Source: Candidatus Binatus sp.
Lineage (GTDB): Bacteria > Desulfobacterota > Binatia > Binatales > Binataceae
Assembly (NCBI RefSeq): GCF_030646925.1
Contig: NZ_JAUSKL010000102.1
Span: forward strand, 3,457-67,456
Direction: 5' to 3'
DNA: 64,000 nucleotides
The notes below the pieces were generated by a model. That model did no database searches and was not told the origin of the DNA. It saw only the letters and a program-made list of their open reading frames with translations. The position numbers were made by a program, and so were the translations under genes. This document shows, one piece after another, positions 1 through 64,000 of this stretch. The number at the start of each line of letters is the position of its first letter. Within the stretch, counting starts at the first letter, position 1.

Positions 1-1930
1 TCTCGAACACCACGGTGCCGTTGAGGCTGATCTGTCCGGTGAGCGATAGCCCATCCTGACCGATCCAGCTCGTCGTCTTCACTATCATCTGGCCGACTGA
101 CGGCAACTCGAGCGTTATCTGCGTATCGCCGTGGACCGCCGCACCTTGCGGATTCGAGTCCGTCACCGACGCGCGCGCGACGTGATTCATGTCGAACGCG
201 CCGCCATTAATCATGTTGCTCTGCTGATGCGATCCCGTGACGACGCTGGTGCGGCCGCTCGCCAGATCGCGTTCGATCGTCCATCGCGGCGTCATCGAAA
301 CGAAAAATGGCGAGCGCTGCACCGACGGATCGGGCCGCCGCACCTCGGCGTAGTTGCCGTTGTTTTTCGGCGGCGGCACGATCGGAATCCTGACGTGCGA
401 CCCGCGCCGCCCGCCGAAATACACGCGAATCGCCGGATTGGTCCGCGTCGGAAAGATGCGCGGAAAATCCGAACACGACACGCTGACGCGCAATCGATGC
501 CGCCGTCCGACCATGTATGACGTCGCGACCATCGGCACCCGCATCTCGATAACTTGTTCGAGCGGCACCGCCTCGGGATTTTCGAGTCCGTTGCGATACG
601 CCGCCTTCAGCCACCCGGTACTGATCAGCGACGAGCTGCCATCCGGCGCGACGTCGCACAGCTTTACCACCAGGTTCGCGTCGTCGCCGCGCTCGACCGC
701 GATTTTGATCGTCGCCTCGGGCGAACCGCTGATCTCCGTGTCCGCCTGCATCGCAGCGCTGGTGAATGCCACCGACGCAAGATCGTCGGGGCCCTGGTCG
801 AGCGGCAAACCTATACCGAGCGCGGTCGGATCCCACAGTCCCGCCAGCGTGCCGACCGACGGCCGCGCCTCGTACTGCTCGCTGCCGTCCTCGCCCGCCG
901 GATCGGTCGCCAGCGCGCGCTTCGCACCGAGATAAAAGTTGCTGAACGTCGTGCGCGAGACCGGCCACTTGCGCTCGCTGCGCCAACGATTCGCGCTGCC
1001 CTGCACGAAATACGTCACCGCCGGTTCGTTCTCGAGGCCGTTCTGCTCGTTCTTCACCCATCGATCGAAGAAGCGAACCATCTCCGGCAGATAGTCGAGC
1101 GGCTCGCGCGGCGAGAGATCGGGCAGCGTATGCATCCACGGCCCCATCAGCAGTTTCTTGTTCGCGCTGCCAAGCTGTTCGTACACGCGCGGCATCGCCT
1201 CGGGAAAAATGTCGCGCCATCCGCCGATCACAAACGCGGGAATCTTGATTTGCGAGCAATCGACCGCGCCCGACTGCCAGAACTCGTCGTGCGAAGGATG
1301 ATCCTGCCACGGATAGATGTACGGCATCGCATGCTCGAGCCGCTGCTGCCAGACCTTGTACCAACGGCCCGCCGGATCGATCAGCGTCGGCGGCATCAGG
1401 TTCATCGCGAGCATAAACGAGCCCCAGGCGCCGAACGACGGCAGGCAACTCAAGCATCCGCCGGAGTACAGGTAATCGATATAGATGTCGTCGGTGCCCA
1501 TGATCGGCACGATCGCTCTCAGATGCGGCGGCTGCTCGTACGCCACCTTCAACGACGAGATGCCGCCGTACGACATGCCGAACATGCCGACGTTGCCGTC
1601 GCACCACGGTTGCGCCGCGATCCATTCCACGGCTTCGGCGCCGTCGCGACCCTCGCCGCGATCCATCGCGCGATGCGGGATGCCGTCGGAACTGCCGAGC
1701 CCGCGAAAATCGATCAGCAGCACGTTGTAGCCGCGCGCGGCGAAATAGCGGCGCGGATATTCGTTCGAGGCGCCGATCAGATCGTCCTTGTGGTACGGGT
1801 AAAAACTGAGCAGCGCGGGAAAGCTGCCCTCGGCGTTCGGGCCATACAAGTCGGCCGCCAGCGTCGCGCCGTCGCTCAGCGGGATCAAGAGGTTGCGCTC
1901 GACTTTAACCTCGTACTTCGCGTTTTCCAT
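1..1930 (-). CDS. CocE/NonD-family alpha/beta hydrolase (S15 X-Pro dipeptidyl-peptidase-like); C-terminus lies beyond the window edge
   Basis: Not in the supplied ORF track because there is no stop inside the window. The reverse-strand frame from ATG 1930-1928 translates without stops to position 1. It reads MENAKYEVKVERNLLIPLSDGATLAADLYGP, LLIDFRGLGSSDG, the nucleophile elbow GMFGMSYGG, and later KLCDVAPDGSSSLISTGWLKAAYR, typical of the CocE/NonD C-terminal beta-sandwich. The listed ORFs 207..1625(-) and 554..1990(+) are off-frame or antisense artefacts. Confidence 0.85.
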   Translation of the reverse strand, partial: MENAKYEVKVERNLLIPLSDGATLAADLYGPNAEGSFPALLSFYPYHKDDLIGASNEYPRRYFAARGYNVLLIDFRGLGSSDGIPHRAMDRGEGRDGAEAVEWIAAQPWCDGNVGMFGMSYGGISSLKVAYEQPPHLRAIVPIMGTDDIYIDYLYSGGCLSCLPSFGAWGSFMLAMNLMPPTLIDPAGRWYKVWQQRLEHAMPYIYPWQDHPSHDEFWQSGAVDCSQIKIPAFVIGGWRDIFPEAMPRVYEQLGSANKKLLMGPWMHTLPDLSPREPLDYLPEMVRFFDRWVKNEQNGLENEPAVTYFVQGSANRWRSERKWPVSRTTFSNFYLGAKRALATDPAGEDGSEQYEARPSVGTLAGLWDPTALGIGLPLDQGPDDLASVAFTSAAMQADTEISGSPEATIKIAVERGDDANLVVKLCDVAPDGSSSLISTGWLKAAYRNGLENPEAVPLEQVIEMRVPMVATSYMVGRRHRLRVSVSCSDFPRIFPTRTNPAIRVYFGGRRGSHVRIPIVPPPKNNGNYAEVRRPDPSVQRSPFFVSMTPRWTIERDLASGRTSVVTGSHQQSNMINGGAFDMNHVARASVTDSNPQGAAVHGDTQITLELPSVGQMIVKTTSWIGQDGLSLTGQISLNGTVVFE

Positions 1931-2166
1931 TTGCCTGCGCCTCCGAAGGATTGTTCGGCACGACGCCGTTTTGACCGGCGATGCTGTTAAAGTCTCTTGT
2001 GGCACATGCATTTCGCTTTTCCAACCGCCGCCGCGACCGCCAAACGACCGCGCCGCCGTCCCGATTCCCGCGCTCGAAGCCGTTTGTCCTGCCGGTTGCC
2101 CTCGATGGCAGTAACTGTGGCCGCATGTATATTGCAGCCATCACCATTCGCAGCGATACTGCCTGC

Positions 2167-3231
2167 ATGAAGAAGCCGCGGCGCAATTCCCCGATCCCGC
2201 TCCGGCCCACGGCCCTACCCCATCTTGATCTGCACCGCAAGTCCATCAGCCGGCGCGTCGTGATGGTCGCGTTCGACGACGCCCAGGTGCTCGATATCAC
2301 CGGACCGCTCGAGGTGTTCGGCCGCACCGCGCGATTGCTCGACGATGAACGCCGATCGCGCACGCCCGCCTATGCGATCGAACTCGTCGCCAGCAAGTCT
2401 GGCGCGATCACCACTTCGTCCGGTCTGCGACTGCTCGCCGATCGCGCGATCGCCGAGGTGCGCGGACCAATCGACACGCTGATCGTCGCCGGTGGGCGCG
2501 GCGCCATCGCGGCGCTTGACGATCGCGCGTTGATCGGCTCGATTCGCCGCCTGGCTTCCCGCGTGCGGCGGCTCTGCTCCGTATGCACCGGCGCGTTCCT
2601 GCTCGCAGAAGCGGGATTGCTCGAAGGGCGCTCCGCCACGACACATTGGCGCCAATGCGAGGCGCTCGCGCGGCGCTATCCCGGCATCAAAGTCGAGACC
2701 GATCCGATCTTTGTGCGTGACGGCAACGTTTTTACTTCCGCCGGTGTCACCGCCGGAATCGATCTCGCGCTGGCGCTGGTCGAGCACGATCACGGCCGCG
2801 ACATCGCGCTCGCCGTCGCGCGCGAACTCGTGATGTTCCTGCGCCGCCCCGGCGGCCAATCGCAATTCTCCGTGCAGTTGAGGGCGCAAACGGCGGACCG
2901 CGAGCCGCTGCGCGAACTTCAGAACTGGATCGCGAACAATCCCGGCAAGGACCTCTCGATCGAAGCGCTCGCGCGCCGCACCGCGATGAGCCAGCGTAAT
3001 TTCGCCCGCGTCTTTACCCGCGAAGTCGGCCAGACGCCTGGCGAGTTCGTCGAAAACCTGCGGCTCGAAACCGCGCGCCGCCGACTCGAGGAATCCGCCG
3101 ACGGCGTCGATCTGATCGCGGCGGAATCCGGCTTCGGCACGCGCGAATCGATGCGCCGCGCGTTCGTGCGCAACCTTCACGTTCCGCCATCCGCGTATCG
3201 TAGCCGCTTCAACCAGAAACTAAGTGCATGA
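2167..3231 (+). CDS. GlxA-family transcriptional regulator (DJ-1/PfpI-like domain + AraC-type HTH)
   Basis: From ORF 1981..3231. N-domain motifs: VVMVAFDDAQVLDITGPLEVF and CSVCTGAFLLAEAGLLEGR. C-terminal AraC HTH: MSQRNFARVFTREVGQTPGEFVENLRLE. Start placed at ATG 2167 (MKKPRR), just before the first conserved strand; ATG 2263 is an alternative. Confidence 0.85.
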   Translation: MKKPRRNSPIPLRPTALPHLDLHRKSISRRVVMVAFDDAQVLDITGPLEVFGRTARLLDDERRSRTPAYAIELVASKSGAITTSSGLRLLADRAIAEVRGPIDTLIVAGGRGAIAALDDRALIGSIRRLASRVRRLCSVCTGAFLLAEAGLLEGRSATTHWRQCEALARRYPGIKVETDPIFVRDGNVFTSAGVTAGIDLALALVEHDHGRDIALAVARELVMFLRRPGGQSQFSVQLRAQTADREPLRELQNWIANNPGKDLSIEALARRTAMSQRNFARVFTREVGQTPGEFVENLRLETARRRLEESADGVDLIAAESGFGTRESMRRAFVRNLHVPPSAYRSRFNQKLSA

Positions 3232-3899
3232 CGCACAAGGAGATCGATATGCGAATCACTTTTCTGATTTTCGATGACCTCACCGCGCTCGATGCGATCG
3301 GCCCCTACGAAGTGCTGTGCCGCTTGCCCCAAGCCGAGGTCACCTTTGTCGGCGAGACCGCCGGCATCATGCGCACCGACCCGCGTTCGCTCGGCCTCGT
3401 CGCCGATCGTTCGATCGACGAGGTCGATAGCACCGACATCCTCGTTGTGCCCGGCGGAATCGGCGAAGAAAAGGTGCGCGCCAAACCGCACATGCTCGAT
3501 TGGGTTCGCCGCATCCACGAAACGACCCAATGGACCACCTCGGTATGCACCGGCGCGCTGGTGCTCGGCGCCGCTGGCCTTCTCAAGGGACTACCGGCAA
3601 CCACGCATTGGGCGTGGCGCGAGAAGTTGCGCGAGTTCGGCGCGGAGCCGCGCTCCGAGCGCGTCGTCGAACAGGGCAAGATCATCACTGCGGCGGGCGT
3701 GTCAGCGGGAATCGACATGGCGCTGCATCTCGCGCGCCGCGTCGCCGGCGATACTTACGCGCAGGCGATCCAGGTCGGTATCGAGTACGATCCGCAGCCG
3801 CCGTTCGACGGATGCGCCAGCCGCGCGCCCGCGCCAGTGCTGGGTTTGCTGCAATCGCTGTACGACGAGCGTTCCGCGCGCGCCGCCGCTAGACGTTAA
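3228..3899 (+). CDS. DJ-1/PfpI family protein
   Basis: Motifs ITFLIFDDLTALDAIGPYEVL, nucleophile elbow SVCTGALVLGAAGLL, and ITAAGVSAGIDMAL. The ATG overlaps the regulator stop (ATGA at 3228-3231), suggesting translational coupling. Confidence 0.85.
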   Translation: MTHKEIDMRITFLIFDDLTALDAIGPYEVLCRLPQAEVTFVGETAGIMRTDPRSLGLVADRSIDEVDSTDILVVPGGIGEEKVRAKPHMLDWVRRIHETTQWTTSVCTGALVLGAAGLLKGLPATTHWAWREKLREFGAEPRSERVVEQGKIITAAGVSAGIDMALHLARRVAGDTYAQAIQVGIEYDPQPPFDGCASRAPAPVLGLLQSLYDERSARAAARR

Positions 3900-4055
3900 A
3901 GCGTCCAGCTTGCGCTGGCGCAAAATCGATCTCTTCGAGCGGTTAGCCTTCTTCGACATGACTCGCTAAGGATATGTTCGTGCGCAGCTCCGAGTTGCCG
4001 CACCGATCATCAAGCGCGAGAGTCCTGTCAGAATGAAAGTAGATCCTTTCCGCCA

Positions 4056-5000
4056 ATGATTCCGAAGAAACTGCTGGTAGCCACCCGCGGCGAGATCGCG
4101 ATTCGCATCCTGCGCGCTGCGTCGGAACTTGGCGTCCCGACCGTCGCGATTTTTTCCGAAGACGATTCGCTCTCGCTTCACATTCGCAAAGCCGACCAGG
4201 CGATTCCGCTGAATGGCGTCGGGGCTGCGGCATATGCGGATATCGAGCAGATCCTTTCGATTGCAAAAGCGGCCGGATGCGACGCGATTCATCCGGGTTG
4301 CGGCTTTCGGAGTGAGAGCGCGCAATTCGCGCGGCGATGCGGCGACGCCGGAATCACATTTGTAGGGCCGCGCGCCGAAATCTTCGATCTGTTCAGCGAC
4401 GAGCAGCAAGCGCGAGTATTGGCCGAGCGATGCGGCGTCCCGATTGTGCACGATGCATCGACGCCGCCGCGCTCGCGCCGCATCGAAGTGCAAATCGTCG
4501 GCGATGGCGCGAGCGTATGCCATCTCTTCGAACGCGAAACCAGTATCCAGCTAGTCGATCAAGCGATCGTCGCAGTCGCGCCATGTCCGAGCCTCGACGC
4601 GGCGATGCGTCTCGCGAAAGAAGTGAGTCTCGACGGCCTCGCCACGTTTGAGTTTCTCATCATCGAAAACGCTGGCGACGACGATGGATTCGCGTTCGTC
4701 AACGCGAAGCCCGGACTTCAGCCTGAGCACCCCGTGACCGAGGAAATTCTCAGCATCGACCTGGTCAAAACCGAGTTGAAACTCGCGGGCAAAACGTCGC
4801 TGCAGGAAATCGGTCCAGGGCAAAATGAAATTGCGAAGCCGCGCGGCTTCGCGATCCAGCTTCGAATCAACGCCGAATCGATCGACGCGAACGGTACGAT
4901 CAAGCCGGCGACAGGAACGCTCACCGCGTTTGAAATGCCGTCGGGACCGGGCATCCGGGTCGATACGTCCGCGTATGCTAAGGCTCACGCTCACTCTTGA
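4056..5000 (+). pseudogene. degenerate biotin carboxylase (ATP-grasp carboxylase) homolog, internally deleted and C-terminally truncated
   Basis: The N-terminus is canonical (KLLVATRGEIAIRILRAASELGVPTVAIFS, HPGCGFRSESAQFA). The glycine-rich ATP-binding segment between GVPIV and RRIEVQIVGDG is missing. ERDCSxQRR is replaced by ERETSIQLVD, and EMNTRxQVEHPVTE by VNAKPGLQPEHPVTE. The ORF has 314 aa versus about 450 for AccC-type enzymes and stops about 33 nt before a dispersed repeat. Confidence 0.55.
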
Positions 5001-5032
5001 GCGGTCGCCTGCGCGCGCAAGGAGGGGAACGG

Positions 5033-5078
5033 CGGAGTGCGAAAACCCTCATGCGTGGAATTTACCTTGAGCCTCGAA
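5033..5078. repeat. 46-nt dispersed intergenic repeat, copy 1 (copy 2 at 9547..9591)
   Basis: cggagtgcgaaaaccctcatgcgtggaatttaccttgagcctcgaa aligns with cggagtgcgaaacccctcacggtggagtttaccctgagcctcgaa, with about 5 differences including 1 indel. Both copies lie just downstream of a stop codon. Confidence 0.8.
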
Positions 5079-5133
5079 CAGGCGCTTCAGAGGTTGATGA
5101 GATGAGCGCTGCGCGGTTAGCAGGACTGACTTA

Positions 5134-5159
5134 AGGAATGTTTCACGTGCAACATTCCT
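5134..5159. repeat. 26-nt near-perfect palindrome between convergent genes
   Basis: aggaatgtt-tcacgtgc-aacattcct: a 9-bp stem whose 8-nt loop contains the palindrome cacgtg. There is no adjacent T-run, so it is not a classical terminator. Confidence 0.5.
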
Positions 5160-5405
5160 ATCACCCATCCCGTCCGCCGTGTGCGTAGCTGATGGTGCGA
5201 AAATTCCGGCGCATCCTGCTGAAACAGGACGTTTATTTAGGACGAAACGCGGATATACTGATGATCCGCAAGCAGGAAGTGCGGAAGGGTCATCCGATTA
5301 CGCTCGAGCGCAAGGGCTGGATGGGCCGATCTCGGTGCACACGGTGATCATCGCGCGCAAGAATTCGTAGCCGAGATTTTCTTTTTCTCCGCGCTGATTC
5401 TTTCA

Positions 5406-6647
5406 CTAATTGGTGGGATTCTTGGCGCTGTAGTTGGGCTTCGGATAATCGAAATACGTCACCCAGCAGCCATCGAACTCCTCGAATTCCGGCCCGCGAG
5501 GCGTACCCATCAGGACTTCGTACGAACCTGATTTCGTGAAGATAAGCTGCGGCGGTTTCAAGGTATGAGGGCTGTTCCATCCCCATGAATTCCACAAGGA
5601 GCCGCGCGCAGAGGTGGTAAGAATCTTGATCTGCTTCATTCTGGCAAATTCGGGGTCCGGGATTACTGGGGCAATCGTGTCGGGATATTTGCCGCCCGCA
5701 TTAGGTTCAAATGAAATCAGGAATGTGTCTATGTGCATGATGGCAAAATCTAGACCTCCGTGCGGCTCTGGAAGGTCCACCGTCAAGGTGTCGCCACGAT
5801 ACAAAACCTTGGGCGAGCAGTGCAGGCTGTCCTCGATGGCGGTCACAGGTTGTATCGCAGCAAAAACGACTGACGCGACTGAGATCGCGAATGCCAAACA
5901 CTTAATGGCCAAATGGTTTCGATCGTCAAAACTGTACATGATAATGTGGTCCCGATGTTCGTTTTCTCTCGACGCCCTCGCGCCCGCATCTCTCGCCAAG
6001 CGTTCGAAAGTATCGCGCTGCTCTGACGTCATCGTGCGGTTTCGCACGTCCACCGCCCGCGCCCGCAGATGCTGTGAGATAAGAACGCCTCTGGACACCT
6101 GCCCTTCGATTACGCGCGTAATCGCATCGACCGCATCATACCGGCTCGCCCCCGTCGTCTGCTGATGGTTGTAGGCCGTCCAAATCTCATCGGCAGCCTC
6201 ATAGTTGCTGTACAGATTGCGAGGATCCTGGCCGTTCCGCATATTTGTGTACATCGCTTCGGCTTGAGATCTCGCTGTGCGAGTACCGCTGGTGACAGTT
6301 AGGTCCATTCCCGTCTCTAGATAGTATCGCTCGGCAAGGTTTTCCATAAACGACCGCGCTTCCGATGTAAGCTCAATGTCTGCTTCGATCGTGTAGTGGG
6401 GCCGGCGGCTGCTATCGGAAGGCGGGCTGAAACCGTCTCGGATTGCTCGCTCGATGGTGGCAGGATCGACGATGCCGGTTACCTTGAGCCACGATTCCTT
6501 CTGGTAAACCTCGGTCGCTTCCTCTGTCTCTTCGCCGAAATCGCCGTCGATCGAGCCGTCATAAAATCCCCTCGAGTCAAGGAATTGTTGCCATCTGACA
6601 ACGTCAGATCCGCGCATATGTGGTCTGGTCAGACTCAGAGGTCTCAT
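5406..6647 (-). CDS. composite protein: PG_binding_1 domain + VanY/M15-like (LAS-type) peptidase module, then an internal signal-peptide-like hydrophobic segment and a ~145-aa unknown module
   Basis: From ORF 5406..6728. Start moved to ATG 6647, which is preceded by GGAAGGAG. PG-binding motif: VVRWQQFLDSRGFYDGSIDGDFGEETEEATEVYQ. M15/VanY-like motifs: LTVTSGTRTARSQ, SQHLRARAVDV and EHRDH. This is followed in frame by MYSFDDRNHLAIKCLAFAISVASVVFAAIQPVTA. GC by hand count is 24/60 (5701-5760) and 31/60 (6301-6360). Confidence 0.7.
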   Translation of the reverse strand: MRPLSLTRPHMRGSDVVRWQQFLDSRGFYDGSIDGDFGEETEEATEVYQKESWLKVTGIVDPATIERAIRDGFSPPSDSSRRPHYTIEADIELTSEARSFMENLAERYYLETGMDLTVTSGTRTARSQAEAMYTNMRNGQDPRNLYSNYEAADEIWTAYNHQQTTGASRYDAVDAITRVIEGQVSRGVLISQHLRARAVDVRNRTMTSEQRDTFERLARDAGARASRENEHRDHIIMYSFDDRNHLAIKCLAFAISVASVVFAAIQPVTAIEDSLHCSPKVLYRGDTLTVDLPEPHGGLDFAIMHIDTFLISFEPNAGGKYPDTIAPVIPDPEFARMKQIKILTTSARGSLWNSWGWNSPHTLKPPQLIFTKSGSYEVLMGTPRGPEFEEFDGCWVTYFDYPKPNYSAKNPTN

Positions 6648-6663
6648 CTGGTTTGTCTCCTTC

Positions 6664-6790
6664 CTAGCAGGTTGCGGAAAAAGTGTTTTTAACCCCTGAC
6701 AACATTGATCCAAGACGCACTCTCGCAATCGTAGTAATGCTTACTCTTCGCCGAAATCGTCTTTCGCCGGGTTTTTCCGCAACCTGCTAG
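6664..6790. repeat. 127-bp unit bounded by perfect 19-bp inverted repeats
   Basis: 6664-6682 ctagcaggttgcggaaaaa is the exact reverse complement of 6772-6790 tttttccgcaacctgctag. The spacer is 89 nt. The proximal arm abuts the Shine-Dalgarno of the gene starting at 6647. Confidence 0.9.
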
Positions 6791-7177
6791 AGAATCGAGC
6801 AGCCCCTAAAACCAAATCGAGCGCATTAGACCGATTCTCGATTGCTCTCGAAATGACACGATCTGCCCGTAGCCGTAAGGGTGAACAATTTCAGGGCAAA
6901 GAAACGTCCAACCCTTGAACGCTCTGTGTGGGCGAAAACCATTCTTGCAGGGTGCGTTGCACAATCAATTGATGTTCGATAGGTCTAGGCGCGCATCGAT
7001 CCGGCCGAGACGCGGCGCTGGATCATGAACGGGATGCGTGCGATGCCGCCGCTAAAACCACGAACGGGAAAGAAACATAGCTACATCGATAGCTGGTGAG
7101 CGCAAAAATATAACGCTCAGAGCAATAGCTACTTGGATTTGCGAGAATAGCAACATCAATGTACAGGAGCGGTCAAG

Positions 7178-8500
7178 ATGAAAATTGGCTATTTCACGGA
7201 ACGGCCGGTGCGATACGTTCCCGAGGAAGTGATTCTGCGCAACGGCGGACACTTTGGGGTGTCGAATAGCTACTTCGATCGCGAGAAGGCGGCCGATGAC
7301 TATAACTATTTCATCGACGAGAACCTTTACGCGGAAGAATTGGGCTTCGACATAATCGCGCTGAATGAGCATCACGGCAATCCGTTTTGCATGGGCAGCG
7401 TGATGAACGTCGAGGCGGCGATTCTGGCGCGGCTCTCGAAAAAGGCGCGGATTCTTTTGATCGGCAACCCGCTGCCGGTGCTGAAGCATCCGCTGCGCAT
7501 GGCGGAAGAGCTGGCCGAGATCGATCTCATCTCGCGCGGGCGACTCATCACCGGATGGGTGCGCGGTGCGGGCAGCGAGCAGTTCTTCAACAATGCGAAT
7601 CCGGCCTACAATCGCGAACTGTTCGAAGAGGCGCACGATTTCATCGTGCAGGCGTGGACCAGGCCCGGCCCGTGGCGCTACGAGGGCAAGCATTTTCACT
7701 ATCGGCACGTGAATCCGTGGGCGCTGCCATATCAGAAGCCGCATCCGCCGATGTGGATTCCCGGAGTCATCAGCCCCGAGACGGTGAAGTGGTGCGCCGA
7801 GCATAACTATCCATATTTTGGACTTGGCACTTCGCTGGGGCCGACCTGCGACTTGTGGGAATACTATGCGGACGAAGCCGCCAAGCACGGCTATCAGGCC
7901 GGGCCGGAGAATTTTGGCTACGTGATACCGACCTTCGTCGCCGAGACCGAAGCGCGCGCGCAGGAACTAGGCAAGGGCTTCCTGTTCGGCGGCGGGCAGA
8001 ACTCGTTCGCGCGCGTCGAGCATACCCTGCCTCCCGGCTACAACTCGCAGGACGCGATTCGCAGGATGTCCAAGCAGCCGCAGGGAAGCTGGCTCGGCGT
8101 GAGCGGCGACAAACTGCGCGGGCATTCCGAAGAGCAGAAGATCGATCCGGAAGCGGTCAGGGCAAGGCTCGAGCCGGGCTATAAGAAGGCGCAGCATCAG
8201 TTGCAACTGATCATCGGAACGCCAAAGCAAGTGACATCGAAACTGAAGAGCATCCTGAGCGTGCTGCGTCCCGGCGCGGTGGTGGTGTTCAACGTGCAAG
8301 GACCGGTGACGAATGAAGATCGGCAGACCAGCATGCGGCTGATCGCGCAGGAGGTCATCCCGGCGCTGCGCGAGCATGCCAAGGCGAACGATCTACCCGA
8401 TGCACTCGAGAAACCGCCCGGCTCGGTAAAGCTGACCTCGGGCACCGCGCGGATACCGGTGTCGGATCGCGGTCCGCTGAAGGAACTGGGTTTGATTTAG
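7178..8500 (+). CDS. LLM-class flavin-dependent oxidoreductase (luciferase-like monooxygenase), long form
   Basis: Motifs MKIGYFTERP..., GFDIIALNEHHGNPF, LAEIDLISRGRLITGWVRGAG. RBS caggag lies upstream of the ATG. Confidence 0.85.
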   Translation: MKIGYFTERPVRYVPEEVILRNGGHFGVSNSYFDREKAADDYNYFIDENLYAEELGFDIIALNEHHGNPFCMGSVMNVEAAILARLSKKARILLIGNPLPVLKHPLRMAEELAEIDLISRGRLITGWVRGAGSEQFFNNANPAYNRELFEEAHDFIVQAWTRPGPWRYEGKHFHYRHVNPWALPYQKPHPPMWIPGVISPETVKWCAEHNYPYFGLGTSLGPTCDLWEYYADEAAKHGYQAGPENFGYVIPTFVAETEARAQELGKGFLFGGGQNSFARVEHTLPPGYNSQDAIRRMSKQPQGSWLGVSGDKLRGHSEEQKIDPEAVRARLEPGYKKAQHQLQLIIGTPKQVTSKLKSILSVLRPGAVVVFNVQGPVTNEDRQTSMRLIAQEVIPALREHAKANDLPDALEKPPGSVKLTSGTARIPVSDRGPLKELGLI

Positions 8501-8512
8501 CGAGGGGGCAAG

Positions 8513-9541
8513 ATGGCGGTCAAATTCGGCATCTTCGATCATCTCGAGCGGCGCGACGTTCCGCTGGCGACGCTGTACGAGGAGCGGCTGCAATTGATCG
8601 CGGCCGCCGACGCGGCGGGAATCTACTGCTATCACTTGGCGGAGCATCACTCGACGCCGCTCGGATGCGCGCCGTCGCCGGGCATTTTTCTCTCCGCGGT
8701 CGCGCAGCGCACGCGCCGAATCCATCTGGGGCCGTTGGTGTATCTGCTGCCGCTGTATCATCCGCTGAGACTGGTCGAGGAGATTTGCATGCTCGATCAG
8801 ATGAGCGGCGGGCGGTTCGAGATCGGCGTGGGGCGCGGAATCTCGCCGTTCGAACTGGCGCACTTCAACGTTAATTTCCTGGCCGCGCGCGACATCTTCG
8901 AGGAATCGCTCAAGGTGATCGTCGAGGGCCTGCGCGAGCGGCGGCTCACGCATAAGGGTGAGCACTATCGATTCAACGCAGCGCCGATCGAGATTCATCC
9001 GCGGCAGGAACCGAATCCGCCGTTCTGGTACGGGACTTCGACTCCGGAGGGACTTGAGTTCGCGGCGCGGCATGGAATGAATATCGTCGCGGGCGGCCCG
9101 AACCAGGTGGTGGCGGGAGCGGCGCAGGTTTACCGCGAGCATCGCGAGCGTCATCGCGACAGCGCCGACAATCTGAATCCGCAGGTGAAAGTGCCGATGG
9201 TAGGCGCGGTGCGCCATTTCTTTGCGGCTGGCACCGATGCCGAAGCGATGGAAATCGCGCGGCCGTCTTATAAGACCTACTACGCGAATATCGTGAAGTT
9301 GTGGCGCGATCACGGTACGGTGCCGACGATGTTCACGGACGACGTCGAGTTGGCGTGCGATCATGACGCCGCGATTGTCGGATCGGGCGCGACGGCGCGG
9401 GAGAAGGTCGCGCGATACTTCAAGGAGACGGGCTGCAACTATTTGGTGCTGTCGTTCGCGTGGGGGAGTCTGACCCACGAGCAATCGCGCCGGTCACTGG
9501 ACATCTTCGTCAAAGAGGTGATGCCGGCATTCGCGGAATGA
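8513..9541 (+). CDS. LLM-class flavin-dependent oxidoreductase
   Basis: Motifs MAVKFGIFDHLE, YCYHLAEHHSTPLG, LDQMSGGRFEIGVGRGISPFE. Lies 12 nt after the previous LLM gene. Confidence 0.9.
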   Translation: MAVKFGIFDHLERRDVPLATLYEERLQLIAAADAAGIYCYHLAEHHSTPLGCAPSPGIFLSAVAQRTRRIHLGPLVYLLPLYHPLRLVEEICMLDQMSGGRFEIGVGRGISPFELAHFNVNFLAARDIFEESLKVIVEGLRERRLTHKGEHYRFNAAPIEIHPRQEPNPPFWYGTSTPEGLEFAARHGMNIVAGGPNQVVAGAAQVYREHRERHRDSADNLNPQVKVPMVGAVRHFFAAGTDAEAMEIARPSYKTYYANIVKLWRDHGTVPTMFTDDVELACDHDAAIVGSGATAREKVARYFKETGCNYLVLSFAWGSLTHEQSRRSLDIFVKEVMPAFAE

Positions 9542-9546
9542 GGACA

Positions 9547-9591
9547 CGGAGTGCGAAACCCCTCACGGTGGAGTTTACCCTGAGCCTCGAA
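9547..9591. repeat. dispersed intergenic repeat, copy 2 (copy 1 at 5033..5078)
   Basis: See 5033..5078. This copy starts 6 nt after the stop codon at 9539-9541. Confidence 0.8.
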
Positions 9592-9652
9592 GGCACCACG
9601 ACCACGATGACGACTAATCTGGGCGAGCGGATCTAGCCGAATCGGCATCGAA

Positions 9653-9688
9653 CCCTCGGAGAGAGATCTCCGGGGGTTTTGTTTTGTT
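9653..9688 (+). terminator. rho-independent terminator after the second LLM gene
   Basis: ccctcggaga-gaga-tctccggggg forms a 10-bp stem with one G-U pair, followed by ttttgttttgtt. Confidence 0.8.
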
Positions 9689-9785
9689 CAATCGCGGTAT
9701 CGGCGGGGTGGACCGCCGAGGCCTTACCGGTCTATGAAAGAGACCACGTTCAGATTTTGGAGACAGCGCAGGAGGCGAGAACATC

Positions 9786-10913
9786 ATGCACGTAGGATAT
9801 GGAACAGCATTTCAAAATCCGAACAACGCTCTTTCGGACGCGGAGGTGTATCGCAACGAACTCCGGCTCGCCGAGATGGCGGAGCCGCTCGGGTTCGATT
9901 CGATTTGGGGCGTCGAGCATCACTTCGACGATTACACGATGTGCCCCGACGTTCTGCAGTTCCTTTCCTATATCGCGGGCAGAACGAGCCACATCAAGCT
10001 GGGCACGGGAGTGGTGGTGCTGCCGTGGCACGATCCGATTCGCGTGGCGGAGCAGGTGTCGTTGCTCGATCATGTATCGAACGGGCGCGTGATCCTGGGG
10101 CTCGGACGCGGACTCGCGCGAATCGAGTACGAGGGCTTTCGGATCGATCAGAATGAAGGGCGCAACTTGTTCGTCGAGTACGCGGAACTGGTGTTGAATG
10201 CGCTCGAGACGGGGTACATGGAAGGCGGCCGCTACACGCGGCAGCCGCGGCGCGAGATTCGTCCGTTCCCGGCGCGATCGTTCAAGGGGCGGACTTATGC
10301 GGCGGCGGTGTCGCCGGAATCGATGCCGATCATGGCGAAGCTGGGCGCGGGCTTGCTGGTGATCCCGCAGAAGCCGTGGGAAGCGGTGAAAAAAGATTTC
10401 GAGGTCTATCACAAGGTGTGGCGCGAGGTTAACGGCGCGACACCGGCGACGAAGCCGCTCTCGGGCGGGTTCTGCTTCGTCGATGAGAACAAGGATCGCG
10501 CCGAAGCGATGGCGATGAAGTGGATCGCGGCGAACTATCAAACCGTGATGAAGCACTACGAGATGACGTCGGAGAAATTCGGCTCGCAGAAGAGCTACGA
10601 GTTCTACAGCAACGTCGGCAAGTTCATCAAGAAGCACGGCGTCGATGGCGCGGCGCGGGACTTTGCGTTGCTGATGCCGTGGGGGACGCCGGAGCAGGTG
10701 ATCGAGAAGGTCGCGTTCATCAGGGATACGATCGATACGAACGGAGTGTTTTTCAATTTCAGTTTCGCGGGGATGCCGTTTGACGACGCCGAGCGCAGTC
10801 TCAAGTGCTTCGCGAAATACGTGCTGCCGGAACTGAAGAAGTGGGACACGGCGCCGATGCTGGATGCAACGGAGCGGCGGCAGCCGGCCGAGGCGCACGC
10901 GAGCGCATCGTAA
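9786..10913 (+). CDS. LLM-class flavin-dependent oxidoreductase (LuxA-like)
   Basis: Motifs GFDSIWGVEHHFDDYTMCPD, LLDHVSNGRVILGLGRGLARIEYEGF. RBS aggagg lies upstream. Confidence 0.9.
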   Translation: MHVGYGTAFQNPNNALSDAEVYRNELRLAEMAEPLGFDSIWGVEHHFDDYTMCPDVLQFLSYIAGRTSHIKLGTGVVVLPWHDPIRVAEQVSLLDHVSNGRVILGLGRGLARIEYEGFRIDQNEGRNLFVEYAELVLNALETGYMEGGRYTRQPRREIRPFPARSFKGRTYAAAVSPESMPIMAKLGAGLLVIPQKPWEAVKKDFEVYHKVWREVNGATPATKPLSGGFCFVDENKDRAEAMAMKWIAANYQTVMKHYEMTSEKFGSQKSYEFYSNVGKFIKKHGVDGAARDFALLMPWGTPEQVIEKVAFIRDTIDTNGVFFNFSFAGMPFDDAERSLKCFAKYVLPELKKWDTAPMLDATERRQPAEAHASAS

Positions 10914-10934
10914 CTGGCAGAGGGAATTGCGATG

Positions 10935-10971
10935 GAGGGGGCTTTCAATCGAAAGCCCCCTTCTCTTTTTT
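10935..10971 (+). terminator. rho-independent terminator (potentially bidirectional)
   Basis: gggggctttc-aatc-gaaagccccc forms a 10-bp stem followed by ttctctttttt. An A-run lies on the other side of the hairpin. Confidence 0.8.
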
Positions 10972-10992
10972 AACGCAGAGCGCGGCGCGCGG

Positions 10993-11151
10993 CTAATGTT
11001 CGAGCGTGCGAACGTAAGCCTTCATCAGGGTAAGCGCTTCGTCGGTGGTCATCAGATCCATGAACAGGTTGCGTCCGAGGCGAAGGCCTTCGACGAGCGG
11101 CTTTTCGAATGCGGTTCGGGCGAGGCGCTTGATATGAGCGAGACCGGCGTG
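10993..11151 (-). pseudogene. start-less 3' gene fragment (~52 codons); crotonase-like C-terminal helix pattern; identity uncertain
   Basis: The minus frame reads GSHAGLAHIKRLARTAFEKPLVEGLRLGRNLFMDLMTTDEALTLMKAYVRTLEH followed by a stop. GC3 is about 70% by hand count. There is no in-frame start giving more than 22 aa. The upstream part is replaced by REP-like hairpins. Confidence 0.3.
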
Positions 11152-11287
11152 CGATCCGGCACCCTCACCTACCCGCCGCTGAGCGGCGGGCCTCCTCTCC
11201 CGTAAAGTAACGGGAGAGGTAAAAAACCGGTGCTCGCCGCGGGTGAGCGCTCGCTCGCGACACGAAGCGGGCGAGGTAAAAGCTCTG
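11151..11287. repeat. REP-like hairpin cluster
   Basis: gcgatccggcaccctcacc (also at 63945-63963), followed by hairpins ccgccgc-tga-gcggcgg, ctctcccgt-aaagta-acgggagag and ctcgctcgc-gacacgaa-gcgggcgag. The last two are each followed by gtaaaa. Confidence 0.7.
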
Positions 11288-13348
11288 CTAGGCGGGGGAG
11301 GGAGCTCGGTTGCGCGATAGCCGGGGCGGCGGACCGGCGACGCGGACCGGAAGGATCACGAGACTCAGGCCTTGCAACTGGAGCCATCGGAGCAATTCGA
11401 ACGCGGTGTGGTTGTGGAGAAAGCGGCTGAAGAAGCCGTCGAGTTCCTCGTTGAAAACCAACTGGCCGGCGAAGAAAACCGAATTGGGAAATATTTCGGC
11501 GACCTCGAGACAGAGGCGGCGGAGCTCGGTGACGACGTCGGCGCCGAGGCCGGTTTTGACTTCCGCGTGGAAGCCGAGGTCGGCGGCGAGTTGGCAATAC
11601 TCGAGCGCGTCGCTGTTGATTTGCTCTTCGAGCTGATTGACTTCGTCGTGGCCCTTGAGCAGCGACGAATCGAACTCGCCGACGCTGATGAAGACGACAT
11701 TGTGAAACTGTCCTTCGAACAGGCGCGGGATTTTAAGCAGCGTCGCGAGGCCGAGACCGTTGAATCCGTTGACCAGCAGCACCGCAGTGGGCGCGCGTGG
11801 ATCGCGGGCATACGGCTTCTTGGCCTTGGCGGCGAAAATGTCGGGCAGCACGTCGGCCTCGAGTTGTTCGATCGCCTTGGAGACTTTCGCGTAGTGGCGG
11901 CGGACCATGTAGCAGAAGGCGACCACGGCGCTGGTGATCGCGACGGTGACCCAACCGCCTTCGTCGAATTTAAGCGTGACGGTGAGGAACAGGATGAGGG
12001 CGGTGAAGATGCATCCGACGCCGTTGATCAGCAGCTTGCGAATCCATTGCGGCTGCGTCGCGCGCTCGCGCCACCAAAGCGCGCTCATGCCGAGCTGCGA
12101 AAGAGTGAAGGTGACGAAGACGTTGATGGCGTAGAGGATGACGAGGATTCTGACGCTGGCGCGGGTGCCGATCAGAACGAGCAGGGCGGCGAGACCCATC
12201 GCGACGACGCCGTCCTGGGTGACGAGGCGTTCGCTGAGGTTCGCAAAGCGGCGCGGCACCCATCGATCGGTCGCCATCGTGGCGAGTACTTGCGGACCAC
12301 CGACGAATCCGGTCTGAGCCGCGACGAAGAGCAGGGCGCCTTCGGTGAGGAGGGTCATCGTGACGATCGGCATCCCGAGCGAGAGGCCTCCGATGGTCCA
12401 GTGTTCAGTCAGGCGCTCGAAGAGCACAGCATTCAGGGTTTTGCCGTGCTGGGGTTCGACGCCGGCGAGCAGGTACGCGACCAGGATTCCGCCCGCGATG
12501 AACGCGAGCGAGAGCGCCATGTAGAGCATCGTGCGCTTGCCGGTGACGGCTCGAGGCTCGCGCAAGATAGGCAGTCCATTACTCACTGCCTCGATTCCGG
12601 TATAGGTACCGGCGCCCATGCTGTATGCTCTGAAGAATACTATTGCGAGGCCAACGATTCCGAGCGTATCGAATCCCTGGCGCGCTTGTTGCATCGCGTC
12701 GCGCCCGATTACCGGCAGATCGCCGGCATGACTAAGAAATGCATAGACAATGAGTATGGAGTGCAATCCGACGAAGGCCAGAAAAATCGGAACCAGCGCC
12801 AGCACTGACTCCTTGACGCCGCGGAGATTCATCGCGACCATCACGACTACGACGCCGAAGGCGAGCCAGAATTTGTATGGCAGCCATGCTACGGGGAGAA
12901 AACTGAATATAGCGTCGGCGCCACTGGCTATTGAAATGGCTACAGTCAGTACATAGTCAACTATGAGAGCGCATCCCGAGACTAGTCCTGGATAAGTACC
13001 TAATAGCTTGGTAGCTACCAGGTATCCGCCACCGCCGGTCGGAAATTGATCGATTGTTTGCGAATAGGATGCCGAAATGATGAAAACCGTGAGCGCCATC
13101 AGGAGCGCGAGGAAGACTGCGAGATATTGATGGGAGCCGAGGGCAAGGAATGCTTCCTCGGGGCCGTAGCACGACGAGCTGAGGCCGTCGGAGCCGAGGC
13201 CGACCCAGGCGAGAAATGCGATCAGCGAGAGGCTGTGAAAGGTCTGCGGGTCGCGGACGTCGCGCGCCGGACCAATCAGGACTTTAGTGAGGGTTCGCTT
13301 TCCCCGGTTGGATTCGTCGCGGGAATCCTTCACCAATTCAATCGGCAC
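11288..13348 (-). CDS. APC-superfamily permease with a ~200-aa cytoplasmic C-terminal domain
   Basis: 686-aa ORF with a GTG start and about 12 hydrophobic segments. Motifs GSDGLSSSCYGPEEA and FRAYSMGAGTYTGIEAVSNG are typical of amino-acid/cation APC transporters. Confidence 0.85.
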   Translation of the reverse strand: MPIELVKDSRDESNRGKRTLTKVLIGPARDVRDPQTFHSLSLIAFLAWVGLGSDGLSSSCYGPEEAFLALGSHQYLAVFLALLMALTVFIISASYSQTIDQFPTGGGGYLVATKLLGTYPGLVSGCALIVDYVLTVAISIASGADAIFSFLPVAWLPYKFWLAFGVVVVMVAMNLRGVKESVLALVPIFLAFVGLHSILIVYAFLSHAGDLPVIGRDAMQQARQGFDTLGIVGLAIVFFRAYSMGAGTYTGIEAVSNGLPILREPRAVTGKRTMLYMALSLAFIAGGILVAYLLAGVEPQHGKTLNAVLFERLTEHWTIGGLSLGMPIVTMTLLTEGALLFVAAQTGFVGGPQVLATMATDRWVPRRFANLSERLVTQDGVVAMGLAALLVLIGTRASVRILVILYAINVFVTFTLSQLGMSALWWRERATQPQWIRKLLINGVGCIFTALILFLTVTLKFDEGGWVTVAITSAVVAFCYMVRRHYAKVSKAIEQLEADVLPDIFAAKAKKPYARDPRAPTAVLLVNGFNGLGLATLLKIPRLFEGQFHNVVFISVGEFDSSLLKGHDEVNQLEEQINSDALEYCQLAADLGFHAEVKTGLGADVVTELRRLCLEVAEIFPNSVFFAGQLVFNEELDGFFSRFLHNHTAFELLRWLQLQGLSLVILPVRVAGPPPRLSRNRAPSPA

Positions 13349-13522
13349 AACTGTTATTCCTGCAAAATTGCTTCAAACTGACTTGAGCTAGGCTTCAGCG
13401 CGGAGCCTCGCCACTTGGGTCATTATGCATCAGCGGGGAAATCGCCATATCGTGCAGGCGATGGAGCCGGACCTAGAACCTAAGATGGATAGGTAGATAG
13501 GCGGGCTGGTGGAAGGTATGGG

Positions 13523-14155
13523 TCAGCGATCGCGATTCAGCACGGGAACGATGCCGGTCTTGATCGCGTAGTGGGTCAGTTCGAGGCGATCGCGCAGCCC
13601 GAGTTTCTGAAAAATATTGTTGAGATGAGTCTTGACGGTGCTTTCGCTGATCGCGAGGCGCTCGCCGACTTCGGCGTTTCTGAGGCCGGAGGCGACGTAG
13701 CGAATGATCTCGGATTCGCGCGGGGTGAGTTGGCGGCCGGTCGAGGTCTCCTGGCGGGCGAACTCGGTCTGGACGTTGGTAGGCATCCAGACGAGGCCGT
13801 CGGCGACGGTGCGGAGCGCGGTCATCAGGGTTTCGATCGCGAAGCGTTTCTGGATGATGCCGCGGGCGCCGAGGCGCAAAGCGCTGACGCCGTTTTCGGC
13901 GCTCTCGCTGGCGGTGAGGACGACGACTTTGGTGAGGCGCGCGAGTTGCGGAATATCCTGCATCGACCAGCGCTCCATCTGCAGATCGAGCAGCAGGATA
14001 TCGCAGGGGTTGGCGGCGACGACGGCCTGGACGTCGGACGCGCGTTCGACTTCGGCGACGACCTTGATATCCGGCTCGAGGAGGAGCAGCGACTTCAAGC
14101 CCTGGCGAAATAGGGCGTGATCGTCGGCGATTATCAGGCGGATGGAAGTTTGCAT
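13523..14155 (-). CDS. NarL/FixJ-family response regulator (REC + LuxR HTH)
   Basis: Motifs IRLIIADDHALFRQGL, ILLLDLQM, LTPRESEIIRYVASGLRNAEVGERLAISESTVKTHLNNIF. Start at ATG 14155, 2 nt after the kinase stop. Confidence 0.9.
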   Translation of the reverse strand: MQTSIRLIIADDHALFRQGLKSLLLLEPDIKVVAEVERASDVQAVVAANPCDILLLDLQMERWSMQDIPQLARLTKVVVLTASESAENGVSALRLGARGIIQKRFAIETLMTALRTVADGLVWMPTNVQTEFARQETSTGRQLTPRESEIIRYVASGLRNAEVGERLAISESTVKTHLNNIFQKLGLRDRLELTHYAIKTGIVPVLNRDR

Positions 14156-14157
14156 GG

Positions 14158-15234
14158 TCAGGCGTTGGGGATTTCGATGTCGAGTTGGGTCGAGCCGTTG
14201 CTGTGCATGTTGAGATGCCCGCCCAATTCCGCGACGCGCGATGCGATCGCCCAAGGCTGGCTTGCGGAGGCGGACATCCCGACGCCGTCGTCCTCGATGA
14301 CGATCGAAACCTTGTCGCCGATTCCGCGGACGTCGATTTTAACCAGGTTGGCCATCCCGTGGCGGCGCGCGTTGCGCAAACCTTCGAGCATAATTTGCAG
14401 AATATGCTCGCCAAGCAAACCGCGTCCGCTGAAACTCGCGCGAACGTCGAAGCGCGGGTCGGAAACCGGGGTTGAAAAATTCGACGCCAGACCCTGCTCG
14501 ACGCCGGCGAGCGAGCGCAGGTACTTGCGCACGTCGTCGTATTCGCGCGCGACGCCGGTCTGCAGATCGGTCAATTCGGCGAGGCAATCGCGCGCGCGAT
14601 CGCGACTGAGCAGCGCGCGGCAAGTCTCGAGCCGCAGGTTAACGCCCGCCAGCGCCTGAACGTAACCGTCGTGCAGGGAGCGGGCGATCGAGAGGCGCTC
14701 GGCGCGGGCCTCGAGTTCGTGCGCCTGGTCTTCGAACAGCGCGCGCTGCTGGGAGAAGAATCCGATCAGATAGCCGGCGATCGCGAGGTATACTGCGCGC
14801 ATCATGTAGAAGCTGGAAATTCCGCCGGTGGTTACGATCACCAGCAGGTAGAGGGCTACGCTCACGAGCGTCACCGCGATAGTCGGCGTCAGACTGGTGC
14901 GGATGCCGACCGCGATAATCGCGAACAGGAAGAATACATAGGATGCGCTGGTCTGGCCCTCGGTGAGGAAAGCGATCGCGGTCGCGAAGAACAGGTCGAG
15001 GAAAATCGAGATCAACTGGAGACTCGCGCGAGCGAAGTTGCGGCTCAAGGTGAAATAAATCGCGACGCTGTACGACAGATGGCAGAGCAGGATGATGAGT
15101 TCGTGGGTATTGAGATGAAAGAGGCCGCCGGAGGTGCTGGGGTCGACGTACAGGGAGAGCATCGCGACGATCGAGAGCGCGATGCGGGCGCGCGCGACGC
15201 TCAGATCGAGGTCCTTGAACTCGGAGAGTTTCAT
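14158..15234 (-). CDS. membrane sensor histidine kinase (HisKA_3 type)
   Basis: About five N-terminal TM segments, H-box SIARSLHDGYVQALAG, and ATPase motifs NARRHGMA and IEDDGVGM. Confidence 0.9.
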   Translation of the reverse strand: MKLSEFKDLDLSVARARIALSIVAMLSLYVDPSTSGGLFHLNTHELIILLCHLSYSVAIYFTLSRNFARASLQLISIFLDLFFATAIAFLTEGQTSASYVFFLFAIIAVGIRTSLTPTIAVTLVSVALYLLVIVTTGGISSFYMMRAVYLAIAGYLIGFFSQQRALFEDQAHELEARAERLSIARSLHDGYVQALAGVNLRLETCRALLSRDRARDCLAELTDLQTGVAREYDDVRKYLRSLAGVEQGLASNFSTPVSDPRFDVRASFSGRGLLGEHILQIMLEGLRNARRHGMANLVKIDVRGIGDKVSIVIEDDGVGMSASASQPWAIASRVAELGGHLNMHSNGSTQLDIEIPNA

Positions 15235-15545
15235 ACGAGCTTATAACGCGCGGACGGCGGCGGTTGAAATAGCGGCGAATCGCCGGCGCCGGCTTTCGAC
15301 GATGGGCGAGGAGGAGCGCCGCGCAGTTTCGACGCTGCCAGGAGCAGCGATTCTGCGGGGCGAAATCGCGGGGCATTGTCTGATCACCCACGCAAAAGAT
15401 AGCATCGAGGGAGAGCATCGCGGAGAACGCGAACGCCGTGTTTCTGAGCATCGGAACGTCGGCGGCGCGATGCTGTACAAAAGGGGAAACCGCGCGAGGA
15501 CGTCATCATCGGAGCGAAGGAAAACAGCCACGCAGTGACCGACAA

Positions 15546-16460
15546 ATGAGAGTGTTCACGGACTTCGGAGTCCGCGCCGAAGCTGCTGCCGGCGAGGCAA
15601 CCGCATCAAGCGAGCGCATCCGCGCTAACCTCGCGGGAGTCGGCACGATTTTCGCCGTCGGCAGTGCGCGCGGCGGCGTCGGCAAGAGCATGATCGCGGT
15701 GAACATGGCGGTCGCGTTCGCACTCAAGGGGCGCAAGGTGGCGATCTTCGACGCCGATCTGAATTCGCCGAGCGTACCGTTCATGCTGGGCATGAAAGCG
15801 CCGCGCCATTTCCCGATGATCGAAGGAATCGAGCCGGCTGCGGGTCCGCACGGACTGCGGGTGATTTCGAGCGACGTCTTTCCCGGCGGCGAGCCCGCGC
15901 CGATGACGTTTCTCGCCGACGACGGCGAACTTTCGCCGCCGGCGCAACCAGCGCTGGTGCGAATGAGTTATGGCGAGGCGCTGCAGCGGATTTTAGCGCA
16001 GACGCAATTCGGCACGGTCGATTTGATGATCATCGACGCCGCGTCGGGACTCGACCGCCTGCATACGATCGCGTCGATGATCCAGCTCGACGGGGTGCTG
16101 CTGCTGAGTCATCCATCGGGCCTCGATGCGCTAGCGGCGCGCCACACGCTCGAGGTCGCAAAGTGCAACGCGCCGGTGCTCGGAATCGTCGAGAACATGG
16201 TGGGTTTCAATTGCGACGGCTGCCGCTCGGTACGGCCGCTGTTTCCGGAAGGCGATTTGCACGGCATGGCGCGCGAGAGCGGAGTGCCGATTCTGGCGCG
16301 GCTGGGATTCGAGCCGCGGCTGGCCGATAGCGGCGATCGCGGCACGCTGTTCGTGCGCGAATACGCGGCGACGCCGACCGGCAAGGCGCTCAACGATTTG
16401 GCGTCGCGGCTCGAGACGATTCTTTTGGCGCATCCGCGCGCGGTCGAATCCGCCGCCTAG
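15546..16460 (+). CDS. Mrp/NBP35 (ApbC-like) P-loop ATPase
   Basis: Motifs IFAVGSARGGVGKSMIAVNMA, IFDADLNSPS, GIVENMVGFNCDGCRSV. Start placed at ATG 15546. Confidence 0.8.
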   Translation: MRVFTDFGVRAEAAAGEATASSERIRANLAGVGTIFAVGSARGGVGKSMIAVNMAVAFALKGRKVAIFDADLNSPSVPFMLGMKAPRHFPMIEGIEPAAGPHGLRVISSDVFPGGEPAPMTFLADDGELSPPAQPALVRMSYGEALQRILAQTQFGTVDLMIIDAASGLDRLHTIASMIQLDGVLLLSHPSGLDALAARHTLEVAKCNAPVLGIVENMVGFNCDGCRSVRPLFPEGDLHGMARESGVPILARLGFEPRLADSGDRGTLFVREYAATPTGKALNDLASRLETILLAHPRAVESAA

Positions 16461-16504
16461 CTGTCACGGTCGCGGATACGCCCGCGATTAGCACCATTCA
16501 TATT

Positions 16505-18292
16505 TTATTCAGAATCGGAGTCGTCGGTTTCGTCGAGATTGGTGAGGACCGAATCGGCGCGGCGCGAAAATTCGAACATCCCGGCGCCGCGCTTAGTCCC
16601 TGACTGAAAGCTCGCGAAGCCGAGTGAGGTGTAGATGCGCGATTGGTCGGGGCCGGGGCGCGACAGCGGGATGAAGCATTCGGCGCGTCCGTCGAAGGTG
16701 AATGTTCGGCCGTCGGGATAAGCGATTGACGCGGCAACGATATGCGGCGGTTCCTCGACCGCGTCGGTATCGATGATGAGATCGCGCAGGTCGCACTGGC
16801 GCCATCGGTTCGCGAGCATCGCACGCGCACTGCGATGCGGCTCCGGGTCGGCGCTCGCAATCGAGCGCACTTCGAGCGCGGAGGGCGCATCGTCATCGTC
16901 GAAGCAGGCCCAAATCATCCGGCGCGTGACGAAATTTTGCGGGCCGAGTCCGGTGAACGAGATGCCCGCGCGCGCGTATCCGCCGACCTGGCGCGACGCG
17001 CCGTTGATGCGAACCGTCCCTGCGGCGCGGCCGAACGCGGCGATCGCATTGGGCGCGTTGTCGGCGGGCTGATTCGGCGTCAGGATCCGAGCGAAGTCAA
17101 ATTCGCCGTCGGGCAAATCGAGCCGCACGCCGACTTCCATCGAGCCGTCGAGGCGGCCCGAGGCCAGCGCGCGCTCGATGCTGAGATAAGCGGTGGCGTC
17201 GGGAACGATCACGGCGGGGCCGCGAAATGCGAGCAGGATCGAGTTGCCGTCGCGCGTGAGCGAGAGTGGTCCGTGGCGGACGTCGGTTTCGGAGCGGGCG
17301 GGCCGGCCTTCGGCGGTGAATAGTCCGACGCGATTGCGGTCGAACAGAACCATGATGCGCGCGCCGATGCCGCCCTGGCCGACGTCGAAGCTGGCCATCG
17401 CACCGATGCGCGCGCTCGGATCGTAGAACTCGATTCCGACGCGGGTGGAGGCGGGCCCGGCGCTGGGCGCGGCGTCGCGTTTGGGAATCGCTTCGCGCGG
17501 CGCGCGATTCACGACGATCGCTTTGCGCGAGGTGGCGACGGAAGTTCCATTCGATGCGAGCGAGAAGGTCGCGGCGAGCGCGTCCTCACATCGAGCGCGC
17601 AATTCGCCGGGCATCCGCAGTGCGACGGACAACTCGAGTTGCGCGGCCTCGATCGCGCCGGTGGCGGCAATATCTGAAATCGCGCGCAACGAAGCGACCT
17701 GACTCTCGCGATGGCGCGCGGTAAACGCCTGGAGCAAATTCTGCAAGCCGCCGCCGGGATAGCGCATCCCATAGGTCGGCTTGATCCCGTGCTGGACGAG
17801 CGATTCGGCGAGATGAGTCAACGGGCCGTTGATGAAATCGTCGCTGGCGGAGACACACGCGGCGCCGGCCGGACGCAGTTCGCCGGCAATCGTGCGCAGC
17901 CCGAGGCCGAAATCGACGCGCGGCTCGATGATGTTCCATCCGTGGACCAGCAACACGACAGCGCGGCCGTGGCGCGTGACGATCGCGCCGATGCGATCCG
18001 CGATCAGCTCGAGCAGCCACGGTGCGCGCTCGACGATCTGCGCGATGCGGTTGCAGTCGAGGCGGTTGCGATCCATCGCGGAGTTGATGAGCGCGGATGC
18101 GCCGAGGCGCGCGGCCAGGTCGCGAGTGATGTCGGCGGTGTGAAGGTCGTTGACCTTCGGATTCAGCATCGAGCGGGTGCGCGGTTCGGCGCGGCCGCCG
18201 TGCGGAGCGATCAGGAGAATCGGCGAATCGGAATCGATCGCCTCGAGCCATGACTCGGCGGGCGCGATCGCGGGAAGTAGGGCTTCGGGCAT
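16505..18292 (-). CDS. 595-aa hypothetical protein; N-terminal N-formylglutamate amidohydrolase/PghP-like hydrolase fold; large C-terminal region of unknown function
   Basis: Motifs ILLIAPHGGRAEPRT, DRNRLDCNR, VVLLVHGW. The start lies 11 nt after the pcs stop. Confidence 0.6.
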   Translation of the reverse strand: MPEALLPAIAPAESWLEAIDSDSPILLIAPHGGRAEPRTRSMLNPKVNDLHTADITRDLAARLGASALINSAMDRNRLDCNRIAQIVERAPWLLELIADRIGAIVTRHGRAVVLLVHGWNIIEPRVDFGLGLRTIAGELRPAGAACVSASDDFINGPLTHLAESLVQHGIKPTYGMRYPGGGLQNLLQAFTARHRESQVASLRAISDIAATGAIEAAQLELSVALRMPGELRARCEDALAATFSLASNGTSVATSRKAIVVNRAPREAIPKRDAAPSAGPASTRVGIEFYDPSARIGAMASFDVGQGGIGARIMVLFDRNRVGLFTAEGRPARSETDVRHGPLSLTRDGNSILLAFRGPAVIVPDATAYLSIERALASGRLDGSMEVGVRLDLPDGEFDFARILTPNQPADNAPNAIAAFGRAAGTVRINGASRQVGGYARAGISFTGLGPQNFVTRRMIWACFDDDDAPSALEVRSIASADPEPHRSARAMLANRWRQCDLRDLIIDTDAVEEPPHIVAASIAYPDGRTFTFDGRAECFIPLSRPGPDQSRIYTSLGFASFQSGTKRGAGMFEFSRRADSVLTNLDETDDSDSE

Positions 18293-18303
18293 CGTGCAAC
18301 GCG

Positions 18304-19059
18304 CTAACGCGCGATCCTCAGCATGGCGCGAGCGTGAAGCGCGAACGACGCGACCAAGTAATAGACGATGAAGCTGAGCGAGACTGCAAGCATCAGGGAG
18401 TTCACCGCGGGGAGCATCGGCAGCATCACGAAAGTCACTGCGGCCCAGATGATTCCGAGCGTGAGCGTGAGCGGACGCAGCGGCACGGTGCGATTCGGAT
18501 AGATGTACTTCAGCGGAACGAACACCATCACGCTAAGAATCAAGAGGACCGCGACGTTGAAGATGGTGCCGAGGCCGAGACAGAAGAGATAGAAGGCGAC
18601 GAGGTTCCAGTAGTTGGGGAAGCCGAGGAAATAATTATCGGCAGTCTTGGCGTTGGTCCGGCAGAAGCCGTAAACGCTCGCGAGCATCACGAAGCAGGCG
18701 AGCAGGAGGCCGAGGCGACTCCCCGGGATGAGGCCGGCCTCGAGCATCAGGAAGACCGGGGCGACGGTGTAGGTCAGGTAATCCACGATATTGTCGAGCA
18801 GTGCGCCGTCGAAGGTGGGAATCCGCGTTTTGACCATCAGCAGGCGCGCGAGCGGACCGTCGCTGGAATCGATGATGGTTGCGGCGCCCATCGCGAGGAA
18901 GGATGCGCGGAAATCATGGATGGCGGCGGAGTAGATCGCGATCAAGCCCAGCGCGGCGCCGAGGGCGGTGTACAGATGTACACCCCACGCGCAGATGGTG
19001 AGCAGCCGCTGCCGCGGAGTTGCGGGCTTGAAATCGTCGGCTGCGGCTCGCGAGGTCAC
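18304..19059 (-). CDS. pcs: phosphatidylcholine synthase (CDP-alcohol phosphatidyltransferase family)
   Basis: Pcs-type motif DG-PL-AR-x12-G-ALL-D-NIV-D (IIDSSDGPLARLLMVKTRIPTFDGALLDNIVDYLTY). Also GVHLYTALGA, YFLGFPNYWNLVAF and IYPNRTVPLRPL, resembling rhizobial Pcs as I recall it. About 8 TM segments. GTG start 1 nt after the phosphatase stop. Confidence 0.75.
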   Translation of the reverse strand: MTSRAAADDFKPATPRQRLLTICAWGVHLYTALGAALGLIAIYSAAIHDFRASFLAMGAATIIDSSDGPLARLLMVKTRIPTFDGALLDNIVDYLTYTVAPVFLMLEAGLIPGSRLGLLLACFVMLASVYGFCRTNAKTADNYFLGFPNYWNLVAFYLFCLGLGTIFNVAVLLILSVMVFVPLKYIYPNRTVPLRPLTLTLGIIWAAVTFVMLPMLPAVNSLMLAVSLSFIVYYLVASFALHARAMLRIAR

Positions 19060-19060
19060 C

Positions 19061-19594
19061 TCATTTGTCCGGCTTGAAATCGCGCGGCCCGAAGTACTCT
19101 TCCAGCACCGTCATGAAGGGGCCGCACGCGCGCTGCTTTTTCACCGTCGCCATGGCCTCATCGAGCGACATCTGGCGATAAGCGCGGAGGAAAGCGATCG
19201 CGAGCGTCGGCGCGCGATTCATCCCGGCGTTACAATGCAGGTAAACGCGACCGCCGGCGCCGATCAGATCGCGGAGATCGTGCAGGGCGGCCTCGAGCCG
19301 TTCGGCCATCGCGTCGGCGCTGCCATCCTGGATTGGAGTACGCACGAAATCGATCCCGTGCTCCTGGTATTCCTCGCGCAGGCGTTGGTGGTCGAGTCCG
19401 TTCAGGCGAAGATCTTCGTCATCCTGAAGATTGTGAACCGCGGTGACGCCGTAGGTGTTTTTGAGCCACTCGATATCGTCGTGATGCGGGTACTCGCCGA
19501 CCAGCAATTCCGGCGAGATCACGCTAACCGAGGGACGGCGGTCGCCGCGCGAGGGCCGGGGCGCGCCGTCATTGCGCTTGCTGAACCAATCCAT
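19061..19594 (-). CDS. dual-specificity (Cys-based) phosphatase
   Basis: Active-site loop VYLHCNAGMNRAPT (HCxxGxxR) and the general-acid region TPIQDGS. 177 aa. Confidence 0.8.
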   Translation of the reverse strand: MDWFSKRNDGAPRPSRGDRRPSVSVISPELLVGEYPHHDDIEWLKNTYGVTAVHNLQDDEDLRLNGLDHQRLREEYQEHGIDFVRTPIQDGSADAMAERLEAALHDLRDLIGAGGRVYLHCNAGMNRAPTLAIAFLRAYRQMSLDEAMATVKKQRACGPFMTVLEEYFGPRDFKPDK

Positions 19595-19638
19595 AACCCA
19601 AATGTAACCCCGCGCACTGGCAGTATTCCAGCGTCAGA

Positions 19639-22600
19639 TCAGGTGGGGCCGTCCGGATCGGGAGTCAAAGGGACGAGATACTCCTGACATTCCAAACAGT
19701 AGGAATACTTGCCGCCATTTTCCCAGATGATGCTCCCCTCCTTGATCGTGTCGCCTTTTCGAGGAGCCGAGTCGAAATCAGGCTTCGTACTCCCGCTCGT
19801 TCCGGAAACGACGCACTTAAAGAAGGGCATCAGCGAAATTCGGTGCCCCTCGTGCTTGGCCAAAAGCTTTGAAACCCACTCATGCTTCGCAAGAGTTGTC
19901 CCATATAGTGATTGGTCGAAGCCCGCTTTGAGAGCGTTCATATCGTCGATGGTGGCATTTCCCGCTCTGAACGCCCAGTAAGGAGTGTCCGGCAGGCAGT
20001 TCCGACATACGCTAGAGTGATTCTCCAAAGCATCAAGGATCAAACCAACTTCTTTCTTCCGCTCGCCAAGTAGTCGCAGTGCGTTACCGAGATTGAACTG
20101 CGCTCCGTTCGTGGCAAACGGGACTGAACGCGAGCTGTATTCCTTCAATACCTGCCTGTAGCGGAGCACTGCTCTCTCGAGAGACTCCGTCCCAGATTCC
20201 CGCTCGCCCAAGATTTGCTCCACGAGTGCGAGAGCTCCCTGACTCGCAGCCCAGAGAAGCGGTTCGCGGTCACGATTCCGTTCGGTGAGAGCTTCGCGAT
20301 AGGCCGTTGCCGCTTCCTCCAAGTGTGCCGCGCTCGTTTCTCGCCTACCGAGACCGGCGAGAGCGTCTCCCAGGTTTTGCTTTGCAACTGACCACCGGAA
20401 AGGCACAGTCTCCCGGGTCCAAATTTGTAATGCGTCTCGTAAGGCACTTATAGCTTTGTCGAAATAACGCGGGGCGTTCTTGTACTCACCGAGCCTAATG
20501 AGTGCATACGCCAGATTGTTCTTCGAGGACGCAAAGGCCATAGCCAAATTTTCGCGCGTTCGCACTTGAAGTGACTTGTGTAAAACATCGATGGCTTCGT
20601 TCAGACCGTCGGAATTACCGTTTCGATTGGCAATAAGCGTCAATACTGTCCCCAAGTTATTCTGGGTCTCTCCCCAACCGAGAGGATCTTGCTCGAAAGC
20701 TCGTTCTTCGAGTGCAAGCCGGTAGGCGCTTGCGGCTTCCTCCAGAAGCTCGGTCCCCAACACTGTTTCCCCAAGACTCTTCAACGCATTTCCAAGATTG
20801 CTCTGCGCCTGAGCCCAATCCATAGGTACTCGCTTTCGGGTCCATTCCTTCAAAGAAAGGCGATGTGCAGCTATAGCAGCCGCCAGAGTTTCAGCATCAG
20901 ATTCTCGATTTCCGATAACCTGTAGTGCGTAGCCCAAGTTGTTCTGTACCGTTCCCCAGTCCAAAGGGAATCGTTCTCTCGTCCAGTCCTTCAACGCTGC
21001 GCGGTACGAGTCCGCCGCTTGTCTGAGCTTGTCCGTCCCTGATTCTCGTTCGCCCATCTTGAGCAGTGCGCTTCCTAAATTAGACCGCGTCGATCCCAAG
21101 AGGTCCGGAGGAAGTTCTTGCAAAGCGATTTGCTCCAATAACTTCTGAAAGATCTCGACGGCTTCTCTAAGGTGAGTGGGATCGGCTTCAAGGGTTCCGA
21201 GCGCGCCCAACGCTACACCTAGATTGTTTTGCGCGGCCGCCCAGTCCATCGGAACTTGCGTGCGCGGCCATTGGTCGACAACTTCACGGTAGTACCGAAT
21301 GGATTCGGCAAGATAATCAGTTTGACTGGTCTGTTCGCCCAGCGTTTCAAGCGCCATCGCATAAATGAACATAACTCGGGCGCGTCGTTCGGGGGTCCAT
21401 CCTGGGCGGCTATGACTACCCTCAACGAGCCTTCGGACCTTGACCACGAACGGTGCGAGGTCTTTTGCAATGTACTGTCCGCGGCGAGCGAAAAGCTCGG
21501 CACTTTGAGTAATTACCACTAATCTAAGGATATCAACCAAATCTTCCCAGAAGACTTCGGGTAGCTGAAAATTCGCTGGAAGGTATGGTCCTCGTGACCG
21601 CATGCTGGATACAGCTGTAGTCCAATAGAGTCGCGGTGCGGTACGATCGTCGTGCGAGAGAACGGTACCCCAAATGAGTACATGTGCTGACGATTCTTGC
21701 AGGAGTTCTCGCGCCCTGTCGTGCCCGACGCGCTCGCTTTCCTCTGGGATCGGCCCTTCAGGTGAGATCACGCGATCGAACCGAAGGATCTGAACGCCCT
21801 CGATATCTCTCAACGCTTCAATCATCAGACTCTCTATCTCGTGATTGTTGTCATTCACGAGATGCGCGAGCGCAACGGCAAAACGCTGCGGGTCAGCTTT
21901 TGGTATCGCCCCGCTCGCGCCCGACGGCACCGCGTCCGAATCCTTGGGAAGGGGTACTGGCCCGTTCTTCAGCAGGTGCACCGCATACGAAGCGGCCAGT
22001 TCGCATGCGTATGTCCGCCAACGACGCACATCAGCTGAGTCCTTGCGGCTGTCGGCAAGGTCGGAAATGGCACGAATCACGAGAACGCCTGGTGGTGAGG
22101 CCGCTTGGAATGCCGCGGTTGCAACGCCGGCCGCTTCCATCTCGATAGCCACCAGCTTGGGGATGAGTTCGCAGAGTCTGAGCACTTCGGCTTCGTCTGC
22201 TAACACTTTGTCGCCGCTTGCGATGGGGCCCATACGACGCTTCGGCGCGCCACTACTCGGTCGCCTGGTCGCCGTCCTTTGCCATCGACTGCCTCCCAGA
22301 TTCCTCGCGGCACCGAACAGTCGCGGATCTACATTGTGAGTCTTCGGACGAATTTCCGGACCGCTTTCCTTTAGTTTCTGTAGCTCATAGTCGACGATCT
22401 GATCGGCAACGATAAGGTCGCCCAAATGCACCCCATTCTTGAGAACCCCGCCCGCTATCCCCACTAATAGGACGTATCGGGGTTTCCATTTCCGGATCGC
22501 GTCTGTGGTAGCAGTGGCAGCATCGATCCTGCCCATTCCGAGTAGCGGAACTATTATGAGGCTATATGTTCCCTTGCTTCGGTCGGAAAATGTGGTGCGT

Positions 22601-22737
22601 ATTTCAGCCGAGTAGTAGACTCGAACGTCATCTTCTTCGGGCGGCAACTTGCTGACCGGCCGCAGCCTCATGAGCAGCGCTTGCGTTTCCTCTTCAAGCG
22701 CCGTGATGATCAGAAAATCCGCTTTCCGCTCGCCCAT
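19639..22737 (-). CDS. 1032-aa nucleoside phosphorylase-superfamily (PNP_UDP_1-like) domain fused to nine TPR-type repeats; no NTPase domain
   Basis: N-terminal motifs DFLIITALEEE, VLLVGIAGGV, VAIEMEAAGVATAA, VIRAISDLADS. Residues ~455-900 hold nine ~47-residue repeats carrying (Q/S)NLGxAL and AYRxAL. No GxxxxGK(S/T) occurs anywhere. GC is 30/60 in lines 19681-19740 and 20461-20520, versus 40/60 in 19081-19140. Confidence 0.85.
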   Translation of the reverse strand: MGERKADFLIITALEEETQALLMRLRPVSKLPPEEDDVRVYYSAEIRTTFSDRSKGTYSLIIVPLLGMGRIDAATATTDAIRKWKPRYVLLVGIAGGVLKNGVHLGDLIVADQIVDYELQKLKESGPEIRPKTHNVDPRLFGAARNLGGSRWQRTATRRPSSGAPKRRMGPIASGDKVLADEAEVLRLCELIPKLVAIEMEAAGVATAAFQAASPPGVLVIRAISDLADSRKDSADVRRWRTYACELAASYAVHLLKNGPVPLPKDSDAVPSGASGAIPKADPQRFAVALAHLVNDNNHEIESLMIEALRDIEGVQILRFDRVISPEGPIPEESERVGHDRARELLQESSAHVLIWGTVLSHDDRTAPRLYWTTAVSSMRSRGPYLPANFQLPEVFWEDLVDILRLVVITQSAELFARRGQYIAKDLAPFVVKVRRLVEGSHSRPGWTPERRARVMFIYAMALETLGEQTSQTDYLAESIRYYREVVDQWPRTQVPMDWAAAQNNLGVALGALGTLEADPTHLREAVEIFQKLLEQIALQELPPDLLGSTRSNLGSALLKMGERESGTDKLRQAADSYRAALKDWTRERFPLDWGTVQNNLGYALQVIGNRESDAETLAAAIAAHRLSLKEWTRKRVPMDWAQAQSNLGNALKSLGETVLGTELLEEAASAYRLALEERAFEQDPLGWGETQNNLGTVLTLIANRNGNSDGLNEAIDVLHKSLQVRTRENLAMAFASSKNNLAYALIRLGEYKNAPRYFDKAISALRDALQIWTRETVPFRWSVAKQNLGDALAGLGRRETSAAHLEEAATAYREALTERNRDREPLLWAASQGALALVEQILGERESGTESLERAVLRYRQVLKEYSSRSVPFATNGAQFNLGNALRLLGERKKEVGLILDALENHSSVCRNCLPDTPYWAFRAGNATIDDMNALKAGFDQSLYGTTLAKHEWVSKLLAKHEGHRISLMPFFKCVVSGTSGSTKPDFDSAPRKGDTIKEGSIIWENGGKYSYCLECQEYLVPLTPDPDGPT

Positions 22738-22888
22738 TTTGTTCTATCTTATCCGAGACTCGCGGCGCTTCCTATTGCGGCGACTACGTGGAACTATCAT
22801 CGAGTCCTCCGGTCGTCTCGGTTGTTAGCTCTAACTAACGGCGAGTAAGAGGTCGGTGGGATGTGTTAAAACGCCGGGGCACAATCAG

Positions 22889-24547
22889 TCAGGGGCGGGG
22901 GAGGGAGGAGCGGGCGTTGGCGATGCGGCGGGCGGTCTCGCCGATCGTGCCGGCGCGATGCCATCGGCTGTATTCCTCGACGGTCAAGCCGTGTGCGACT
23001 TCAAGCGCGACTGACAGTCCCGCGATTACGAACACTTCGCCGAGCACGCTGATGCGCGGCGCGAGGCCGAGTCCGCCGCCCTCCTGGCTGACGGGCGCGT
23101 GGATTACGAGGTCGGCGAGTTGCGTGAGGCCCGATTCCTTGTTGCCGGTGATCGCGATCAGTTGCGCGCCTTGTTCGCGGATGGCGGTCGCGGTCGCAAG
23201 CAGTTCGTCGGTGTTGCCGCTGTTGGAGATCGCGATGACGACGTCGCGCGGATGCACCTGGCCGAGGCTGCCGTGCAGCGTTTCCGTCGCATGCAAAAAA
23301 GTGGCGGGCGTGCCGACCGAACAAAGGAGGCTCGCGGCATAGCGCGCGACGTGCTCCGGCTTGCCGACGCCGGTCACGTGCACGCGTCCGCCGCGGCCGA
23401 GCGCGGTGCGGATGATCTCGACGGCGCGCGCGATCGCGGCGAAGTTGATCCCGGCGCGCAATGTTGCGAGTTCGGCGAGAGCGATGTCGAAAAATTCTTC
23501 AACCTCGACGGTCGAAACCTCGTTGCCCGATTCGTGCTGATCGGCTTCTGCGCGCGGGCGTGGCAGCGTGAGCGCTGCGCCATACAGATCGACAATTTCG
23601 TCGCGGACTTCGAAGCCCGAGGGAAAAGCGCCGAGACGAGTGACGCAAATTGCGCCGGCGGCATTTGCCAACCGGCCCGTTTGCTCCCACGGCAGATTCA
23701 TCCGGATGCCGGCGAAGATGCCCGCGAGGAACGCGTCGCCGGCGCCGGTCGAATCGACTTGCTTCACCTTGAAGGCGGGCACGCGCACGCTGGCGCCGTC
23801 GGCGGCGATCGAGCATCCTTTGTCGCCTTCGGTGATTATCACGGCGCGACTGCCGTATTTCGCGCGAATCGATTCGGCGAGTTTCAGCGGATCGCGGCCG
23901 TTGCCGGCGATCAGTTCGCGCGCCGCCGCTTTGGCGGGCTTGAGGTAAGTCGCGAGCTTCAGCACGCGTTCGAGTTCCGCGCGCGTACCGAGCGATCCGA
24001 TCGCGTCGGACGGGGGTACATCGACGTCGAGAATCGTCGGAATCGAATGAGTGCGCGCAAACAGCAGAATCGCGAGCACGGTGCGGAGAGGTAACTGCGA
24101 AATTTCGGTCGAGATCAAATTGGCGCGGCGAATGAATGCACCGTGGCGGCTACGGACTTCGGTCGGCGTGAGTTCGCCGGTAGCGCCGCGCGACATATAG
24201 ATTGCGCGATCGCCAGCGGTATCGACGAAGATCGTCGCGAACGCGCTCGCGCTGCCGTCGAAAGTAAGATGATGGCGGATGCCGAGATGCTCCATCCCGT
24301 CGCGTAGAAACACGCCGTGGCGATCGTCGCCGAGCTTGCCGAAGATGCCGGTCCGCAGGCCGAGCACGCGCGCCCAGCCGAGATGATTCAGCACCAGGCC
24401 GCCGACCTGGGTGCGCTCGATCGCGGCGCTCGCGCTGTGCGCGTGCAGCAGGATTTTTTCGTCGGCGCGGATGATGCGGGGGGTGCGATAGAACAGGTCC
24501 ACGACCATGCTGCCGCATCCGACGACGTCGAGTTTGTGGTCAGCCAT
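22889..24547 (-). CDS. bifunctional PfkB-family carbohydrate kinase / SIS-domain (KpsF/GutQ- or PHI-like) protein
   Basis: Kinase motifs DVVGCGSMVVDLFY and VDSTGAGDAFLAGIFAG. SIS motifs VHVTGVGKPEHVARYAA and VVIAISNSGNTDEL. Start at ATG 24547, overlapping the upstream stop by 8 nt. Confidence 0.8.
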   Translation of the reverse strand: MADHKLDVVGCGSMVVDLFYRTPRIIRADEKILLHAHSASAAIERTQVGGLVLNHLGWARVLGLRTGIFGKLGDDRHGVFLRDGMEHLGIRHHLTFDGSASAFATIFVDTAGDRAIYMSRGATGELTPTEVRSRHGAFIRRANLISTEISQLPLRTVLAILLFARTHSIPTILDVDVPPSDAIGSLGTRAELERVLKLATYLKPAKAAARELIAGNGRDPLKLAESIRAKYGSRAVIITEGDKGCSIAADGASVRVPAFKVKQVDSTGAGDAFLAGIFAGIRMNLPWEQTGRLANAAGAICVTRLGAFPSGFEVRDEIVDLYGAALTLPRPRAEADQHESGNEVSTVEVEEFFDIALAELATLRAGINFAAIARAVEIIRTALGRGGRVHVTGVGKPEHVARYAASLLCSVGTPATFLHATETLHGSLGQVHPRDVVIAISNSGNTDELLATATAIREQGAQLIAITGNKESGLTQLADLVIHAPVSQEGGGLGLAPRISVLGEVFVIAGLSVALEVAHGLTVEEYSRWHRAGTIGETARRIANARSSLPRP

Positions 24548-25724
24548 TGCGATGAGCCATTTTGAGCGCGGGCGTGCGGACGGCGCGCGCATCGGGCTCG
24601 CTGACCCATCCGCGCTCGAGCACCGCGGCGCTGTTGTCGCGCAGCTTGCTAAATCGAATCATGAACTCGTGGCGTTCCTCGTCATTGAGCGAAGGAGTGC
24701 CGTCGCCGAGCACGTCGCTGGTGATGACGCCGAGTTGTTTGAGCGCGAGTTTGAGGCACGCAATCGTCGGCCGATACGGCTTGCCGCCGCGCTTGAAGGT
24801 GCAGGCGGAGCGGAAATCGCCGATCACCTGCGCGTAGAGATGCATCAGTTCGCTGTCGGCAGAGCGGCAGACCTGCCACGCGCGCTGCCATTCGCGGGGC
24901 ATCGCATTGGCCGGCCCGGCGACGACGCCGTAAGGACGCGTGCGTTGGGTAAGATAGCGATTCCAGTAGTGGCGCATGCTGTCGGCGATGCCTTCGGGGG
25001 GCGCGAAGAGATCGAAGATGAGGTGCGCATTGCCGGCATAGATCGCGAATTCGTGGCTCGCCTTGAAGTGCGAAGCGGCGCGCGTGTAATTGCCGATGAC
25101 GGACTTGCTGGCGGTGACTTTGATGCCGCGCACATAAGGCAGGCGGCTCATCAATTTGACGTCGCGGGTGTGCAGATGCGTCGGTTTGCCGGGCGCCGCG
25201 ATGTCGGCATTGTCGTACAGAAACAGCGGGATGGCGCGGCCGGCGCGCTCGAAAACCGCGCCGATGTCGCGCTCGACGAAGGGCGCGGGATGCTCGACGT
25301 CAGCGATCGAGAGGGGCGCGACGACGGCGGCGTCGGCGCCGGAATCGATTGCGTGGATCAGATTGTCGAGCGTCTCGGCGCGAGTATGCGCGGTGATGCC
25401 GGCCCATGCCTCGATTTTCTTTGCGGCTGACACGCTGGCACGGCGGCATTCGTCGGTCGCGATCCTCGCGACGGCCTGGCGCTGCGCGTTATCGATGCGA
25501 TCCCATTCGCCGTTGGTACCGGGAGCAAAAATGATATCGGCGCCGTTGCCGTTCTGAATCGCGAAGCGGACGACGGCGCGCTGCTCGGACTCGAGCACGC
25601 GGCCGCGGGCGTCGAGAATCGTGACGATCGGCACCGACAATCCCGGCCGGGGGATGTATTGGTCGAGTGTTTGCACGGCGAGAATCCTACCAGAATCGCG
25701 CGGAAGCTGCTGCGGGCTAGTCAA
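24540..25724 (-). CDS. DHDPS/NAL-family class I aldolase-like protein
   Basis: Motifs IIFAPGTNGEW (GTTGE-like) and VRGIKVTASK (Schiff-base lysine context). 394 aa, with a C-terminal extension relative to DapA. Confidence 0.65.
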   Translation of the reverse strand: MTSPQQLPRDSGRILAVQTLDQYIPRPGLSVPIVTILDARGRVLESEQRAVVRFAIQNGNGADIIFAPGTNGEWDRIDNAQRQAVARIATDECRRASVSAAKKIEAWAGITAHTRAETLDNLIHAIDSGADAAVVAPLSIADVEHPAPFVERDIGAVFERAGRAIPLFLYDNADIAAPGKPTHLHTRDVKLMSRLPYVRGIKVTASKSVIGNYTRAASHFKASHEFAIYAGNAHLIFDLFAPPEGIADSMRHYWNRYLTQRTRPYGVVAGPANAMPREWQRAWQVCRSADSELMHLYAQVIGDFRSACTFKRGGKPYRPTIACLKLALKQLGVITSDVLGDGTPSLNDEERHEFMIRFSKLRDNSAAVLERGWVSEPDARAVRTPALKMAHRNG

Positions 25725-25736
25725 ATCGCGGCACGG

Positions 25737-26423
25737 TTATTCGACGCCAAGCCCAATGTGGGTGATGAAACTCCAATGCTTCTGGTCGAGCGACGCGTAG
25801 GTCTCGAGCTTGCCTTCGATCGTGAGTTTGTAGTTTCCGTCACCGGTGAGCGCGCCGACCGGCGGATTCTTGTACCAGAGCGCTTTCTTGCACGCGGCGA
25901 CCATCATCTTGTCGATCGCGGCTTTGCCCGAATGTTGCTCGACGATTATTTCGGTGAGCTTGCCGTTTTTATCCATGACCGCAGTGAGGATGACGGCCCG
26001 CGTGTCGGTGGACATCCTGATGCCGGAGATTTCGTCGGTGCGTTCGGCGAGCGCAACCTGCGCATACACGCGATCGAGCAGCACCTGCGCGAAGTTGGCG
26101 TACTTGGCGGCTTTGTCGTTGAGCAGGCGTTGATCGCCGGGATGCTGATCGTCGCCGGCCTGTCGCACGAGTCCCGGCGCGGCCTGGTAAGTGACTGGTG
26201 CGTTCGGGTCGCCGGTACTGCGCAGCACCGCGGTCTGCTTCGACAATTCAGTTTTCAGGGGATTCACCGGCTCGGTCGAGAGCGTCGAGAGGTCGGTCAC
26301 GAGATGCGGCCGATCGGCGCCGGCGACCGGGGCCGGCGGCGGCGGAGGAGTCATGCCGCATCCGCCGACGGCGAGCGCCGCAAGCAGGCAGGCATTGAGT
26401 GAAAGTAATCGAGCGAATTTCAT
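25737..26423 (-). CDS. lipoprotein, unknown function (possible TonB-C-like fold)
   Basis: Lipobox LAALAVGGC followed by a Pro-rich linker. Its ATG overlaps the upstream stop (ATGA). Confidence 0.7.
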   Translation of the reverse strand: MKFARLLSLNACLLAALAVGGCGMTPPPPPAPVAGADRPHLVTDLSTLSTEPVNPLKTELSKQTAVLRSTGDPNAPVTYQAAPGLVRQAGDDQHPGDQRLLNDKAAKYANFAQVLLDRVYAQVALAERTDEISGIRMSTDTRAVILTAVMDKNGKLTEIIVEQHSGKAAIDKMMVAACKKALWYKNPPVGALTGDGNYKLTIEGKLETYASLDQKHWSFITHIGLGVE

Positions 26424-28021
26424 TTGGCGTTTCCCTGATCCTTGTCCAGCGCGAGAATTGCCGGGCGCGCGTCATTATAGTCGGCGACGAACGCGTCAAA
26501 CAGTTCCTCGCCCAGCGCGCGTTCCTCGGTGCGAACCACGTCGTTGTGCTGAGTGGCGATCGCGTCACCGATGCGCGCGAGAAATTCGAGCGTCGGCGAG
26601 TAATCCAGTTCGGCGGCGCCACCGCCCGAGAAATGATACATGCCGTTGGCGAGGCGCGCCGAGGAAAGTCTGGTCCGCATCCCGCCGTTGCCCTGCGCCA
26701 TCACGCGCAGAAATCGCCCCGCGATGAAATCCATCGCCTTGTGAATTCCCGGCGGCGCGATCAACTCGGGCACCGCGTTCATCCGCGTGTCGATAGTCAC
26801 CTGCTCAGCGTTGCGGCGGTAGTCGGTGGTGAAGCCGACGTTGGCGAGGCCGAAGTTCATCGCCATGCTGACGATGTGGCCGGTCGCGAGCGTGCGATAG
26901 CCTCCGTGCTCGAGCTGGTCGAGCGCGACGCTTTCGCCGGCCGGCTTGAACGCCGAATCGAACGGCGTGAGCAGGCCGTTTCGACCCATCACAGAGGCGC
27001 GCATATGGCCGCGATCGAAGGATGAGCGGCTCCAGTAATTGCCGCGCGAATCGTACACCGCCGAATTCGCGGTCACTGCCGGCGCGAGCTTGCGATAGAA
27101 ATCGTACAGATGCGGGAAATGCTTGAGCGCATCGAGATGCACTTCGGCATCGACGTTGAGCAACACGATCGGGCCCGCAGGCGACTCAAATTCGTCGAGC
27201 ACGTTGTTGAATTTCAGATACTCGTCGAACTTGGCCGCGAGATGCGGCATCTGGCGATGGAATCGCTCGAGCGCGGCCTTGTCGAAGTGGTTGAAACTTC
27301 CGGGCGCGGTATCCCACGGCGGTTTCAGCTCGCCGTACGACTCGCGGAGTGCCTCCGCGATCGCATCGACGATTGCGCCGATACCGTAGGTGTCGGTCAT
27401 CACCTCGCCGCTGAGCGAGCCAATCACGTTCGATACGTTGTTCGGTGAGGAACCGGGCGCAGGCTTGAGTGCGAATAGCCCGGAGAAACGCTCGGCCTCC
27501 TCGGGGCTGGTGTACTGTTTGGTCAGCGAATACAAATAGTCGGCGGCGCGCGGTTGGCCGGCGACGGCGATCTGATGAATGCCGTCGGGCATCACGGTCC
27601 ACGGGATGTCGGTGTTCGAATAAATCGCGGCGGCGCGAATCATCGTCGATTGCCGCGGCGGCAGGAGATCGACGACGTGCTGAAGCGCGGGCGATAGCTG
27701 CGGATGAAACGACAATTTGCGCTGGAAGGTCAGTTGCCGATCCATGATCGCGAGCGCGCGCGCGGCACGATCGGGTCCGGGCGATGCGAGTTTCAGGATC
27801 GGTGCGAACAAAGTGAGGTTGTCGGGATAGAAACCCGCGGCAGGTGACCTTGCTTCAGGCGCGGATAGCTTCGCGTCATGAGTCGGAGGTGCGACGCGCT
27901 TTGAATCGGAGCGCGGGGGCGCGGCGCTGGCAGAACCGCAAATCGTGCTGAAAATGAAAATCGCGAAGATGGCGAAGGGAACGAGCAGGTAGCATCGCGG
28001 GCGTTGCGCGTGGATAATCAT
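26420..28021 (-). CDS. secreted 533-aa hypothetical protein
   Basis: From track ORF 26420..28342. Start moved to ATG 28021, giving [33 protein letters not shown] (signal peptide). The longer form would overlap rpmE. Confidence 0.7.
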
Positions 28022-28099
28022 GCGCGACCTGCGAATTGTGCCCGATCCGGCGCGATGATAAGGTATAAAGTAACCAGGGAACGAAACCGAGAAGTACAA

Positions 28100-28339
28100 A
28101 TGAAAGCTGGAATCCATCCCGAATACCGCCGCTGCATGGTGACGTGTGCGTGTGGCAACACTTTCGAAACGCATTCGACGTCCAAAGAGATGCACGTCGA
28201 GGTTTGTTCGAAGTGCCATCCGTTTTATACCGGCACGCAGCGGCTGGTCGATACCGCAGGCCGCGTCGAGCGCTTCAACCGCAAATACGGCATCAAGAAG
28301 CCGGCCGAAACGGTCGTCGAAAAGCCCGCAGAAAACTAG
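28100..28339 (+). CDS. rpmE: 50S ribosomal protein L31 (Zn-ribbon type)
   Basis: [27 protein letters not shown]...[11 protein letters not shown]. Confidence 0.95.
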
Positions 28340-28397
28340 CATAGCAACTCCCGCCGCCTGCGATGCGCCAGCATCCGGGTGCGCGGGGGAGAATTAT

Positions 28398-28431
28398 CGG
28401 CACGGCCATCCAGGCCGCGCCGTTTTTGTTT
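28398..28431 (+). terminator. candidate rho-independent terminator after rpmE
   Basis: cggcacggc/gccgcgccg stem with one mismatch, followed by tttttgttt. Confidence 0.55.
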
Positions 28432-28461
28432 CAACTCGAAGCGTTGGGGATCTGACGGGTA

Positions 28462-29523
28462 ATGCTGGATAAAGTTAGCGCGATCGAGGAGCGGGTCACC
28501 GAGCTGGAGCGCAGACTCGCCGACCCGGCGACGCTCGGCAATCAGCGCGAATACGCGAAGCTCGCGAAGGAGCGCGCGCAACTTGCGGAAGCGGGGCAGA
28601 CTGCGCGCGAGTATCGTCGCGTGCTCGAGGAAATCGGCGATCACAAAGCGATTCTCGAAGGCGACGATGCGGATTTGCGCGAACTCGCGAAGGCCGAACT
28701 GCCCACCCTGCAAAAAAACCTTGGCGCGCTCGAAGAAAAATTCAAGGAACTGCTAACCCCGCGCGATCCGAACGACGAACGCAACGTGATCCTCGAAATT
28801 CGCGCCGGCGCCGGCGGCGAAGAAGCATCGCTGTTCGCGGGCGACCTCTATCGGATGTACACGCGCTACGCGGAACTCCACGGCTGGAGAATCGAGCCGC
28901 TTAGTTTGAGCGACACCGGCCTTGGAGGAATCAAGGAAGTGATCGCGCTGGTGAATGGACGCGGCGCGTACTCGCGGCTCAAGTATGAAGGCGGGGTGCA
29001 TCGCGTACAGCGCGTGCCTCAGACCGAGGGCTCGGGACGGATTCATACATCGGCGGTGACGGTCGCGGTGATGCCCGAGGCGGACGACGTCGAAGTCAAT
29101 ATCAACGAGACGAAGGATCTGCGAATCGACGTGATGCGCGCGTCGGGCCCGGGCGGACAGAGCGTCAACACCACCGACTCGGCGGTGCGAATAACGCATC
29201 TGCCGACCGGGATGGTGATCATCTGCCGCGACGAGAAATCGCAGCACAAGAACAAGGCGCGCGCGATGAAGATCCTGCGATCGCGGCTGCTCGAGCAGGC
29301 GCAGAACGAGCAGCACGAGAAGATCGCGGAGACGCGGCGCTCGATGATAGGCACGGGCGATCGCTCGGAGCGAATTCGCACCTACAATTTTCCGCAGTCG
29401 AGGGTGACGGACCATCGCGTCAATCTGACGTTGCATCAACTCGACAACGTGCTGGACGGCGGAATCGATACAATCATCGACGCGCTGGCGGCCTACGAGC
29501 AGGCGCAGGCGCTGAGCGCCTAG
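28462..29523 (+). CDS. prfA: peptide chain release factor 1
   Basis: Motifs GGQSVNTTDSAVRITHLPTG and RVPQTEGSGRIHTSAVTVAVMPE. Followed by prmC. Confidence 0.95.
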   Translation: MLDKVSAIEERVTELERRLADPATLGNQREYAKLAKERAQLAEAGQTAREYRRVLEEIGDHKAILEGDDADLRELAKAELPTLQKNLGALEEKFKELLTPRDPNDERNVILEIRAGAGGEEASLFAGDLYRMYTRYAELHGWRIEPLSLSDTGLGGIKEVIALVNGRGAYSRLKYEGGVHRVQRVPQTEGSGRIHTSAVTVAVMPEADDVEVNINETKDLRIDVMRASGPGGQSVNTTDSAVRITHLPTGMVIICRDEKSQHKNKARAMKILRSRLLEQAQNEQHEKIAETRRSMIGTGDRSERIRTYNFPQSRVTDHRVNLTLHQLDNVLDGGIDTIIDALAAYEQAQALSA

Positions 29524-29529
29524 GCCGAG

Positions 29530-30417
29530 ATGCTCGCGGTGGCGGCGGAACGGGCGCGCGCGGTTGAGCTAATCGAAACGGCTGCGCGGCGGCTCGCGGA
29601 GTGCGGCGTCGAGAGCAGTCGCCTCGACGCGCAACTCCTGATGGCTGAAGCGGCGGACGTCACGCGCGCCGAGGTTATCGCGGGATCGCGGATGCTGTCG
29701 GCGGAGCAATTAGCGCGATTCGACGCGATGATCGAGCGGCGGATGCGTCGCGAGCCGATCGCATACATCGTCGGTCACAAGGAATTCTACTCGCTCGATT
29801 TCGAAGTGAATCGGAGCGTGCTGATTCCGCGGCCGGAGACTGAGATTCTGGTCGGTGCGGCGCTCGCTACGATCGCGAAGATGCGCCAAGCGCGCGTGCT
29901 CGATATCGGCACCGGTTCCGGCGCGATTGCGATCGCGAACGCGGCGAATGCGCCGCGGGCGACGGTACTGGCGACGGACATTTCAGCGGATGCGCTCGCG
30001 GTCGCGACGCGCAACGTGGTTCGGCATAGTGTCGGCGATCGCGTGACGCTGCGCCGCGCCGATTGCTTCGAAGTTCTCGATGGAGAACAGGAGCTTGGAC
30101 GATTCGATCTGATCGTTTCGAATCCTCCGTACGTTGCAGAAGTGGATCTGGCCCGGCTCGAGCCTGAGGTTCGTTCGTATGAACCAGATATTGCGCTGAG
30201 CGCGGGCCGCGACGAACTGAATTTCTATCGCCGAATCACAGCGGGCGCGCGAGCGCATCTTACTGCTGAGGGGCAATTGATCGTGGAAGTCGGCGCGGGA
30301 CAGGCGGATGAGGTGATAAGAGTTCTGGCGGAGCACGCATTTGAGGTCGTCGCTGTGCTAGACGATTTCGGCGGTCATCGACGCGTCGTGCATGCGCGCT
30401 TGTTCCACGAAGAGTAG
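29530..30417 (+). CDS. prmC: release-factor glutamine N5-methyltransferase
   Basis: Motifs LIPRPETE, VLDIGTGSGAIAI, IVSNPPYV. Confidence 0.9.
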   Translation: MLAVAAERARAVELIETAARRLAECGVESSRLDAQLLMAEAADVTRAEVIAGSRMLSAEQLARFDAMIERRMRREPIAYIVGHKEFYSLDFEVNRSVLIPRPETEILVGAALATIAKMRQARVLDIGTGSGAIAIANAANAPRATVLATDISADALAVATRNVVRHSVGDRVTLRRADCFEVLDGEQELGRFDLIVSNPPYVAEVDLARLEPEVRSYEPDIALSAGRDELNFYRRITAGARAHLTAEGQLIVEVGAGQADEVIRVLAEHAFEVVAVLDDFGGHRRVVHARLFHEE

Positions 30418-30433
30418 AGCCGATCTCACGACG

Positions 30434-31699
30434 ATGGAAAAAATGATCATTCATGGCGGCGCGCCACTCCGGGGCATTGTCTCGCTGAGCGGCAGCAAGA
30501 ATGCGGCGCTGCCGATCATGATGGCGTCGCTGCTGACGGCAGAGCCGCTTAAGCTGCGCAACGTTCCGCGCCTGCGCGACGTCAAGACCGCGATAGATTT
30601 GCTCGGCAAGCTTGGCGTCGCGGTCAGGTGGACCGGCGAGCATGAGGTCGAGCTTCACGCGGAAAAAATCACCTCGCACGAAGCGCCGTATGAATTGGTC
30701 AAGACGATGCGCGCATCGTTTGTCGTGCTGGGGCCGCTGCTCGCGCGCACCGGCCGAGCGCGCGTTTCGACGCCGGGCGGATGCGCGATCGGCGCGCGGC
30801 CGGTCAATTTGCACATCACCGGGATTCGCGCGCTCGGCAGCAAGATTCAGTTTCGGCACGGCTACGTCGAGGCGCACGCGGAAAAGCTTAGCGGCGCGCG
30901 CATTTGGCTCGATTCGCCGTCGGTCGGCGCGACGCAGAACATCATGATGGCGGCGGTGACGGCGCGCGGGCGCACACTGATCGAAAACGCGGCGCGCGAG
31001 CCCGAGGTGCAGGATCTGGCGCGAGTGCTGGTGAAGATGGGCGCGCAGATTTCCGGCGCGGGCTCGCACGTGATGGAAATTGAGGGCGTCGAAAAACTGC
31101 ACGGCGCCGAGCACGAAATTATCTGCGATCGGATCGAGGCGGGCTCGATGATGGTCGCAGCCGCGATCACCGGCGGCGACGTCGAGATTCAGAACGCGCC
31201 GGTCGGGGACCTCGAGGCGGTCATCGCGAAACTGCGCGAGACGGGCGTGCGGGTCGAATCGAACGGGCACGGCTTGCGCGTCGCGGGGCCCGGCAAACTC
31301 GACTCGATCGAATTGCGCACCCTGCCGTATCCAGGATTTCCGACCGACTTGCAGGCGCAAATGATGGCGCTGCTCACGCAGGCGGGCGGCACGTCCGTGA
31401 TCACCGAAACGATTTTTGAGAATCGCTTCATGCATGCGCAGGAACTTGTGCGGATGGGCGCCGATATTTTGATGAAGGGCAACACTGCGATCGTGCGCGG
31501 GCCGAGCGAGCTATGCGGCGCGCCGGTGATGGCGACTGATTTGCGCGCGAGCATGGGACTAATCCTTGCGGGACTGGCGGCTGAGCACGCGACCGAACTG
31601 AGCCGCGTCTATCATCTCGATCGCGGCTACGAAGCGCTCGATGCGAAGCTGTCGGCGCTGGGCGCGCGGATCGAACGCGTCAAGGACGACGCGCCATGA
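30434..31699 (+). CDS. murA: UDP-N-acetylglucosamine 1-carboxyvinyltransferase
   Basis: Motifs MEKMIIHGGAPLRGIVSLSGSKNAALPIM, PGGCAIGARPVNLH, LPYPGFPTDLQAQ. Confidence 0.95.
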   Translation: MEKMIIHGGAPLRGIVSLSGSKNAALPIMMASLLTAEPLKLRNVPRLRDVKTAIDLLGKLGVAVRWTGEHEVELHAEKITSHEAPYELVKTMRASFVVLGPLLARTGRARVSTPGGCAIGARPVNLHITGIRALGSKIQFRHGYVEAHAEKLSGARIWLDSPSVGATQNIMMAAVTARGRTLIENAAREPEVQDLARVLVKMGAQISGAGSHVMEIEGVEKLHGAEHEIICDRIEAGSMMVAAAITGGDVEIQNAPVGDLEAVIAKLRETGVRVESNGHGLRVAGPGKLDSIELRTLPYPGFPTDLQAQMMALLTQAGGTSVITETIFENRFMHAQELVRMGADILMKGNTAIVRGPSELCGAPVMATDLRASMGLILAGLAAEHATELSRVYHLDRGYEALDAKLSALGARIERVKDDAP

Positions 31700-33051
31700 A
31701 GCCGCGCGTGCTGCGATCGCGCAGTCCCGAGTTCAAGAAGTTCCTCGCCGCGTTGCTCGACCGGCGCGGCGGCGACAGCGCGAATATCGATCGGAGCGTG
31801 GCCACGATTATCGAAGACGTGCGCAAGCGTGGCGATCGCGCGCTGATCGCGATGACGCAAAAGTTCGACCGCGTGAAACTGAAAGCATCCACCTTGCAGG
31901 TCACGCGGGCCGAGAGACGCGCGGCGCTGAACAAGATTCCGGCTGCGGATCGCAAAACACTCGAACTTGCGGCGCGGCGAATCGCGGAGTTCCATCGCCG
32001 CACGATGGAGAAATCGTTCAGCTATCGCGATCCCACTGGCATGCGCCTCGGCCAAATGGTGCTGCCGCTGAGTCGCGTCGGAATCTACGTGCCCGGCGGC
32101 CTTGGGGCGTATCCTTCGTCAGTGCTGATGAATGCGATTCCCGCCAAGGTCGCAGGCGTCGCGGAAGTGGTGATGGTATCGCCGCCGTCGCGCGAGGGTG
32201 AAAGGCTGGCGGTACTGGCGGCGGCAGCGATCGCGGGCGTCGATGAGTTTTTCCGAATCGGGGGAGCGCAGGCGGTAGCGGCGCTGGCATACGGTACCGA
32301 ATCGATTCGTCCGGTGGACAAAATCGTCGGGCCGGGCAACGCCTACGTGCAGGCCGCCAAACGGATGGTTTACGGCGTCACCGATATCGACAAGATGGCG
32401 GGGCCGAGCGAGGTGCTCGTGATCGCGGACGACAGCGCGCGTCCCGATTGGATCGCCGCGGACCTGATTGCGCAAGCCGAGCACGGCTCGGGCGACGAGG
32501 CGGCGGTGCTGCTGACGCCGTCGGCGAGTATCGCGCAGGAAGTTGCAGACGCGATCGAGCGGGCGCTTGAATCGCTGCCGCGAGCGCGGCAGGTCGAGAC
32601 GGCGCTCAGCAAGCGCGGCGCGATGGTGATCGTGAAGGACCTGAACGAGGCATTCGATCTAGCGAATGAAATCGCGCCGGAGCATCTGGAACTGGAGATC
32701 CGCAATCCCTCGCGATGGCTGCCGCGCGTGAAAGCGGCGGGCGCGGTTTTTCTGGGCGGACTTTCGCCGGCGCCGCTGGGCGATTACCTGGCCGGCCCCA
32801 ATCACGTGCTGCCGACCGGCGGCGCGGCGCGATTTGCGTCGCCGCTGGGTGCATACGATTTTCTGAAACGTACCAGTATAATCGAGGCGTCGAGCGGCGC
32901 GCTGAAAGCGCTCGGGCCAGCCGTGGCGCATCTCGCGCGGATGGAAGGTTTCGAGGGGCATGCGCGCGCGATCGAAATCAGAAACGGCGCGAGCAAGCGC
33001 GCACGAGGAGCGAGGCGGACCGGCGAGCATCGAAATGCAAAAGAAGCTTAA
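31696..33051 (+). CDS. hisD: histidinol dehydrogenase
   Basis: Motifs GIYVPGGLGAYPSSVLM, MAGPSEVLVIAD, AQAEHGSGDEA. Overlaps the murA stop by 4 nt. Confidence 0.95.
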   Translation: MKPRVLRSRSPEFKKFLAALLDRRGGDSANIDRSVATIIEDVRKRGDRALIAMTQKFDRVKLKASTLQVTRAERRAALNKIPAADRKTLELAARRIAEFHRRTMEKSFSYRDPTGMRLGQMVLPLSRVGIYVPGGLGAYPSSVLMNAIPAKVAGVAEVVMVSPPSREGERLAVLAAAAIAGVDEFFRIGGAQAVAALAYGTESIRPVDKIVGPGNAYVQAAKRMVYGVTDIDKMAGPSEVLVIADDSARPDWIAADLIAQAEHGSGDEAAVLLTPSASIAQEVADAIERALESLPRARQVETALSKRGAMVIVKDLNEAFDLANEIAPEHLELEIRNPSRWLPRVKAAGAVFLGGLSPAPLGDYLAGPNHVLPTGGAARFASPLGAYDFLKRTSIIEASSGALKALGPAVAHLARMEGFEGHARAIEIRNGASKRARGARRTGEHRNAKEA

Positions 33052-33685
33052 ACGCGAACAATCGAGCACGCGACCCAATGGCGCGGCGGCGAAAGCGAGC
33101 CGCAGTGCTGAGATCGAGCGCAAGACGCGCGAGACTTCGATCACGGTCGCGCTCAAGCTCGATGGCTCCGGGAGCGGACGCGCGGAAACGGGAGTCGCGT
33201 TCCTCGATCACATGCTGGAGAGTTTCGCGCGCCACGGTTTTTTCGATCTGCGCGTCGCGGCGAAGGGCGATTTGCAGATCGACGATCATCACACGGTCGA
33301 AGATGTGGGAATCGTGCTGGGACGCGCGTTTCGCACGGCGCTCGGCGAGCGTGCGGGAATCAAGCGCTTCGGCGAGGCGACGGTGCCGCTGGACGAAGCG
33401 GTGTGCACCGCGATTGTCGATATCAGCGGGCGCTCCTACCTCGGCTACAACGTGACGATCACGCAGGAGCGCGTCGGCAATTTCCAGACCGAACTGGTGC
33501 ACGACTTCATGAAGGCGTTCAGCGACGAAGCCGGCATGAACCTGCATCTGAACATGGTTAGCGGGCGCAACCCGCATCATATTATCGAGGCGGCGTTCAA
33601 GGCGCTCGCGCGCGCGATGGATCAGGCGACCGCGATCGAGCCGCGGCTTTCGGGCGTGCTCTCGACCAAGGGCACGCTGTCCTGA
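33035..33685 (+). CDS. hisB: imidazoleglycerol-phosphate dehydratase
   Basis: Motifs IERKTRETSITVALKLDGSG, FLDHMLESFARHG, DDHHTVEDVGI. The ATG 33035 start gives a ~25-aa N-terminal extension. Confidence 0.9.
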   Translation: MQKKLKREQSSTRPNGAAAKASRSAEIERKTRETSITVALKLDGSGSGRAETGVAFLDHMLESFARHGFFDLRVAAKGDLQIDDHHTVEDVGIVLGRAFRTALGERAGIKRFGEATVPLDEAVCTAIVDISGRSYLGYNVTITQERVGNFQTELVHDFMKAFSDEAGMNLHLNMVSGRNPHHIIEAAFKALARAMDQATAIEPRLSGVLSTKGTLS

Positions 33686-33691
33686 AATCGC

Positions 33692-34426
33692 GTGTTCGAG
33701 CAGTTCACCGTTATTCCGGCGATCGATCTGAAAGGCGGGCAGGTCGTGCGCCTGCTGTATGGCGACATGAATCGCGCGACCGTTTACGGAAGCGATCCAG
33801 CGGCGGTTGCGAAGCGCTTCGAGGACCAGGGCGCCAGATTGATCCACGTCGTCGATCTCGACGGCGCGATTGCGGGGATGCCGCGCAATCTCGATGCGAT
33901 CGCAAAAATCCGCGCGGCGGTGCGATGCGCGATCGACGTCAGTGGCGGGTTGCGCATGATCGAATCTGTTCGCGCGGCGGTTGCCGCGGGCGCCGACTAC
34001 GTGTCGATCGGCTCGGCCGCGTTCCTCAATCCTGAACTCGTGCACCGAGCGTGCGCCGAGTATCCGGCGCGCGTGTTCGGCTCGCTCGACGTGCGCGATG
34101 GGATGCTCGCAATCAAGGGATGGGTCGAGACGAGCGCTCTTAGTGTCGATGCGGCCGCGCGCCGGTTCCTCGACGCTGGCGTTGCCGCCGCGATCGTCAC
34201 CGACATCTCGCGCGACGGCGCGCAGGCGGGCGTCGATGCGGCCCGCATGGCGGAGACGGCCAGGCTCGCGGCGCTGCCGATAATTGCGTCGGGCGGAGTG
34301 TCCGCGCTCGACGACGTAGTAGCGTTGCGCGCGCGTTTCGATGACGGCGTCGTCGGAGCGATCGTCGGCCGGGCGCTGTACGAAGGAAACTTCAGCCTCG
34401 AGCAGGCAGTCGCCGCGGCGCGATAG
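33692..34426 (+). CDS. hisA: ProFAR isomerase
   Basis: Motifs VIPAIDLKGGQVVRL, LIHVVDLDGA, IASGGVSALDDV. GTG start. Confidence 0.9.
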   Translation: MFEQFTVIPAIDLKGGQVVRLLYGDMNRATVYGSDPAAVAKRFEDQGARLIHVVDLDGAIAGMPRNLDAIAKIRAAVRCAIDVSGGLRMIESVRAAVAAGADYVSIGSAAFLNPELVHRACAEYPARVFGSLDVRDGMLAIKGWVETSALSVDAAARRFLDAGVAAAIVTDISRDGAQAGVDAARMAETARLAALPIIASGGVSALDDVVALRARFDDGVVGAIVGRALYEGNFSLEQAVAAAR

Positions 34427-34568
34427 CGCCTGATTGCATCATCGTTCAAAGCTCGAATCGCCGGGTGACACGCACAAGAATGTAGCCGAACTGCCACAGT
34501 TTGTGTCATCGCAGCATCTTCAAAATCGCGCGCGCTAAAAAAGTGTAAATAGTGACTACCTGTAGGAT

Positions 34569-34583
34569 TGGCACATTGCGTGC
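34569..34583 (+). promoter_or_regulatory. candidate sigma-54 (-24/-12) promoter
   Basis: TGGCAC-attgc-GTGC compared with the consensus TGGCAC-N5-TTGC. Lies about 130 nt upstream of ATG 34713. Confidence 0.35.
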
Positions 34584-34712
34584 CTGTCCTGGCGGGTCAG
34601 TCGATTCGCGGAGTGTTAGACGAGTGTTCGGCTCGCACTCGATGAATCGTCGCGACCTTGCACGGGTTACTGGATCCAACAGATCGACACGCAAGGAGTT
34701 TGGAAGACCAAC

Positions 34713-35723
34713 ATGAAGCGACTATTCGCAAATTCAAAGGGCCAGATGTTCGTGATGTATGCCGTCGCGGCGACCGCTCTGCTCGGCGCGATCGCGCTCG
34801 GCACCGACGTGAGCATCATGTACTTCAACTGGGCGTCGATGCAGCGAGCGGTCGATGCGGCAGCGCTGGCGGGCGCGAGCTATCTGCCTGAAGACACTTC
34901 AACCGCAGGCGCCAAGGCTACCACCTATGCCACGGTGAATGGCCTCGCTGCGGGTGAAGTTGCCTCGCCGACGTTCAACAGTCCGACCAATGACACGATC
35001 ACTGTGAACGCGAGCCGCACCGTGCCGTACTATTTTGGAAAAGTAGTAGGGCTGACCAATCAGCTGGTTCAGGTATCAGCCAGCGCGCAGGTGCCGGGTG
35101 GTGTCACTTGTGTTTATTGCGCTCCCTACGGGCCGACAGGGACGCCGCCTGCGCCGGGCAGTGTTATTACTCCAGCCACGCCGGGTACTAGCGTCGGCCA
35201 GAATCAGCTTGTTCCGATCGGCCTCGATAAGAGCGTGCTCTATTCAGGCCGCGGAACATCCGTGGTGCTACAGCAAGGACGAATGTCGCCGGGTAACTGG
35301 GACTTTCTTCAGTTGGGAGCGCCAGGCGGCGACGTACTCAGAGACAATATCGCTTATGGTTACACCGGACCGATCAATGTGGGACAGTATATCTGGACCA
35401 AGACCGGTCAAAACGTCGGGCCAGCCAATCAGGGATTCGAAGACCGCATCGACGCCGGCAGTTCGACGGGGACGTGGCAAACACATCCGGAAAATGATTC
35501 GCGGGTCGTTCTGCTGCCGATCGTCGATTGGACCACGGCAGGTACTGGCAACACGATGATGGAGGTGCTGGGCTTCGCCCATATGTACCTCGCGCAGGAT
35601 TTGGGCCATGGACAATTCCAGGCCTATTACATCGACGACGTAGTGCCCGACAGCCTGGTGTCGGCCACGCCGCCGCCAGCCGGCTTCCGCGGCGCTCGCG
35701 GCAATCCGGTATTGATCCGATAG
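34713..35723 (+). CDS. TadE/TadG-like (Flp-pilus pseudopilin-like) protein
   Basis: N-terminal motif GQMFVMYAVAATALLGAIALGTDVSIMYFNWASMQRAVDAAALAGA, typical of the TadG/Tad N-terminal domain. Confidence 0.7.
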   Translation: MKRLFANSKGQMFVMYAVAATALLGAIALGTDVSIMYFNWASMQRAVDAAALAGASYLPEDTSTAGAKATTYATVNGLAAGEVASPTFNSPTNDTITVNASRTVPYYFGKVVGLTNQLVQVSASAQVPGGVTCVYCAPYGPTGTPPAPGSVITPATPGTSVGQNQLVPIGLDKSVLYSGRGTSVVLQQGRMSPGNWDFLQLGAPGGDVLRDNIAYGYTGPINVGQYIWTKTGQNVGPANQGFEDRIDAGSSTGTWQTHPENDSRVVLLPIVDWTTAGTGNTMMEVLGFAHMYLAQDLGHGQFQAYYIDDVVPDSLVSATPPPAGFRGARGNPVLIR

Positions 35724-35735
35724 CTGCATTCAAGG

Positions 35736-35787
35736 CCTGAGCAGGTTGCGCCCGTTTCACGGGCGCAGCTTGACCTCAGGATTTTTC
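35736..35787 (+). terminator. candidate terminator hairpin
   Basis: An outer stem cctgag/ctcagg encloses the inner 8-bp stem tgcgcccg-tttca-cgggcgca, followed by attttt. Confidence 0.55.
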
Positions 35788-35870
35788 AGGCCAACCGCAT
35801 CGCGCGCAGCGGTCCGCATCGGAATTCCCGTCGGTTCAAATAGTCGCTGGGCTCTGCTATACGCCACGTT

Positions 35871-38042
35871 GTGAGCGACTCTATACTCCGCGAAATAATC
35901 ACCGCGGCTCAATCGAGCGGCCGTTCCGTACTAACTGAAATCGAAAGCAAGCGCATCCTGCACGCGCTCGGCATCTCTGTGCGATTGCCGGAAGTTGCGG
36001 CCAGCGCCGACGCGGCCTCGGCGGCGGCCTCGAAGATCGGATTTCCAGTCGTGCTCAAAGTGCTCTCGCCGGAGGTGAGTCACAAAAGCGAGGTTGGCGG
36101 CGTCGAACTGAACCTGGGCAGCGAAACGGAAGTGCGCGGCGCCTTCGACAGAATCCGCGGCAATCTTGCGGCCAAGGCTCCCCACGCGCGATTCGAGGGC
36201 GTCACGGTGCAGCCAATGGCGCGCGCGGGAATCGAACTGATCGCGGGAATCACGCGCGACGAGCGATTCGGCCCGCTGGTGATGGTCGGCCTCGGCGGCG
36301 TGCTGGTCGAGGTGATGAAGGATACGGCGCTGCGCCTGGCGCCGATTGGCGGACGCGACGTGCACGAGATGCTCGACGAGTTGCGCGGCAACGCGATCCT
36401 GCGTGGCGTGCGCGGCCAGCCGGGCGCGGATATCGACGCGATCACGTCGCTGCTCGAGAAGATTTCCGGCTTCGCGGCGGCGCATCCGGAAATTATCGAG
36501 ATGGATCTGAATCCGGTGGTCGCCTACGAGGACGGCCTGGAGGTGCTCGATGCGCGAATCGGGGTCGATACGAAAACGCGAGAACCGCATCGCGTCGATC
36601 CGCATCGCGCGGCGCGACTCGAGAATCTAGCGCGCGCATTCAATCCGCGCGCAGTTGCAGTGATCGGCGACAAGCGGGTGGGCGGCTACATGTGGCTGCG
36701 GGCGATGCGCAACTTGAAGAGCAAGCTCTACTCGGTGCAAATCGATCCGAACGAGATCCCGGGCATCGAAGCGATGGGCGTCGAGAATCGCAAGAGCCTG
36801 GCCGAGATCACCGAGCCGATCGACTACGCGGTCAGCGCCGTGCCGCGGCAGGTCGCGCCGCGAATCCTGAAGGACTGTATCGCGAATCGGGTCGGCTCGA
36901 TCGGATTTTTCACCTCGGGATTTTCAGAGACCACGGAAGAGCTGGGAATTCGCCTCGAAAATGAACTCCGCGACGCGGCGCTCGATTCCGAGATCGCGCT
37001 GGTCGGTCCCAACTGCATGGGCCTCTACAGTCCGGGCGCGGGGATGTGCAATTTTCCCGATCTTGTGGTCGGCGAAGCCGGCGACACGTGCTTCATTTCG
37101 CAGAGCGGCACGCACACGATCAACTTTTGCCTGCAGGCGCCGTCGCACGGAATCAAGGTCAACAAGGCGGCGTCGATCGGCAACGTGCTCGTGCTCGAAG
37201 CCGCGGACTATCTCGATCTGATGGCCAATGATCCCGCCACGCGCGTGATCGGGATGTATATCGAAGGCGTGCGCGACGGGCGGCGCTTTTTCGAGAGCGT
37301 GCGCCACACGGCGGCGCGCCATCCGGTGGTGATTTGGAAGGGCGGTATCACCGAGGCCGGCGCACGCGCGACGTTCTCGCATACCGGTTCGCTGGCAACC
37401 GCGGCCGCCACGTGGCACGCGATGGTGCGGCAGAGTGGGGCGGTCGAGGTGTCGAACCTGGATGCGATGCTCGATGCGGTCGAGTTGTTTGCGCGGGCGC
37501 GGCGCTTCAACGGCAAGGGGATGGGACTGGTCGCGATGACCGGCGGACAGTCGGTGGTGATCACCGATACGTTCGCGTCGGCGGGGCTCGAAATTCCGGC
37601 GCTTTCGCAGTCGTCGTACGACGAGCTCAAAACGTTTTTCAACATTATCGGCGGCAGTTATCGCAATCCGCTCGACGCGGGTGGCACGATCGGCGCCGCG
37701 GTGCAGCAGGGCAACCTTGATCGCATCCTCGAGATCATGGAACGCGACCCGGTGATCGACGCGGTGGTGCTCGAGATCGGCACCGGCTTCCGCGCCTCGC
37801 GATGGCTCACGCATCCCGAGGAGGTCACCGGCCTGCTGGACAAGCTGGCGGCGTTCGCCGGCAGATCGTCGAAGCCGTTCGCAATCGTGATGCATCCGGC
37901 GCACCTCGAGGCGGCCGTCGCGCATGGCAAGGAGTTAGCGCGCCAACGCAATCTCGTGGTGTTCGATAGCTTCGAGCGGGCCGCGGCGGCGTTTCGCGTC
38001 GTCAGCGACTACTGGGAAAATCGCACGAGAATCGCGAACTAG
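35871..38042 (+). CDS. ADP-forming acyl-CoA synthetase family protein with ATP-grasp module N-terminal to the CoA-binding/ligase-CoA modules
   Basis: N-terminal motifs LTEIESKRILHALGI and PVVLKVLSPEVSHKSEVGGVELNL. Later: AFNPRAVAVIGD, LVGPNCMGL and the phosphohistidine loop FSHTGSLA. GTG start. Confidence 0.8.
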   Translation: MSDSILREIITAAQSSGRSVLTEIESKRILHALGISVRLPEVAASADAASAAASKIGFPVVLKVLSPEVSHKSEVGGVELNLGSETEVRGAFDRIRGNLAAKAPHARFEGVTVQPMARAGIELIAGITRDERFGPLVMVGLGGVLVEVMKDTALRLAPIGGRDVHEMLDELRGNAILRGVRGQPGADIDAITSLLEKISGFAAAHPEIIEMDLNPVVAYEDGLEVLDARIGVDTKTREPHRVDPHRAARLENLARAFNPRAVAVIGDKRVGGYMWLRAMRNLKSKLYSVQIDPNEIPGIEAMGVENRKSLAEITEPIDYAVSAVPRQVAPRILKDCIANRVGSIGFFTSGFSETTEELGIRLENELRDAALDSEIALVGPNCMGLYSPGAGMCNFPDLVVGEAGDTCFISQSGTHTINFCLQAPSHGIKVNKAASIGNVLVLEAADYLDLMANDPATRVIGMYIEGVRDGRRFFESVRHTAARHPVVIWKGGITEAGARATFSHTGSLATAAATWHAMVRQSGAVEVSNLDAMLDAVELFARARRFNGKGMGLVAMTGGQSVVITDTFASAGLEIPALSQSSYDELKTFFNIIGGSYRNPLDAGGTIGAAVQQGNLDRILEIMERDPVIDAVVLEIGTGFRASRWLTHPEEVTGLLDKLAAFAGRSSKPFAIVMHPAHLEAAVAHGKELARQRNLVVFDSFERAAAAFRVVSDYWENRTRIAN

Positions 38043-38053
38043 GCCATCTGCGA

Positions 38054-39421
38054 TCAGCGCGGCGGCGCGAGCACGGTGAGCGTGGCGCCCGTCGAGGCGT
38101 CGCCGTCGAGAAACGCGAGCCAGCGGCCCTTGGGCGACCAGCTCATAGTGACGGTGCCGCGCGCCGGTCCAGCGGCGAGCAGAAAAGCCGCGTCGGTCGG
38201 TAGCGAATAGCTGACGATTTTGCGCCACGGAATCGGCTGGCTGGGCGCGAAGACCTGCATCGCAGCTTCGTCGGCGCCCTTCGAGTAGGCCATCGAGCTT
38301 TGCGCGAGCATCGCGGGCGTCGAGTTGAAGCCGAGCGATTTTACGTCGGTGCGGCTTTCGTCGGGCTGCACGATCGCGACTTGCGCGAGCATCTCGAGTT
38401 GCGGACGTTCCGTCGCCATTCGAAATGTGAGCTTTTGATTCCCCAACACGACGATGTCGCCGCCGGGAGTGAACGACGCGGCGCCGGTCGATACTCCAAC
38501 CACGTGCTCCGCGCCGGTTTCGATATTGTGGCGGTAAACATCGACCGTGTTGTTGGTGGGATCCACGCCAACAAACAGAAACGTTCCTTCCTCTTCCGAA
38601 TCCCAATCGAGCACGTGGATCGGCGTGCTCCTGCCGAATTTGCCGCAGACCGATTTTCGCCGATCGATCACGACTGGCGCGGTTGATGAATCACCCTGGC
38701 CGACGGCGTACACGCCATGAGTGCTCCAACTGAGCGCCGACATCGGGCAGCCGAGCTTCAGCGGCGCGACCGAACTGGCGCCAGTCACGACGATTAGCTG
38801 GAGGCCGTCGATAGGCGTCGCCGGTGGATGATCGGTGTCGTCGCTGTCTGCATGTTCGATCGATTCTTCGGGATGCTTGCGAAGTGCGAGCGCGATCGTC
38901 GCGGAGTTCAGCCAACTCAGCGAAATCGAATCGAAGCGGCCGTCAAAACTTGCGATCACATTGCCGGGGCCCGACGCGATCAGATCGCGGATGACTACAT
39001 CGACGCGTTTGTGATCCGGCGCGACGATCGCAGTCGCCAGCGTGAGACCTTCCGGGCTGGCCGCGACGTCCACGATCGTCCCGCGCGCCGCCGCAGACGG
39101 CCCGATTTCCGTGGCGAGCACGCGTCCTGCGTGCCAATCCGGACCGCCGAGTCCGTACACCACGGTATGTCCGTCCTGCATGCCGACCACGCCAATCTCC
39201 GCGCTGTTTTCGAGCCACATCGGCGCGCGGCCGGCAATCGGCGCGAATCCATTCGGCAACGACACGTTCGTCACGACTTTGATGCCGTTGGTAATTTCGA
39301 GCGACGTCGAACGCGCGGTGAATGGTGGCTGCACCGCGGCGGGCGGCTGGTCGGCGCTGGAACACGACGCCACGCCCAAGGCGGCGAGCGCGGCAAACCG
39401 GATGAGGAAAGACCTGGCCAT
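38054..39421 (-). CDS. lipoprotein, unknown function (beta-rich)
   Basis: Start moved to ATG 39421, giving MARSFLIRFAALAALGVASC (lipobox). Confidence 0.65.
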   Translation of the reverse strand: MARSFLIRFAALAALGVASCSSADQPPAAVQPPFTARSTSLEITNGIKVVTNVSLPNGFAPIAGRAPMWLENSAEIGVVGMQDGHTVVYGLGGPDWHAGRVLATEIGPSAAARGTIVDVAASPEGLTLATAIVAPDHKRVDVVIRDLIASGPGNVIASFDGRFDSISLSWLNSATIALALRKHPEESIEHADSDDTDHPPATPIDGLQLIVVTGASSVAPLKLGCPMSALSWSTHGVYAVGQGDSSTAPVVIDRRKSVCGKFGRSTPIHVLDWDSEEEGTFLFVGVDPTNNTVDVYRHNIETGAEHVVGVSTGAASFTPGGDIVVLGNQKLTFRMATERPQLEMLAQVAIVQPDESRTDVKSLGFNSTPAMLAQSSMAYSKGADEAAMQVFAPSQPIPWRKIVSYSLPTDAAFLLAAGPARGTVTMSWSPKGRWLAFLDGDASTGATLTVLAPPR

Positions 39422-39484
39422 CGAAAAACGGTAGTCTAGCAGGGTGCTGAACAATTCTTCGAGTCTCGATGGCGATTTAACTGC

Positions 39485-41302
39485 GTGATGAAGAATCCAT
39501 TGCGGGAGTTTTCGTTGGATCGCGAGGTGCGTCTCGCGATTTTGGTGACGATATTGATCGCGGTGGGCGCGGTTGCTTGCGTGTTTGGCCACTGGATCGT
39601 CGGAATCGCACTGTTCGGAATCGCAGCGGCGCTGGTCGCCGCCTTCTGGCTCGCGGTAGTAAGGCCGGCGCGGATTCCGCGCGATGCCGTGGTGACGATT
39701 CGGCTTGCCGGATCGATTCCGGAGGAAACCGGGCGCTCACCGATCGATCAGATAATTCGCCGCCGAACGCTCAGCCTCGATAGCATCCGCGAGGCGCTCG
39801 AAGCAGCCGCGAAAGATTCCGCCGTGCGCGCGATCGTCGTTGAAATCGCGGGAATCGAAGTCGGACTCGCGACCGCGCATGAAATCCATCGCTTGTTACG
39901 CGCTGCGCACCTCGGCGGCAAACGCGTAGTCGCGCTGCTTCGAGGCGACATGGCGGGCCTCCGCGACTATCTGGTGGCGTGCGGTGCTAGCGAGATCGTC
40001 GCGAATCCCGACACGATGCTGACGATGCTTGGTGTCGCGACCGGTGGCGTGTTCCTCAAGAACGCGCTCGACAAACTGAAAATCCAGGCGCAGACGCTGC
40101 AGTGGAAGGAGTACAAGGGCGCGGCGGAGACGCTCGGTCGCGACGCGATGTCGCCGGCGCTGCGCGAAAGCCTGGAAGCGGTGGTTTCGGACTGGGAGAA
40201 AATCCTGGTCGAAGCGATCGCGTCGGCGCGAGGGCTCGCTCCGGAGCGGGTGCGCGAGCTCATTGCGGCGGGCTTTGTGAGCATGAAGTTCGCCATCGAA
40301 AATGGACTGATCGATCGCGAAGGATACATCGAAGACATCCGTGCGGCGTTCGAGCCCGACCAAGAGCAGAAAAAATTCGTCACCTTCAACCGCTACTGGC
40401 GGCACGCGGTTTACGTTCGCGAGCACGGACGCCGTGCGCGAATCGCGCTGATCCACGGTACCGGGCCGGTGGTCTCGGGCGACGCGTCAGCGGCGGGGGA
40501 ATATATCAGCGGGATCGCGACGGCGGCGGAAATCGATCGCGCGTCGCGCGACGAGCGAGTGCGCGCAATCGTGTTTCGCGTCAATTCGCCGGGCGGCTCG
40601 GCGGTCGGCTCCGATCTGGTTTGGCGCGCGGTTCGCGAGGCGCAGGGACGCGGCAAGCCCGTCGTCGTTTCGATGGGCGACGTGGCCGGCTCGGGCGGCT
40701 ATTACGTCGCGGCGGGCGCCGACGCGATCGTGGCGGAGGCGGCGACGATCACCGGCTCGATCGGGGTGGTGTATGCGAAGTTCAATCTCGGCAGCCTGCT
40801 CAGCGATCTAGGCGTGCGGTTCGATTACGTGAAGAGTGCGCCGGTCGCGGACGCAACTTCGTTCTCGCGCGCGATGACCGAAGCGGAACTCGCGCAGATG
40901 AACGATACGATCGGGCATCTGTACGCGAACTTCACCGCCAAGGTCGCGGAGGGCAGACGGCTCGGCCCCGCCGAAACGGAAGAGGTTGCGCGCGGGCGCG
41001 TGTGGAGCGGGCTTGCGGCGAAGGAGCGCGGACTGGTCGATGAAATCGGCGGGCTCACAAAAGCGATCGAAATCGCGCGGAGCCGCGCGCACATAAAAGA
41101 AAATGAGCAGCATCAGCTCGTGCGGTATCATTCGCCGGCGCGATTCTGGGGACTCAGGCCGAGCAATCCCGACGTATCGACGACGTGGGCGATTCGCGCC
41201 GCGGCGAGCGCATTGGGAATCCCTGCGAGGTGGATGCCGGCGATGCTCGAGATGATGATGCGCGGCGGCGCGATGCTGCTTTGTCCGTTCCTCGAGCTCT
41301 AA
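39485..41302 (+). CDS. sppA: signal peptide peptidase SppA, 67K type (S49)
   Basis: Two S49 modules: VVEIAGIEVG... and VNSPGGSAVGSD, MGDVAGSGGYYVA. N-terminal TM hairpin. Confidence 0.85.
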   Translation: MMKNPLREFSLDREVRLAILVTILIAVGAVACVFGHWIVGIALFGIAAALVAAFWLAVVRPARIPRDAVVTIRLAGSIPEETGRSPIDQIIRRRTLSLDSIREALEAAAKDSAVRAIVVEIAGIEVGLATAHEIHRLLRAAHLGGKRVVALLRGDMAGLRDYLVACGASEIVANPDTMLTMLGVATGGVFLKNALDKLKIQAQTLQWKEYKGAAETLGRDAMSPALRESLEAVVSDWEKILVEAIASARGLAPERVRELIAAGFVSMKFAIENGLIDREGYIEDIRAAFEPDQEQKKFVTFNRYWRHAVYVREHGRRARIALIHGTGPVVSGDASAAGEYISGIATAAEIDRASRDERVRAIVFRVNSPGGSAVGSDLVWRAVREAQGRGKPVVVSMGDVAGSGGYYVAAGADAIVAEAATITGSIGVVYAKFNLGSLLSDLGVRFDYVKSAPVADATSFSRAMTEAELAQMNDTIGHLYANFTAKVAEGRRLGPAETEEVARGRVWSGLAAKERGLVDEIGGLTKAIEIARSRAHIKENEQHQLVRYHSPARFWGLRPSNPDVSTTWAIRAAASALGIPARWMPAMLEMMMRGGAMLLCPFLEL

Positions 41303-41311
41303 AATTCGGCG

Positions 41312-42235
41312 CTACAGCGGCGAGCGCTGTAGCTCCTCGCGAATCGAGTACATCTTCTGGCGCGCTTCGCTGATGTAGGCGTCGAGATTGCGGCGATGAT
41401 TCGCGAACAGGCCCGCGGGCGAACCATTCATCACAACGAGAGGCTTCAGCACCGCCGCTTTGCCGAGCGCATCCTCGGTTTCGTCGAACATCGTCTTCAA
41501 GATTGGGTCGTCTTTGAAAGTCACAACATACTCGCGCTCGATCGCCTCGATCATGTGAAACATCACGTGCGCGTAACCTTGGGCGTGATAAAAATAGTGA
41601 TCGCAATCCCAGGTGTGGACGGCGCTGCCGTCATCTTTTTTGCTGCGGTAGAGGTTCGCGTGCGCATCGCCGAGCAGGTCGGTCCACGCCTGCACGAGGC
41701 GAATCAACTCGACGGCGCGAACGTTAAGCTCGCGCGAGGTCGGCGGATTGTCACGCAGCCCGGTGACGTATAGCCGCAGATGCGCGACGCCGTCGGCGTA
41801 CTTGCCTTCGGGCGCGGGCAGAATCCACTTGAGCGCGTCGTTGCGAAAATCGGTGTCGGCAATCACGAGGTTCTGATCGTACTGGTTCGACGAAACCTTG
41901 GTCAGGTTGTCCTTGAAGATGCGCGTGGTCTCGCGCACCGCCTGGATAATTCCGAGTTGGCGATCGGCGTTGTTGTCGGGGCCAACCTTCGGACCCCATA
42001 AAAAGAAATCGTTGGGACGCCATCCGAAGGCGGTGTGCAATTCGTGATCGACGATCGCCGCCAGCGTCGAGGCGAAAATCTCGCCGGGCGCCGTCGGCTT
42101 GCCCGGAGGAAAATGCTCCGCGATATCGTAATCGAGCTGGTTGTGGCGAATCTGGCCGAAGTGAAGCGCAAGGTTAAGCGCGATCCACAACGCGACGATC
42201 GCGCCGCCGATGATCAGGAGTCGATTTCTCGTCAC
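41312..42235 (-). CDS. membrane-anchored hypothetical protein (possibly DUF2333-like)
   Basis: N-terminal TM segment LLIIGGAIVALWIALNLAL. The family call is from memory only. Confidence 0.55.
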   Translation of the reverse strand: MTRNRLLIIGGAIVALWIALNLALHFGQIRHNQLDYDIAEHFPPGKPTAPGEIFASTLAAIVDHELHTAFGWRPNDFFLWGPKVGPDNNADRQLGIIQAVRETTRIFKDNLTKVSSNQYDQNLVIADTDFRNDALKWILPAPEGKYADGVAHLRLYVTGLRDNPPTSRELNVRAVELIRLVQAWTDLLGDAHANLYRSKKDDGSAVHTWDCDHYFYHAQGYAHVMFHMIEAIEREYVVTFKDDPILKTMFDETEDALGKAAVLKPLVVMNGSPAGLFANHRRNLDAYISEARQKMYSIREELQRSPL

Positions 42236-42283
42236 GCCGAAATCTTATGTCACGGCCGAAGATTGCTGAAGCGAGATGCGCAG

Positions 42284-43072
42284 TCAGGATGCTGCGCCGA
42301 GTGCGAGCGCAGTGACGCTTTTCAGTTCATCGCGGCTGGTGCCGAGTTGCTTTAGCGTCGGCAGTACGGCGCGCGTGAAGAACTTGCGCGGGCTGATGCC
42401 GCCGCCGCCAATCCTGAGATGCTCCTGGTAGTCGGGAATCAGTCCGTCGCCGGGCATGCTGAAGTTCGCGATCACCATAGCCAGGTCTGCGATCGTGCCG
42501 CTGCGATCGTCGGCTATCTCGAGCGCGAGCATCTCGCGATAAAAGCCGGCGTGCGCCGCTTCGTCGCGGCCGATGAAGAAGAAAATCGCCTCGAGTGTTT
42601 TGTCGTTCTCGAGTTCGGCGCGATCCTTCTGCGCCTTATAGGCGAGATAAGTCGCGGTTTCCTGGAGGGCGCCGTAGCAGGCCATCTGGCGGAGAGTCTT
42701 GAACGGCATCTTCCACGAGCGCGAAAACGTATCAGCCTCGAACTTGCTGAACTGCTCCTCGGTGCGCATTCCCGACCGGAGCAGATACTCGCGAAAGGCG
42801 AGACCGTGGCGCGATTCCTCGTGGCTCCAGCAGGTTTGAAACCACGCCAGGCCGAACACCGAGCGCGTCATCTCGACGCCCGCCAGATTGTAGTCCGGCA
42901 GATACATTTCCTCGGCGCAGTAAGTCTCGATCCTGATCGCGCGTTCCTCGGTGTTGGTTTCGGGCGAGAGTTTGTCCCACGGAATGTCTTCGAAAATGTT
43001 CCAGCGGCGCTTGCGCTCCGCGGTCTCGAAGAAATCCATGTACGCGCGATAAAACTTTTCTTTGGGAATCAT
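42284..43072 (-). CDS. soluble di-iron acyl-ACP desaturase family protein
   Basis: Two ExxH di-iron motifs: WSHEESRHG and GRDEAAHAG. Confidence 0.8.
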   Translation of the reverse strand: MIPKEKFYRAYMDFFETAERKRRWNIFEDIPWDKLSPETNTEERAIRIETYCAEEMYLPDYNLAGVEMTRSVFGLAWFQTCWSHEESRHGLAFREYLLRSGMRTEEQFSKFEADTFSRSWKMPFKTLRQMACYGALQETATYLAYKAQKDRAELENDKTLEAIFFFIGRDEAAHAGFYREMLALEIADDRSGTIADLAMVIANFSMPGDGLIPDYQEHLRIGGGGISPRKFFTRAVLPTLKQLGTSRDELKSVTALALGAAS

Positions 43073-43169
43073 GCTGGATACGAAAAGGCTAGCAGTATCC
43101 CGCGCAAAGTCCTAATCGGTTTGGTGATACGGGTACATTATTTCATTTTGCAGGGCACGAGAGATCAGC

Positions 43170-44480
43170 CTACAGACGGCCTAACAATCGTTTGATCATC
43201 GAGGTTTTCTTCGGAATGTCGGCCGGCGCGAGCAATGCGATCGTCGCGACCGGCTTGCCGCCAGCGAGCACGTTCGCGGTGCCGATTTGCTGCCCGGCCT
43301 TGACCGGCGCAGCGACCGACGGCGGCAAATTGTAATCGACCTTGAGATCGGTCTTCGCATCGCCGCGTTTCTGAAACACGCCCGCGTCGCTGCCCCACAC
43401 CGGCTTGATCACGTCCGTCTCGCCGCCGCTCACCGCGACGACCTGCGCGATCGGAGAGCCCTTCTTCGCCACCGAATGAATTTGGTAATTGACGAAGCCC
43501 TGCGACAGCAGTTCGGATGCCATCTTGAAATTGGTCAGCTTATGCGGAGTACCGAGCACCACCGCGACCAGGCGCAGATCGCCGCGCTTCGCCGTTGCGA
43601 CGACGTTGAATCCGGCCTTGTCGTAGAAACCGGTCTTGAGCCCGTCGCATCCTTGATAGGTGCGCACCAGGTGATTGGTGTTGCGCAGCACGAAACTGCC
43701 GCCGCGAAACGGCGCGGTGTCGATCGCCGACCATCTGAGCACGTCGGGATACTTGAGCAGTTCGCGCGCGAGCAACGCCTGGTCGTAGGCGCTTGCGACG
43801 TCGGCCTGTTCGCCCGGCGCCGGCGGCAATCCATGCACATTGTAGTAGTGGCTGTCCTTCATGCCGAGCGCCGCGGCTTTCTGATTCATGAGCATCACGA
43901 ACGCGTCGGTCGAACCGCCGATGTATTCTGCGACTGCCGCCGACGCGTCGTTGGCGGAGTGCACGACGATCGCCTTCATCATGTCGTCGAGCGAGAAGGT
44001 TTCGCCCTCTTTGAGATAAACCTGCGAGCCGCCCATCTGCGCGGCGCTGCGCGAGGTGGTGACCTGATCGGTGGGCTTGAGCGAGCCGTCGTGAAGTTTT
44101 TCCGCGACGATCAGCATCAGCATCATCTTCGCCAGCGACGCGGTTGGCCACGGCTGATGATCGTTGGCCTCGAAAATGACGGTGCCGGTGACCGGTTCCA
44201 TCACGACGGCTTCGGCGTATGGACCCATCAATCCGCTTTTTTTGGCGTCAGTCGCGCCTTCTTCATCAGATGGCGCGGCGGATTTTGCCGCCGGCGCAGC
44301 TTTGGCGCGGCGATGACGCGCGGCGTCGGCATTCGGCGGCGCGAGCATCGCAAGCAGCATCGCGAGCGCGACAAAAGCTCCAACGTATCGAGTGATCAAA
44401 TTCGGGGCGAGACAAACGCCCGATCGTGAAAGGGTATCCATCGTAAACATCCTCCCAACAGCATCGCGCCTACCCACCAA
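43170..44480 (-). CDS. D-alanyl-D-alanine carboxypeptidase (S11, PBP5-like)
   Basis: SxxK motif (TASLAKMM), SxN motif (HSANDAS) and KTG motif (LKTGF). The start is uncertain; ATG 44450 or 44441 are also possible. Confidence 0.85.
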   Translation of the reverse strand: MVGRRDAVGRMFTMDTLSRSGVCLAPNLITRYVGAFVALAMLLAMLAPPNADAARHRRAKAAPAAKSAAPSDEEGATDAKKSGLMGPYAEAVVMEPVTGTVIFEANDHQPWPTASLAKMMLMLIVAEKLHDGSLKPTDQVTTSRSAAQMGGSQVYLKEGETFSLDDMMKAIVVHSANDASAAVAEYIGGSTDAFVMLMNQKAAALGMKDSHYYNVHGLPPAPGEQADVASAYDQALLARELLKYPDVLRWSAIDTAPFRGGSFVLRNTNHLVRTYQGCDGLKTGFYDKAGFNVVATAKRGDLRLVAVVLGTPHKLTNFKMASELLSQGFVNYQIHSVAKKGSPIAQVVAVSGGETDVIKPVWGSDAGVFQKRGDAKTDLKVDYNLPPSVAAPVKAGQQIGTANVLAGGKPVATIALLAPADIPKKTSMIKRLLGRL

Positions 44481-44540
44481 CTACGATCCGCCAAGATGAA
44501 TCTCGCGGCAAGACAAAGCTGTGCACAATCGAGCGGGAAA

Positions 44541-45602
44541 TCAGAAACGGTCGGCGGTCCAGAAGAGCGAGCGCGAATCCTGGAAGGCCTCGAACGCGCA
44601 CGCCGACGCGGCATCGGCGGTCGTCTCGAATCGACGCGCAAGTTTGCCGGGCGCGAGAATCCGCCACATGTAGTTGTTATCGATATGGTGAGCGACCGGG
44701 CATCCGGCGTCGCTCAGGCGGCGCTCGAGTTCAGCGTCGTGCGCGGTATGGGTTATCAGCAATCCCGCGGCTTGAGCATCTTCGCCGCCGAGAAGCGCGG
44801 CGCGGCGATGATCTCCTTCGCGCTGAAAAGAAATCGGAGCACGCGACGCAACCTCGCCGAGATATTTGAACGACGCGAGCATCGCGTCGGGAGCATCCGG
44901 CAGATAGCCGAACTCCATCACCATCGAAACGCCGTGAAAGCGCGCGACGCGCGCGTAGGCGGCAATCCGGCCGGCCTCGCGGCACAGGATGAAATATTCC
45001 TTCGAGCCTTCGCCGGGATGCATCGGCTGGTTGCCGGCGAATTCGAGATTGGCGCGCCATGCGGCCTCGTCGCGGATTGCGGTGACGTTGAAGCGTCCGC
45101 TATACGCGCGATGAATCTCCGCGACCGCACCGAGATCGCGCGACGGCTCGAACGCATCGATCGTGAACTTGCCGCGAACTTTTATTGCTGCGGCGGCCGA
45201 CAGGATGCTGAACTTGCGCTCGACTTCGCGCCAGCCGAACTGATTGTAGAATGTCAGCCGCTCCGCAAACAGCAGCGAAACCTCGAAGCCCTCGCGCGTC
45301 ATCGTATCGACCGCGAGCCGCATCAGCGCCGACGCGACGCCTTTGTGCCGATACTCCTCGAGCGTGAACACCGATCCGATGCCGCCCATCGGCGCCGCTT
45401 GTCGGTCGAGATTGATGGCGCGATCGAAAATCTGGACGGTCGAGACGAGGCGATTGCCATCGCGCGCGACGAGGCACAACTCATCGCGAAACGCCGGATC
45501 GATTTGATTGTAGCGGGCGAAAAATTCGCGGTCGTTGTACCAGAGCGACAGCAAGTCGAGCACTTCATCGCGCTCGCTGCGATACGCCGCGCGTACTTCC
45601 AT
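44541..45602 (-). CDS. GNAT-family N-acetyltransferase with C-terminal extension
   Basis: Motifs GGIGSVFTLEEYRHKGVASALM and LFAERLTFYNQFGW. Confidence 0.75.
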   Translation of the reverse strand: MEVRAAYRSERDEVLDLLSLWYNDREFFARYNQIDPAFRDELCLVARDGNRLVSTVQIFDRAINLDRQAAPMGGIGSVFTLEEYRHKGVASALMRLAVDTMTREGFEVSLLFAERLTFYNQFGWREVERKFSILSAAAAIKVRGKFTIDAFEPSRDLGAVAEIHRAYSGRFNVTAIRDEAAWRANLEFAGNQPMHPGEGSKEYFILCREAGRIAAYARVARFHGVSMVMEFGYLPDAPDAMLASFKYLGEVASRAPISFQREGDHRRAALLGGEDAQAAGLLITHTAHDAELERRLSDAGCPVAHHIDNNYMWRILAPGKLARRFETTADAASACAFEAFQDSRSLFWTADRF

Positions 45603-45606
45603 CGTT

Positions 45607-46563
45607 TCAGTGCAGGTCCAGGTGCAGGTTCATCGGGCTGCCGCCGCGGCTCACCGTCAGGTCGATCGACGGTTTGTTCTGCACTGAGCCCATCAAGCTC
45701 ATCGCCTGCATCGGATTGGTCACCGGCTGTCCATCGATCGAGGTGACGAGGTCGCCATTCTGCATGCCGATTTGTTCGAACACCGAGCCGGGTTTCACTT
45801 CAGAGATCGCAAAGCCATCGGTCTTGCCGTTTTCGACGTGCGGAACCGCGCGCATCTGAGTGAAGAGCATCGCCGGGTTCTGCATTGTCTTGGCGACTTC
45901 GGCGCGGCTGGCCGCGAAATTGCCGGGACTCAGTTTCTTGATGTTCAGCTTGCTGCTGGTGTTGTCGTCATCGTTGTCGTCGGGTTCCGGCTCAGTCGCC
46001 TCGCCGTTCGGCGCGAATGGAGGACGCGGGCCGTGTCGCATATGCGGCACCGGCATCGACGGTCCCCCAAGCTGCGACGGCTCGACCGCCGGCATTTCAC
46101 TAACCGGCATCTCGAGTGCGACGCGGCGTCCGTCATGATCGACGATCGCGCGCGTCCGCTCGACGCTCACCAGCTTGCCCGCGTCGGGGATATCGTCGCC
46201 AACCTTGTAGAGCGACTGCTCGCCGTTCTGGTCTTCGATCACGGCGTACGGCTTCGACTTCGAGAGCATCGACGTGCCGAGCAATTTCAGATGAAGATCC
46301 TCGACCACCACTGGCGGCGGAGCCGCAGCTTCCTGCGGCACGAGGTTGAAGACGTCGCGCTTGACGATCGATTCGTAAAAGGGGCGAGGCCTGAGTCCGG
46401 ACGGGAGACGCGGTTGAGCGATCGCTGCGGGCGCAACGATTTTGTCGGACATAACGCGACGTGCGATCACGTCATTGACGCATTGCGCCGCGAAGTAGGC
46501 CAGCCCCGCGATCAGCAGGAAATTCAGCGCGGTAACATGATGCTGCGTGAATCGGAGTTCCAT
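45607..46563 (-). CDS. type II secretion system protein C-like (TM + HR region + PDZ)
   Basis: N-terminal TM segment, YESIVKRDVFNL, and C-terminal PDZ motif GMQNGDLVTSIDGQPV. Confidence 0.7.
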   Translation of the reverse strand: MELRFTQHHVTALNFLLIAGLAYFAAQCVNDVIARRVMSDKIVAPAAIAQPRLPSGLRPRPFYESIVKRDVFNLVPQEAAAPPPVVVEDLHLKLLGTSMLSKSKPYAVIEDQNGEQSLYKVGDDIPDAGKLVSVERTRAIVDHDGRRVALEMPVSEMPAVEPSQLGGPSMPVPHMRHGPRPPFAPNGEATEPEPDDNDDDNTSSKLNIKKLSPGNFAASRAEVAKTMQNPAMLFTQMRAVPHVENGKTDGFAISEVKPGSVFEQIGMQNGDLVTSIDGQPVTNPMQAMSLMGSVQNKPSIDLTVSRGGSPMNLHLDLH

Positions 46564-46582
46564 CGGCTAAAGGATCTCCCGG

Positions 46583-47947
46583 TCAGACGAATGGTTCAGC
46601 GTCATAGGCGCATCCTGCGACGAGCCGGCTCACATCGTAGTTCCACTCGCCCTTCCATCGGCTGATCACAAGACTCGCCTGGCTATGCCCGCTGCGCACG
46701 AGGTCCATCAGGCGCAGCAAATAGATGCTCTCATCGTCGCCGCGCTTGTTCAATGCTTTCTGGCGTTCGAGTCCTTGCGCCGCGATCGCGAGCAACTCCG
46801 TCCCGAGTTCCTGCATCCGGATGCGGCCGGCGCGCGCCTCAAGCCCAATCTTGTGCGCCTGGTCGGTCAGTTCAAGGCGCTCGCCAAAGCTCCAGCGTTT
46901 GACCAGGTCCCACGCCGCCGCGAGACAATCGTCGGAGTAGAGGATGCCCTTCAGCAGCGCGGGCAGCGCGAGCATGTAGCCGGGCGGCTGGCTGTCTGGG
47001 GTGCGGATTTCGATATATCGCTTCAGGCGGACCTCGGTGAAAATCGTCGTCAGATGATTGGTCCAGTCCTCGACCGTCGCGCGTTCCTTGCCGAAGCCCT
47101 GCTCGAGATATTTGCGAAACGTGATTCCCGGCCGGCGCGTCAGATCGACGTATTCGTGATTGCGGACCAGGAAATACATCGGCACGTCGAGCGCATACTC
47201 GGCGTATTCCTCGAACGAACAATCCTCGCCCAGCGCAAATTCGAGCGTGCCGCTGCGATCGTTATCGGTGTCCGTCCAGATGTGCCCGCGGAAGCTCTGA
47301 TAGCCGTTGAGGCTGCCGTCGCTGAGCGGCGAGTTGGCGAAAATCGCGTACAGGATCGGCACGATTCCCATGCTGACGCGCAGCTTGCGCATCGCGTCGC
47401 GCTCGCCGGAGTAGTCGAGGTTGGCCTGCACGCCGGCGGTCTGCTTCATCATCCGCTGGCCGAGCCGGCCCTTGCGCGCCATGTAAGGATACATGATGTG
47501 ATAGCGCGCCTTCGGCAACAGCTCGATCTGATCGATTCGGCTGACCGGTTGCATCCCAAGACCTAGCAGCGTCGCGCCGATCTTGCCGGTTACTTCGACC
47601 AGTTGATCGACGTGCTCGGCGAACTCGTGATGCGCGCAGTGGATCGTGTCGCACTGCTCGCCGGACAACTCGATTTGCCCGCCGGGTTCGATCGTGATCG
47701 CCGCGCGTTTGCTCTTCAGCGCGAGGATTCGGCCGTGCTCGTCCTCGGGTTCGAAGCCGTAATCGTCGGCCATCCGGCGCAGTAATTCCTCGACGCCGCC
47801 GGGGCCCGAAAATGGCAACGCACTGCCGTCGGCAGTGCGAACAGCGACCTTCTCGTATTCGGTACCGACTCGCCACTGGTCGCGCGGCTTCGCGCCAGCC
47901 TCGAAGTAGCGGATCAAATCCTCTTTCTTTTCAAGCAGATCGCTCAT
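46583..47947 (-). CDS. gshA: glutamate--cysteine ligase, GCS2 (plant/alpha-proteobacterial) type
   Basis: Start moved to ATG 47947 (MSDLLEKKED). Motifs WRVGTEYEK, ITIEPGGQIELSG, RGHIWTDTDNDRSG. Confidence 0.85.
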   Translation of the reverse strand: MSDLLEKKEDLIRYFEAGAKPRDQWRVGTEYEKVAVRTADGSALPFSGPGGVEELLRRMADDYGFEPEDEHGRILALKSKRAAITIEPGGQIELSGEQCDTIHCAHHEFAEHVDQLVEVTGKIGATLLGLGMQPVSRIDQIELLPKARYHIMYPYMARKGRLGQRMMKQTAGVQANLDYSGERDAMRKLRVSMGIVPILYAIFANSPLSDGSLNGYQSFRGHIWTDTDNDRSGTLEFALGEDCSFEEYAEYALDVPMYFLVRNHEYVDLTRRPGITFRKYLEQGFGKERATVEDWTNHLTTIFTEVRLKRYIEIRTPDSQPPGYMLALPALLKGILYSDDCLAAAWDLVKRWSFGERLELTDQAHKIGLEARAGRIRMQELGTELLAIAAQGLERQKALNKRGDDESIYLLRLMDLVRSGHSQASLVISRWKGEWNYDVSRLVAGCAYDAEPFV

Positions 47948-48211
47948 CAATTGCGGCTCCTGACTAAGCGGCCCGCCCCCAAGCGCGCCTATCATGGCCC
48001 CAGACGCTATCCGAGGCAAGCAGGTGTGCGCTGCGGCCGCGAATGGTCGTCTATCAGGAGGATAGCGCCGCGGCGAAACTGAACTTAGCGATCGATCCAG
48101 GTGCGATTGTTCGATTGTTCGATCGCCGCCAGCGTCATAGGATTCTGCGCGAGCCGGATTCTTGCGCGATGCGCGCGCCGCGTTCGGCAGGCAGGAGCAG
48201 GGGAGGAATCG

Positions 48212-49723
48212 ATGCCTCAAGTCGTACTTGCGATCGACCAGGGAACTACCGGCACCACGGTGTTCGTGGTCGATGGCCGCGGACGGATTCGAGGCCGCGC
48301 TTACGCCGAGGTTCGCCAGTTCTATCCGAAGCCTGGATGGGTCGAGCACGATCCCGAGGAAATCTACCGCTCAGTGATCGCGCTATCGAAAAAAGCGATC
48401 GCGCAATCGAAAGTCGGAGCTGATGCGATCAAGGCCGTCGGCATCACGAATCAGCGCGAGACATTCGTAGTGTGGGATCGGCGCAGCGGCAAGCCGATCC
48501 ATCGCGCGATCGTGTGGCAATGCCGCCGAAGCGCGGCTATCTGCGACGTGCTTCGCGATCGCGAATCCGAGGTGATCGAGCGCACGGGACTGATCGTCGA
48601 TCCTTATTTCTCAGGCACCAAGCTCAAATGGCTGCTCGACGAAAAGCCTGAACTGCGCAGGCGCGCCGCGCGCGGCGAGCTATGCTTCGGCACGATCGAC
48701 ACCTGGCTCATCTATAAGCTCACGCGCGGCGCCGGGTTCGTCACCGACTACACCAACGCGTCGCGCACGATGATGTTCAATCTGGCGCGGATGGAATGGG
48801 ACGACGAGATGCTCGCGATGCTCGAGGTGCCGCGCGAGATGCTGCCGGCGGCGGTTAGTTCGCGCGGTCCGCTGGCCGAGACATTGCCCGGCATGATCGC
48901 GGCGCGCGCGATCCCGATCGGCGCGGTCATCGGCGATCAGCAATCGGCGTTGTTCGGGCAGGGTGCAGTTGACGCCGGCGATTCCAAAGCCACGTACGGC
49001 ACCGGCGCATTCCTGCTGATGAACACCGGCGACAAGATCGTGCGTTCGAGAAATCGCCTGCTGACCACCGCCGCGCTCGGACCGGAGGGAGAACCCTGCT
49101 ACGCGCTCGAGGGGTCGGTTTTCATCGCCGGCGCCGCCGTGCAATGGCTCCGCGACGGACTCAAGCTGATTCGGAACGCCGCCGATAGCGAACGCGCCGC
49201 GCGCCTCAGCAGGGATCGCTCGACGCCATACGTAGTGCCAGCGTTCGTCGGGCTCGGCGCGCCGCATTGGGACAGCGGAGCGAAGGGCGCGATTCTCGGC
49301 ATCACTCGCGGCACGACACGCGCGGATATCGTGCGCGCGACGCTCGACAGTATCGCCTACCAGGTGCGCGACGTGATCGTCGCGATGGAATCCGACACGG
49401 GGCATCCGCTGAGCGAACTACGCGCCGCCGGCGGCGCGACCGAGAATCGCTACCTGATGCAGTTTCAAGCTGACATCCTGGGCAAGCGCGTGCGGCGCGC
49501 GAAGGTGATCGAGACCACCGCGATGGGTGCGGCGATGCTGGCGGGGCTAGCTGCCGGGATATGGCAATCACAGCAGCAACTCACGCGTCTGCATCGTGGC
49601 AGCGCGCTATTCAAACCGAAAATGCAAGCCGCGGAACGCGAGCAATTGCTCGCCGGATGGCACGATGCGGTCTCGCGCGTGCTGACGACGAATGCGCGCG
49701 CAATCGAGGAATCACATGCCTGA
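48212..49723 (+). CDS. glpK: glycerol kinase
   Basis: Motifs VLAIDQGTTGTTVFV, GWVEHDPEEIY, GITNQRETFVVWD. RBS gggagga lies upstream. Confidence 0.95.
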   Translation: MPQVVLAIDQGTTGTTVFVVDGRGRIRGRAYAEVRQFYPKPGWVEHDPEEIYRSVIALSKKAIAQSKVGADAIKAVGITNQRETFVVWDRRSGKPIHRAIVWQCRRSAAICDVLRDRESEVIERTGLIVDPYFSGTKLKWLLDEKPELRRRAARGELCFGTIDTWLIYKLTRGAGFVTDYTNASRTMMFNLARMEWDDEMLAMLEVPREMLPAAVSSRGPLAETLPGMIAARAIPIGAVIGDQQSALFGQGAVDAGDSKATYGTGAFLLMNTGDKIVRSRNRLLTTAALGPEGEPCYALEGSVFIAGAAVQWLRDGLKLIRNAADSERAARLSRDRSTPYVVPAFVGLGAPHWDSGAKGAILGITRGTTRADIVRATLDSIAYQVRDVIVAMESDTGHPLSELRAAGGATENRYLMQFQADILGKRVRRAKVIETTAMGAAMLAGLAAGIWQSQQQLTRLHRGSALFKPKMQAAEREQLLAGWHDAVSRVLTTNARAIEESHA

Positions 49724-50351
49724 CGACCGTAAGCCCATCGTGACGGTGCTTTATCCCGAGCAATACGAGCAGGCCGCGGTCGCGCTCGGGCGCGCCTTCA
49801 TCGACGATCCCACCTTCAAGCCGATTCTGCCGGATATCAACGAACCGGTCGCGCGCGCCGAGCATCTGGCGGACCTGTTCCGCGTGATGCTGGCAATCGA
49901 GCGCCGCCACGGGCAACCGACGTTCGGCGTGATCGAGGGCGGGCGCGTGATGGGTGCGGCGGTGACCGAAGGTATCGCGCATCCGACGACGGTTGGATTC
50001 ATGCTGGCCGGGATTCCGGAGATGCCGCGGCTCGTGCGCGCGATTGGATGGAGTGGAATTGTGCGCGCGATGCAGATGTTCGGCGTGCTCGCGGAGAACC
50101 ATCCCAAGGAGCCTCACCTGTATCTGCAGTTGCTAGGCGTCGATCCGGCGTACCAGGGCAAGCGCTTCGGCGGCGCGCTGCTCGATCGGCTCAAGCTTGA
50201 AGCGGCGATGAGGCCTGACATCGCGGGCGTCTATCTCGAGACCGCGACCGAGGCCAACGTCGCCTACTACAGCGGCAAGGGCTATGAAGTGCTAAGTGAG
50301 ATCTTTCCGCTGGGCGTGAGAATGTGGCGGATGTTCCAGCGCAAACGCTGA
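49716..50351 (+). CDS. GNAT-family acetyltransferase
   Basis: Motifs LQLLGVDPAYQGKRFGGALL and YLETATEANVAYYSGKGYE. Overlaps the glpK stop by 8 nt. Confidence 0.8.
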   Translation: MPDDRKPIVTVLYPEQYEQAAVALGRAFIDDPTFKPILPDINEPVARAEHLADLFRVMLAIERRHGQPTFGVIEGGRVMGAAVTEGIAHPTTVGFMLAGIPEMPRLVRAIGWSGIVRAMQMFGVLAENHPKEPHLYLQLLGVDPAYQGKRFGGALLDRLKLEAAMRPDIAGVYLETATEANVAYYSGKGYEVLSEIFPLGVRMWRMFQRKR

Positions 50352-50368
50352 ACCGCGAAGGAGCTTTA

Positions 50369-50716
50369 CTACTCCATCCTGCTGGCGCCGCGCGGATGGA
50401 TCGTCGTCACGCGCAGCCCCTTCGACGTCCATCCCACGTCGAAGCCGACGATGTCGCCTTCGCTGATCAGCTCGATTCCCGGCATCGAGCCGCCAATCCC
50501 CGCGCCTATCACCGTGACGAAGGGAAATTCAAAAGGAACCTCCTTGCCGCTATGAGAACGCACGACGCCGCGGCCGCGTGAGCGGTCGAGCTTCAGGATC
50601 ATGCCTTGATAGAAATTTCCGGGAAAGCGTTCGCTGTCGTATTCATCGGCCACGTTGATCGAATACCATTCCTCGGCTCCGCGCAAAAGTGGGGCATATC
50701 CACTGGGCCCGTCCAA
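50369..50716 (-). CDS. small hypothetical protein (possible OB/cold-shock-like core)
   Basis: 115-aa ORF containing RGRGVVRSHSGKEVPFEFPFVTV. The start is uncertain. Confidence 0.4.
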   Translation of the reverse strand: MDGPSGYAPLLRGAEEWYSINVADEYDSERFPGNFYQGMILKLDRSRGRGVVRSHSGKEVPFEFPFVTVIGAGIGGSMPGIELISEGDIVGFDVGWTSKGLRVTTIHPRGASRME

Positions 50717-50904
50717 TTCTCTGATCGCCAGTCGGCCCTTCTTAGCTCCCCAGACGATGATTGTAACAATCTATCCGGTTTGCGCGACGGCGCACCCTTG
50801 CGTCATCATCGCGCAGCAGAGTTGTCGCATAGCGTTCGCGGCGATCGCCGTGTGGGATCAAACTCTCGATGAACGATTCTACCGACTTTCAAGAGGGCGA
50901 GTCC

Positions 50905-52317
50905 ATGAAAAAAACGGCGACGAATCTTCTCTTTTCGATCTCGGCGGTTTTGGTTTTCGCGCTATCGCTCGCGACCAGCGCATCCGGCGGAAACAACACC
51001 GGCCTCGGGGACGGCGCGCTTAGCAGCAACACCGGCTTCTTCAATACCGGGCTCGGTTACTTTGCGCTGTCAAACAGCAACTCGGGTCAAGCAAATACCG
51101 CTACCGGATACAGAGCCCTCTTCTCGAACACCACTGGCTCCAGCAATACCGCTACCGGAGAGAATGCCCTCTACTTTAACAGCACGGGACATGACAATAC
51201 CGCCGCCGGATTCCGAGCTCTCATGAGCAACAGTACGGGCTATTACAACACCGGCACCGGGCTGTACGCGCTCTACTCCAATAGCTCAGGGTTCGACAAC
51301 ACCGCCACCGGAGTATTTTCGCTCTTCAGCAACACCACGGGCAACTACAATACCGCTGACGGACTGAATGCACTCAAGTACAACACCACCGGCCACGACA
51401 ATACGGCTACTGGATTGCAAGCCCTGTACAAAAACACCACGGGCTACGACAACACCGGCACCGGGCTGGACGCGCTCGCCTTCAACACCACCGGGTTCGA
51501 CAACACCGCCAGCGGAGTATTTTCGCTCCTAAACAACACCACAGGCAGGAACAATACCGCTCAGGGAGCCAATACTCTTTTCAGCAACACCGCCGGCATT
51601 TTCAATACCGCGAGCGGCGCGCAAGCGCTGTACAGCAACAGCACGGGTAATTACAACACGGCGGACGGCCTCCAAGCCCTGTACAAGAACACGACCGGCC
51701 AATACAATACTGTTATCGGTTTCCAGGCAGGCTTTTTTCTAACCACCGGCAACAACAACATCGATATCGGCAATCGCGGTCTCGCGGCCGAAGCCAATAC
51801 TACTCGCATCGGCGTGCAAGGGACCCAGACCGCCACCTACATCGCCGGTATCACTGGTAGTGCGGTCTCGGGTAGCGACGTAGTGGTTAATGGCGCCGGG
51901 CGGCTAGGAGTCGTAGTGTCGTCTGCGCGCTACAAGCGCGACATCAACGACATGGGTGCTACTACGAACGAGTTGATGAAGCTTCGGCCTGTAACATTCC
52001 GCTACAAAGACGATCCGCAAGCAACCAAGCAATATGGCCTCGTCGCGGAAGAAGTAGAGCAAGTCTATCCCGAGCTGGTGGTTCACAATGCCGAAGGTAA
52101 GGTCGAGTCGGTGCGCTACTCGATGCTAAGCTCGATGCTGCTGAACGAACTACAGAAGCAGACCAGCGAAGTCGCCGAAATGAAGCTCCAATTGAAAGCG
52201 AGTAAGGAGCGGGAGGCGGCAATGCGAGCTTCCTTCGACGAGCGAGTATCCAGGCTGGAACGCACGATGGCGGCGCGGAGCGACGATCGCAATCTCGCAG
52301 CCGCCACTGATCGCTGA
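50905..52317 (+). CDS. secreted tail-fibre-like repeat protein with C-terminal S74 intramolecular-chaperone (endosialidase chaperone) domain
   Basis: Signal peptide MKKTATNLLFSISAVLVFALSLATSASG, then 17-residue repeats NTAxGxxALxxNTTGxx, then SSARYKRDI...LRPVTFRYK...GLVAEEVEQVYPELV...VRYSML. GC is 33/60 in line 51301-51360. Confidence 0.8.
   Translation: MKKTATNLLFSISAVLVFALSLATSASGGNNTGLGDGALSSNTGFFNTGLGYFALSNSNSGQANTATGYRALFSNTTGSSNTATGENALYFNSTGHDNTAAGFRALMSNSTGYYNTGTGLYALYSNSSGFDNTATGVFSLFSNTTGNYNTADGLNALKYNTTGHDNTATGLQALYKNTTGYDNTGTGLDALAFNTTGFDNTASGVFSLLNNTTGRNNTAQGANTLFSNTAGIFNTASGAQALYSNSTGNYNTADGLQALYKNTTGQYNTVIGFQAGFFLTTGNNNIDIGNRGLAAEANTTRIGVQGTQTATYIAGITGSAVSGSDVVVNGAGRLGVVVSSARYKRDINDMGATTNELMKLRPVTFRYKDDPQATKQYGLVAEEVEQVYPELVVHNAEGKVESVRYSMLSSMLLNELQKQTSEVAEMKLQLKASKEREAAMRASFDERVSRLERTMAARSDDRNLAAATDR
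51094..51756 (+). repeat. 13 consecutive in-frame 51-nt (17-codon) tandem repeats, with degenerate copies on both sides
   Basis: The protein reads NTATGYRALFSNTTGSS / NTATGENALYFNSTGHD / ... / NTVIGFQAGFFLTTGNN, each unit exactly 17 residues. Confidence 0.9.
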
Positions 52318-52393
52318 CGTTTCACAAGCGCATCAAAGCCGATAGAGTTTGCCTGATCGCGGACGGCGACCGACCGCGCGATCGTCAAATGAG

Positions 52394-53158
52394 ATGACCG
52401 AATCCGCCAACAACGGAGGCGCACCCGCGCCATCGCTCGCGCTCCGCGGCCTGGGCCTCACCAAGGTGTATGGCGGCCGCGCCGTCGTCGATCACGTGGA
52501 CGTTACGGTGAAGCCGGGCGAAGTCGTCGGATTTCTCGGACCGAACGGCGCCGGCAAGACCACCACGTTCTACATGCTGGTCGGATTGCTCAAGCCCGAT
52601 TCGGGCCGAATCGTGTTCGGCGACGAGGACATCACGCGCCTTCCGCTCTATCAGCGAGCGCGGCGCGGAATCTCCTATCTGCCGCAGGAGCCGAGCGTAT
52701 TTCGCAAGCTGACTGTCGAGCAGAATCTGCTCGCGGTGCTCGAGACGCTGCCGCTTAGCGAAGAGGAGCGCCATGCGCGGCTGCAATCGCTGCTCGACGA
52801 GTTGGGAATCGCGAAGCTCGCGAAGGCCAAGGCCGGGGTGCTTTCTGGCGGCGAGCGCCGCCGCGTCGAGATCACTCGCGCCTTGGTGCTCGATCCGACC
52901 TACCTATGCCTCGACGAGCCGTTCGCGGGAATCGATCCGATCACCGTGGTCGAGATTCAGCGCGTCGTCTCGTACTTGAAGGAGCGCGGAATCGGCGTGC
53001 TGATGTCCGATCACAATGTTCAAGCAACACTTTCAATTATCGATCGCGCGTATATCATCCACGCCGGCAAGATCCTGTTCGAAGGCAAGCCGCGCGAAAT
53101 CGTCGCGAGCGATCAGGTGCGCCAGGTCTTTCTTGGCGAACGATTCGAAATGCGTTGA
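52394..53158 (+). CDS. lptB: LPS export ABC transporter ATP-binding protein
   Basis: Motifs GFLGPNGAGKTTTFYM, ISYLPQEPSVFRKLTV, LSGGERRRVEITRAL, LDEPFAGIDP. Confidence 0.9.
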   Translation: MTESANNGGAPAPSLALRGLGLTKVYGGRAVVDHVDVTVKPGEVVGFLGPNGAGKTTTFYMLVGLLKPDSGRIVFGDEDITRLPLYQRARRGISYLPQEPSVFRKLTVEQNLLAVLETLPLSEEERHARLQSLLDELGIAKLAKAKAGVLSGGERRRVEITRALVLDPTYLCLDEPFAGIDPITVVEIQRVVSYLKERGIGVLMSDHNVQATLSIIDRAYIIHAGKILFEGKPREIVASDQVRQVFLGERFEMR

Positions 53159-53174
53159 AGAAGAGCGCTTCGGC

Positions 53175-53975
53175 CTACGGACGGTAAGACGAAGGAGGCG
53201 GATAGGAAGGATAGCTCGGATAGCTTGGATATCCGCCGTACGTCCGATATCCCGAGCTGAAGCCGCCGTAGCTGCCGCCACCGAAACCGCCGCTACCCAT
53301 GCTCATACCGCCGCCGCCCATCATCCCGAGCAGGCCCATCATCATCAGGAGGCCGCTCGATGAGCCGGCCGTACCACCGTAGGCGCTGCCATACGACGGA
53401 TACTGTCCCGCTCCCTGCTGCTGATAGGCGTAGGCGTCGGGAGGCAGATTGTTTTGATAATCCTGCACCGAACCGGTCGAGCCGTACGGATCCGTGCCGT
53501 CGGGCGATTGATAGGAAGGCGCGGGATTTGGCGTCGATCCGCCCTTTGAGTTCGCCAGTTCCGGGCTGACCTTGATTCGGTTATCGACCACCAGCGTGGG
53601 ATCTTTCAGATAATTGCGCGCCTTCTGCTCGGCGTCGGATTTGCCGAAGTCGGTCGCGACGAAGCCGAACAGAATCGCCTGTCTGCCACCCGACGGACTG
53701 CTCACGACCTGCGCCCCCACCAGTGGCAAACTATGATGCTTCAAATAGTCGGACAATGCCTGGCTTTGCGACGAATCGATCGTCCCGCCGACGACGGTGC
53801 CGGCGCTCGACGGCGCGGCCGGATGCGAGGTCGTTCCGTACGCGCCCGAACCGCCAACCGAGGACGATCGATCGACGCCGCCGGTAGTCGGCGAACTTTG
53901 TATCGGCGCGCAGGCGGCCAATCCCAGTGCGAGGGCCAATGCGATGCTGGCCAATGCTGATGGGACTTTTCTCAT
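53175..53975 (-). CDS. lipoprotein with BON-like domain and Gly/Ser/Tyr/Met/Pro-rich low-complexity tail
   Basis: Lipobox LALGLAAC. BON-like segment LVGAQVVSSPSGGRQAILFGFVATDFGKSDAEQKARNYL...VVDNRIKV. Tail: GLLMMMGLLGMMGGGGMSMGSGGFGGGSYGG...YPSYPSYPSYPPPSSYRP. Confidence 0.7.
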   Translation of the reverse strand: MRKVPSALASIALALALGLAACAPIQSSPTTGGVDRSSSVGGSGAYGTTSHPAAPSSAGTVVGGTIDSSQSQALSDYLKHHSLPLVGAQVVSSPSGGRQAILFGFVATDFGKSDAEQKARNYLKDPTLVVDNRIKVSPELANSKGGSTPNPAPSYQSPDGTDPYGSTGSVQDYQNNLPPDAYAYQQQGAGQYPSYGSAYGGTAGSSSGLLMMMGLLGMMGGGGMSMGSGGFGGGSYGGFSSGYRTYGGYPSYPSYPSYPPPSSYRP

Positions 53976-54052
53976 GCCATGGATTATATGCCTGCGTGAC
54001 TCGCCCTACAATTGCGGGTTTTTCAACGCGCAGGCGGCCTCGCTCGCGATGC

Positions 54053-54847
54053 TCAGTAGCCGATTTCCAGCATGAAATCCCGCACCAGTTGATTGAAGGC
54101 ACCCGGCTGCTCGAAATAGATCGAATGCCCGCAATCGGGCACCGTGCGAAGCCGCGCATCGGGCAGCGCGTTCGCCAGTGACTTGACGATCTCGGGCCGA
54201 ATCAAAGTGTCCTGCTCACCCACCATGCACAGCACCGGCATCCGCAAGCGTTCGCGAACCGCGGCCAAATCGTAGCTCTGGCCCAAGATTTGCGCGCCTG
54301 CGTCGGCAGGAGGCCGCGCTCCGAGAATCCGGATCTCGTCGTACAGAAACGCGAGCTCGGGCCGCCGCGCAAAATAATCCGCGGCATACGTCGGCAGCGA
54401 CCCAATCGGCGGCGTCGCGTCGATCGGCATTGGCCCCACAAACTCGAACTTCATGTCAGGCGTGAAGATTCCGCCCGGCGTATCGGCCAGCACCATCCCA
54501 GCCACGCGCTCGGGATGCTCGAGTGCGTAGCCGACGATCGTCCAGCCGCCCATCGATTGTCCGACCAGGACTGCCTTGTCGATTTTCAGATGATCGAGCA
54601 GCGCGCCGAGATCACTCGCGTGGGCGCGATTGAAAAGGCCGTCGGGATCGGGCGACAGGCCGAAGCTCCGCTGGTCGAGCGTGATGCATTCATACGATCG
54701 CATGAAGTAGGGCGCCTGCTGCCACCACGAGAGATGATCGCCGCCGAGGCCGTGCAGAAATACTAGCGCAGGGCCGCTGCCAACGCGTTCGTAGTAGAGC
54801 GAGAACTTCCCGATTTCGAGCCTGCCCGGCACTATCCGATATTCCAT
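54053..54847 (-). CDS. alpha/beta hydrolase
   Basis: Motifs LVFLHGLGGD and nucleophile elbow LVGQSMGG. Start at ATG 54847. Confidence 0.85.
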   Translation of the reverse strand: MEYRIVPGRLEIGKFSLYYERVGSGPALVFLHGLGGDHLSWWQQAPYFMRSYECITLDQRSFGLSPDPDGLFNRAHASDLGALLDHLKIDKAVLVGQSMGGWTIVGYALEHPERVAGMVLADTPGGIFTPDMKFEFVGPMPIDATPPIGSLPTYAADYFARRPELAFLYDEIRILGARPPADAGAQILGQSYDLAAVRERLRMPVLCMVGEQDTLIRPEIVKSLANALPDARLRTVPDCGHSIYFEQPGAFNQLVRDFMLEIGY

Positions 54848-54893
54848 GACGATCTCCCTTCGCATCACGATGCTGGATTCAGCCGAGTCGATG

Positions 54894-55685
54894 TCACCAA
54901 TCCGCGCCGCCGCCGGTAATGCTCGGCATCCCAGTGTGCGCCATCAGGCCGCCGTCCGCGACGATACAAGTGCCGGTGACATAGGAAGCTTCATCGGACG
55001 CCAGAAACAACACCACGTTGGCGATTTCGATCGGCTCGCCGCAACGGCCCATCGGGACGGCCTGCTCCGATCGCTGCGCCATCTCGGGCAACGCGCGGCG
55101 CGACTTGAGGATCGGCGGCGTCAGGATGATTCCCGGACACACCGCGTGGCATCGGAGTCCCTTGCGCGCGGATTCGATCGCCGTCGCGCGCGTCAGATTG
55201 ATCACCCCTGCCTTGATTGCGTTGTAAGCGCCGAGGCCGTAGTCGCCGGCGAGGCCCGACACCGAGCCAGTATTGATGATCGCGCCCTTGCGCCGCGGCA
55301 CCATCACGCCGAGCGCGCATCGCGTCGCGTACCAATACGCCGTCAGCCCGATTTCGACGGCCTTGCGAAAGTGCTCGAGCGTCATCTCGCCGACGCGTCC
55401 AGTGTAGAGGCGAATCGCGTTGTTGTGCAGGATGTCGAGTTGGCCGAACTTGTCGGTCGCGAACTTGATCATGTGCTCGACTTCCGGCGGATTGCCGACA
55501 TTCGCCACCAGCGCTTCGGCGGTACCGCCGGCGCTGCGAATCTCGCCGGCGACGCGGGTCGCGCCCTCCTCATTCAGATCGACCACGACCACCGCGGCGC
55601 CCTCCGCCGCGAGCCGTTTGGCGGTGGCTTCGCCTATTCCAGAGCCGGAGCCGGAAATCAGTGCGACCTTGTCTTTGAGTCTCAT
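54894..55685 (-). CDS. SDR-family oxidoreductase
   Basis: Motifs VALISGSGSGIGEA, YNAIKAG (YxxxK) and NNAI. Confidence 0.9.
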   Translation of the reverse strand: MRLKDKVALISGSGSGIGEATAKRLAAEGAAVVVVDLNEEGATRVAGEIRSAGGTAEALVANVGNPPEVEHMIKFATDKFGQLDILHNNAIRLYTGRVGEMTLEHFRKAVEIGLTAYWYATRCALGVMVPRRKGAIINTGSVSGLAGDYGLGAYNAIKAGVINLTRATAIESARKGLRCHAVCPGIILTPPILKSRRALPEMAQRSEQAVPMGRCGEPIEIANVVLFLASDEASYVTGTCIVADGGLMAHTGMPSITGGGADW

Positions 55686-56061
55686 CGGGAATCCTTCTTT
55701 TGAGTTATTGCTGCGATTGTCGATTTAAGAACTTCGCGACTATAGCGCCGATCGCATCAATCCGGCAGTGCCGCGAGCGGCGATGCGCGCCGCCGTAATT
55801 CGTTTCGCGAGCGCAAAACCTCGCGGTCGGATTGTGTCAGGATCGCTCACTTGCGGAACCAGAGTCACCAATTCACACATCGCGACGGGCACCGGAACGC
55901 GTCTCGCGAATAATCGCGGCAATCGCGAAGCCGCTGAAATATCAAGAGAATTGGCTCCCTGCTGAGGCGCCGAACGGTACTCTGCGCGACTCGATACTAG
56001 CTAGGTTGCGCGGAAATGTTCGTGGCCCGGAAGATGCTCTCTCATCGGCAGGGGAGCAGCC

Positions 56062-56304
56062 ATGAACGCGAAACCTTCGGTCATCGAGCGGCATCACTAC
56101 GCCAGAGGAACGATCGTCCAACGCCTGATCGGAAAGCGCTGCACGACAGAACTACGCAACGCCCCGGTCGGGCAAGCTGCCGAGCCGCATTGGGACATCC
56201 TCTATTCACCGAACGATGCCCGGCGCGACCTGATCGCATTCAGCATCGCGCTCGCGATCACGCTGATGACGTTGGCGCTCACCAACTGTGGCATCCTGAA
56301 ATGA
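56062..56304 (+). CDS. small protein with C-terminal TM helix
   Basis: 80 aa. RBS aggggag lies upstream. The C-terminus is LIAFSIALAITLMTLALTNCGIL. The stop overlaps the next start (ATGA at 56301-56304). Confidence 0.4.
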   Translation: MNAKPSVIERHHYARGTIVQRLIGKRCTTELRNAPVGQAAEPHWDILYSPNDARRDLIAFSIALAITLMTLALTNCGILK

Positions 56305-56459
56305 GTATCCTGCACACCATTCTCTTCGCGGCGACTTTGATATTCGCGCTGTCGGTGTACGTCGCAGACGATCAGTCGCCCGGCTTGCAGCGATCTTCCT
56401 CGGATGCGTGCCTGCTAGTGGCCGGCGTATTCTGCGCGATCCTCGGCAGCTTTACCTGA
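56301..56459 (+). CDS. 52-aa two-TM membrane peptide
   Basis: MSILHTILFAATLIFALSVYVADDQSPGLQRSSSDACLLVAGVFCAILGSFT. Translationally coupled to the upstream ORF. Confidence 0.4.
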   Translation: MSILHTILFAATLIFALSVYVADDQSPGLQRSSSDACLLVAGVFCAILGSFT

Positions 56460-56574
56460 GCCGACTCCTCGAAGCATCGCTCGCGATTCCATCGGCATTC
56501 AACTAGCCGATCTGCCGGTCATCGCAGTATCGTAGCTGCGTCCGATTCCCTTTCATGACCGCAGGAGAAAATCG

Positions 56575-57417
56575 ATGAGCGAATACCAATTCATCCAGGT
56601 TGAGGCAGTCGAGCCCGGCGTCTGCCGCATCGCGCTCAACCGGCCCGAGAAGCGCAACGCACTTTCCAATCCACTCCGCAGCGAGTTGTTCGCGGCTCTG
56701 CGCAAGGCGGACCTCGACCCCGCGATCGGTGCTGTCATCATCAAGGGCAACGGCAAATGCTTCAGCGCCGGCTACGATCTCGCGCAGCCGCCGGGGACGC
56801 CGCTGCCGCGTCACGTCTCGCCGGGCGAAGGAATCTGGCCGCGCCATCTGGTCGATGGATGGTTCGAGATGTGGGACATGGCGACGCCGGTGATCGCGCA
56901 GGTTCACGGCTATTGCCTGGCCGGCGGCAGCGAGCTCGCGACGGCCTGCGACCTGGTGTATTGCGCCGAGGATGCGCAAATCGGCTATCCGCCGGTGCGC
57001 GCGATGTCCACGCCTGACTGTGCCTTCCATCCGTGGCTGATGGGAATGCGCAATGCGATGGAAATGATGCTGACTGGCGATTCGATTAGCGGTATCGAGG
57101 CGGCGCAGATGGGTTTCGCTAATCGCGCGTTCCCAGCCGGCCGGCTCGAAGCCGAGGTGCTGAACGTCGCGCGGCGCGTGGCAAAGATTCCGCGCGACCT
57201 GCAGGCGCTGAACAAGCGCGTGGTGCATCGCGCGATGGAAATCATGGGTGCGCGCGCTGCAATCCGCTCGGCCACCGAAATCCAGGCGCTATGCTTCCAT
57301 CAGCCTTCATCGCGCGAGTACCTGAAGAAGATGGCGCAGGACGTCAAGAGCGCACTCGACGAACGCGACTCGAAATTCGAGGACTATCGCACCGCGGAGC
57401 GCGCCAAAAAGAAGTGA
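56575..57417 (+). CDS. enoyl-CoA hydratase/isomerase (crotonase) family protein
   Basis: Motifs RIALNRPEKRNAL, IIKGNGKCFSAGYDL, VHGYCLAGGSELA. Confidence 0.9.
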   Translation: MSEYQFIQVEAVEPGVCRIALNRPEKRNALSNPLRSELFAALRKADLDPAIGAVIIKGNGKCFSAGYDLAQPPGTPLPRHVSPGEGIWPRHLVDGWFEMWDMATPVIAQVHGYCLAGGSELATACDLVYCAEDAQIGYPPVRAMSTPDCAFHPWLMGMRNAMEMMLTGDSISGIEAAQMGFANRAFPAGRLEAEVLNVARRVAKIPRDLQALNKRVVHRAMEIMGARAAIRSATEIQALCFHQPSSREYLKKMAQDVKSALDERDSKFEDYRTAERAKKK

Positions 57418-57431
57418 GCGCGAACGATTCG

Positions 57432-58268
57432 ATGGATCGAGTTGCGCTCACGATCGCGGGCTCCGATTCGAGCGGCGGCGCGGGCATCCAAGCGGACTTG
57501 AAGACGTTTGCCGCATTCAAGGTTTTCGGCGCCAGCGCGATCACCGCGATCACCGCGCAGAATACTCGCGGCGTGAGCGCGATCGCGAACCTGGAACCGG
57601 CATTCGTGGCGGCGCAAATCGACGCGGTCGCGGATGACTTCACAATCGCGGCGGCGAAAACCGGGATGCTCTCCCGCGCCGAAATAATCAGCGCCGTCGC
57701 GGATCGAATCCGCATCCGCAAAATCCCAAACCTCGTCGTCGATCCGGTGATCGTCGCGGCCAGCGGCGACATCCTGCTCGAGCCCGACGCGATCGCGCTG
57801 ATGCGCGAAGCGATGCTCCCGCTGGCGACCGTCGTCACGCCGAATCTGCGCGAGGCGAGCATCCTGACCGGGCGCGAGGTGTCGAATCGCGACGAGATGC
57901 GCGAAGCCGCGCGGACGCTGGTGGCGATGGGCGCTCGCGCGGCGCTGGTGAAGAGCGGACGGCTTGCTGATGCCGCGCACGATCGCGATTCCCAGCATCG
58001 TGACGCAATCGACATTCTTTACGACGGGCGCAACTTCCGCGAATTCAGCGCGAAGCGAGTGCCGATCGAACGCGCGCATGGCGCAGGATGCACGCTGTCG
58101 GCGGCGATCGCGGCGTCGCTCGCCAGAGGTGCGTCGCTCGAAAATGCGATTGACGCCGCCAAGCGCTACGTAACGCTCGCGCTCGAAAATGCGCCGCGGA
58201 TCGGTCACGGTGCGCGTCCGCTCAATCATTCGGTGGCAGCCTCGTTGATCGATTCAGAGAAGGAGTGA
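57432..58268 (+). CDS. thiD: hydroxymethylpyrimidine/phosphomethylpyrimidine kinase
   Basis: Motif ALTIAGSDSSGGAGIQADLKTF, and GAGCTLSAAIAA. A GTG at 57414 (GTGA overlap with the crotonase stop) is an alternative start. Confidence 0.9.
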   Translation: MDRVALTIAGSDSSGGAGIQADLKTFAAFKVFGASAITAITAQNTRGVSAIANLEPAFVAAQIDAVADDFTIAAAKTGMLSRAEIISAVADRIRIRKIPNLVVDPVIVAASGDILLEPDAIALMREAMLPLATVVTPNLREASILTGREVSNRDEMREAARTLVAMGARAALVKSGRLADAAHDRDSQHRDAIDILYDGRNFREFSAKRVPIERAHGAGCTLSAAIAASLARGASLENAIDAAKRYVTLALENAPRIGHGARPLNHSVAASLIDSEKE

Positions 58269-58960
58269 GGACTCGATCGATGACGACGCGAAATTCATTC
58301 ACGCAGGCGATCCGCGCTAAGGCGCAACCGATTTGGGATCGCGAACTGCAGCACCCGTTCGTACGCGGCCTCGGCGACGGGACGCTCTCGCTCGATCGAT
58401 TTCGCTTCTACCTGGCGCAGGATTACGTCTTCCTGATCGAATACGGCCGCGTGTTCGCGCTGGCGGCGGCCAAGGCGCGCGACCTCGGCACGATTGGATT
58501 TTTTGCGAAGCTGCTCGACGAGACGCTGAACACCGAGATGCGATTGCATCGCGATTACTGCCGACGCCTCGGAATCGCGGAAGCCGAGCTCGAGGCGACT
58601 ACGCCGGCGCCAATCACTCACGCTTACACGCGGCATCTGCTGACCGTCGCGTACAGCGGCTCGCTCGTGGAAATCGTGGCGGCGGTGATCCCGTGCCAGC
58701 TTGGCTACGCGGAAATCGGGACTGCGCTCGCGCGCGAAAATTGCGGCCGCGAAAACGCGAACTACTCAGAATGGATCGATATGTACTCCTCGCCGGAATT
58801 CCTTGCGGGGGCAGAAAAACTTGGGACTCTGCTCGACGATCTCACCGCGGGATTGCCCGCGCGCGAGTTGGCGCTGCTCGAGACGCTTTTTCTGACCAGC
58901 AGCCGCTACGAATATCTGTTCTGGGAGATGGCGTGGACGCAGGCGTCGTGGCCGGTCTGA
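58265..58960 (+). CDS. tenA: thiaminase II / aminopyrimidine aminohydrolase
   Basis: Motifs HPFVRGLGDGTLSLDRFRFYLAQDYVFL and EWIDMYSSPEF. The GTG overlaps the thiD stop; ATG 58280 is an alternative start. Confidence 0.85.
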   Translation: MRTRSMTTRNSFTQAIRAKAQPIWDRELQHPFVRGLGDGTLSLDRFRFYLAQDYVFLIEYGRVFALAAAKARDLGTIGFFAKLLDETLNTEMRLHRDYCRRLGIAEAELEATTPAPITHAYTRHLLTVAYSGSLVEIVAAVIPCQLGYAEIGTALARENCGRENANYSEWIDMYSSPEFLAGAEKLGTLLDDLTAGLPARELALLETLFLTSSRYEYLFWEMAWTQASWPV

Positions 58961-59221
58961 CCCTTGCCGACGATACCTGTTTGGCCTACAAGGCGATTTG
59001 ACTTGGGTCATAAGGCGGCAATTCATAACGATACCGCTCTATTTCAAAAAGCGGTTCACGCAATAATGGATAGTCTCGATGAAAACGCCGGCACAAGCTC
59101 AGATGACCGCCGAGATACGCGATCGAGGTATTGTCGTCGATGACCTTGAATGGCGCCGCGAAGTCACGCTCAATGAAGAGTAGGCTTGGGCGCGGCTGTC
59201 CGCTCACGTAGAGGAGTACTC

Positions 59222-60025
59222 ATGTCTTTGCCGTATCGCAAAATTCTCTGCCCCGTGGACTTCGACGACAACTCGATCGCTGCTCTGGAGGCTGCGGCTG
59301 AACTCGCGCGGCATCATGATGCCACCCTATACGTCCTCCACACAGTGCCGATGATCGTGCCGCCCACCTCGATGCCGGTGTATGTCGATCTCTACCAGGG
59401 CCAGGAGCAGACGGCGGTCAAGAATCTGCAGGAACTCGCGCGCAAGTATCTGGCCGGAATCAAGTACGAAATCATGGTCAATATGGGCGAGCCGGCTGGC
59501 TCGATTCTCAAAGCGGAGCGCGGGATCGGCGCGGACCTGCTGGTGATGTCCACGCATGGACGGCGTGGCTTCTCGCGCTTCTTTCTCGGCAGCGTGGCCG
59601 AACTTGTGCTGCGCGAAGCCCGATGTCCGGTGCTGACGGTTCGCCGCCTCGCGCCGAAGAAAGACCAGGTGGGCGCCTGGATGACCCGTAATCCAGTGAC
59701 CGGACGACTCGACGAAATGCTCTCGGCGATTCACGCAAAGATGGTCGAAGGCGCGTTTCGGAGCATCCCGCTTGTCCAGGACGATCGCGTCGTCGCGATA
59801 CTCACCGAGGGAGACATTCGCGCGCAGGCAGGGCATTTGGACGATACACCGGCCAGCAAAGCCGTCACCCACGCGCTCGTGACGGTCGGACCCGACACCA
59901 CCGTTCGCGAAGCCGCACGTATCATGCGCGAGCGGAAAATCGACGGGCTTCCAGTGGTCGAGGATGGCCGCCTGGTCGGAATGATCACGACCAGCGATCT
60001 GCTCAAAGCAACCACCGTCGAATGA
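59222..60025 (+). CDS. universal stress protein domain fused to a CBS pair
   Basis: USP motifs ILCPVDFDDNS and LLVMSTHGRRGFSRFFLGSVAE. Two CBS motifs: IPLVQDDRVVAILTEGD and LPVVEDGRLVGMITTSD. Confidence 0.85.
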   Translation: MSLPYRKILCPVDFDDNSIAALEAAAELARHHDATLYVLHTVPMIVPPTSMPVYVDLYQGQEQTAVKNLQELARKYLAGIKYEIMVNMGEPAGSILKAERGIGADLLVMSTHGRRGFSRFFLGSVAELVLREARCPVLTVRRLAPKKDQVGAWMTRNPVTGRLDEMLSAIHAKMVEGAFRSIPLVQDDRVVAILTEGDIRAQAGHLDDTPASKAVTHALVTVGPDTTVREAARIMRERKIDGLPVVEDGRLVGMITTSDLLKATTVE

Positions 60026-60033
60026 GCATCCGG

Positions 60034-60489
60034 TCACGTGACCTTTCGAACGCGGGCAGTCGAATGCGCGGTGAGTACCGGGATTGGTGATTCGCGCACG
60101 ACCCGTTCGGCGACACTACCCATGATCAGACGACTGAGGCCTCGACGTCCGTGGGTGCCCATGACGATCAGATCGGCGCGGAGGTCGCGCGCCGCGTCGA
60201 GCACTTGCTGGGCCGGATCGCCGGCCATCACCAGCGTGTCGTAGCGCATCGGAGGAGGGATCCGCTCGCGCGCAATCCTCGCCAGTTGCTCCCACCTTTC
60301 CGTCTCGACGCATGGAAAAGGCAGCTTCGGCCCGTGCTGAAAGCCGTCCTTATTGGCTGGAAATGGCGCCACGTTCAGCAGATGCAGGGACGCATCGTTT
60401 TGCCGCGCGAGCTTCAGCGCCACCTCGAGAGCCGCCATCGAATGCTCTGCAAAGTCAATCGGACATAGGATCCTTTGAAAGGCCTGCAT
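60034..60489 (-). CDS. universal stress protein
   Basis: Start at ATG 60489 after ggaggaaacgagg. Motifs ILCPIDFAEHS and LIVMGTHGRRGLSRLIMGSVAE. Confidence 0.85.
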   Translation of the reverse strand: MQAFQRILCPIDFAEHSMAALEVALKLARQNDASLHLLNVAPFPANKDGFQHGPKLPFPCVETERWEQLARIARERIPPPMRYDTLVMAGDPAQQVLDAARDLRADLIVMGTHGRRGLSRLIMGSVAERVVRESPIPVLTAHSTARVRKVT

Positions 60490-60819
60490 CCTCGTTTCCT
60501 CCAACGGCTCGCCGCCGAACCTTCTGGCGTCGCACCTTCGTCTTGTCCGCCCCGGCCAAAGAGCAATCTGCGGACCAGCGATCTCGACTGTAAAACCACG
60601 CCAAACGTCCGCCCGAGTGTATCGAAACGCTGCCATTGCTGATGCGCGTGGTATCAATCCGCGACCATAATCAACGCCACGGTCGATCAGGCGAAACGAT
60701 CTCTTCGAAACTCATTCAGTTTTGCACCAGTCAGCGAGAAACTCCTCGATCACGCAGATATCATCCAGTTGCCGCTGAAATAGCTCGATGTGATAACTTT
60801 GACGCTGGAGAAAATCGGC

Positions 60820-61242
60820 ATGGAAAATCTGAAAGTTCGCGACGTAATGACTGCGGACGCCACTACCCTCGGTCGCAACGACAAGCTCACGCTCGCCGAC
60901 GACATCATGCGCCTGGGGCGAATCCGCCATCTGCCGGTGGTCGATGACGACGGCCAGACGCTGGTCGGCGTCGTCAGCCAGCGCGACCTCTTTCGCGACG
61001 CGCTCGCGCATGCGCTCGGCTATGGACGCCATGCGCAGCGCGCGGTCCTCGGTACGTTGTCGGTCAAGGAAGTGATGAGCAGCGACGTGATCACTACCAG
61101 CCCCGATACGTCACTGGTCGAGGCGGCGCGAATCCTGACGGAGCGGAAGATCGGATGCCTGCCGGTGGTCGAGCACGGACGCCTGGTCGGCATCCTCACG
61201 GAGGGCGACTTTGTCGCGCTGATCGCGCGCGGAAAGAAGTAG
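60820..61242 (+). CDS. CBS-pair domain protein
   Basis: Motifs VRDVMTADATTL, LPVVDDDGQTLVGVVSQRD, LPVVEHGRLVGILTEGD. Confidence 0.85.
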   Translation: MENLKVRDVMTADATTLGRNDKLTLADDIMRLGRIRHLPVVDDDGQTLVGVVSQRDLFRDALAHALGYGRHAQRAVLGTLSVKEVMSSDVITTSPDTSLVEAARILTERKIGCLPVVEHGRLVGILTEGDFVALIARGKK

Positions 61243-61294
61243 GATTCGCCCCCCCCGCGATTATCCTCCGCCTTGGCGTGATCGCGCAATCAAA

Positions 61295-61323
61295 TGCCCC
61301 GGCCGGGAATCGAACCCGGACTT
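61295..61323 (-). repeat. 29-bp direct repeat of the tRNA-Arg 3' end (distal att-like site)
   Basis: tgccccggccgggaatcgaacccggactt is identical to 63473-63501 (T-arm plus acceptor 3' strand of the tRNA). Confidence 0.9.
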
Positions 61324-61508
61324 ATTATCCAAGCTACGTCAAGCTAATCAAAGCGATAAACCCCAACGCGCATCGGTGCGAGGTGGCAAGCGATGATTGC
61401 CGCCGTTGGGATAGTTTCGCCCTGTTTTGCGGCGCGTTTAGCCGCAAGTAAGCCACAAGATTTTCAGCGGGATGGAGCAGGGGTAGCTCGCCTGGCTCAT
61501 AAAACATC

Positions 61509-61805
61509 ATGACCGAGAAGCAACTCACTACGATGCGCTTGAACGGTCGAAAATCCGGACAAGCGAAAGTGGCTGCCGGGTTTTTCTCATCCGCGAACCA
61601 ATCGCGGCGGCGAATAAACCAACTCGCTGCCGAGGAATCCCAAGCCCAAGAGATGCGCGCGCGTGGCTTCGAGGTATTCTCGCCTACCGTCGTTTGCGAC
61701 CGAATCGCCGTTAAAGATGGTCAAGTATTCTTCGTCGAGTTCAAACGGCGCGGGCAGAAACTACGCCGCGCTCAGCAAACAATCGCCGATTTGGTACAGT
61801 TTTAA
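61509..61805 (+). CDS. small PD-(D/E)XK / VRR-NUC-like nuclease-fold protein
   Basis: The 98-aa product contains GFEVFSPTVVCDRIAVKDGQVFFVEFKRRGQKLRRAQQ, which fits the D...ExK...Q pattern. Confidence 0.45.
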   Translation: MTEKQLTTMRLNGRKSGQAKVAAGFFSSANQSRRRINQLAAEESQAQEMRARGFEVFSPTVVCDRIAVKDGQVFFVEFKRRGQKLRRAQQTIADLVQF

Positions 61806-61975
61806 CGTTCGAGGAATTCGAATCGGCAACTGGAGTCGCGGTGAGCACGTTGAATCGATGGGTTGACGATCATCGGCTGAATGAGGCGAACGGACTGGTC
61901 AAGCGGGAAGGCTGGCCCTCGCCGCGAATCGACGCGATCGTGTTCGCGGAAAAGTTCCAGGCGCGGCGATTGTGA
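61805..61975 (+). pseudogene. AlpA/excisionase-like HTH reading frame without a convincing start
   Basis: The frame reads TFEEFESATGVAVSTLNRWVDDHRLNEANGLVKREGWPSPRIDAIVFAEKFQARRL followed by a stop. The only in-frame start is GTG 61841, which falls inside the HTH. Confidence 0.35.
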
Positions 61976-61990
61976 GATGAGCGCGGTGAT

Positions 61991-62731
61991 TCAGATAGCT
62001 TTTTTCTTGCGCGGGCGTTTCGGCGCCCAGATGTCGAAGCGCAGGCCCGGAGTTTCTCTGCCGGGTACAGGTATGAACACCGCCTGCAATGCGGCGGCGA
62101 TTGGTTCTTCGGCTGAGGTCTTTGAAGCGATTTCTGCCGCTGTGTCGCGGGGAACGTATCCGAGCTGCTCGCGGCACTGCGCACCCGTCGTGCGATCCAC
62201 CCAGGTGCCGATGACGGCGATTGCGCTGCGGTCAAATACATTTCCGGGTTCGCGTGCCAGGACCAGACCCTGCTTGAAACCTCTGACGAACCCGTCCGCG
62301 AAGGCTTGCCGGCGCGAGATGCCAGCGACAGCTACTTGCCGCGCAAGCTTGCGGCCCATGCCAGGCGGGCAACCGGCTCGAACTTCGATGGTGTGCGTGG
62401 GCCGGTGTTCGTATGGACGGTCGCCAATAAAGCCTTCACTACTTATGTGGATACCGGCTCGCTCGAGGTCGTCGATTTCAATTCCCGTGCTCGTTACATG
62501 GATACCATCTCGCTCTAGGTCGGCGATTGCGGATGCGACTGCGGAGGGTTCGGTTTCCGCGATTGCTTTCTCTAGTTGCGCGGCGGTCTCTTCGATTTGC
62601 TCAAGCGCTGTGTCTATCTTGCGGAATGGTTCCGCAAGAGACGGCGCGGCGCTCTCCCGCTTTGACGACAGCGCGACTATCAGCAGCACACAGAAGAGCA
62701 ACAAGACTACGCCGATTGCTAGCATCGGCAT
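61991..62731 (-). CDS. membrane-anchored HIRAN-domain protein
   Basis: Start moved to ATG 62731 or 62725, giving MPMLAIGVVLLLFCVLLIVAL (TM). Internal duplication: DLERDGIHVTSTGIEI / DLERAGIHISSEGFIG. HIRAN motifs: LVLAREPGNVFDRSAIAV and QLGYVPRDTAAEIA. The upstream part of track ORF 61991..63217 is antisense to the integrase. Confidence 0.7.
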   Translation of the reverse strand: MPMLAIGVVLLLFCVLLIVALSSKRESAAPSLAEPFRKIDTALEQIEETAAQLEKAIAETEPSAVASAIADLERDGIHVTSTGIEIDDLERAGIHISSEGFIGDRPYEHRPTHTIEVRAGCPPGMGRKLARQVAVAGISRRQAFADGFVRGFKQGLVLAREPGNVFDRSAIAVIGTWVDRTTGAQCREQLGYVPRDTAAEIASKTSAEEPIAAALQAVFIPVPGRETPGLRFDIWAPKRPRKKKAI

Positions 62732-62767
62732 TTCATATCGCGGCGCGAGGCTAACTGGAAGGGCAGT

Positions 62768-63523
62768 ATGAGCGCGGTACTTCAAATCGTGCGGGAGCAG
62801 GCGGCAGACGCGCCGGCGGAGTTTATCCGGCTGATACGGGCGGCGGCGACCGAGGCGCATCGCGGGTTCTACCTGGTGCAGGGCCTCGGCGGGATGCGCG
62901 TGGGCGAGGCGATAGGCCTTGCGTGGACCAACGTGAGTTTCGAGACGGGCGCGATCGCGGTGCGCCAGCAGATGCTCGAAAGCGGGCATCTGACGGAGCG
63001 GCTGAAGACGCGGCGGTCGCGGCGGGAAGTCGAGATGTTCGCGCCGGTAAGCGCGGCGCTCGCCGGCTTGCGTGCCGCGACGATGATGGCGGGCGAGTTG
63101 GTATTTGCGAATCGGGACGGATCGCCGTTCAACATCCGATGGCAGAATGACGACCCGTGGCGGCGCACGCTGTTGCGCGCCGAGGTGCCGTTTCGCAAGC
63201 TGTCGAATCTGCGCCACACCTACACGTCATTCATGCTGGCGGCGGGCAAGCCGATCCAGTGGATTGCATCGCAGCTCGGGCATGTCGGAGGGCGGAAAAT
63301 CGATGAGGTGTACGGGCGCTGGGTGAATACGCCGGCGAATGCGCGGCTCGATCTCGGCGATTTTTTCGAGCAGGTGATGGCCTCGAGCGTCGAGGGCGCC
63401 GCGCGGATAGCCGTAGGTAAGCCGTATCGCAAGGCGAAAACGCAAAATACCGTAGCATTGGCGGGCTTAAACTGCCCCGGCCGGGAATCGAACCCGGACT
63501 TGAGGTTCCGGAGACCTCCGTGA
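62768..63523 (+). pseudogene. tyrosine recombinase/integrase, catalytic domain only (N-terminal arm/core-binding domains missing)
   Basis: Motifs GGMRVGEAIGLAWTNV (Arg I), LRHTYTSFMLAAG (HxxR), QLGH and EVYGRW (Tyr). The ORF starts just before Arg I and reads through into the tRNA gene. Confidence 0.7.
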
Positions 63524-63544
63524 TGTCCTTTTCACTACCGGGGC
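63473..63544 (-). tRNA. tRNA-Arg (anticodon CCG), 72 nt, CCA not encoded
   Basis: Hand-folded cloverleaf: acceptor GCCCCGG/CCGGGGC, D-arm GTGA-AAAGGACA-TCAC, anticodon arm GAGGT-CTCCGGA-ACCTC, variable AAGT, T-arm CCGGG-TTCGATT-CCCGG, discriminator A. Confidence 0.9.
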
Positions 63545-63739
63545 GCGAGTAGAGAACCAGAACTATATCAAGCAATCCGGCGGAACAAGAAAGGATCGAC
63601 GAATCGAACGCGCTTCGAGAGCAGCTAAATTCGCATCGCGCCAGAGAGCTTCGTCTGATCCGCGCTCCGTCGCGTGGGCTCGACGTGTCGCTTCACTGAG
63701 AGTTTGAGAATTTCTTGTCGATGAGTGATCTATCTCCGG

Positions 63740-64000
63740 GTCATTTCGAGCGCAGCGAGAAATCCCGGATCCGGGTTTCACGCCTCGTCGCTTCGCTTGC
63801 TCCGGATGACACGGAACCGCTCCGCTCTTTCTCTCATCCTGAATATGTGGTTGCCCTTCCCGTCATCTTGAGCCGAAGCCCTGAGCGAAGTCGAACGGGC
63901 AGGCTGCCGCAGTCGAAAGATCATCGAGACTCCTTCTCTGGCGCGCGATCCGGCACCCTCACCCGCCGATCCCTCCCTTCGTTCGGTTTCGGCGACCTCT
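63740..64000. repeat. cluster of short REP-like elements running to the window edge
   Basis: gtcatttcgagcgcagcgagaaatcc (63740-63765), followed by the palindrome cccggatccggg. Then gtcatcttgagccgaagccctgagcgaagtcgaacggg (63862-63899). Then gcgatccggcaccctcacc (63945-63963), which equals 11151-11169. Confidence 0.7.

Follow-up and report, generated by a model that had tools for sequence, protein, structure and literature searches.

The 413-codon open reading frame (ORF) at positions 5406 to 6647 of the window, by which we mean the whole 64,000-nucleotide stretch of Candidatus Binatus sp. DNA that was analyzed, very probably arose when two overlapping neighbor genes were joined by a 4-nt deletion in a decaying extra copy of a gene cassette. 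The ORF exists and reads as the first-pass annotation described it, to which we add that it lies on the minus strand, with its start at ATG 6647 and its stop at 5406-5408. The encoded protein, P0001 (413 amino acids), has no N-terminal signal. It begins with a PG_binding_1 domain, followed by most of a LAS/M15 zinc-peptidase domain; a predicted Sec-type signal within the protein then precedes a beta-rich module. A strong GAAGGAG ribosome-binding site is located 9 nt before ATG 6647. A TTG start at 6728 was dropped because its path crosses a MITE and because this strong site precedes ATG 6647. The ORF and its parts are as follows.

5406..6647, minus strand: fused 413-codon ORF (P0001), the hydrolase frame running into the frame of the downstream gene
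6450..6614, minus strand: PG_binding_1 domain, residues 12-66 (Pfam PF01471, E=2.9e-13, 50.2 bits against a cut-off of 23)
5954..6395, minus strand: LAS/M15-type zinc-peptidase domain, in frame as far as ...ENEHR, with G-x-R...Q and S-x-H-x6-D kept and HxH missing
5406..5939, minus strand: downstream gene proper (P0002, 177 amino acids), whose ATG 5939 formerly overlapped the hydrolase stop by 14 nt
5838..5939, minus strand: predicted Sec-type signal peptide, P0002 residues 1-34 (h-region CLAFAISVASVVFAAI; c-region QPVTA/IEDS)
5409..5837, minus strand: mature Ig/Fn3-like beta-sandwich module with a conserved Cys41...Cys158 pair (AF2 model)

The first-pass annotation had proposed looking for a stop between the two halves in orthologous loci, and such a stop was found. 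In the closest relative, L001 (74% amino acid identity), the hydrolase ends ...EHREGPHYHVQF-TGA, encoded by cgg gag ggg ccg cac tat cat gtg cag ttt TGA, and the halves are separate genes elsewhere as well. The ATG of the next gene in L001 lies 14 nt inside the hydrolase end, an ATG...TGA overlap that implies translational coupling. Compared with this relative, the window has GGGA in place of GGGAGGGA, with 4 nt missing between 5949 and 5950, and the DNA alignment with both L001 copies (A1) shows a clean 4-column gap in the window. The missing nucleotides fall 8 to 11 nt upstream of ATG 5939. As a result of this 4-nt deletion, the hydrolase enters the downstream frame, and its HxH motif and old stop are out of frame. 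The two junction features are as follows.

5949..5950, minus strand: 4-nt deletion site, ancestral C-GGGA-GGGA-CCA to C-GGGA-CCA, causing the frameshift
5926..5952, minus strand: out-of-frame remnant GPHYHVQF plus TGA of the old hydrolase C terminus (stop 5926-5928; +2 frame)

The GPHYHVQF remnant is identical in sense to the C terminus of the intact relative P0003. We suggest that slippage in the GGGA-GGGA repeat removed 4 nt just before the gene overlap, so that ribosomes translating gene 1 would slide into the frame of gene 2 and produce a 413-amino-acid chimera. No catalytic activity is expected of this product, which at best would carry the beta module anchored in the membrane, from which signal peptidase could still release it; alternatively, the beta module could still be made from ATG 5939. 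In all of this the fused ORF shows no essential difference from ordinary pseudogenization, in which an indel upstream of an ATG...TGA overlap fuses overlapping operon genes and the chimera is called as one protein. Of the three explanations offered initially, that of two cistrons with a lost separation was right in recognizing two genes, the second able to start at ATG 5939, but the cause was a 4-nt deletion and not the loss of a stop. The idea of a remnant fused to a neighbor holds insofar as the hydrolase copy is broken, but the neighbor is a conserved operon partner and not an unrelated gene. A new topology is contradicted by the uniqueness of the fusion, by the removal of the catalytic/metal motif HxH, and by the two separate genes kept in the relatives.

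An assembly or sequencing artifact, in which two intact overlapping genes appear fused because of a 4-nt gap introduced during metagenome assembly, is improbable. The deletion is known from one metagenome-assembled contig, the protein cluster has a single member, and neither the deleted (CGGGACCACAT) nor the undeleted junction allele turned up a second time when metagenome contigs were scanned for the pattern. Moreover, the window copy keeps all its other conserved residues, and its dN/dS does not exceed that between intact copies, so the break is recent or, less likely, not real. However, the loss of a single GGGA tandem unit is the kind of change that replication slippage typically makes and short-read errors do not. 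The locus also bears three further, independent lesions or rearrangements (a MITE, a truncated motif, and a stray methyltransferase fragment), and broken hydrolase copies are common among the relatives. A genuine bitopic fusion whose wall-binding/hydrolase half would be cytoplasmic and whose beta half would be periplasmic, or a programmed frameshift yielding the full hydrolase, is scarcely credible: the frame is open over 413 codons, its internal hydrophobic segment could serve as a signal anchor, and other two-gene chimeras exist (P0010 and a signal peptide::hydrolase C-half gene in L001), but P0001 is the only protein to span both halves in this order among 5.8 billion proteins, the HxH motif is removed, the site CAT CGG GAC CAC offers no slippery heptamer at CGG-GAC-CAC, the relatives are unshifted, and the other chimeras break elsewhere, each without catalytic parts, and look like rearrangement debris.

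Two overlapping genes joined by a deletion thus remain our preferred reading, and the surroundings of the ORF bear the marks of decay. The region at 5264-6999 is a secondary, decaying copy of a two-gene cassette; besides the two genes, it holds the following features.

6664..6790, strand not assigned: 127-nt MITE (terminal inverted repeats of 19 bp), inserted so as to separate the upstream region from the hydrolase GAAGGAG ribosome-binding site
6825..6999, minus strand: intergenic region upstream of the cassette, homologous by blastn to L001 and L005
5264..5370, plus strand: frameshifted 3' remnant (~35 codons) of a SAM-methyltransferase gene (blastn to L001 7874 and L005 2132)

Both the decayed gene and the dispersed repeat reported initially were found. 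The MITE lies 17 nt upstream of the hydrolase ATG and has five further copies in the window genome (94 to 100% identical), whereas L001 has none at the homologous position; its arm occurs at ~36 sites, several of them at contig ends. The methyltransferase remnant ORFs, ...KGHPITLER... and ...ISVHTVIIARKNS followed by a stop, match a full 205-amino-acid gene found beside the cassette at the native locus. In the window genome this native syntenic locus (C67) carries the beta gene only; the hydrolase and the first ~10 beta codons have been deleted and a new start has been recruited. A truncated copy of a palindromic motif lies at 6873-6889, and the full motif precedes the hydrolase in sister clades. 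The claimed islet of 40 to 52% GC is a real drop but a milder one, at 50 to 57% in 400-nt windows; GC content over 5264-6999 is 53.7%, against 60.8% for the genome. An Rfam search of eight cassette loci identified no RNA family for the conserved upstream element. Two further candidates were rejected: a 134- to 138-amino-acid two-TM protein adjoining the native locus as a holin, since it persists after hydrolase loss and is absent from other contexts, and the TGTTCA-N4-TGAACA motif as a cassette-specific, possibly SOS-type operator, since it turned out to be an element dispersed through two genera.

Gene 1 encodes a signal-less, endolysin-like enzyme in which PG_binding_1 forms the N-terminal domain and a LAS/M15-clan zinc peptidase the C-terminal one. 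Stand-alone hydrolases of 230 to 241 amino acids (P0003, P0004, P0012, and others) are the rule in the relatives. The start of the ORF lacks a signal peptide, as had been stated, with a maximum KD15 of -0.1 over the first 60 residues, and an upstream extension able to supply one was sought in the relatives and was absent. The PG_binding_1 repeat that had been claimed is borne out by a PF01471 match above the gathering score; Pfam finds this domain in 14 of 19 hydrolase family members, and in the PDB that of P0001 matches the PG-binding domains of SleB and CtpB. Two of the VanY/M15 motifs originally read from the ORF are invariant family columns in alignments A2 and A3, SGTRTxxSQ (G121/R123/Q128) and SxHLxxxAVD (S191/H193/D200), the latter being SQHLRARAVD in the window, the first zinc-ligand motif with its preceding Ser. 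However, EHRDH does not represent the third LAS motif, which is in fact HYHVQF (HxH), with its codons out of frame at 5929-5946; H236 and H238 are conserved in at least 90% of the hydrolase family, and a test of the window protein for HxH as the second LAS motif found none in frame, while all other invariant residues are kept.

In Pfam, the window protein remained below the threshold of the curated M15 family (M15_3, E=0.1, 13.2 bits against 23.2). Matches to VanY and M15_3 were found in 8 and 6, respectively, of the 19 family members, with best values of 4e-4 and 3e-3, all of them subthreshold. Because no curated Pfam score is reached, the hydrolase appears to be a divergent, uncurated branch of the LAS/M15 clan. 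The AF2 model of the intact relative P0003 (pLDDT 88) was compared by Foldseek and matched 1lbu (E=2.7e-4), VanYB (5zhf), ChiX (5opz), and hedgehog N-domains, with match probabilities of 0.8 to 1.0 and modest TM-scores; on this model, the hydrolase family has the LAS fold. Phage M15 peptidases were among the BFVD matches of the hydrolase, and PDB sequence searches with single sequences and profiles matched it through the PG-binding domain only.

Gene 2 would encode a Sec-exported, disulfide-bearing Ig-like beta-sandwich. Its homologues are stand-alone proteins of 170 to 190 amino acids. As judged from sequence, the first ~34 residues of the product starting at ATG 5939 look like a type I signal peptide: a 16-residue h-region (KD15 2.56) precedes VTA/IEDS, the corresponding residues ~245-271 of P0001 are its sole hydrophobic segment, and in the alignment all P0002 homologues have an N-terminal hydrophobic stretch ending in AxA-Q. 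The AF2 model of P0002 has a low-confidence helix at residues 7-27. The ~145-residue beta-rich module reported initially is supported by this model, with a pLDDT of 82 and 10 strands. PDB matches of the modeled module are to generic beta-sandwiches only, PDB searches with single sequences and profiles returned nothing matching it, and it belongs to no Pfam, NCBIfam, or PHROG family. It has 328 representatives at E<=1e-3, and one distant relative is fused to a secreted M23 (LAS) peptidase.

The intact pair, a signal-less PG_binding_1-LAS peptidase followed by a putatively secreted Ig-like beta-sandwich, is patchily distributed across Binataceae lineages, and the hydrolase is present in 23 of 165 genomes. 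Hydrolase and beta genes overlap or abut in this order at at least 10 loci in at least four genera, as well as on an unrelated metagenome contig, at 38 to 46% identity. The divergences of the two proteins track pairwise (r=0.85, over 15 nonindependent pairs), and dN/dS is 0.41 to 0.51. At least 7 of ~20 loci have a broken hydrolase (split, stopped, or truncated), and the beta gene stands alone in at least 7 loci and also occurs as two or three tandem modules. Other hydrolase clades are paired instead with a secreted protein of 365 to 402 amino acids or with a Kelch propeller, and in genome G006 an intact hydrolase is adjoined by a different secreted protein, with no beta gene present. The cassette is flanked by cytochrome b, methyltransferase, and SecDF genes; by dut and an M16 peptidase gene; or by BolA and glutaredoxin genes.

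Several known systems resemble the intact pair in part. The zinc D-Ala-D-Ala carboxypeptidase of Streptomyces albus G is secreted with a signal peptide, unlike the Binataceae hydrolase. The two share a PG_binding_1 domain followed by a LAS domain with H-x6-D and HxH, and this carboxypeptidase (PDB 1LBU, MEROPS M15A) is the best Foldseek match of the P0003 model, with a match probability of 1.0 but low TM-scores (0.31 to 0.34). Sequence similarity to it is limited to the PG-binding domain, and the Binataceae family has an insert of ~50 helical residues. The modular endolysins of Gram-negative phages (phiKZ gp144, the Burkholderia AP3 endolysin 5NM7, and LysT84 7RUM) are likewise signal-less, with PG_binding_1 preceding the catalytic domain, and they are among the fold and PHROG matches only by virtue of the binding domain. 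Their catalytic domains, however, are muramidases or transglycosylases, and the Binataceae cassette lies outside prophages and lacks a holin or spanin. In Serratia marcescens, ChiX/ChiW is a holin-dependent L-Ala-D-Glu endopeptidase (PMC4259817, PMC5778951). ChiX, a fold match (5opz), is also a chromosomal, nonphage, signal-less LAS (M15) peptidase that needs a non-Sec route to the periplasm, but it has its own adjacent holin and spanin-like genes and serves chitinase secretion, whereas no holin was found for the Binataceae hydrolase, whose conserved neighbor encodes a beta protein with a predicted Sec signal.

Periplasm-acting effector/immunity pairs include Tse1-Tsi1, Tae-Tai, colicin M-Cmi, and pesticin-Pim. 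Such pairs also place a signal-less wall-degrading enzyme beside a small, signal-peptide-bearing beta protein, with orphan and tandem partners, frequent loss of the enzyme, a patchy multicopy distribution, and a partner type that changes with the enzyme clade. They differ in that no type VI secretion system (T6SS) sheath was found in the window genome or in five carrier genomes and the Binataceae hydrolase lacks receptor-binding or translocation domains. The beta protein of the intact cassette could well be an immunity-like periplasmic antagonist or partner of the hydrolase, a role that we rate just short of probable and that would explain why the beta gene is retained after the hydrolase is lost. 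The effector-plus-periplasmic-immunity reading offered at first pass fits the comparative pattern, but its T6SS route is unsupported, as no VipB/TssC was found. Observations on the side of an immunity role are the broken hydrolases, the solitary and tandem beta genes, the partner that changes by hydrolase clade, the dN/dS values, and the M23-fused beta relative; on the other side are the lack of a delivery system or an adjacent holin among the findings, the G006 hydrolase without a beta gene, and the generic beta fold. A more specific proposal is rather unlikely, namely, that the intact cassette with its swappable Sec-exported beta partner constitutes a new wall-targeting toxin/immunity (bacteriocin-like) system of uncultured Binataceae, which would work without a T6SS, with release by lysis or an unknown route, and might be tied to the genus-wide palindromic motif heading Mu-like particle genes.

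Equally doubtful is the suggestion that the intact hydrolase serves a conserved Mu-like head-tail element as an endolysin, in lysis or autolysis, with the beta protein as a periplasmic regulator and not an immunity protein. The hydrolase has the modular architecture of Gram-negative phage enzymes (N-terminal PG_binding_1, catalytic C-domain, no signal), the 27-nt palindromic motif that precedes sister-clade hydrolases is also found 34 nt upstream of a Mu-like protease/head-tail cluster, and that cluster shows no lysis gene. However, the Mu-like gene occurs in 116 of 165 genomes, a distribution far from that of the hydrolase, and the motif is a dispersed element of up to 50 copies that precedes many unrelated genes. 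The flanks are housekeeping genes, the loci read showed neither a prophage location nor an adjacent holin or spanin, and a tblastn search of 50,697 phage records matched neither half. A classical T6SS cargo effector with its immunity protein is very improbable. What would fit is a small peptidoglycan hydrolase without a signal whose gene overlaps that of a periplasmic beta protein downstream, together with orphan partners and the M15-type domains known in T6SS effectors (PMC11796386). However, a search that gave a match in a control genome found no sheath protein VipB/TssC (PF05943) in the window genome (98% complete) or in five genomes carrying intact cassettes (82 to 96% complete), and the loci read have no Hcp, VgrG, or PAAR neighbors.

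The public gene call for this locus is a 413-amino-acid "peptidoglycan-binding protein"; it is best regarded as a chimera produced by a frameshift, and no biological meaning should be given to its paradoxical topology. The comparison has exposed two uncurated families that are largely confined to Binataceae, a divergent LAS/M15 peptidase branch without any export signal and a small Ig-like domain, predicted to be periplasmic, that belongs to no Pfam family and counts ~330 representatives at 50% identity. The two families travel together, frequently break and reshuffle, and carry the population signature of enzyme/antagonist pairs. If they do not form a toxin-immunity system, they would amount to one more accessory cell wall module; if they do, in a phylum without a T6SS, they would point to an unrecognized export route for wall-degrading proteins.

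The fused open reading frame (P0001) carries a single hydrophobic segment, at residues ~245 to 271, and none at its N terminus, in agreement with the first-pass annotation, which had described an ORF with no N-terminal signal. The PG_binding_1 domain and the peptidase pattern that it had reported in the N-terminal hydrolase half were also recovered, the former at residues 12 to 66 (E=2.9e-13) and the latter as SGTRTxxSQ and SxHLxxxAVD in the middle of the frame, in columns of the LAS (zinc-peptidase clan) pattern common to the hydrolase family. As it had further proposed, the in-frame ATG at 5939 gives a 177-aa product whose N terminus is an n/h/c signal-like segment (…AAIQPVTA/IEDS), followed by a body that is beta-rich in the AF2 model. 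The drop in GC content is real, but the 40 to 52% first given was too low: we measured 50 to 57% over 5000 to 7400 and 53.7% over 5264 to 6999, with a genome value of 60.8%. The features of the locus are as follows.

5406 to 6647, minus strand: fused ORF of 413 codons, ATG at 6647, stop at 5406-5408
5264 to 5370, plus strand: SAM-methyltransferase 3' remnant, frameshifted, ~35 codons
6664 to 6790: MITE of 127 nt with 19-bp terminal inverted repeats
6873 to 6889: truncated upstream palindromic motif

When 5.8 billion proteins were searched with the whole ORF, none other shared the fused architecture. The same search gave stand-alone hydrolase halves, P0003 (241 aa, 74% identical) and P0004 (234 aa), and signal-peptide proteins with one to three copies of the C-terminal beta module. 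P0003 ends in …ENEHREGPHYHVQF, and the corresponding window sequence is …ENEHRDHIIMYSF…. At L001, the locus of the closest relative with two separate genes, the hydrolase gene ends in cgg gag ggg ccg cac tat cat gtg cag ttt TGA, and the next gene has its ATG within this end, so that the two overlap by 14 nt (ATG…TGA). Alignment of the window to both L001 junction copies left a clean 4-column gap, with the deletion site between 5949 and 5950 (ancestral C-GGGA-GGGA-CCA to C-GGGA-CCA), and the deletion appears to be the loss of one tandem-repeat unit. GPHYHVQF-TGA is still readable in the +2 frame of the window (5926 to 5952). The deletion therefore causes the hydrolase frame to run into the overlapping downstream frame, with loss of the hydrolase stop and of HxH, the catalytic/metal motif near the hydrolase C terminus. 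EHRDH, initially taken for a LAS motif, is not one; the true HxH was put out of frame by the deletion. The suggestion of two cistrons that had lost their separation, the second starting at ATG 5939, held for the two-gene state, and the cause proved to be the 4-nt frameshift; in the alignment of orthologous loci, a TGA ends the hydrolase of L001. A genuinely novel design or topology was rejected: a 4-nt frameshift, in a copy that is degenerating, accounts for the paradoxical topology.

Positions 5264 to 6999 are homologous both to L001 and to a paralogous locus in the window genome, and this segment carries several lesions: the SAM-methyltransferase fragment, the MITE, and the truncated motif. 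Intact copies of the methyltransferase gene flank the cassette (hydrolase gene, then beta gene) in L001 and on contig C67 of the window genome, and the frameshifted remnant indicates that a locus of this kind was the source from which the segment was copied. The MITE, whose termini are the perfect 19-bp inverted repeat, is inserted 17 nt upstream of the hydrolase start codon, has no counterpart at that spot in L001, and has five further copies in the genome (C37, C77, C105, C75, and C38; 94 to 100% identical). Its flanks, TCTCTAG / CTAGGAAGG versus TCTCTAAGAAGG in L001, point to duplication of a TA or CTAG target. Its 19-nt arm is present at ~36 sites, several of them contig ends, suggesting a parent IS element. 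The native syntenic locus on C67 comprises cytochrome b, a 134-aa membrane protein, the beta gene, the methyltransferase, and SecD; here the beta gene alone was kept, and the hydrolase and first ~10 beta codons were deleted. With this hydrolase deleted and the window copy broken, the genome (98% complete) contains no intact hydrolase. The dN/dS of the window copy was 0.43 to 0.51 versus relatives, and that between intact copies was 0.41; read as no higher in the window copy, these values indicate that the frameshift is probably recent.

The hydrolase family comprises ~32 clusters, all those with a source name being Candidatus Binataceae, and its best existing annotation is "peptidoglycan-binding domain-containing protein." The invariant or near-invariant residues (G121, R123, Q128, S191, H193, D200, H236, and H238) make up the LAS pattern SxHxxGxAxD…HxH. 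None of the Pfam peptidase families reached its cut-off, with VanY touched by 8 of 19 members and M15_3 by 6 of 19 below that threshold. The AF2 model of P0003 (pLDDT 88) matched the Streptomyces Zn DD-peptidase 1LBU, which shares its PG_binding_1 plus LAS layout, as well as VanYB, ChiX, hedgehog N-domains, and phage peptidases in BFVD. Members with PG_binding_1 lack an N-terminal hydrophobic segment; the distant members P0033 and P0035 carry a signal peptide or lipobox in place of the PG_binding_1 domain, which argues that the catalytic domain would act outside the cytoplasm.

The beta module is known from at least 48 clusters (90% identity) and 328 representatives (50% identity), mostly proteins of 150 to 200 aa with a signal peptide. 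It has two conserved cysteines and belongs to no Pfam, NCBIfam, or PHROG family; its AF2 model (pLDDT 82) is an Ig/Fn3-like sandwich with generic structural matches only. One distant relative joins a signal peptide and the module to Peptidase_M23, another LAS wall hydrolase, and a second ends in TonB_C; these fusions hint that the module may function in the periplasm alongside wall peptidases of the LAS type. In the representative library, P0143 and P0216 are the relatives with secreted Peptidase_M23 and TonB C-terminal domains.

Among 165 Binataceae genomes, the hydrolase was found in 23 and the beta module in 15. In at least 10 loci the module lies directly 3' of the hydrolase, the two genes overlapping or abutting; these loci belong to three genera (g1, g22, and g28) and an unrelated metagenome contig, at 38 to 46% identity. 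The two proteins diverge in step (r=0.85), and the L001 structure was found again in three independent assemblies. Other hydrolase clades instead adjoin a secreted protein of 365 to 402 aa or a secreted Kelch propeller. The former (L007, L008, and L013) has a lipobox-like signal and no Pfam match; the latter (L014 and L017) is a beta-propeller with a signal peptide. The hydrolase is often broken, whether split (G020, G118, and G158), interrupted by stops (G152 and G157), or truncated (G119 and G157). The beta module often stands alone (C67, G067, G068, G101, and L061) or is multiplied in tandem. In L001, a 469-bp tandem duplication created a signal-peptide::hydrolase-C-half gene. Its copies (6442-6835 and 6911-7304) are 82% identical, the new ORF lies between the hydrolase and beta genes, and the structure recurs in the three independent assemblies (L058 to L060). 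P0010 (L002, 2054-2872), a chimera from another lineage adjoining a BrnT/BrnA pair, reads hydrolase(1-32)::TM-module::hydrolase(~189-234) in one frame.

A rival explanation is that the hydrolase is an endolysin-type autolysin linked to a conserved Mu-like head-tail cluster, because a 27-nt palindromic motif, AGTTCAGGGMTGAACWGTTCAGCCTTA, precedes the hydrolase in sister clades and is also found 34 nt upstream of the Mu-like protease gene. However, this motif is dispersed, standing ahead of many genes in as many as 50 copies, and the Mu-like gene, present in 116 of 165 genomes, is far more widespread than the hydrolase. The motif is found upstream of the hydrolase in L009 to L014 and L017, at C24:39552, C29:675, C92:80981, and C123:56160 of the window genome, in truncated form at 6873 to 6889 of the window, and in 46/46 genomes of the genus and 11/11 of a second (2 to 50 copies each); its reversed control gave none, and it matches no Rfam family. 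Its fixed distance upstream of many genes makes it a candidate promoter/operator or REP-like element. The Mu-like cluster lies outside the window on C92 (about 66.8 to 81.0 kb) and encodes Mu-like_Pro (E=1e-73), a gpT major head protein, a sheath-like 512-aa protein, a tube, baseplate V/W/J/I-like proteins, and fibres; it showed no lysis gene. Its protease gene is single-copy and widespread (116/165 genomes of the family, 45/46 of the genus), suggesting a vertically kept phage-derived (GTA-like) element. No holin, spanin, or prophage context was seen at the cassette loci inspected, and phage records gave no match to the cassette halves. T6SS was rejected as an export route, as VipB is absent from the window genome and five carriers.

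Returning to the two-gene reading, the gene arrangement shows a cassette of two putatively translationally coupled genes, an enzyme with no export signal and a partner predicted to be exported. The partner may be a periplasmic, immunity-like antagonist of the hydrolase; it persists where the enzyme has decayed, and different enzyme clades have partners of different types. The underlying pair is of an uncharacterised yet recognisable kind, a wall hydrolase with a periplasmic partner.

Follow-up and report, generated by a model that had tools for sequence, protein, structure and literature searches.

The question raised by this locus is what a single gene that joins a phosphorylase-superfamily domain to a long repeat array, with no NTPase switch in the same polypeptide, does in Candidatus Binatus sp. 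In the window, that is, the whole 64,000-nucleotide stretch of DNA that was analysed, the open reading frame at 19639..22737 on the minus strand is complete and encodes 1032 amino acids plus a stop codon. The protein is ordered as PNP domain, spacer, α/β core, helical neck, nine TPR repeats and Cys/His tail, so that the PNP-TPR gene described in the initial annotation was borne out, with exact boundaries. Its start codon is backed by the collinear N-terminus of a 78% identical orthologue (P0002), and a public MAG protein, with no other name than 'tetratricopeptide repeat protein [Candidatus Binatus sp.]', has the identical sequence. The gene has a GC content of 0.553 and a GC3 of 0.58, compared with a GC3 of 0.73-0.83 in eight neighbouring genes, and only one other place within the 64 kb holds a 3.1-kb segment as GC-poor. 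The low-GC islet proposed earlier thus holds in direction but not in size, since the GC content is not about 0.50 and that of the adjoining phosphatase gene is 0.627, not 0.67. We propose, with a probability of roughly 0.55, that the protein is a standalone, STAND-less effector-sensor conflict protein of an anti-phage or anti-mobile-element, abortive-infection type, acting as a single polypeptide without an NTPase switch and probably depleting (d)ATP.

As regards the effector, residues 1-262 (21952..22737, on the minus strand like all the protein features below) form a PNP_UDP_1 domain recognised by Pfam, by PADLOC and by its catalytic motifs. The Pfam match covers residues 10-253 with E=1.4e-21, and all of the phosphorylase hallmarks quoted in the initial annotation were located. 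The catalytic motifs are intact (EEE at 15-17, GIAGG at 93-97, EMEAAG at 199-204 and SDLAD at 225-229), and D226, E199 and G204 are kept in every PNP-bearing relative (alignment A1). Two PADLOC models match the domain, 'Effector PN-superfamily' at 2.3e-25 (87 bits; CBASS-type) and PDC-M60C at 1.1e-24, and it is 50-57% identical to PNP domains fused to NB-ARC, NACHT, TIR, CHAT, caspase, EAD and FGE-sulfatase modules. The immune PNP clade at the N-termini of Avs and NLR proteins is an ATP nucleosidase by experiment, and the Avs PNP domains have been placed in the Cap17 clade (Rousset et al., 10.1101/2023.01.24.525353). To judge from the relatives that share its architecture, the N-terminal domain would be a member of the Cap17/DtcC ATP-nucleosidase clade; its substrate could differ from ATP/dATP, and its role could be to produce a signal, not to deplete a metabolite.

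The region of ~190-195 residues (~277-470) in front of the repeats had been left unassigned, with the possibility that it hides a degenerate NTPase. The AF2 model divides it into a domain of ~110 residues and three helices. This orphan α/β core (residues 277-385; 21583..21909), delimited by the AF2 model, profile search and conservation, was modelled with a mean pLDDT of 90.5 and a pTM of 0.87, and shows the topology β-α-β-α-β-β, in one reading with a further β. It is a non-P-loop domain: Foldseek returned P-loop proteins for the core only at probability 0.1-0.3 and TM 0.17. A motif search over the whole 1032-residue protein found no Walker A motif, as first noticed, and the Pfam models NB-ARC, NACHT, AAA_16 and nSTAND gave no match at E<=1, while the same models do match the relatives P0081 and P0038. 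No Pfam match was obtained for the linker even at E<=10, and the core had no PDB sequence match and no fold match at E<=0.001 in PDB or BFVD. The neck (residues 386-470; 21328..21582), defined by AF2 helices and invariant columns, comprises a conserved loop, PYxPxNFxLPxxFWxDL, and three long helices at residues 394-416, 424-439 and 449-469 (AF2 positions 123-145, 153-168 and 178-198) that connect the core to the TPR array.

The repeat array (residues 471-900; 20038..21327) contains nine TPR_10/TPR_12-type repeats whose anchors follow an exact 47-residue period from residue 504 to 881, in full agreement with the nine tandem ~47-residue repeats first described. Pfam assigns the array to TPR_10/TPR_12 (TPR_10 at 2.7e-12), and repeats of this type are 30-43% identical to TPRs of CHAT, caspase and TIR-adjacent plasmid proteins; the array is presumed to be a ligand-binding solenoid. 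The tail (residues 901-1032; 19642..20037), described from alignment A3 and AF2, consists of capping helices and a small three-stranded β module (pLDDT 88.7). Like the linker, it had been considered unassignable, and it indeed has no Pfam match even at E<=10, no PDB sequence match and no fold match (best E=1). The cysteines noted in it at the outset hold in part: C911, C1014 and C1017 are invariant across 15 relatives, as are H907, H962 and H965, but C914 is not conserved. These six invariant residues form a putative metal site, and the tail also carries the invariant motif GxSGxxxPxF/W...GDxIxDGxxxWEN. It is found only in the close subfamily and could not be aligned in P0023, P0024 and P0027.

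The core is the most conserved part of the constant body. Identity with relatives is 0.67 / 0.58 in the core, 0.54 / 0.30 in the TPRs and 0.5 / about 0.2 in the tail, and the invariant residues of the core, many of them polar, include D282, R285, H292, D296, Q316, D321, R322, E332, W356, G357, W372, T374 and R380. A conserved core with a variable TPR array and tail appears to be an NLR-like conservation pattern. A profile search with the core gave a family of 953 clusters. Nearly all of this family comes from metagenomes, of soil and peat lineages such as Binataceae. Among close relatives the body (core, TPRs and tail) is collinear at 50-60% identity while the N-terminal domain changes, and homology among all relatives starts at 'IPKADPxRF' (residue ~277), whatever the N-terminal domain (alignment A1). 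The Pro/Ser/Gly-rich spacer that precedes this point (residues 263-276; 21910..21951, alignment A1) is the recombination junction for N-domain exchange. The exchanged domains are PNP, Mrr-like REase, HNH-like, trypsin-like, TIR and DUF676/PGAP1-type serine esterase. Pfam matches on them include Trypsin_2 at 6e-7 and 6.5e-10 and TIR_2 at up to 7e-27, with the REase and HNH assignments (Mrr_cat_2 at 3e-4 and HNH_2 at 6.5e-3) below Pfam cutoffs. The body is a reusable chassis with interchangeable toxic N-domains, which is the strongest new support for the earlier interpretation. Because the family swaps many toxic domains on one sensor body, the protein studied here is probably a self-contained anti-invader protein without the usual ATPase switch.

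The gene is horizontally acquired, a non-syntenic single gene without a conserved partner. It is absent next to PfkB-SIS in 80/80 Binataceae loci, and the 22.9-34.4 kb part of the window is collinear with relatives only as far as the PfkB-SIS stop codon. The 151-bp upstream intergenic gap (22738..22888) is the breakpoint of synteny against the 80 Binataceae genomes; the downstream gap is 44 bp. The comparison of related genomes suggested in the initial annotation returned absence from the same locus, with a breakpoint at the gene boundary. The 78%-identical orthologue sits in a different locus, and relatives are often found near integrases or transposases, with IS1595, ParDE, recombinase/rve/PIN and phage integrase plus primase-polymerase among the genes close to them.

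Not all members of the family carry an enzyme. In 108 of 185, a short N-terminus and a transmembrane segment stand at the same junction, and a charge bias in these members (p=6.5e-5) predicts that core and TPRs lie outside the cytoplasm. This membrane-anchored majority sits uneasily with sensing of invaders in the cytoplasm alone, and it would allow the chassis an ancestral function outside immunity. We consider it rather unlikely that the chassis family serves chiefly outside immunity, as a membrane-associated TPR scaffold or receptor, for instance in envelope or stress signalling, its forms with an enzyme, the PNP form included, being metabolic or signalling enzymes under regulation instead of suicide effectors. 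Such a role would agree with the anchored members, with the lipoprotein-type signal peptide of one member, with the position of the transmembrane-only relative P0027 among ordinary metabolic genes, and with the periplasmic proteins (TolB N-domain, PelC, LpoB) that the core weakly resembles in fold. It would also agree with the neighbourhoods: apart from one weak protease-type match, none of the genes next to the target or to seven relatives is a known defence gene, in a sample far too small to test enrichment. However, the set of TIR, PNP, REase, HNH, trypsin and lipase-like esterase domains is a characteristic immune/conflict effector repertoire (PMC8195603) that housekeeping regulation leaves unexplained, and the enzyme-bearing forms have a foreign composition, lack synteny and lie near mobile elements.

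Somewhat less probable still is that the protein is a conflict component needing a partner encoded elsewhere, such as a STAND NTPase, a vWA-MoxR ternary system or a second-messenger receptor, which would be recruited via the TPRs or the core, the PNP domain being an effector or signal generator only within the complex. Very similar PNP domains do occur in proteins with NB-ARC, NACHT, EAD or TRADD-N modules, and the PNPase domains of ternary systems have been proposed to release the base as a second messenger (Kaur et al., PMC7159879). Nevertheless, no gene is conserved beside the target or its relatives in seven independent contexts, Pfam found no EAD or Death-like adaptor in the protein, and no second copy of the core domain is present in the 64-kb window or in the relatives' loci examined. 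That the gene came in recently and is a passenger without function or in decay is very unlikely. Only one copy is present, in a variable region, relatives lack it, and a promoter scan, which is uninformative for the host phylum, gave no promoter-like signal; yet the 3.1-kb reading frame is unbroken and has kept all catalytic residues and all residues invariant in the family, and at least 8 contigs from several samples carry the full-length 78%-identical orthologue. Effectively refuted is the possibility, which the initial annotation had asked to be checked, of an ordinary MTA/SAH or purine nucleosidase, here with TPRs attached for localisation: although the best solved-structure matches of the N-domain are MTA/SAH nucleosidases (E=2.8e-11 in a PDB sequence search) and its motifs are MTAN-like, it scores above no housekeeping equivalog cutoff of NCBIfam (NF004079, 89 bits vs 169; TIGR01704, 51.8 vs 73.8; other housekeeping models also fail), it shares 50-57% identity with the PNP domains of the conflict-type proteins named above, close relatives carry a nuclease, TIR or protease domain in its place, and the multidomain architecture, the foreign GC3 and the absence from the syntenic locus in all 80 related genomes led us to reject an MtnN/Pfs identity.

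The preferred reading, a self-contained effector-sensor protein, has precedents. The initial annotation had supposed that an effector plus repeat sensor without a STAND switch could be a distinct architecture, but the kind is already known in DSR1/DSR2 and in two families of Kaur et al. (2021). DSR2 becomes active when a phage tail tube protein binds to it directly (PMC11850899), and DSR1 shares its sensor with Avs7, the STAND module being absent (PMC13581612). Like the target, both are single polypeptides that begin with a metabolite-depleting enzyme, continue with a middle domain that has no structural homologues and end in an α-solenoid sensor, with no NTPase; they differ from it in their SIR2 (NAD+) effector and in having HEAT-like repeats instead of 47-residue TPRs. 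Neither a SIR2 domain nor the PADLOC Dsr model matched the target at E<=1, and no DSR2 chain was among the PDB sequence or fold matches of its parts; the middle domains show no detectable similarity to each other in sequence or in fold. The TPR-GreA/B-C-PIN proteins are also standalone, with ~13 exchangeable N-terminal effectors including PNPase, TIR, REase, HNH and trypsin (Kaur, Iyer, Burroughs & Aravind 2021, eLife 10:e70394, PMC8195603). They share with the target a single gene with few conserved neighbours, a constant TPR region, a variable N-terminal effector and the lack of a STAND NTPase, but have GreA/B-C and then PIN C-terminal to the TPRs, whereas the globular core of the target is N-terminal to them and of an unrelated orphan fold. 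PF20698, PF24407 and PF01272 gave no match in the target, although the first two were found in P0065, a PNP-bearing member of that family, and the 132-residue tail had no GreA or PIN fold match.

In the bacterial TRADD-N proteins, a central domain has been proposed to bridge the domains on either side and to keep them inactive as long as no signal has come in (Kaur et al. 2021, PMC8195603). They resemble the target in a variable N-terminal effector (TIR, PNPase, HNH, REase and others) and a small central α+β domain at the variable/constant junction; their C-terminal repeats are TPR, HEAT or pentapeptide, those of the target TPR. The TRADD-N fold is RRM-like (β-α-β-β-α-β) with a conserved 'uS' motif at the β2-β3 turn, whereas the target core is predicted to have a helix between β2 and β3. 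Identity of the core with TRADD-N was rejected, as PF13820 and PF09034 gave no match (with P0081 as positive control), the hhalign probability was 0.06% and 1F3V was not among the fold matches. By these comparisons the target family falls outside DSR1/DSR2, TPR-GreA/B-C-PIN and TRADD-N and would be a separate family of the same general kind. The Avs and bacterial NLR-like STAND proteins and fungal PNP-NLRs are similar in their exchangeable N-terminal effectors, which include an experimentally verified ATP-nucleosidase PNP (10.1101/2023.01.24.525353), in their C-terminal TPR sensors and in a conserved centre with a variable sensor, and P0081, P0042, P0066 and P0067 carry PNP types near-identical to that of the target. 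STAND receptors, however, have an NBD-HD-WHD NTPase of ~350 residues with Walker A (GxxxxGK[ST]) and B, where the target has the ~110-residue core and three helices. With no Walker A, no NTPase Pfam match and no NBD-HD-WHD fold, membership of the STAND receptors was rejected, and the earlier label 'NLR-like' holds as an analogy, not as homology. Cap17 (CBASS) and DtcC (Detocs) likewise use a PNP_UDP_1 domain as a cell-arresting effector, a likeness that for the target comes from the PADLOC match, but they belong to multi-gene operons, in which a cyclic-nucleotide sensor (TPALS/SLOG) or a phospho-receiver domain regulates them, whereas regulation by a fused TPR body in a single gene is proposed here.

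We hypothesize that the TPR solenoid and the tail module bind an invader-derived ligand, most likely a protein, and that binding would change the oligomeric or conformational state through the α/β core, which occupies the position of TRADD-N or of the DSR2 middle domain in other systems. The N-terminal domains would then be brought together or re-oriented. In the PNP superfamily, oligomerisation is obligatory and the active sites lie where subunits meet, so that such a rearrangement could switch the nucleosidase on. If Cap17, DtcC and NLR-type PNP domains are a guide, adenine would be cleaved from ATP/dATP and the infected cell arrested. One chassis could drive all of the N-domains because all are enzymes known or expected to respond to induced proximity. 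A bolder reading, which we regard as improbable, is that core and TPR body define a new and sizeable class of induced-proximity immune receptors, with the core as an NTP-independent oligomerisation switch. This class would come in two formats, one soluble and cytoplasmic, as for the PNP protein here, and one single-pass transmembrane with an extracytoplasmic TPR sensor. With a cytoplasmic TIR, nuclease, protease or esterase, the latter would be, in layout, a counterpart of Toll-like receptors that signals contact with the invader across the membrane; this too we hold to be doubtful.

The family is invisible to current defence finders because it is annotated only as 'TPR repeat protein'. Should the immune reading be wrong, it would still be a newly delineated domain family, of modest interest. 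If it is right, this gene encodes a compact one-gene immune receptor in which sensing is coupled to ATP destruction by a domain of ~110 residues of unknown fold and not by an ATPase, and in its relatives to NAD+ cleavage, DNA cutting, proteolysis or lipid hydrolysis. This would be a third way for repeat sensors to switch effectors on, besides STAND NTPases and DSR-type bodies, and the ~950 sequence clusters with their natural effector swaps would provide a tractable system for domain exchange. The membrane-anchored majority, in turn, raises the testable possibility of trans-membrane immune signalling in bacteria.

The PNP-TPR protein encoded at 19639..22737 (minus strand, 1032 codons, exactly as first delimited) belongs to a modular, hitherto undescribed family centred on an orphan core domain, the effector-solenoid kind of architecture being itself already known. 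It consists of an N-terminal PNP domain, a spacer, an α/β core with a helical neck, nine TPRs and a Cys/His tail. Pfam assigns TPR_10/TPR_12 to the C-terminal half, and the tandem repeats of about 47 residues described in the initial annotation were found as nine units, whose anchors are spaced exactly 47 residues apart between residues 504 and 881. The gene is also GC-poor, as had been noticed, but the difference had been exaggerated (gene GC 0.553, adjacent phosphatase 0.627), and the clearest contrast is given by GC at the third codon position (GC3), 0.58 in the target versus 0.73-0.83 in eight neighbouring genes. The protein sequence is identical to that of a Candidatus Binatus MAG protein, and family members are named only 'TPR repeat protein' or 'hypothetical' in the source databases.

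The family joins one body to exchanged N-terminal domains. The relatives P0003-P0021 are collinear with residues ~277-1032 of the target at 50-62% identity but lack the PNP domain; some of them begin with a ~180-aa Mrr-type restriction-endonuclease-like (REase) domain with GxD…QCK as its motif (Mrr_cat_2 at E=3e-4, which narrowly misses the cutoff), and others with a Cys-rich HNH-like domain weakly matched in Pfam. Among the best profile hits, the core is preceded by TIR_2 (up to 7e-27), Trypsin_2, a DUF676/PGAP1-type serine esterase, HNH, an Mrr-like REase or PNP. The N-terminal domains are exchanged at the Pro/Ser/Gly-rich spacer (residues 263-276), and homology starts at 'IPKADPxRF' in all cases. 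The core is the most conserved part of the body, its identity being 0.67 with the REase group and 0.58 with P0023 and P0024, which are distant PNP forms. Divergence is faster in the TPRs (0.54 and 0.30, respectively) and in the tail (about 0.5 and about 0.2), as would be expected if the transducer is constant and the sensor variable. Matches in the plasmid and phage collections were confined to the TPR array or to PNP alone, and the best two plasmid proteins have no core domain. At 4117-7067 of one such locus, on the Methylobacterium nodulans plasmid pMNOD03, a 724-aa TPR protein without a core domain has an array 43% identical to that of the target over ~500 residues; a recombinase precedes it, and 60 bp after it comes a TIR-domain protein that has a hydrophobic segment at its C-terminus. 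This gene pair may represent a two-gene relative of the fused architecture.

The region between the PNP domain and the repeats, formerly regarded as a linker, holds the core. An alignment-based AlphaFold2 model of residues 272-470 was confident (mean pLDDT 90.5, pTM 0.87). In it, residues of about 277-385 fold into a compact β-α-β-α-β-β(-β) unit, and three long helices connect this unit to the TPRs. Neither Pfam (E<=10) nor a profile comparison with PDB sequences nor Foldseek against PDB or BFVD (E<=0.001) gave a match for the core domain; its weak best fold matches were small α/β domains (YjjX, the TolB N-domain, PelC and LpoB; best TM 0.38), and P-loop proteins such as KaiC reached probabilities of only 0.1-0.3 with a TM of about 0.17. 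A STAND module requires about 350 residues and Walker motifs, and the target has neither. The Walker A pattern, already reported as absent, occurs nowhere in the target protein, and this, together with the small non-P-loop topology and the lack of a P-loop fold match, rules out a cryptic NTPase in the linker. Since this search for a hidden P-loop NTPase came out negative, the earlier claim that the NTPase switch is absent holds, and the target is switch-less in this respect. A word-indexed search with the linker alone returned only 15 short proteins; the core-domain profile, searched exhaustively against 1.84 billion representative proteins, recovered 953 clusters at E<=0.001, of which 277 reach E<=1e-30.

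Judged by its sequence, the N-terminal domain is an immune-type PNP and no housekeeping enzyme. PNP_UDP_1 covers residues 10-253 (Pfam, E=1.4e-21), and the active site is intact: the motifs first quoted were located in the target (GIAGG 93-97, EMEAAG 199-204 and SDLAD 225-229) and, with EEE at 15-17, make up the catalytic constellation of MTA/SAH-nucleosidase-like enzymes. Against the NCBIfam equivalogs for MTA/SAH nucleosidase, futalosine hydrolase, AMP nucleosidase and DeoD, the target scored far under every cutoff (best 89 bits versus 169), and solved MTA/SAH nucleosidases (MTANs) match the domain only at E about 1e-11. A housekeeping MTAN is ruled out by these scores and by the absence of the gene from 80 Binataceae loci. 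The PADLOC models for the CBASS-type 'PN-superfamily' effector and for the candidate PDC-M60C match the target at about 1e-25, and its PNP domain is 50-57% identical to PNPs found at the ends of NB-ARC, NACHT, AAA_16, TIR, CHAT, caspase, FGE-sulfatase or EAD proteins. Enzymes of a PNP clade that occurs in CBASS (Cap17), in Detocs (DtcC), at Avs N-termini and in fungal NLRs release adenine from ATP/dATP, and expressing them alone is toxic (Rousset et al., 10.1101/2023.01.24.525353). From these resemblances, we infer that the target PNP belongs to this ATP-nucleosidase clade.

The initial annotation suggested that an effector with repeats but no STAND switch could be a distinct architecture. The switch-less character stood, but not the new category, as proteins of this kind are already in the literature. 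DSR2 combines SIR2, MID and a HEAT-like solenoid in a tetramer activated by a tail-tube protein (PMC11850899), and the Avs7 sensor also occurs in the STAND-less DSR1 (PMC13581612). In the standalone TPR-GreA/B-C-PIN system, 13 different effectors can occupy the N-terminus (PNPase, TIR, REase, HNH and trypsin among them), and in the bacterial TRADD-N proteins a TRADD-N domain stands between an N-terminal effector, which varies, and TPR/HEAT repeats at the C-terminus (Kaur et al. 2021, PMC8195603). Two proteins from our searches contain these domains according to Pfam: P0081 (PNP-TRADD-N-NB-ARC-TPR) has TRADD-N (PF13820) and P0065 (PNP-TPR-…-PIN) has PIN-TPR-GreABC (PF20698), though neither family was detected in the target. 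The core profile aligned to the TRADD-N domain of P0081 with a probability of 0.06% (hhalign), which together with the missing Pfam match rules out that the core is TRADD-N; its predicted topology, moreover, is not RRM-like.

The tail (901-1032) is specific to the close subfamily, and H907, C911, H962, H965, C1014, C1017 and the motif GxSGxxxPxF/W…GDxIxDGxxxWEN are invariant in 15 sequences. Modelled at pLDDT 88.7, the tail comprises capping helices and a β module of three strands, with nothing similar in PDB by fold (best E=1) or by sequence, and it is a reasonable guess that a putative structural metal site staples the β module to the last helices. A word-indexed search with an 86-aa tail query, short for such an index, gave no homologue. 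Identity of the tail with GreA/B-C-PIN is ruled out by the lack of a Pfam match, which P0065 did give, and of a fold match. By analogy, the target would resemble the DSR, TPR-GreA/B-C-PIN and TRADD-N systems in its working, yet it is a member of none of them, because the Pfam, hhalign and topology comparisons were all negative; it is apparently a further, undescribed chassis.

The gene was acquired, and its genomic context supports mobility. The 80 Binataceae loci were retrieved with an orthologue of the upstream PfkB-SIS gene (64-93% amino acid identity), and within 10 kb none of them has the PNP-TPR gene, the downstream DSP phosphatase or the pcs-like gene. The window is collinear from 22.9 to 34.4 kb with all relatives examined, and this collinearity extends to the PfkB-SIS stop codon and no further. 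In four of eight compared relatives (L012, L016, L021 and L083), a block of luciferase-like monooxygenases that matches 8.5-10.9 kb of the window follows PfkB-SIS at a distance of only 2-3.5 kb; therefore, the target stands at the edge of a ~12-kb region variable with respect to Binataceae relatives (~10900-22890), containing a permease, a histidine kinase, a ParA/Mrp ATPase, a 595-aa ORF, the pcs-like gene, the DSP phosphatase and the target. The neighbourhood of the 78%-identical orthologue P0002 is unrelated, and no neighbour gene recurs across seven independent contexts of the target and its homologues. Enzyme-bearing relatives adjoin genes for IS1595, ParDE, a recombinase with rve integrase and PIN, or a phage integrase with a primase-polymerase. 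For instance, the PNP-type P0023 lies beside an integrase, primase-polymerase and HTH element (locus L091, 5796-10544), and the REase-type P0007 among recombinase, MerR, PIN_12, DUF3800 and rve integrase genes (locus L090, 1530-7494 and 12057-12644); these surroundings are likely integrative elements or variable islands carrying both genes as cargo. A search for the chassis protein in metagenome contigs gave one weak locus.

The DSP phosphatase, the pcs-like gene and the 595-aa ORF (16505-18292, minus strand, no Pfam match) were rejected as partners: they accompany no homologue, their GC3 is native-like and PADLOC matched none of them. The phosphatase (177 aa, dual-specificity, 19061-19594, minus strand) lies 44 bp downstream of the target and is probably unrelated to it, because its GC3 is native (0.775), it is absent beside every target homologue and it has no PADLOC match; its Pfam matches also include DSP-PTPases from polymorphic toxin systems (Tc-R-P, 1.8e-7). 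When ten unannotated neighbours were scanned with PADLOC, no known defence system appeared. The non-syntenic loci, the lack of a recurring neighbour, the mobile-element genes near relatives and a phosphatase that does not travel along support the target as a mobile, self-sufficient single gene. Elsewhere in the window, ORFs of 228 aa (25737-26423) and 640 aa (26420-28342), both on the minus strand, have no Pfam match. A second GC-poor stretch at 5200-7400 (0.51-0.57), as low as the target gene, includes a 440-aa protein with a PG_binding_1 domain (5406-6728, minus strand). The adjoining 314-aa biotin carboxylase ORF (4056-5000, plus strand) looks truncated, since just the first ~40 residues of Biotin_carb_C are present, and the PG_binding_1 ORF may likewise have been acquired, disrupting a native gene.

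The majority of the core-domain family carries no enzyme domain, and has a short N-terminus and one TM segment. A hydrophobic 19-mer between conserved flanks (…IYxRFG-TM-WxW..I..LPGV…) begins about 38 residues ahead of the core in 108 of the 185 proteins whose core is N-complete. K+R are richer on the N-terminal side of the segment (2.86 vs 1.86; 55 vs 20 proteins, sign test p=6.5e-5), so that, by the positive-inside rule, the core and TPRs are predicted to lie outside the cytoplasm. Some TM members have a TIR, REase, trypsin or esterase domain N-terminal to the segment (TIR-TM-core and others), and P0149 has a lipoprotein-type signal peptide. In two members, P0176 and P0138, the N-terminal module of juxtamembrane motif and TM segment is duplicated in tandem, and P0176 has a second, degenerate core copy. 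The body may function in two compartments, or else the TM segment may be an oligomerising membrane effector of atypical topology. The enzyme-less majority, with its predicted extracytoplasmic TPRs, keeps alive a non-immune, envelope-related origin of the chassis, which we consider unlikely. The same features motivate a reading of the transmembrane forms as TLR-like receptors, which is more doubtful still.

For the target itself, we favour a ligand-sensing mechanism. The TPR solenoid, with the tail, would bind an invader-derived ligand; the α/β core would pass this binding on as an oligomeric or conformational change, and the N-terminal domains, so juxtaposed, would be switched on. Activation by proximity is argued from established knowledge, as self-association is a known or expected requirement of the exchanged enzymes: PNP-superfamily oligomers have active sites at their interfaces, TIR NADases assemble, the nucleases are dimeric and the proteases occur as zymogens. 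By analogy with Cap17 and DtcC, the likely output would be adenine released from ATP/dATP, followed by growth arrest. Overall, with a probability of roughly 0.55, this member of the family would be a switch-less PNP-TPR protein that senses a ligand and arrests growth by releasing adenine from (d)ATP.
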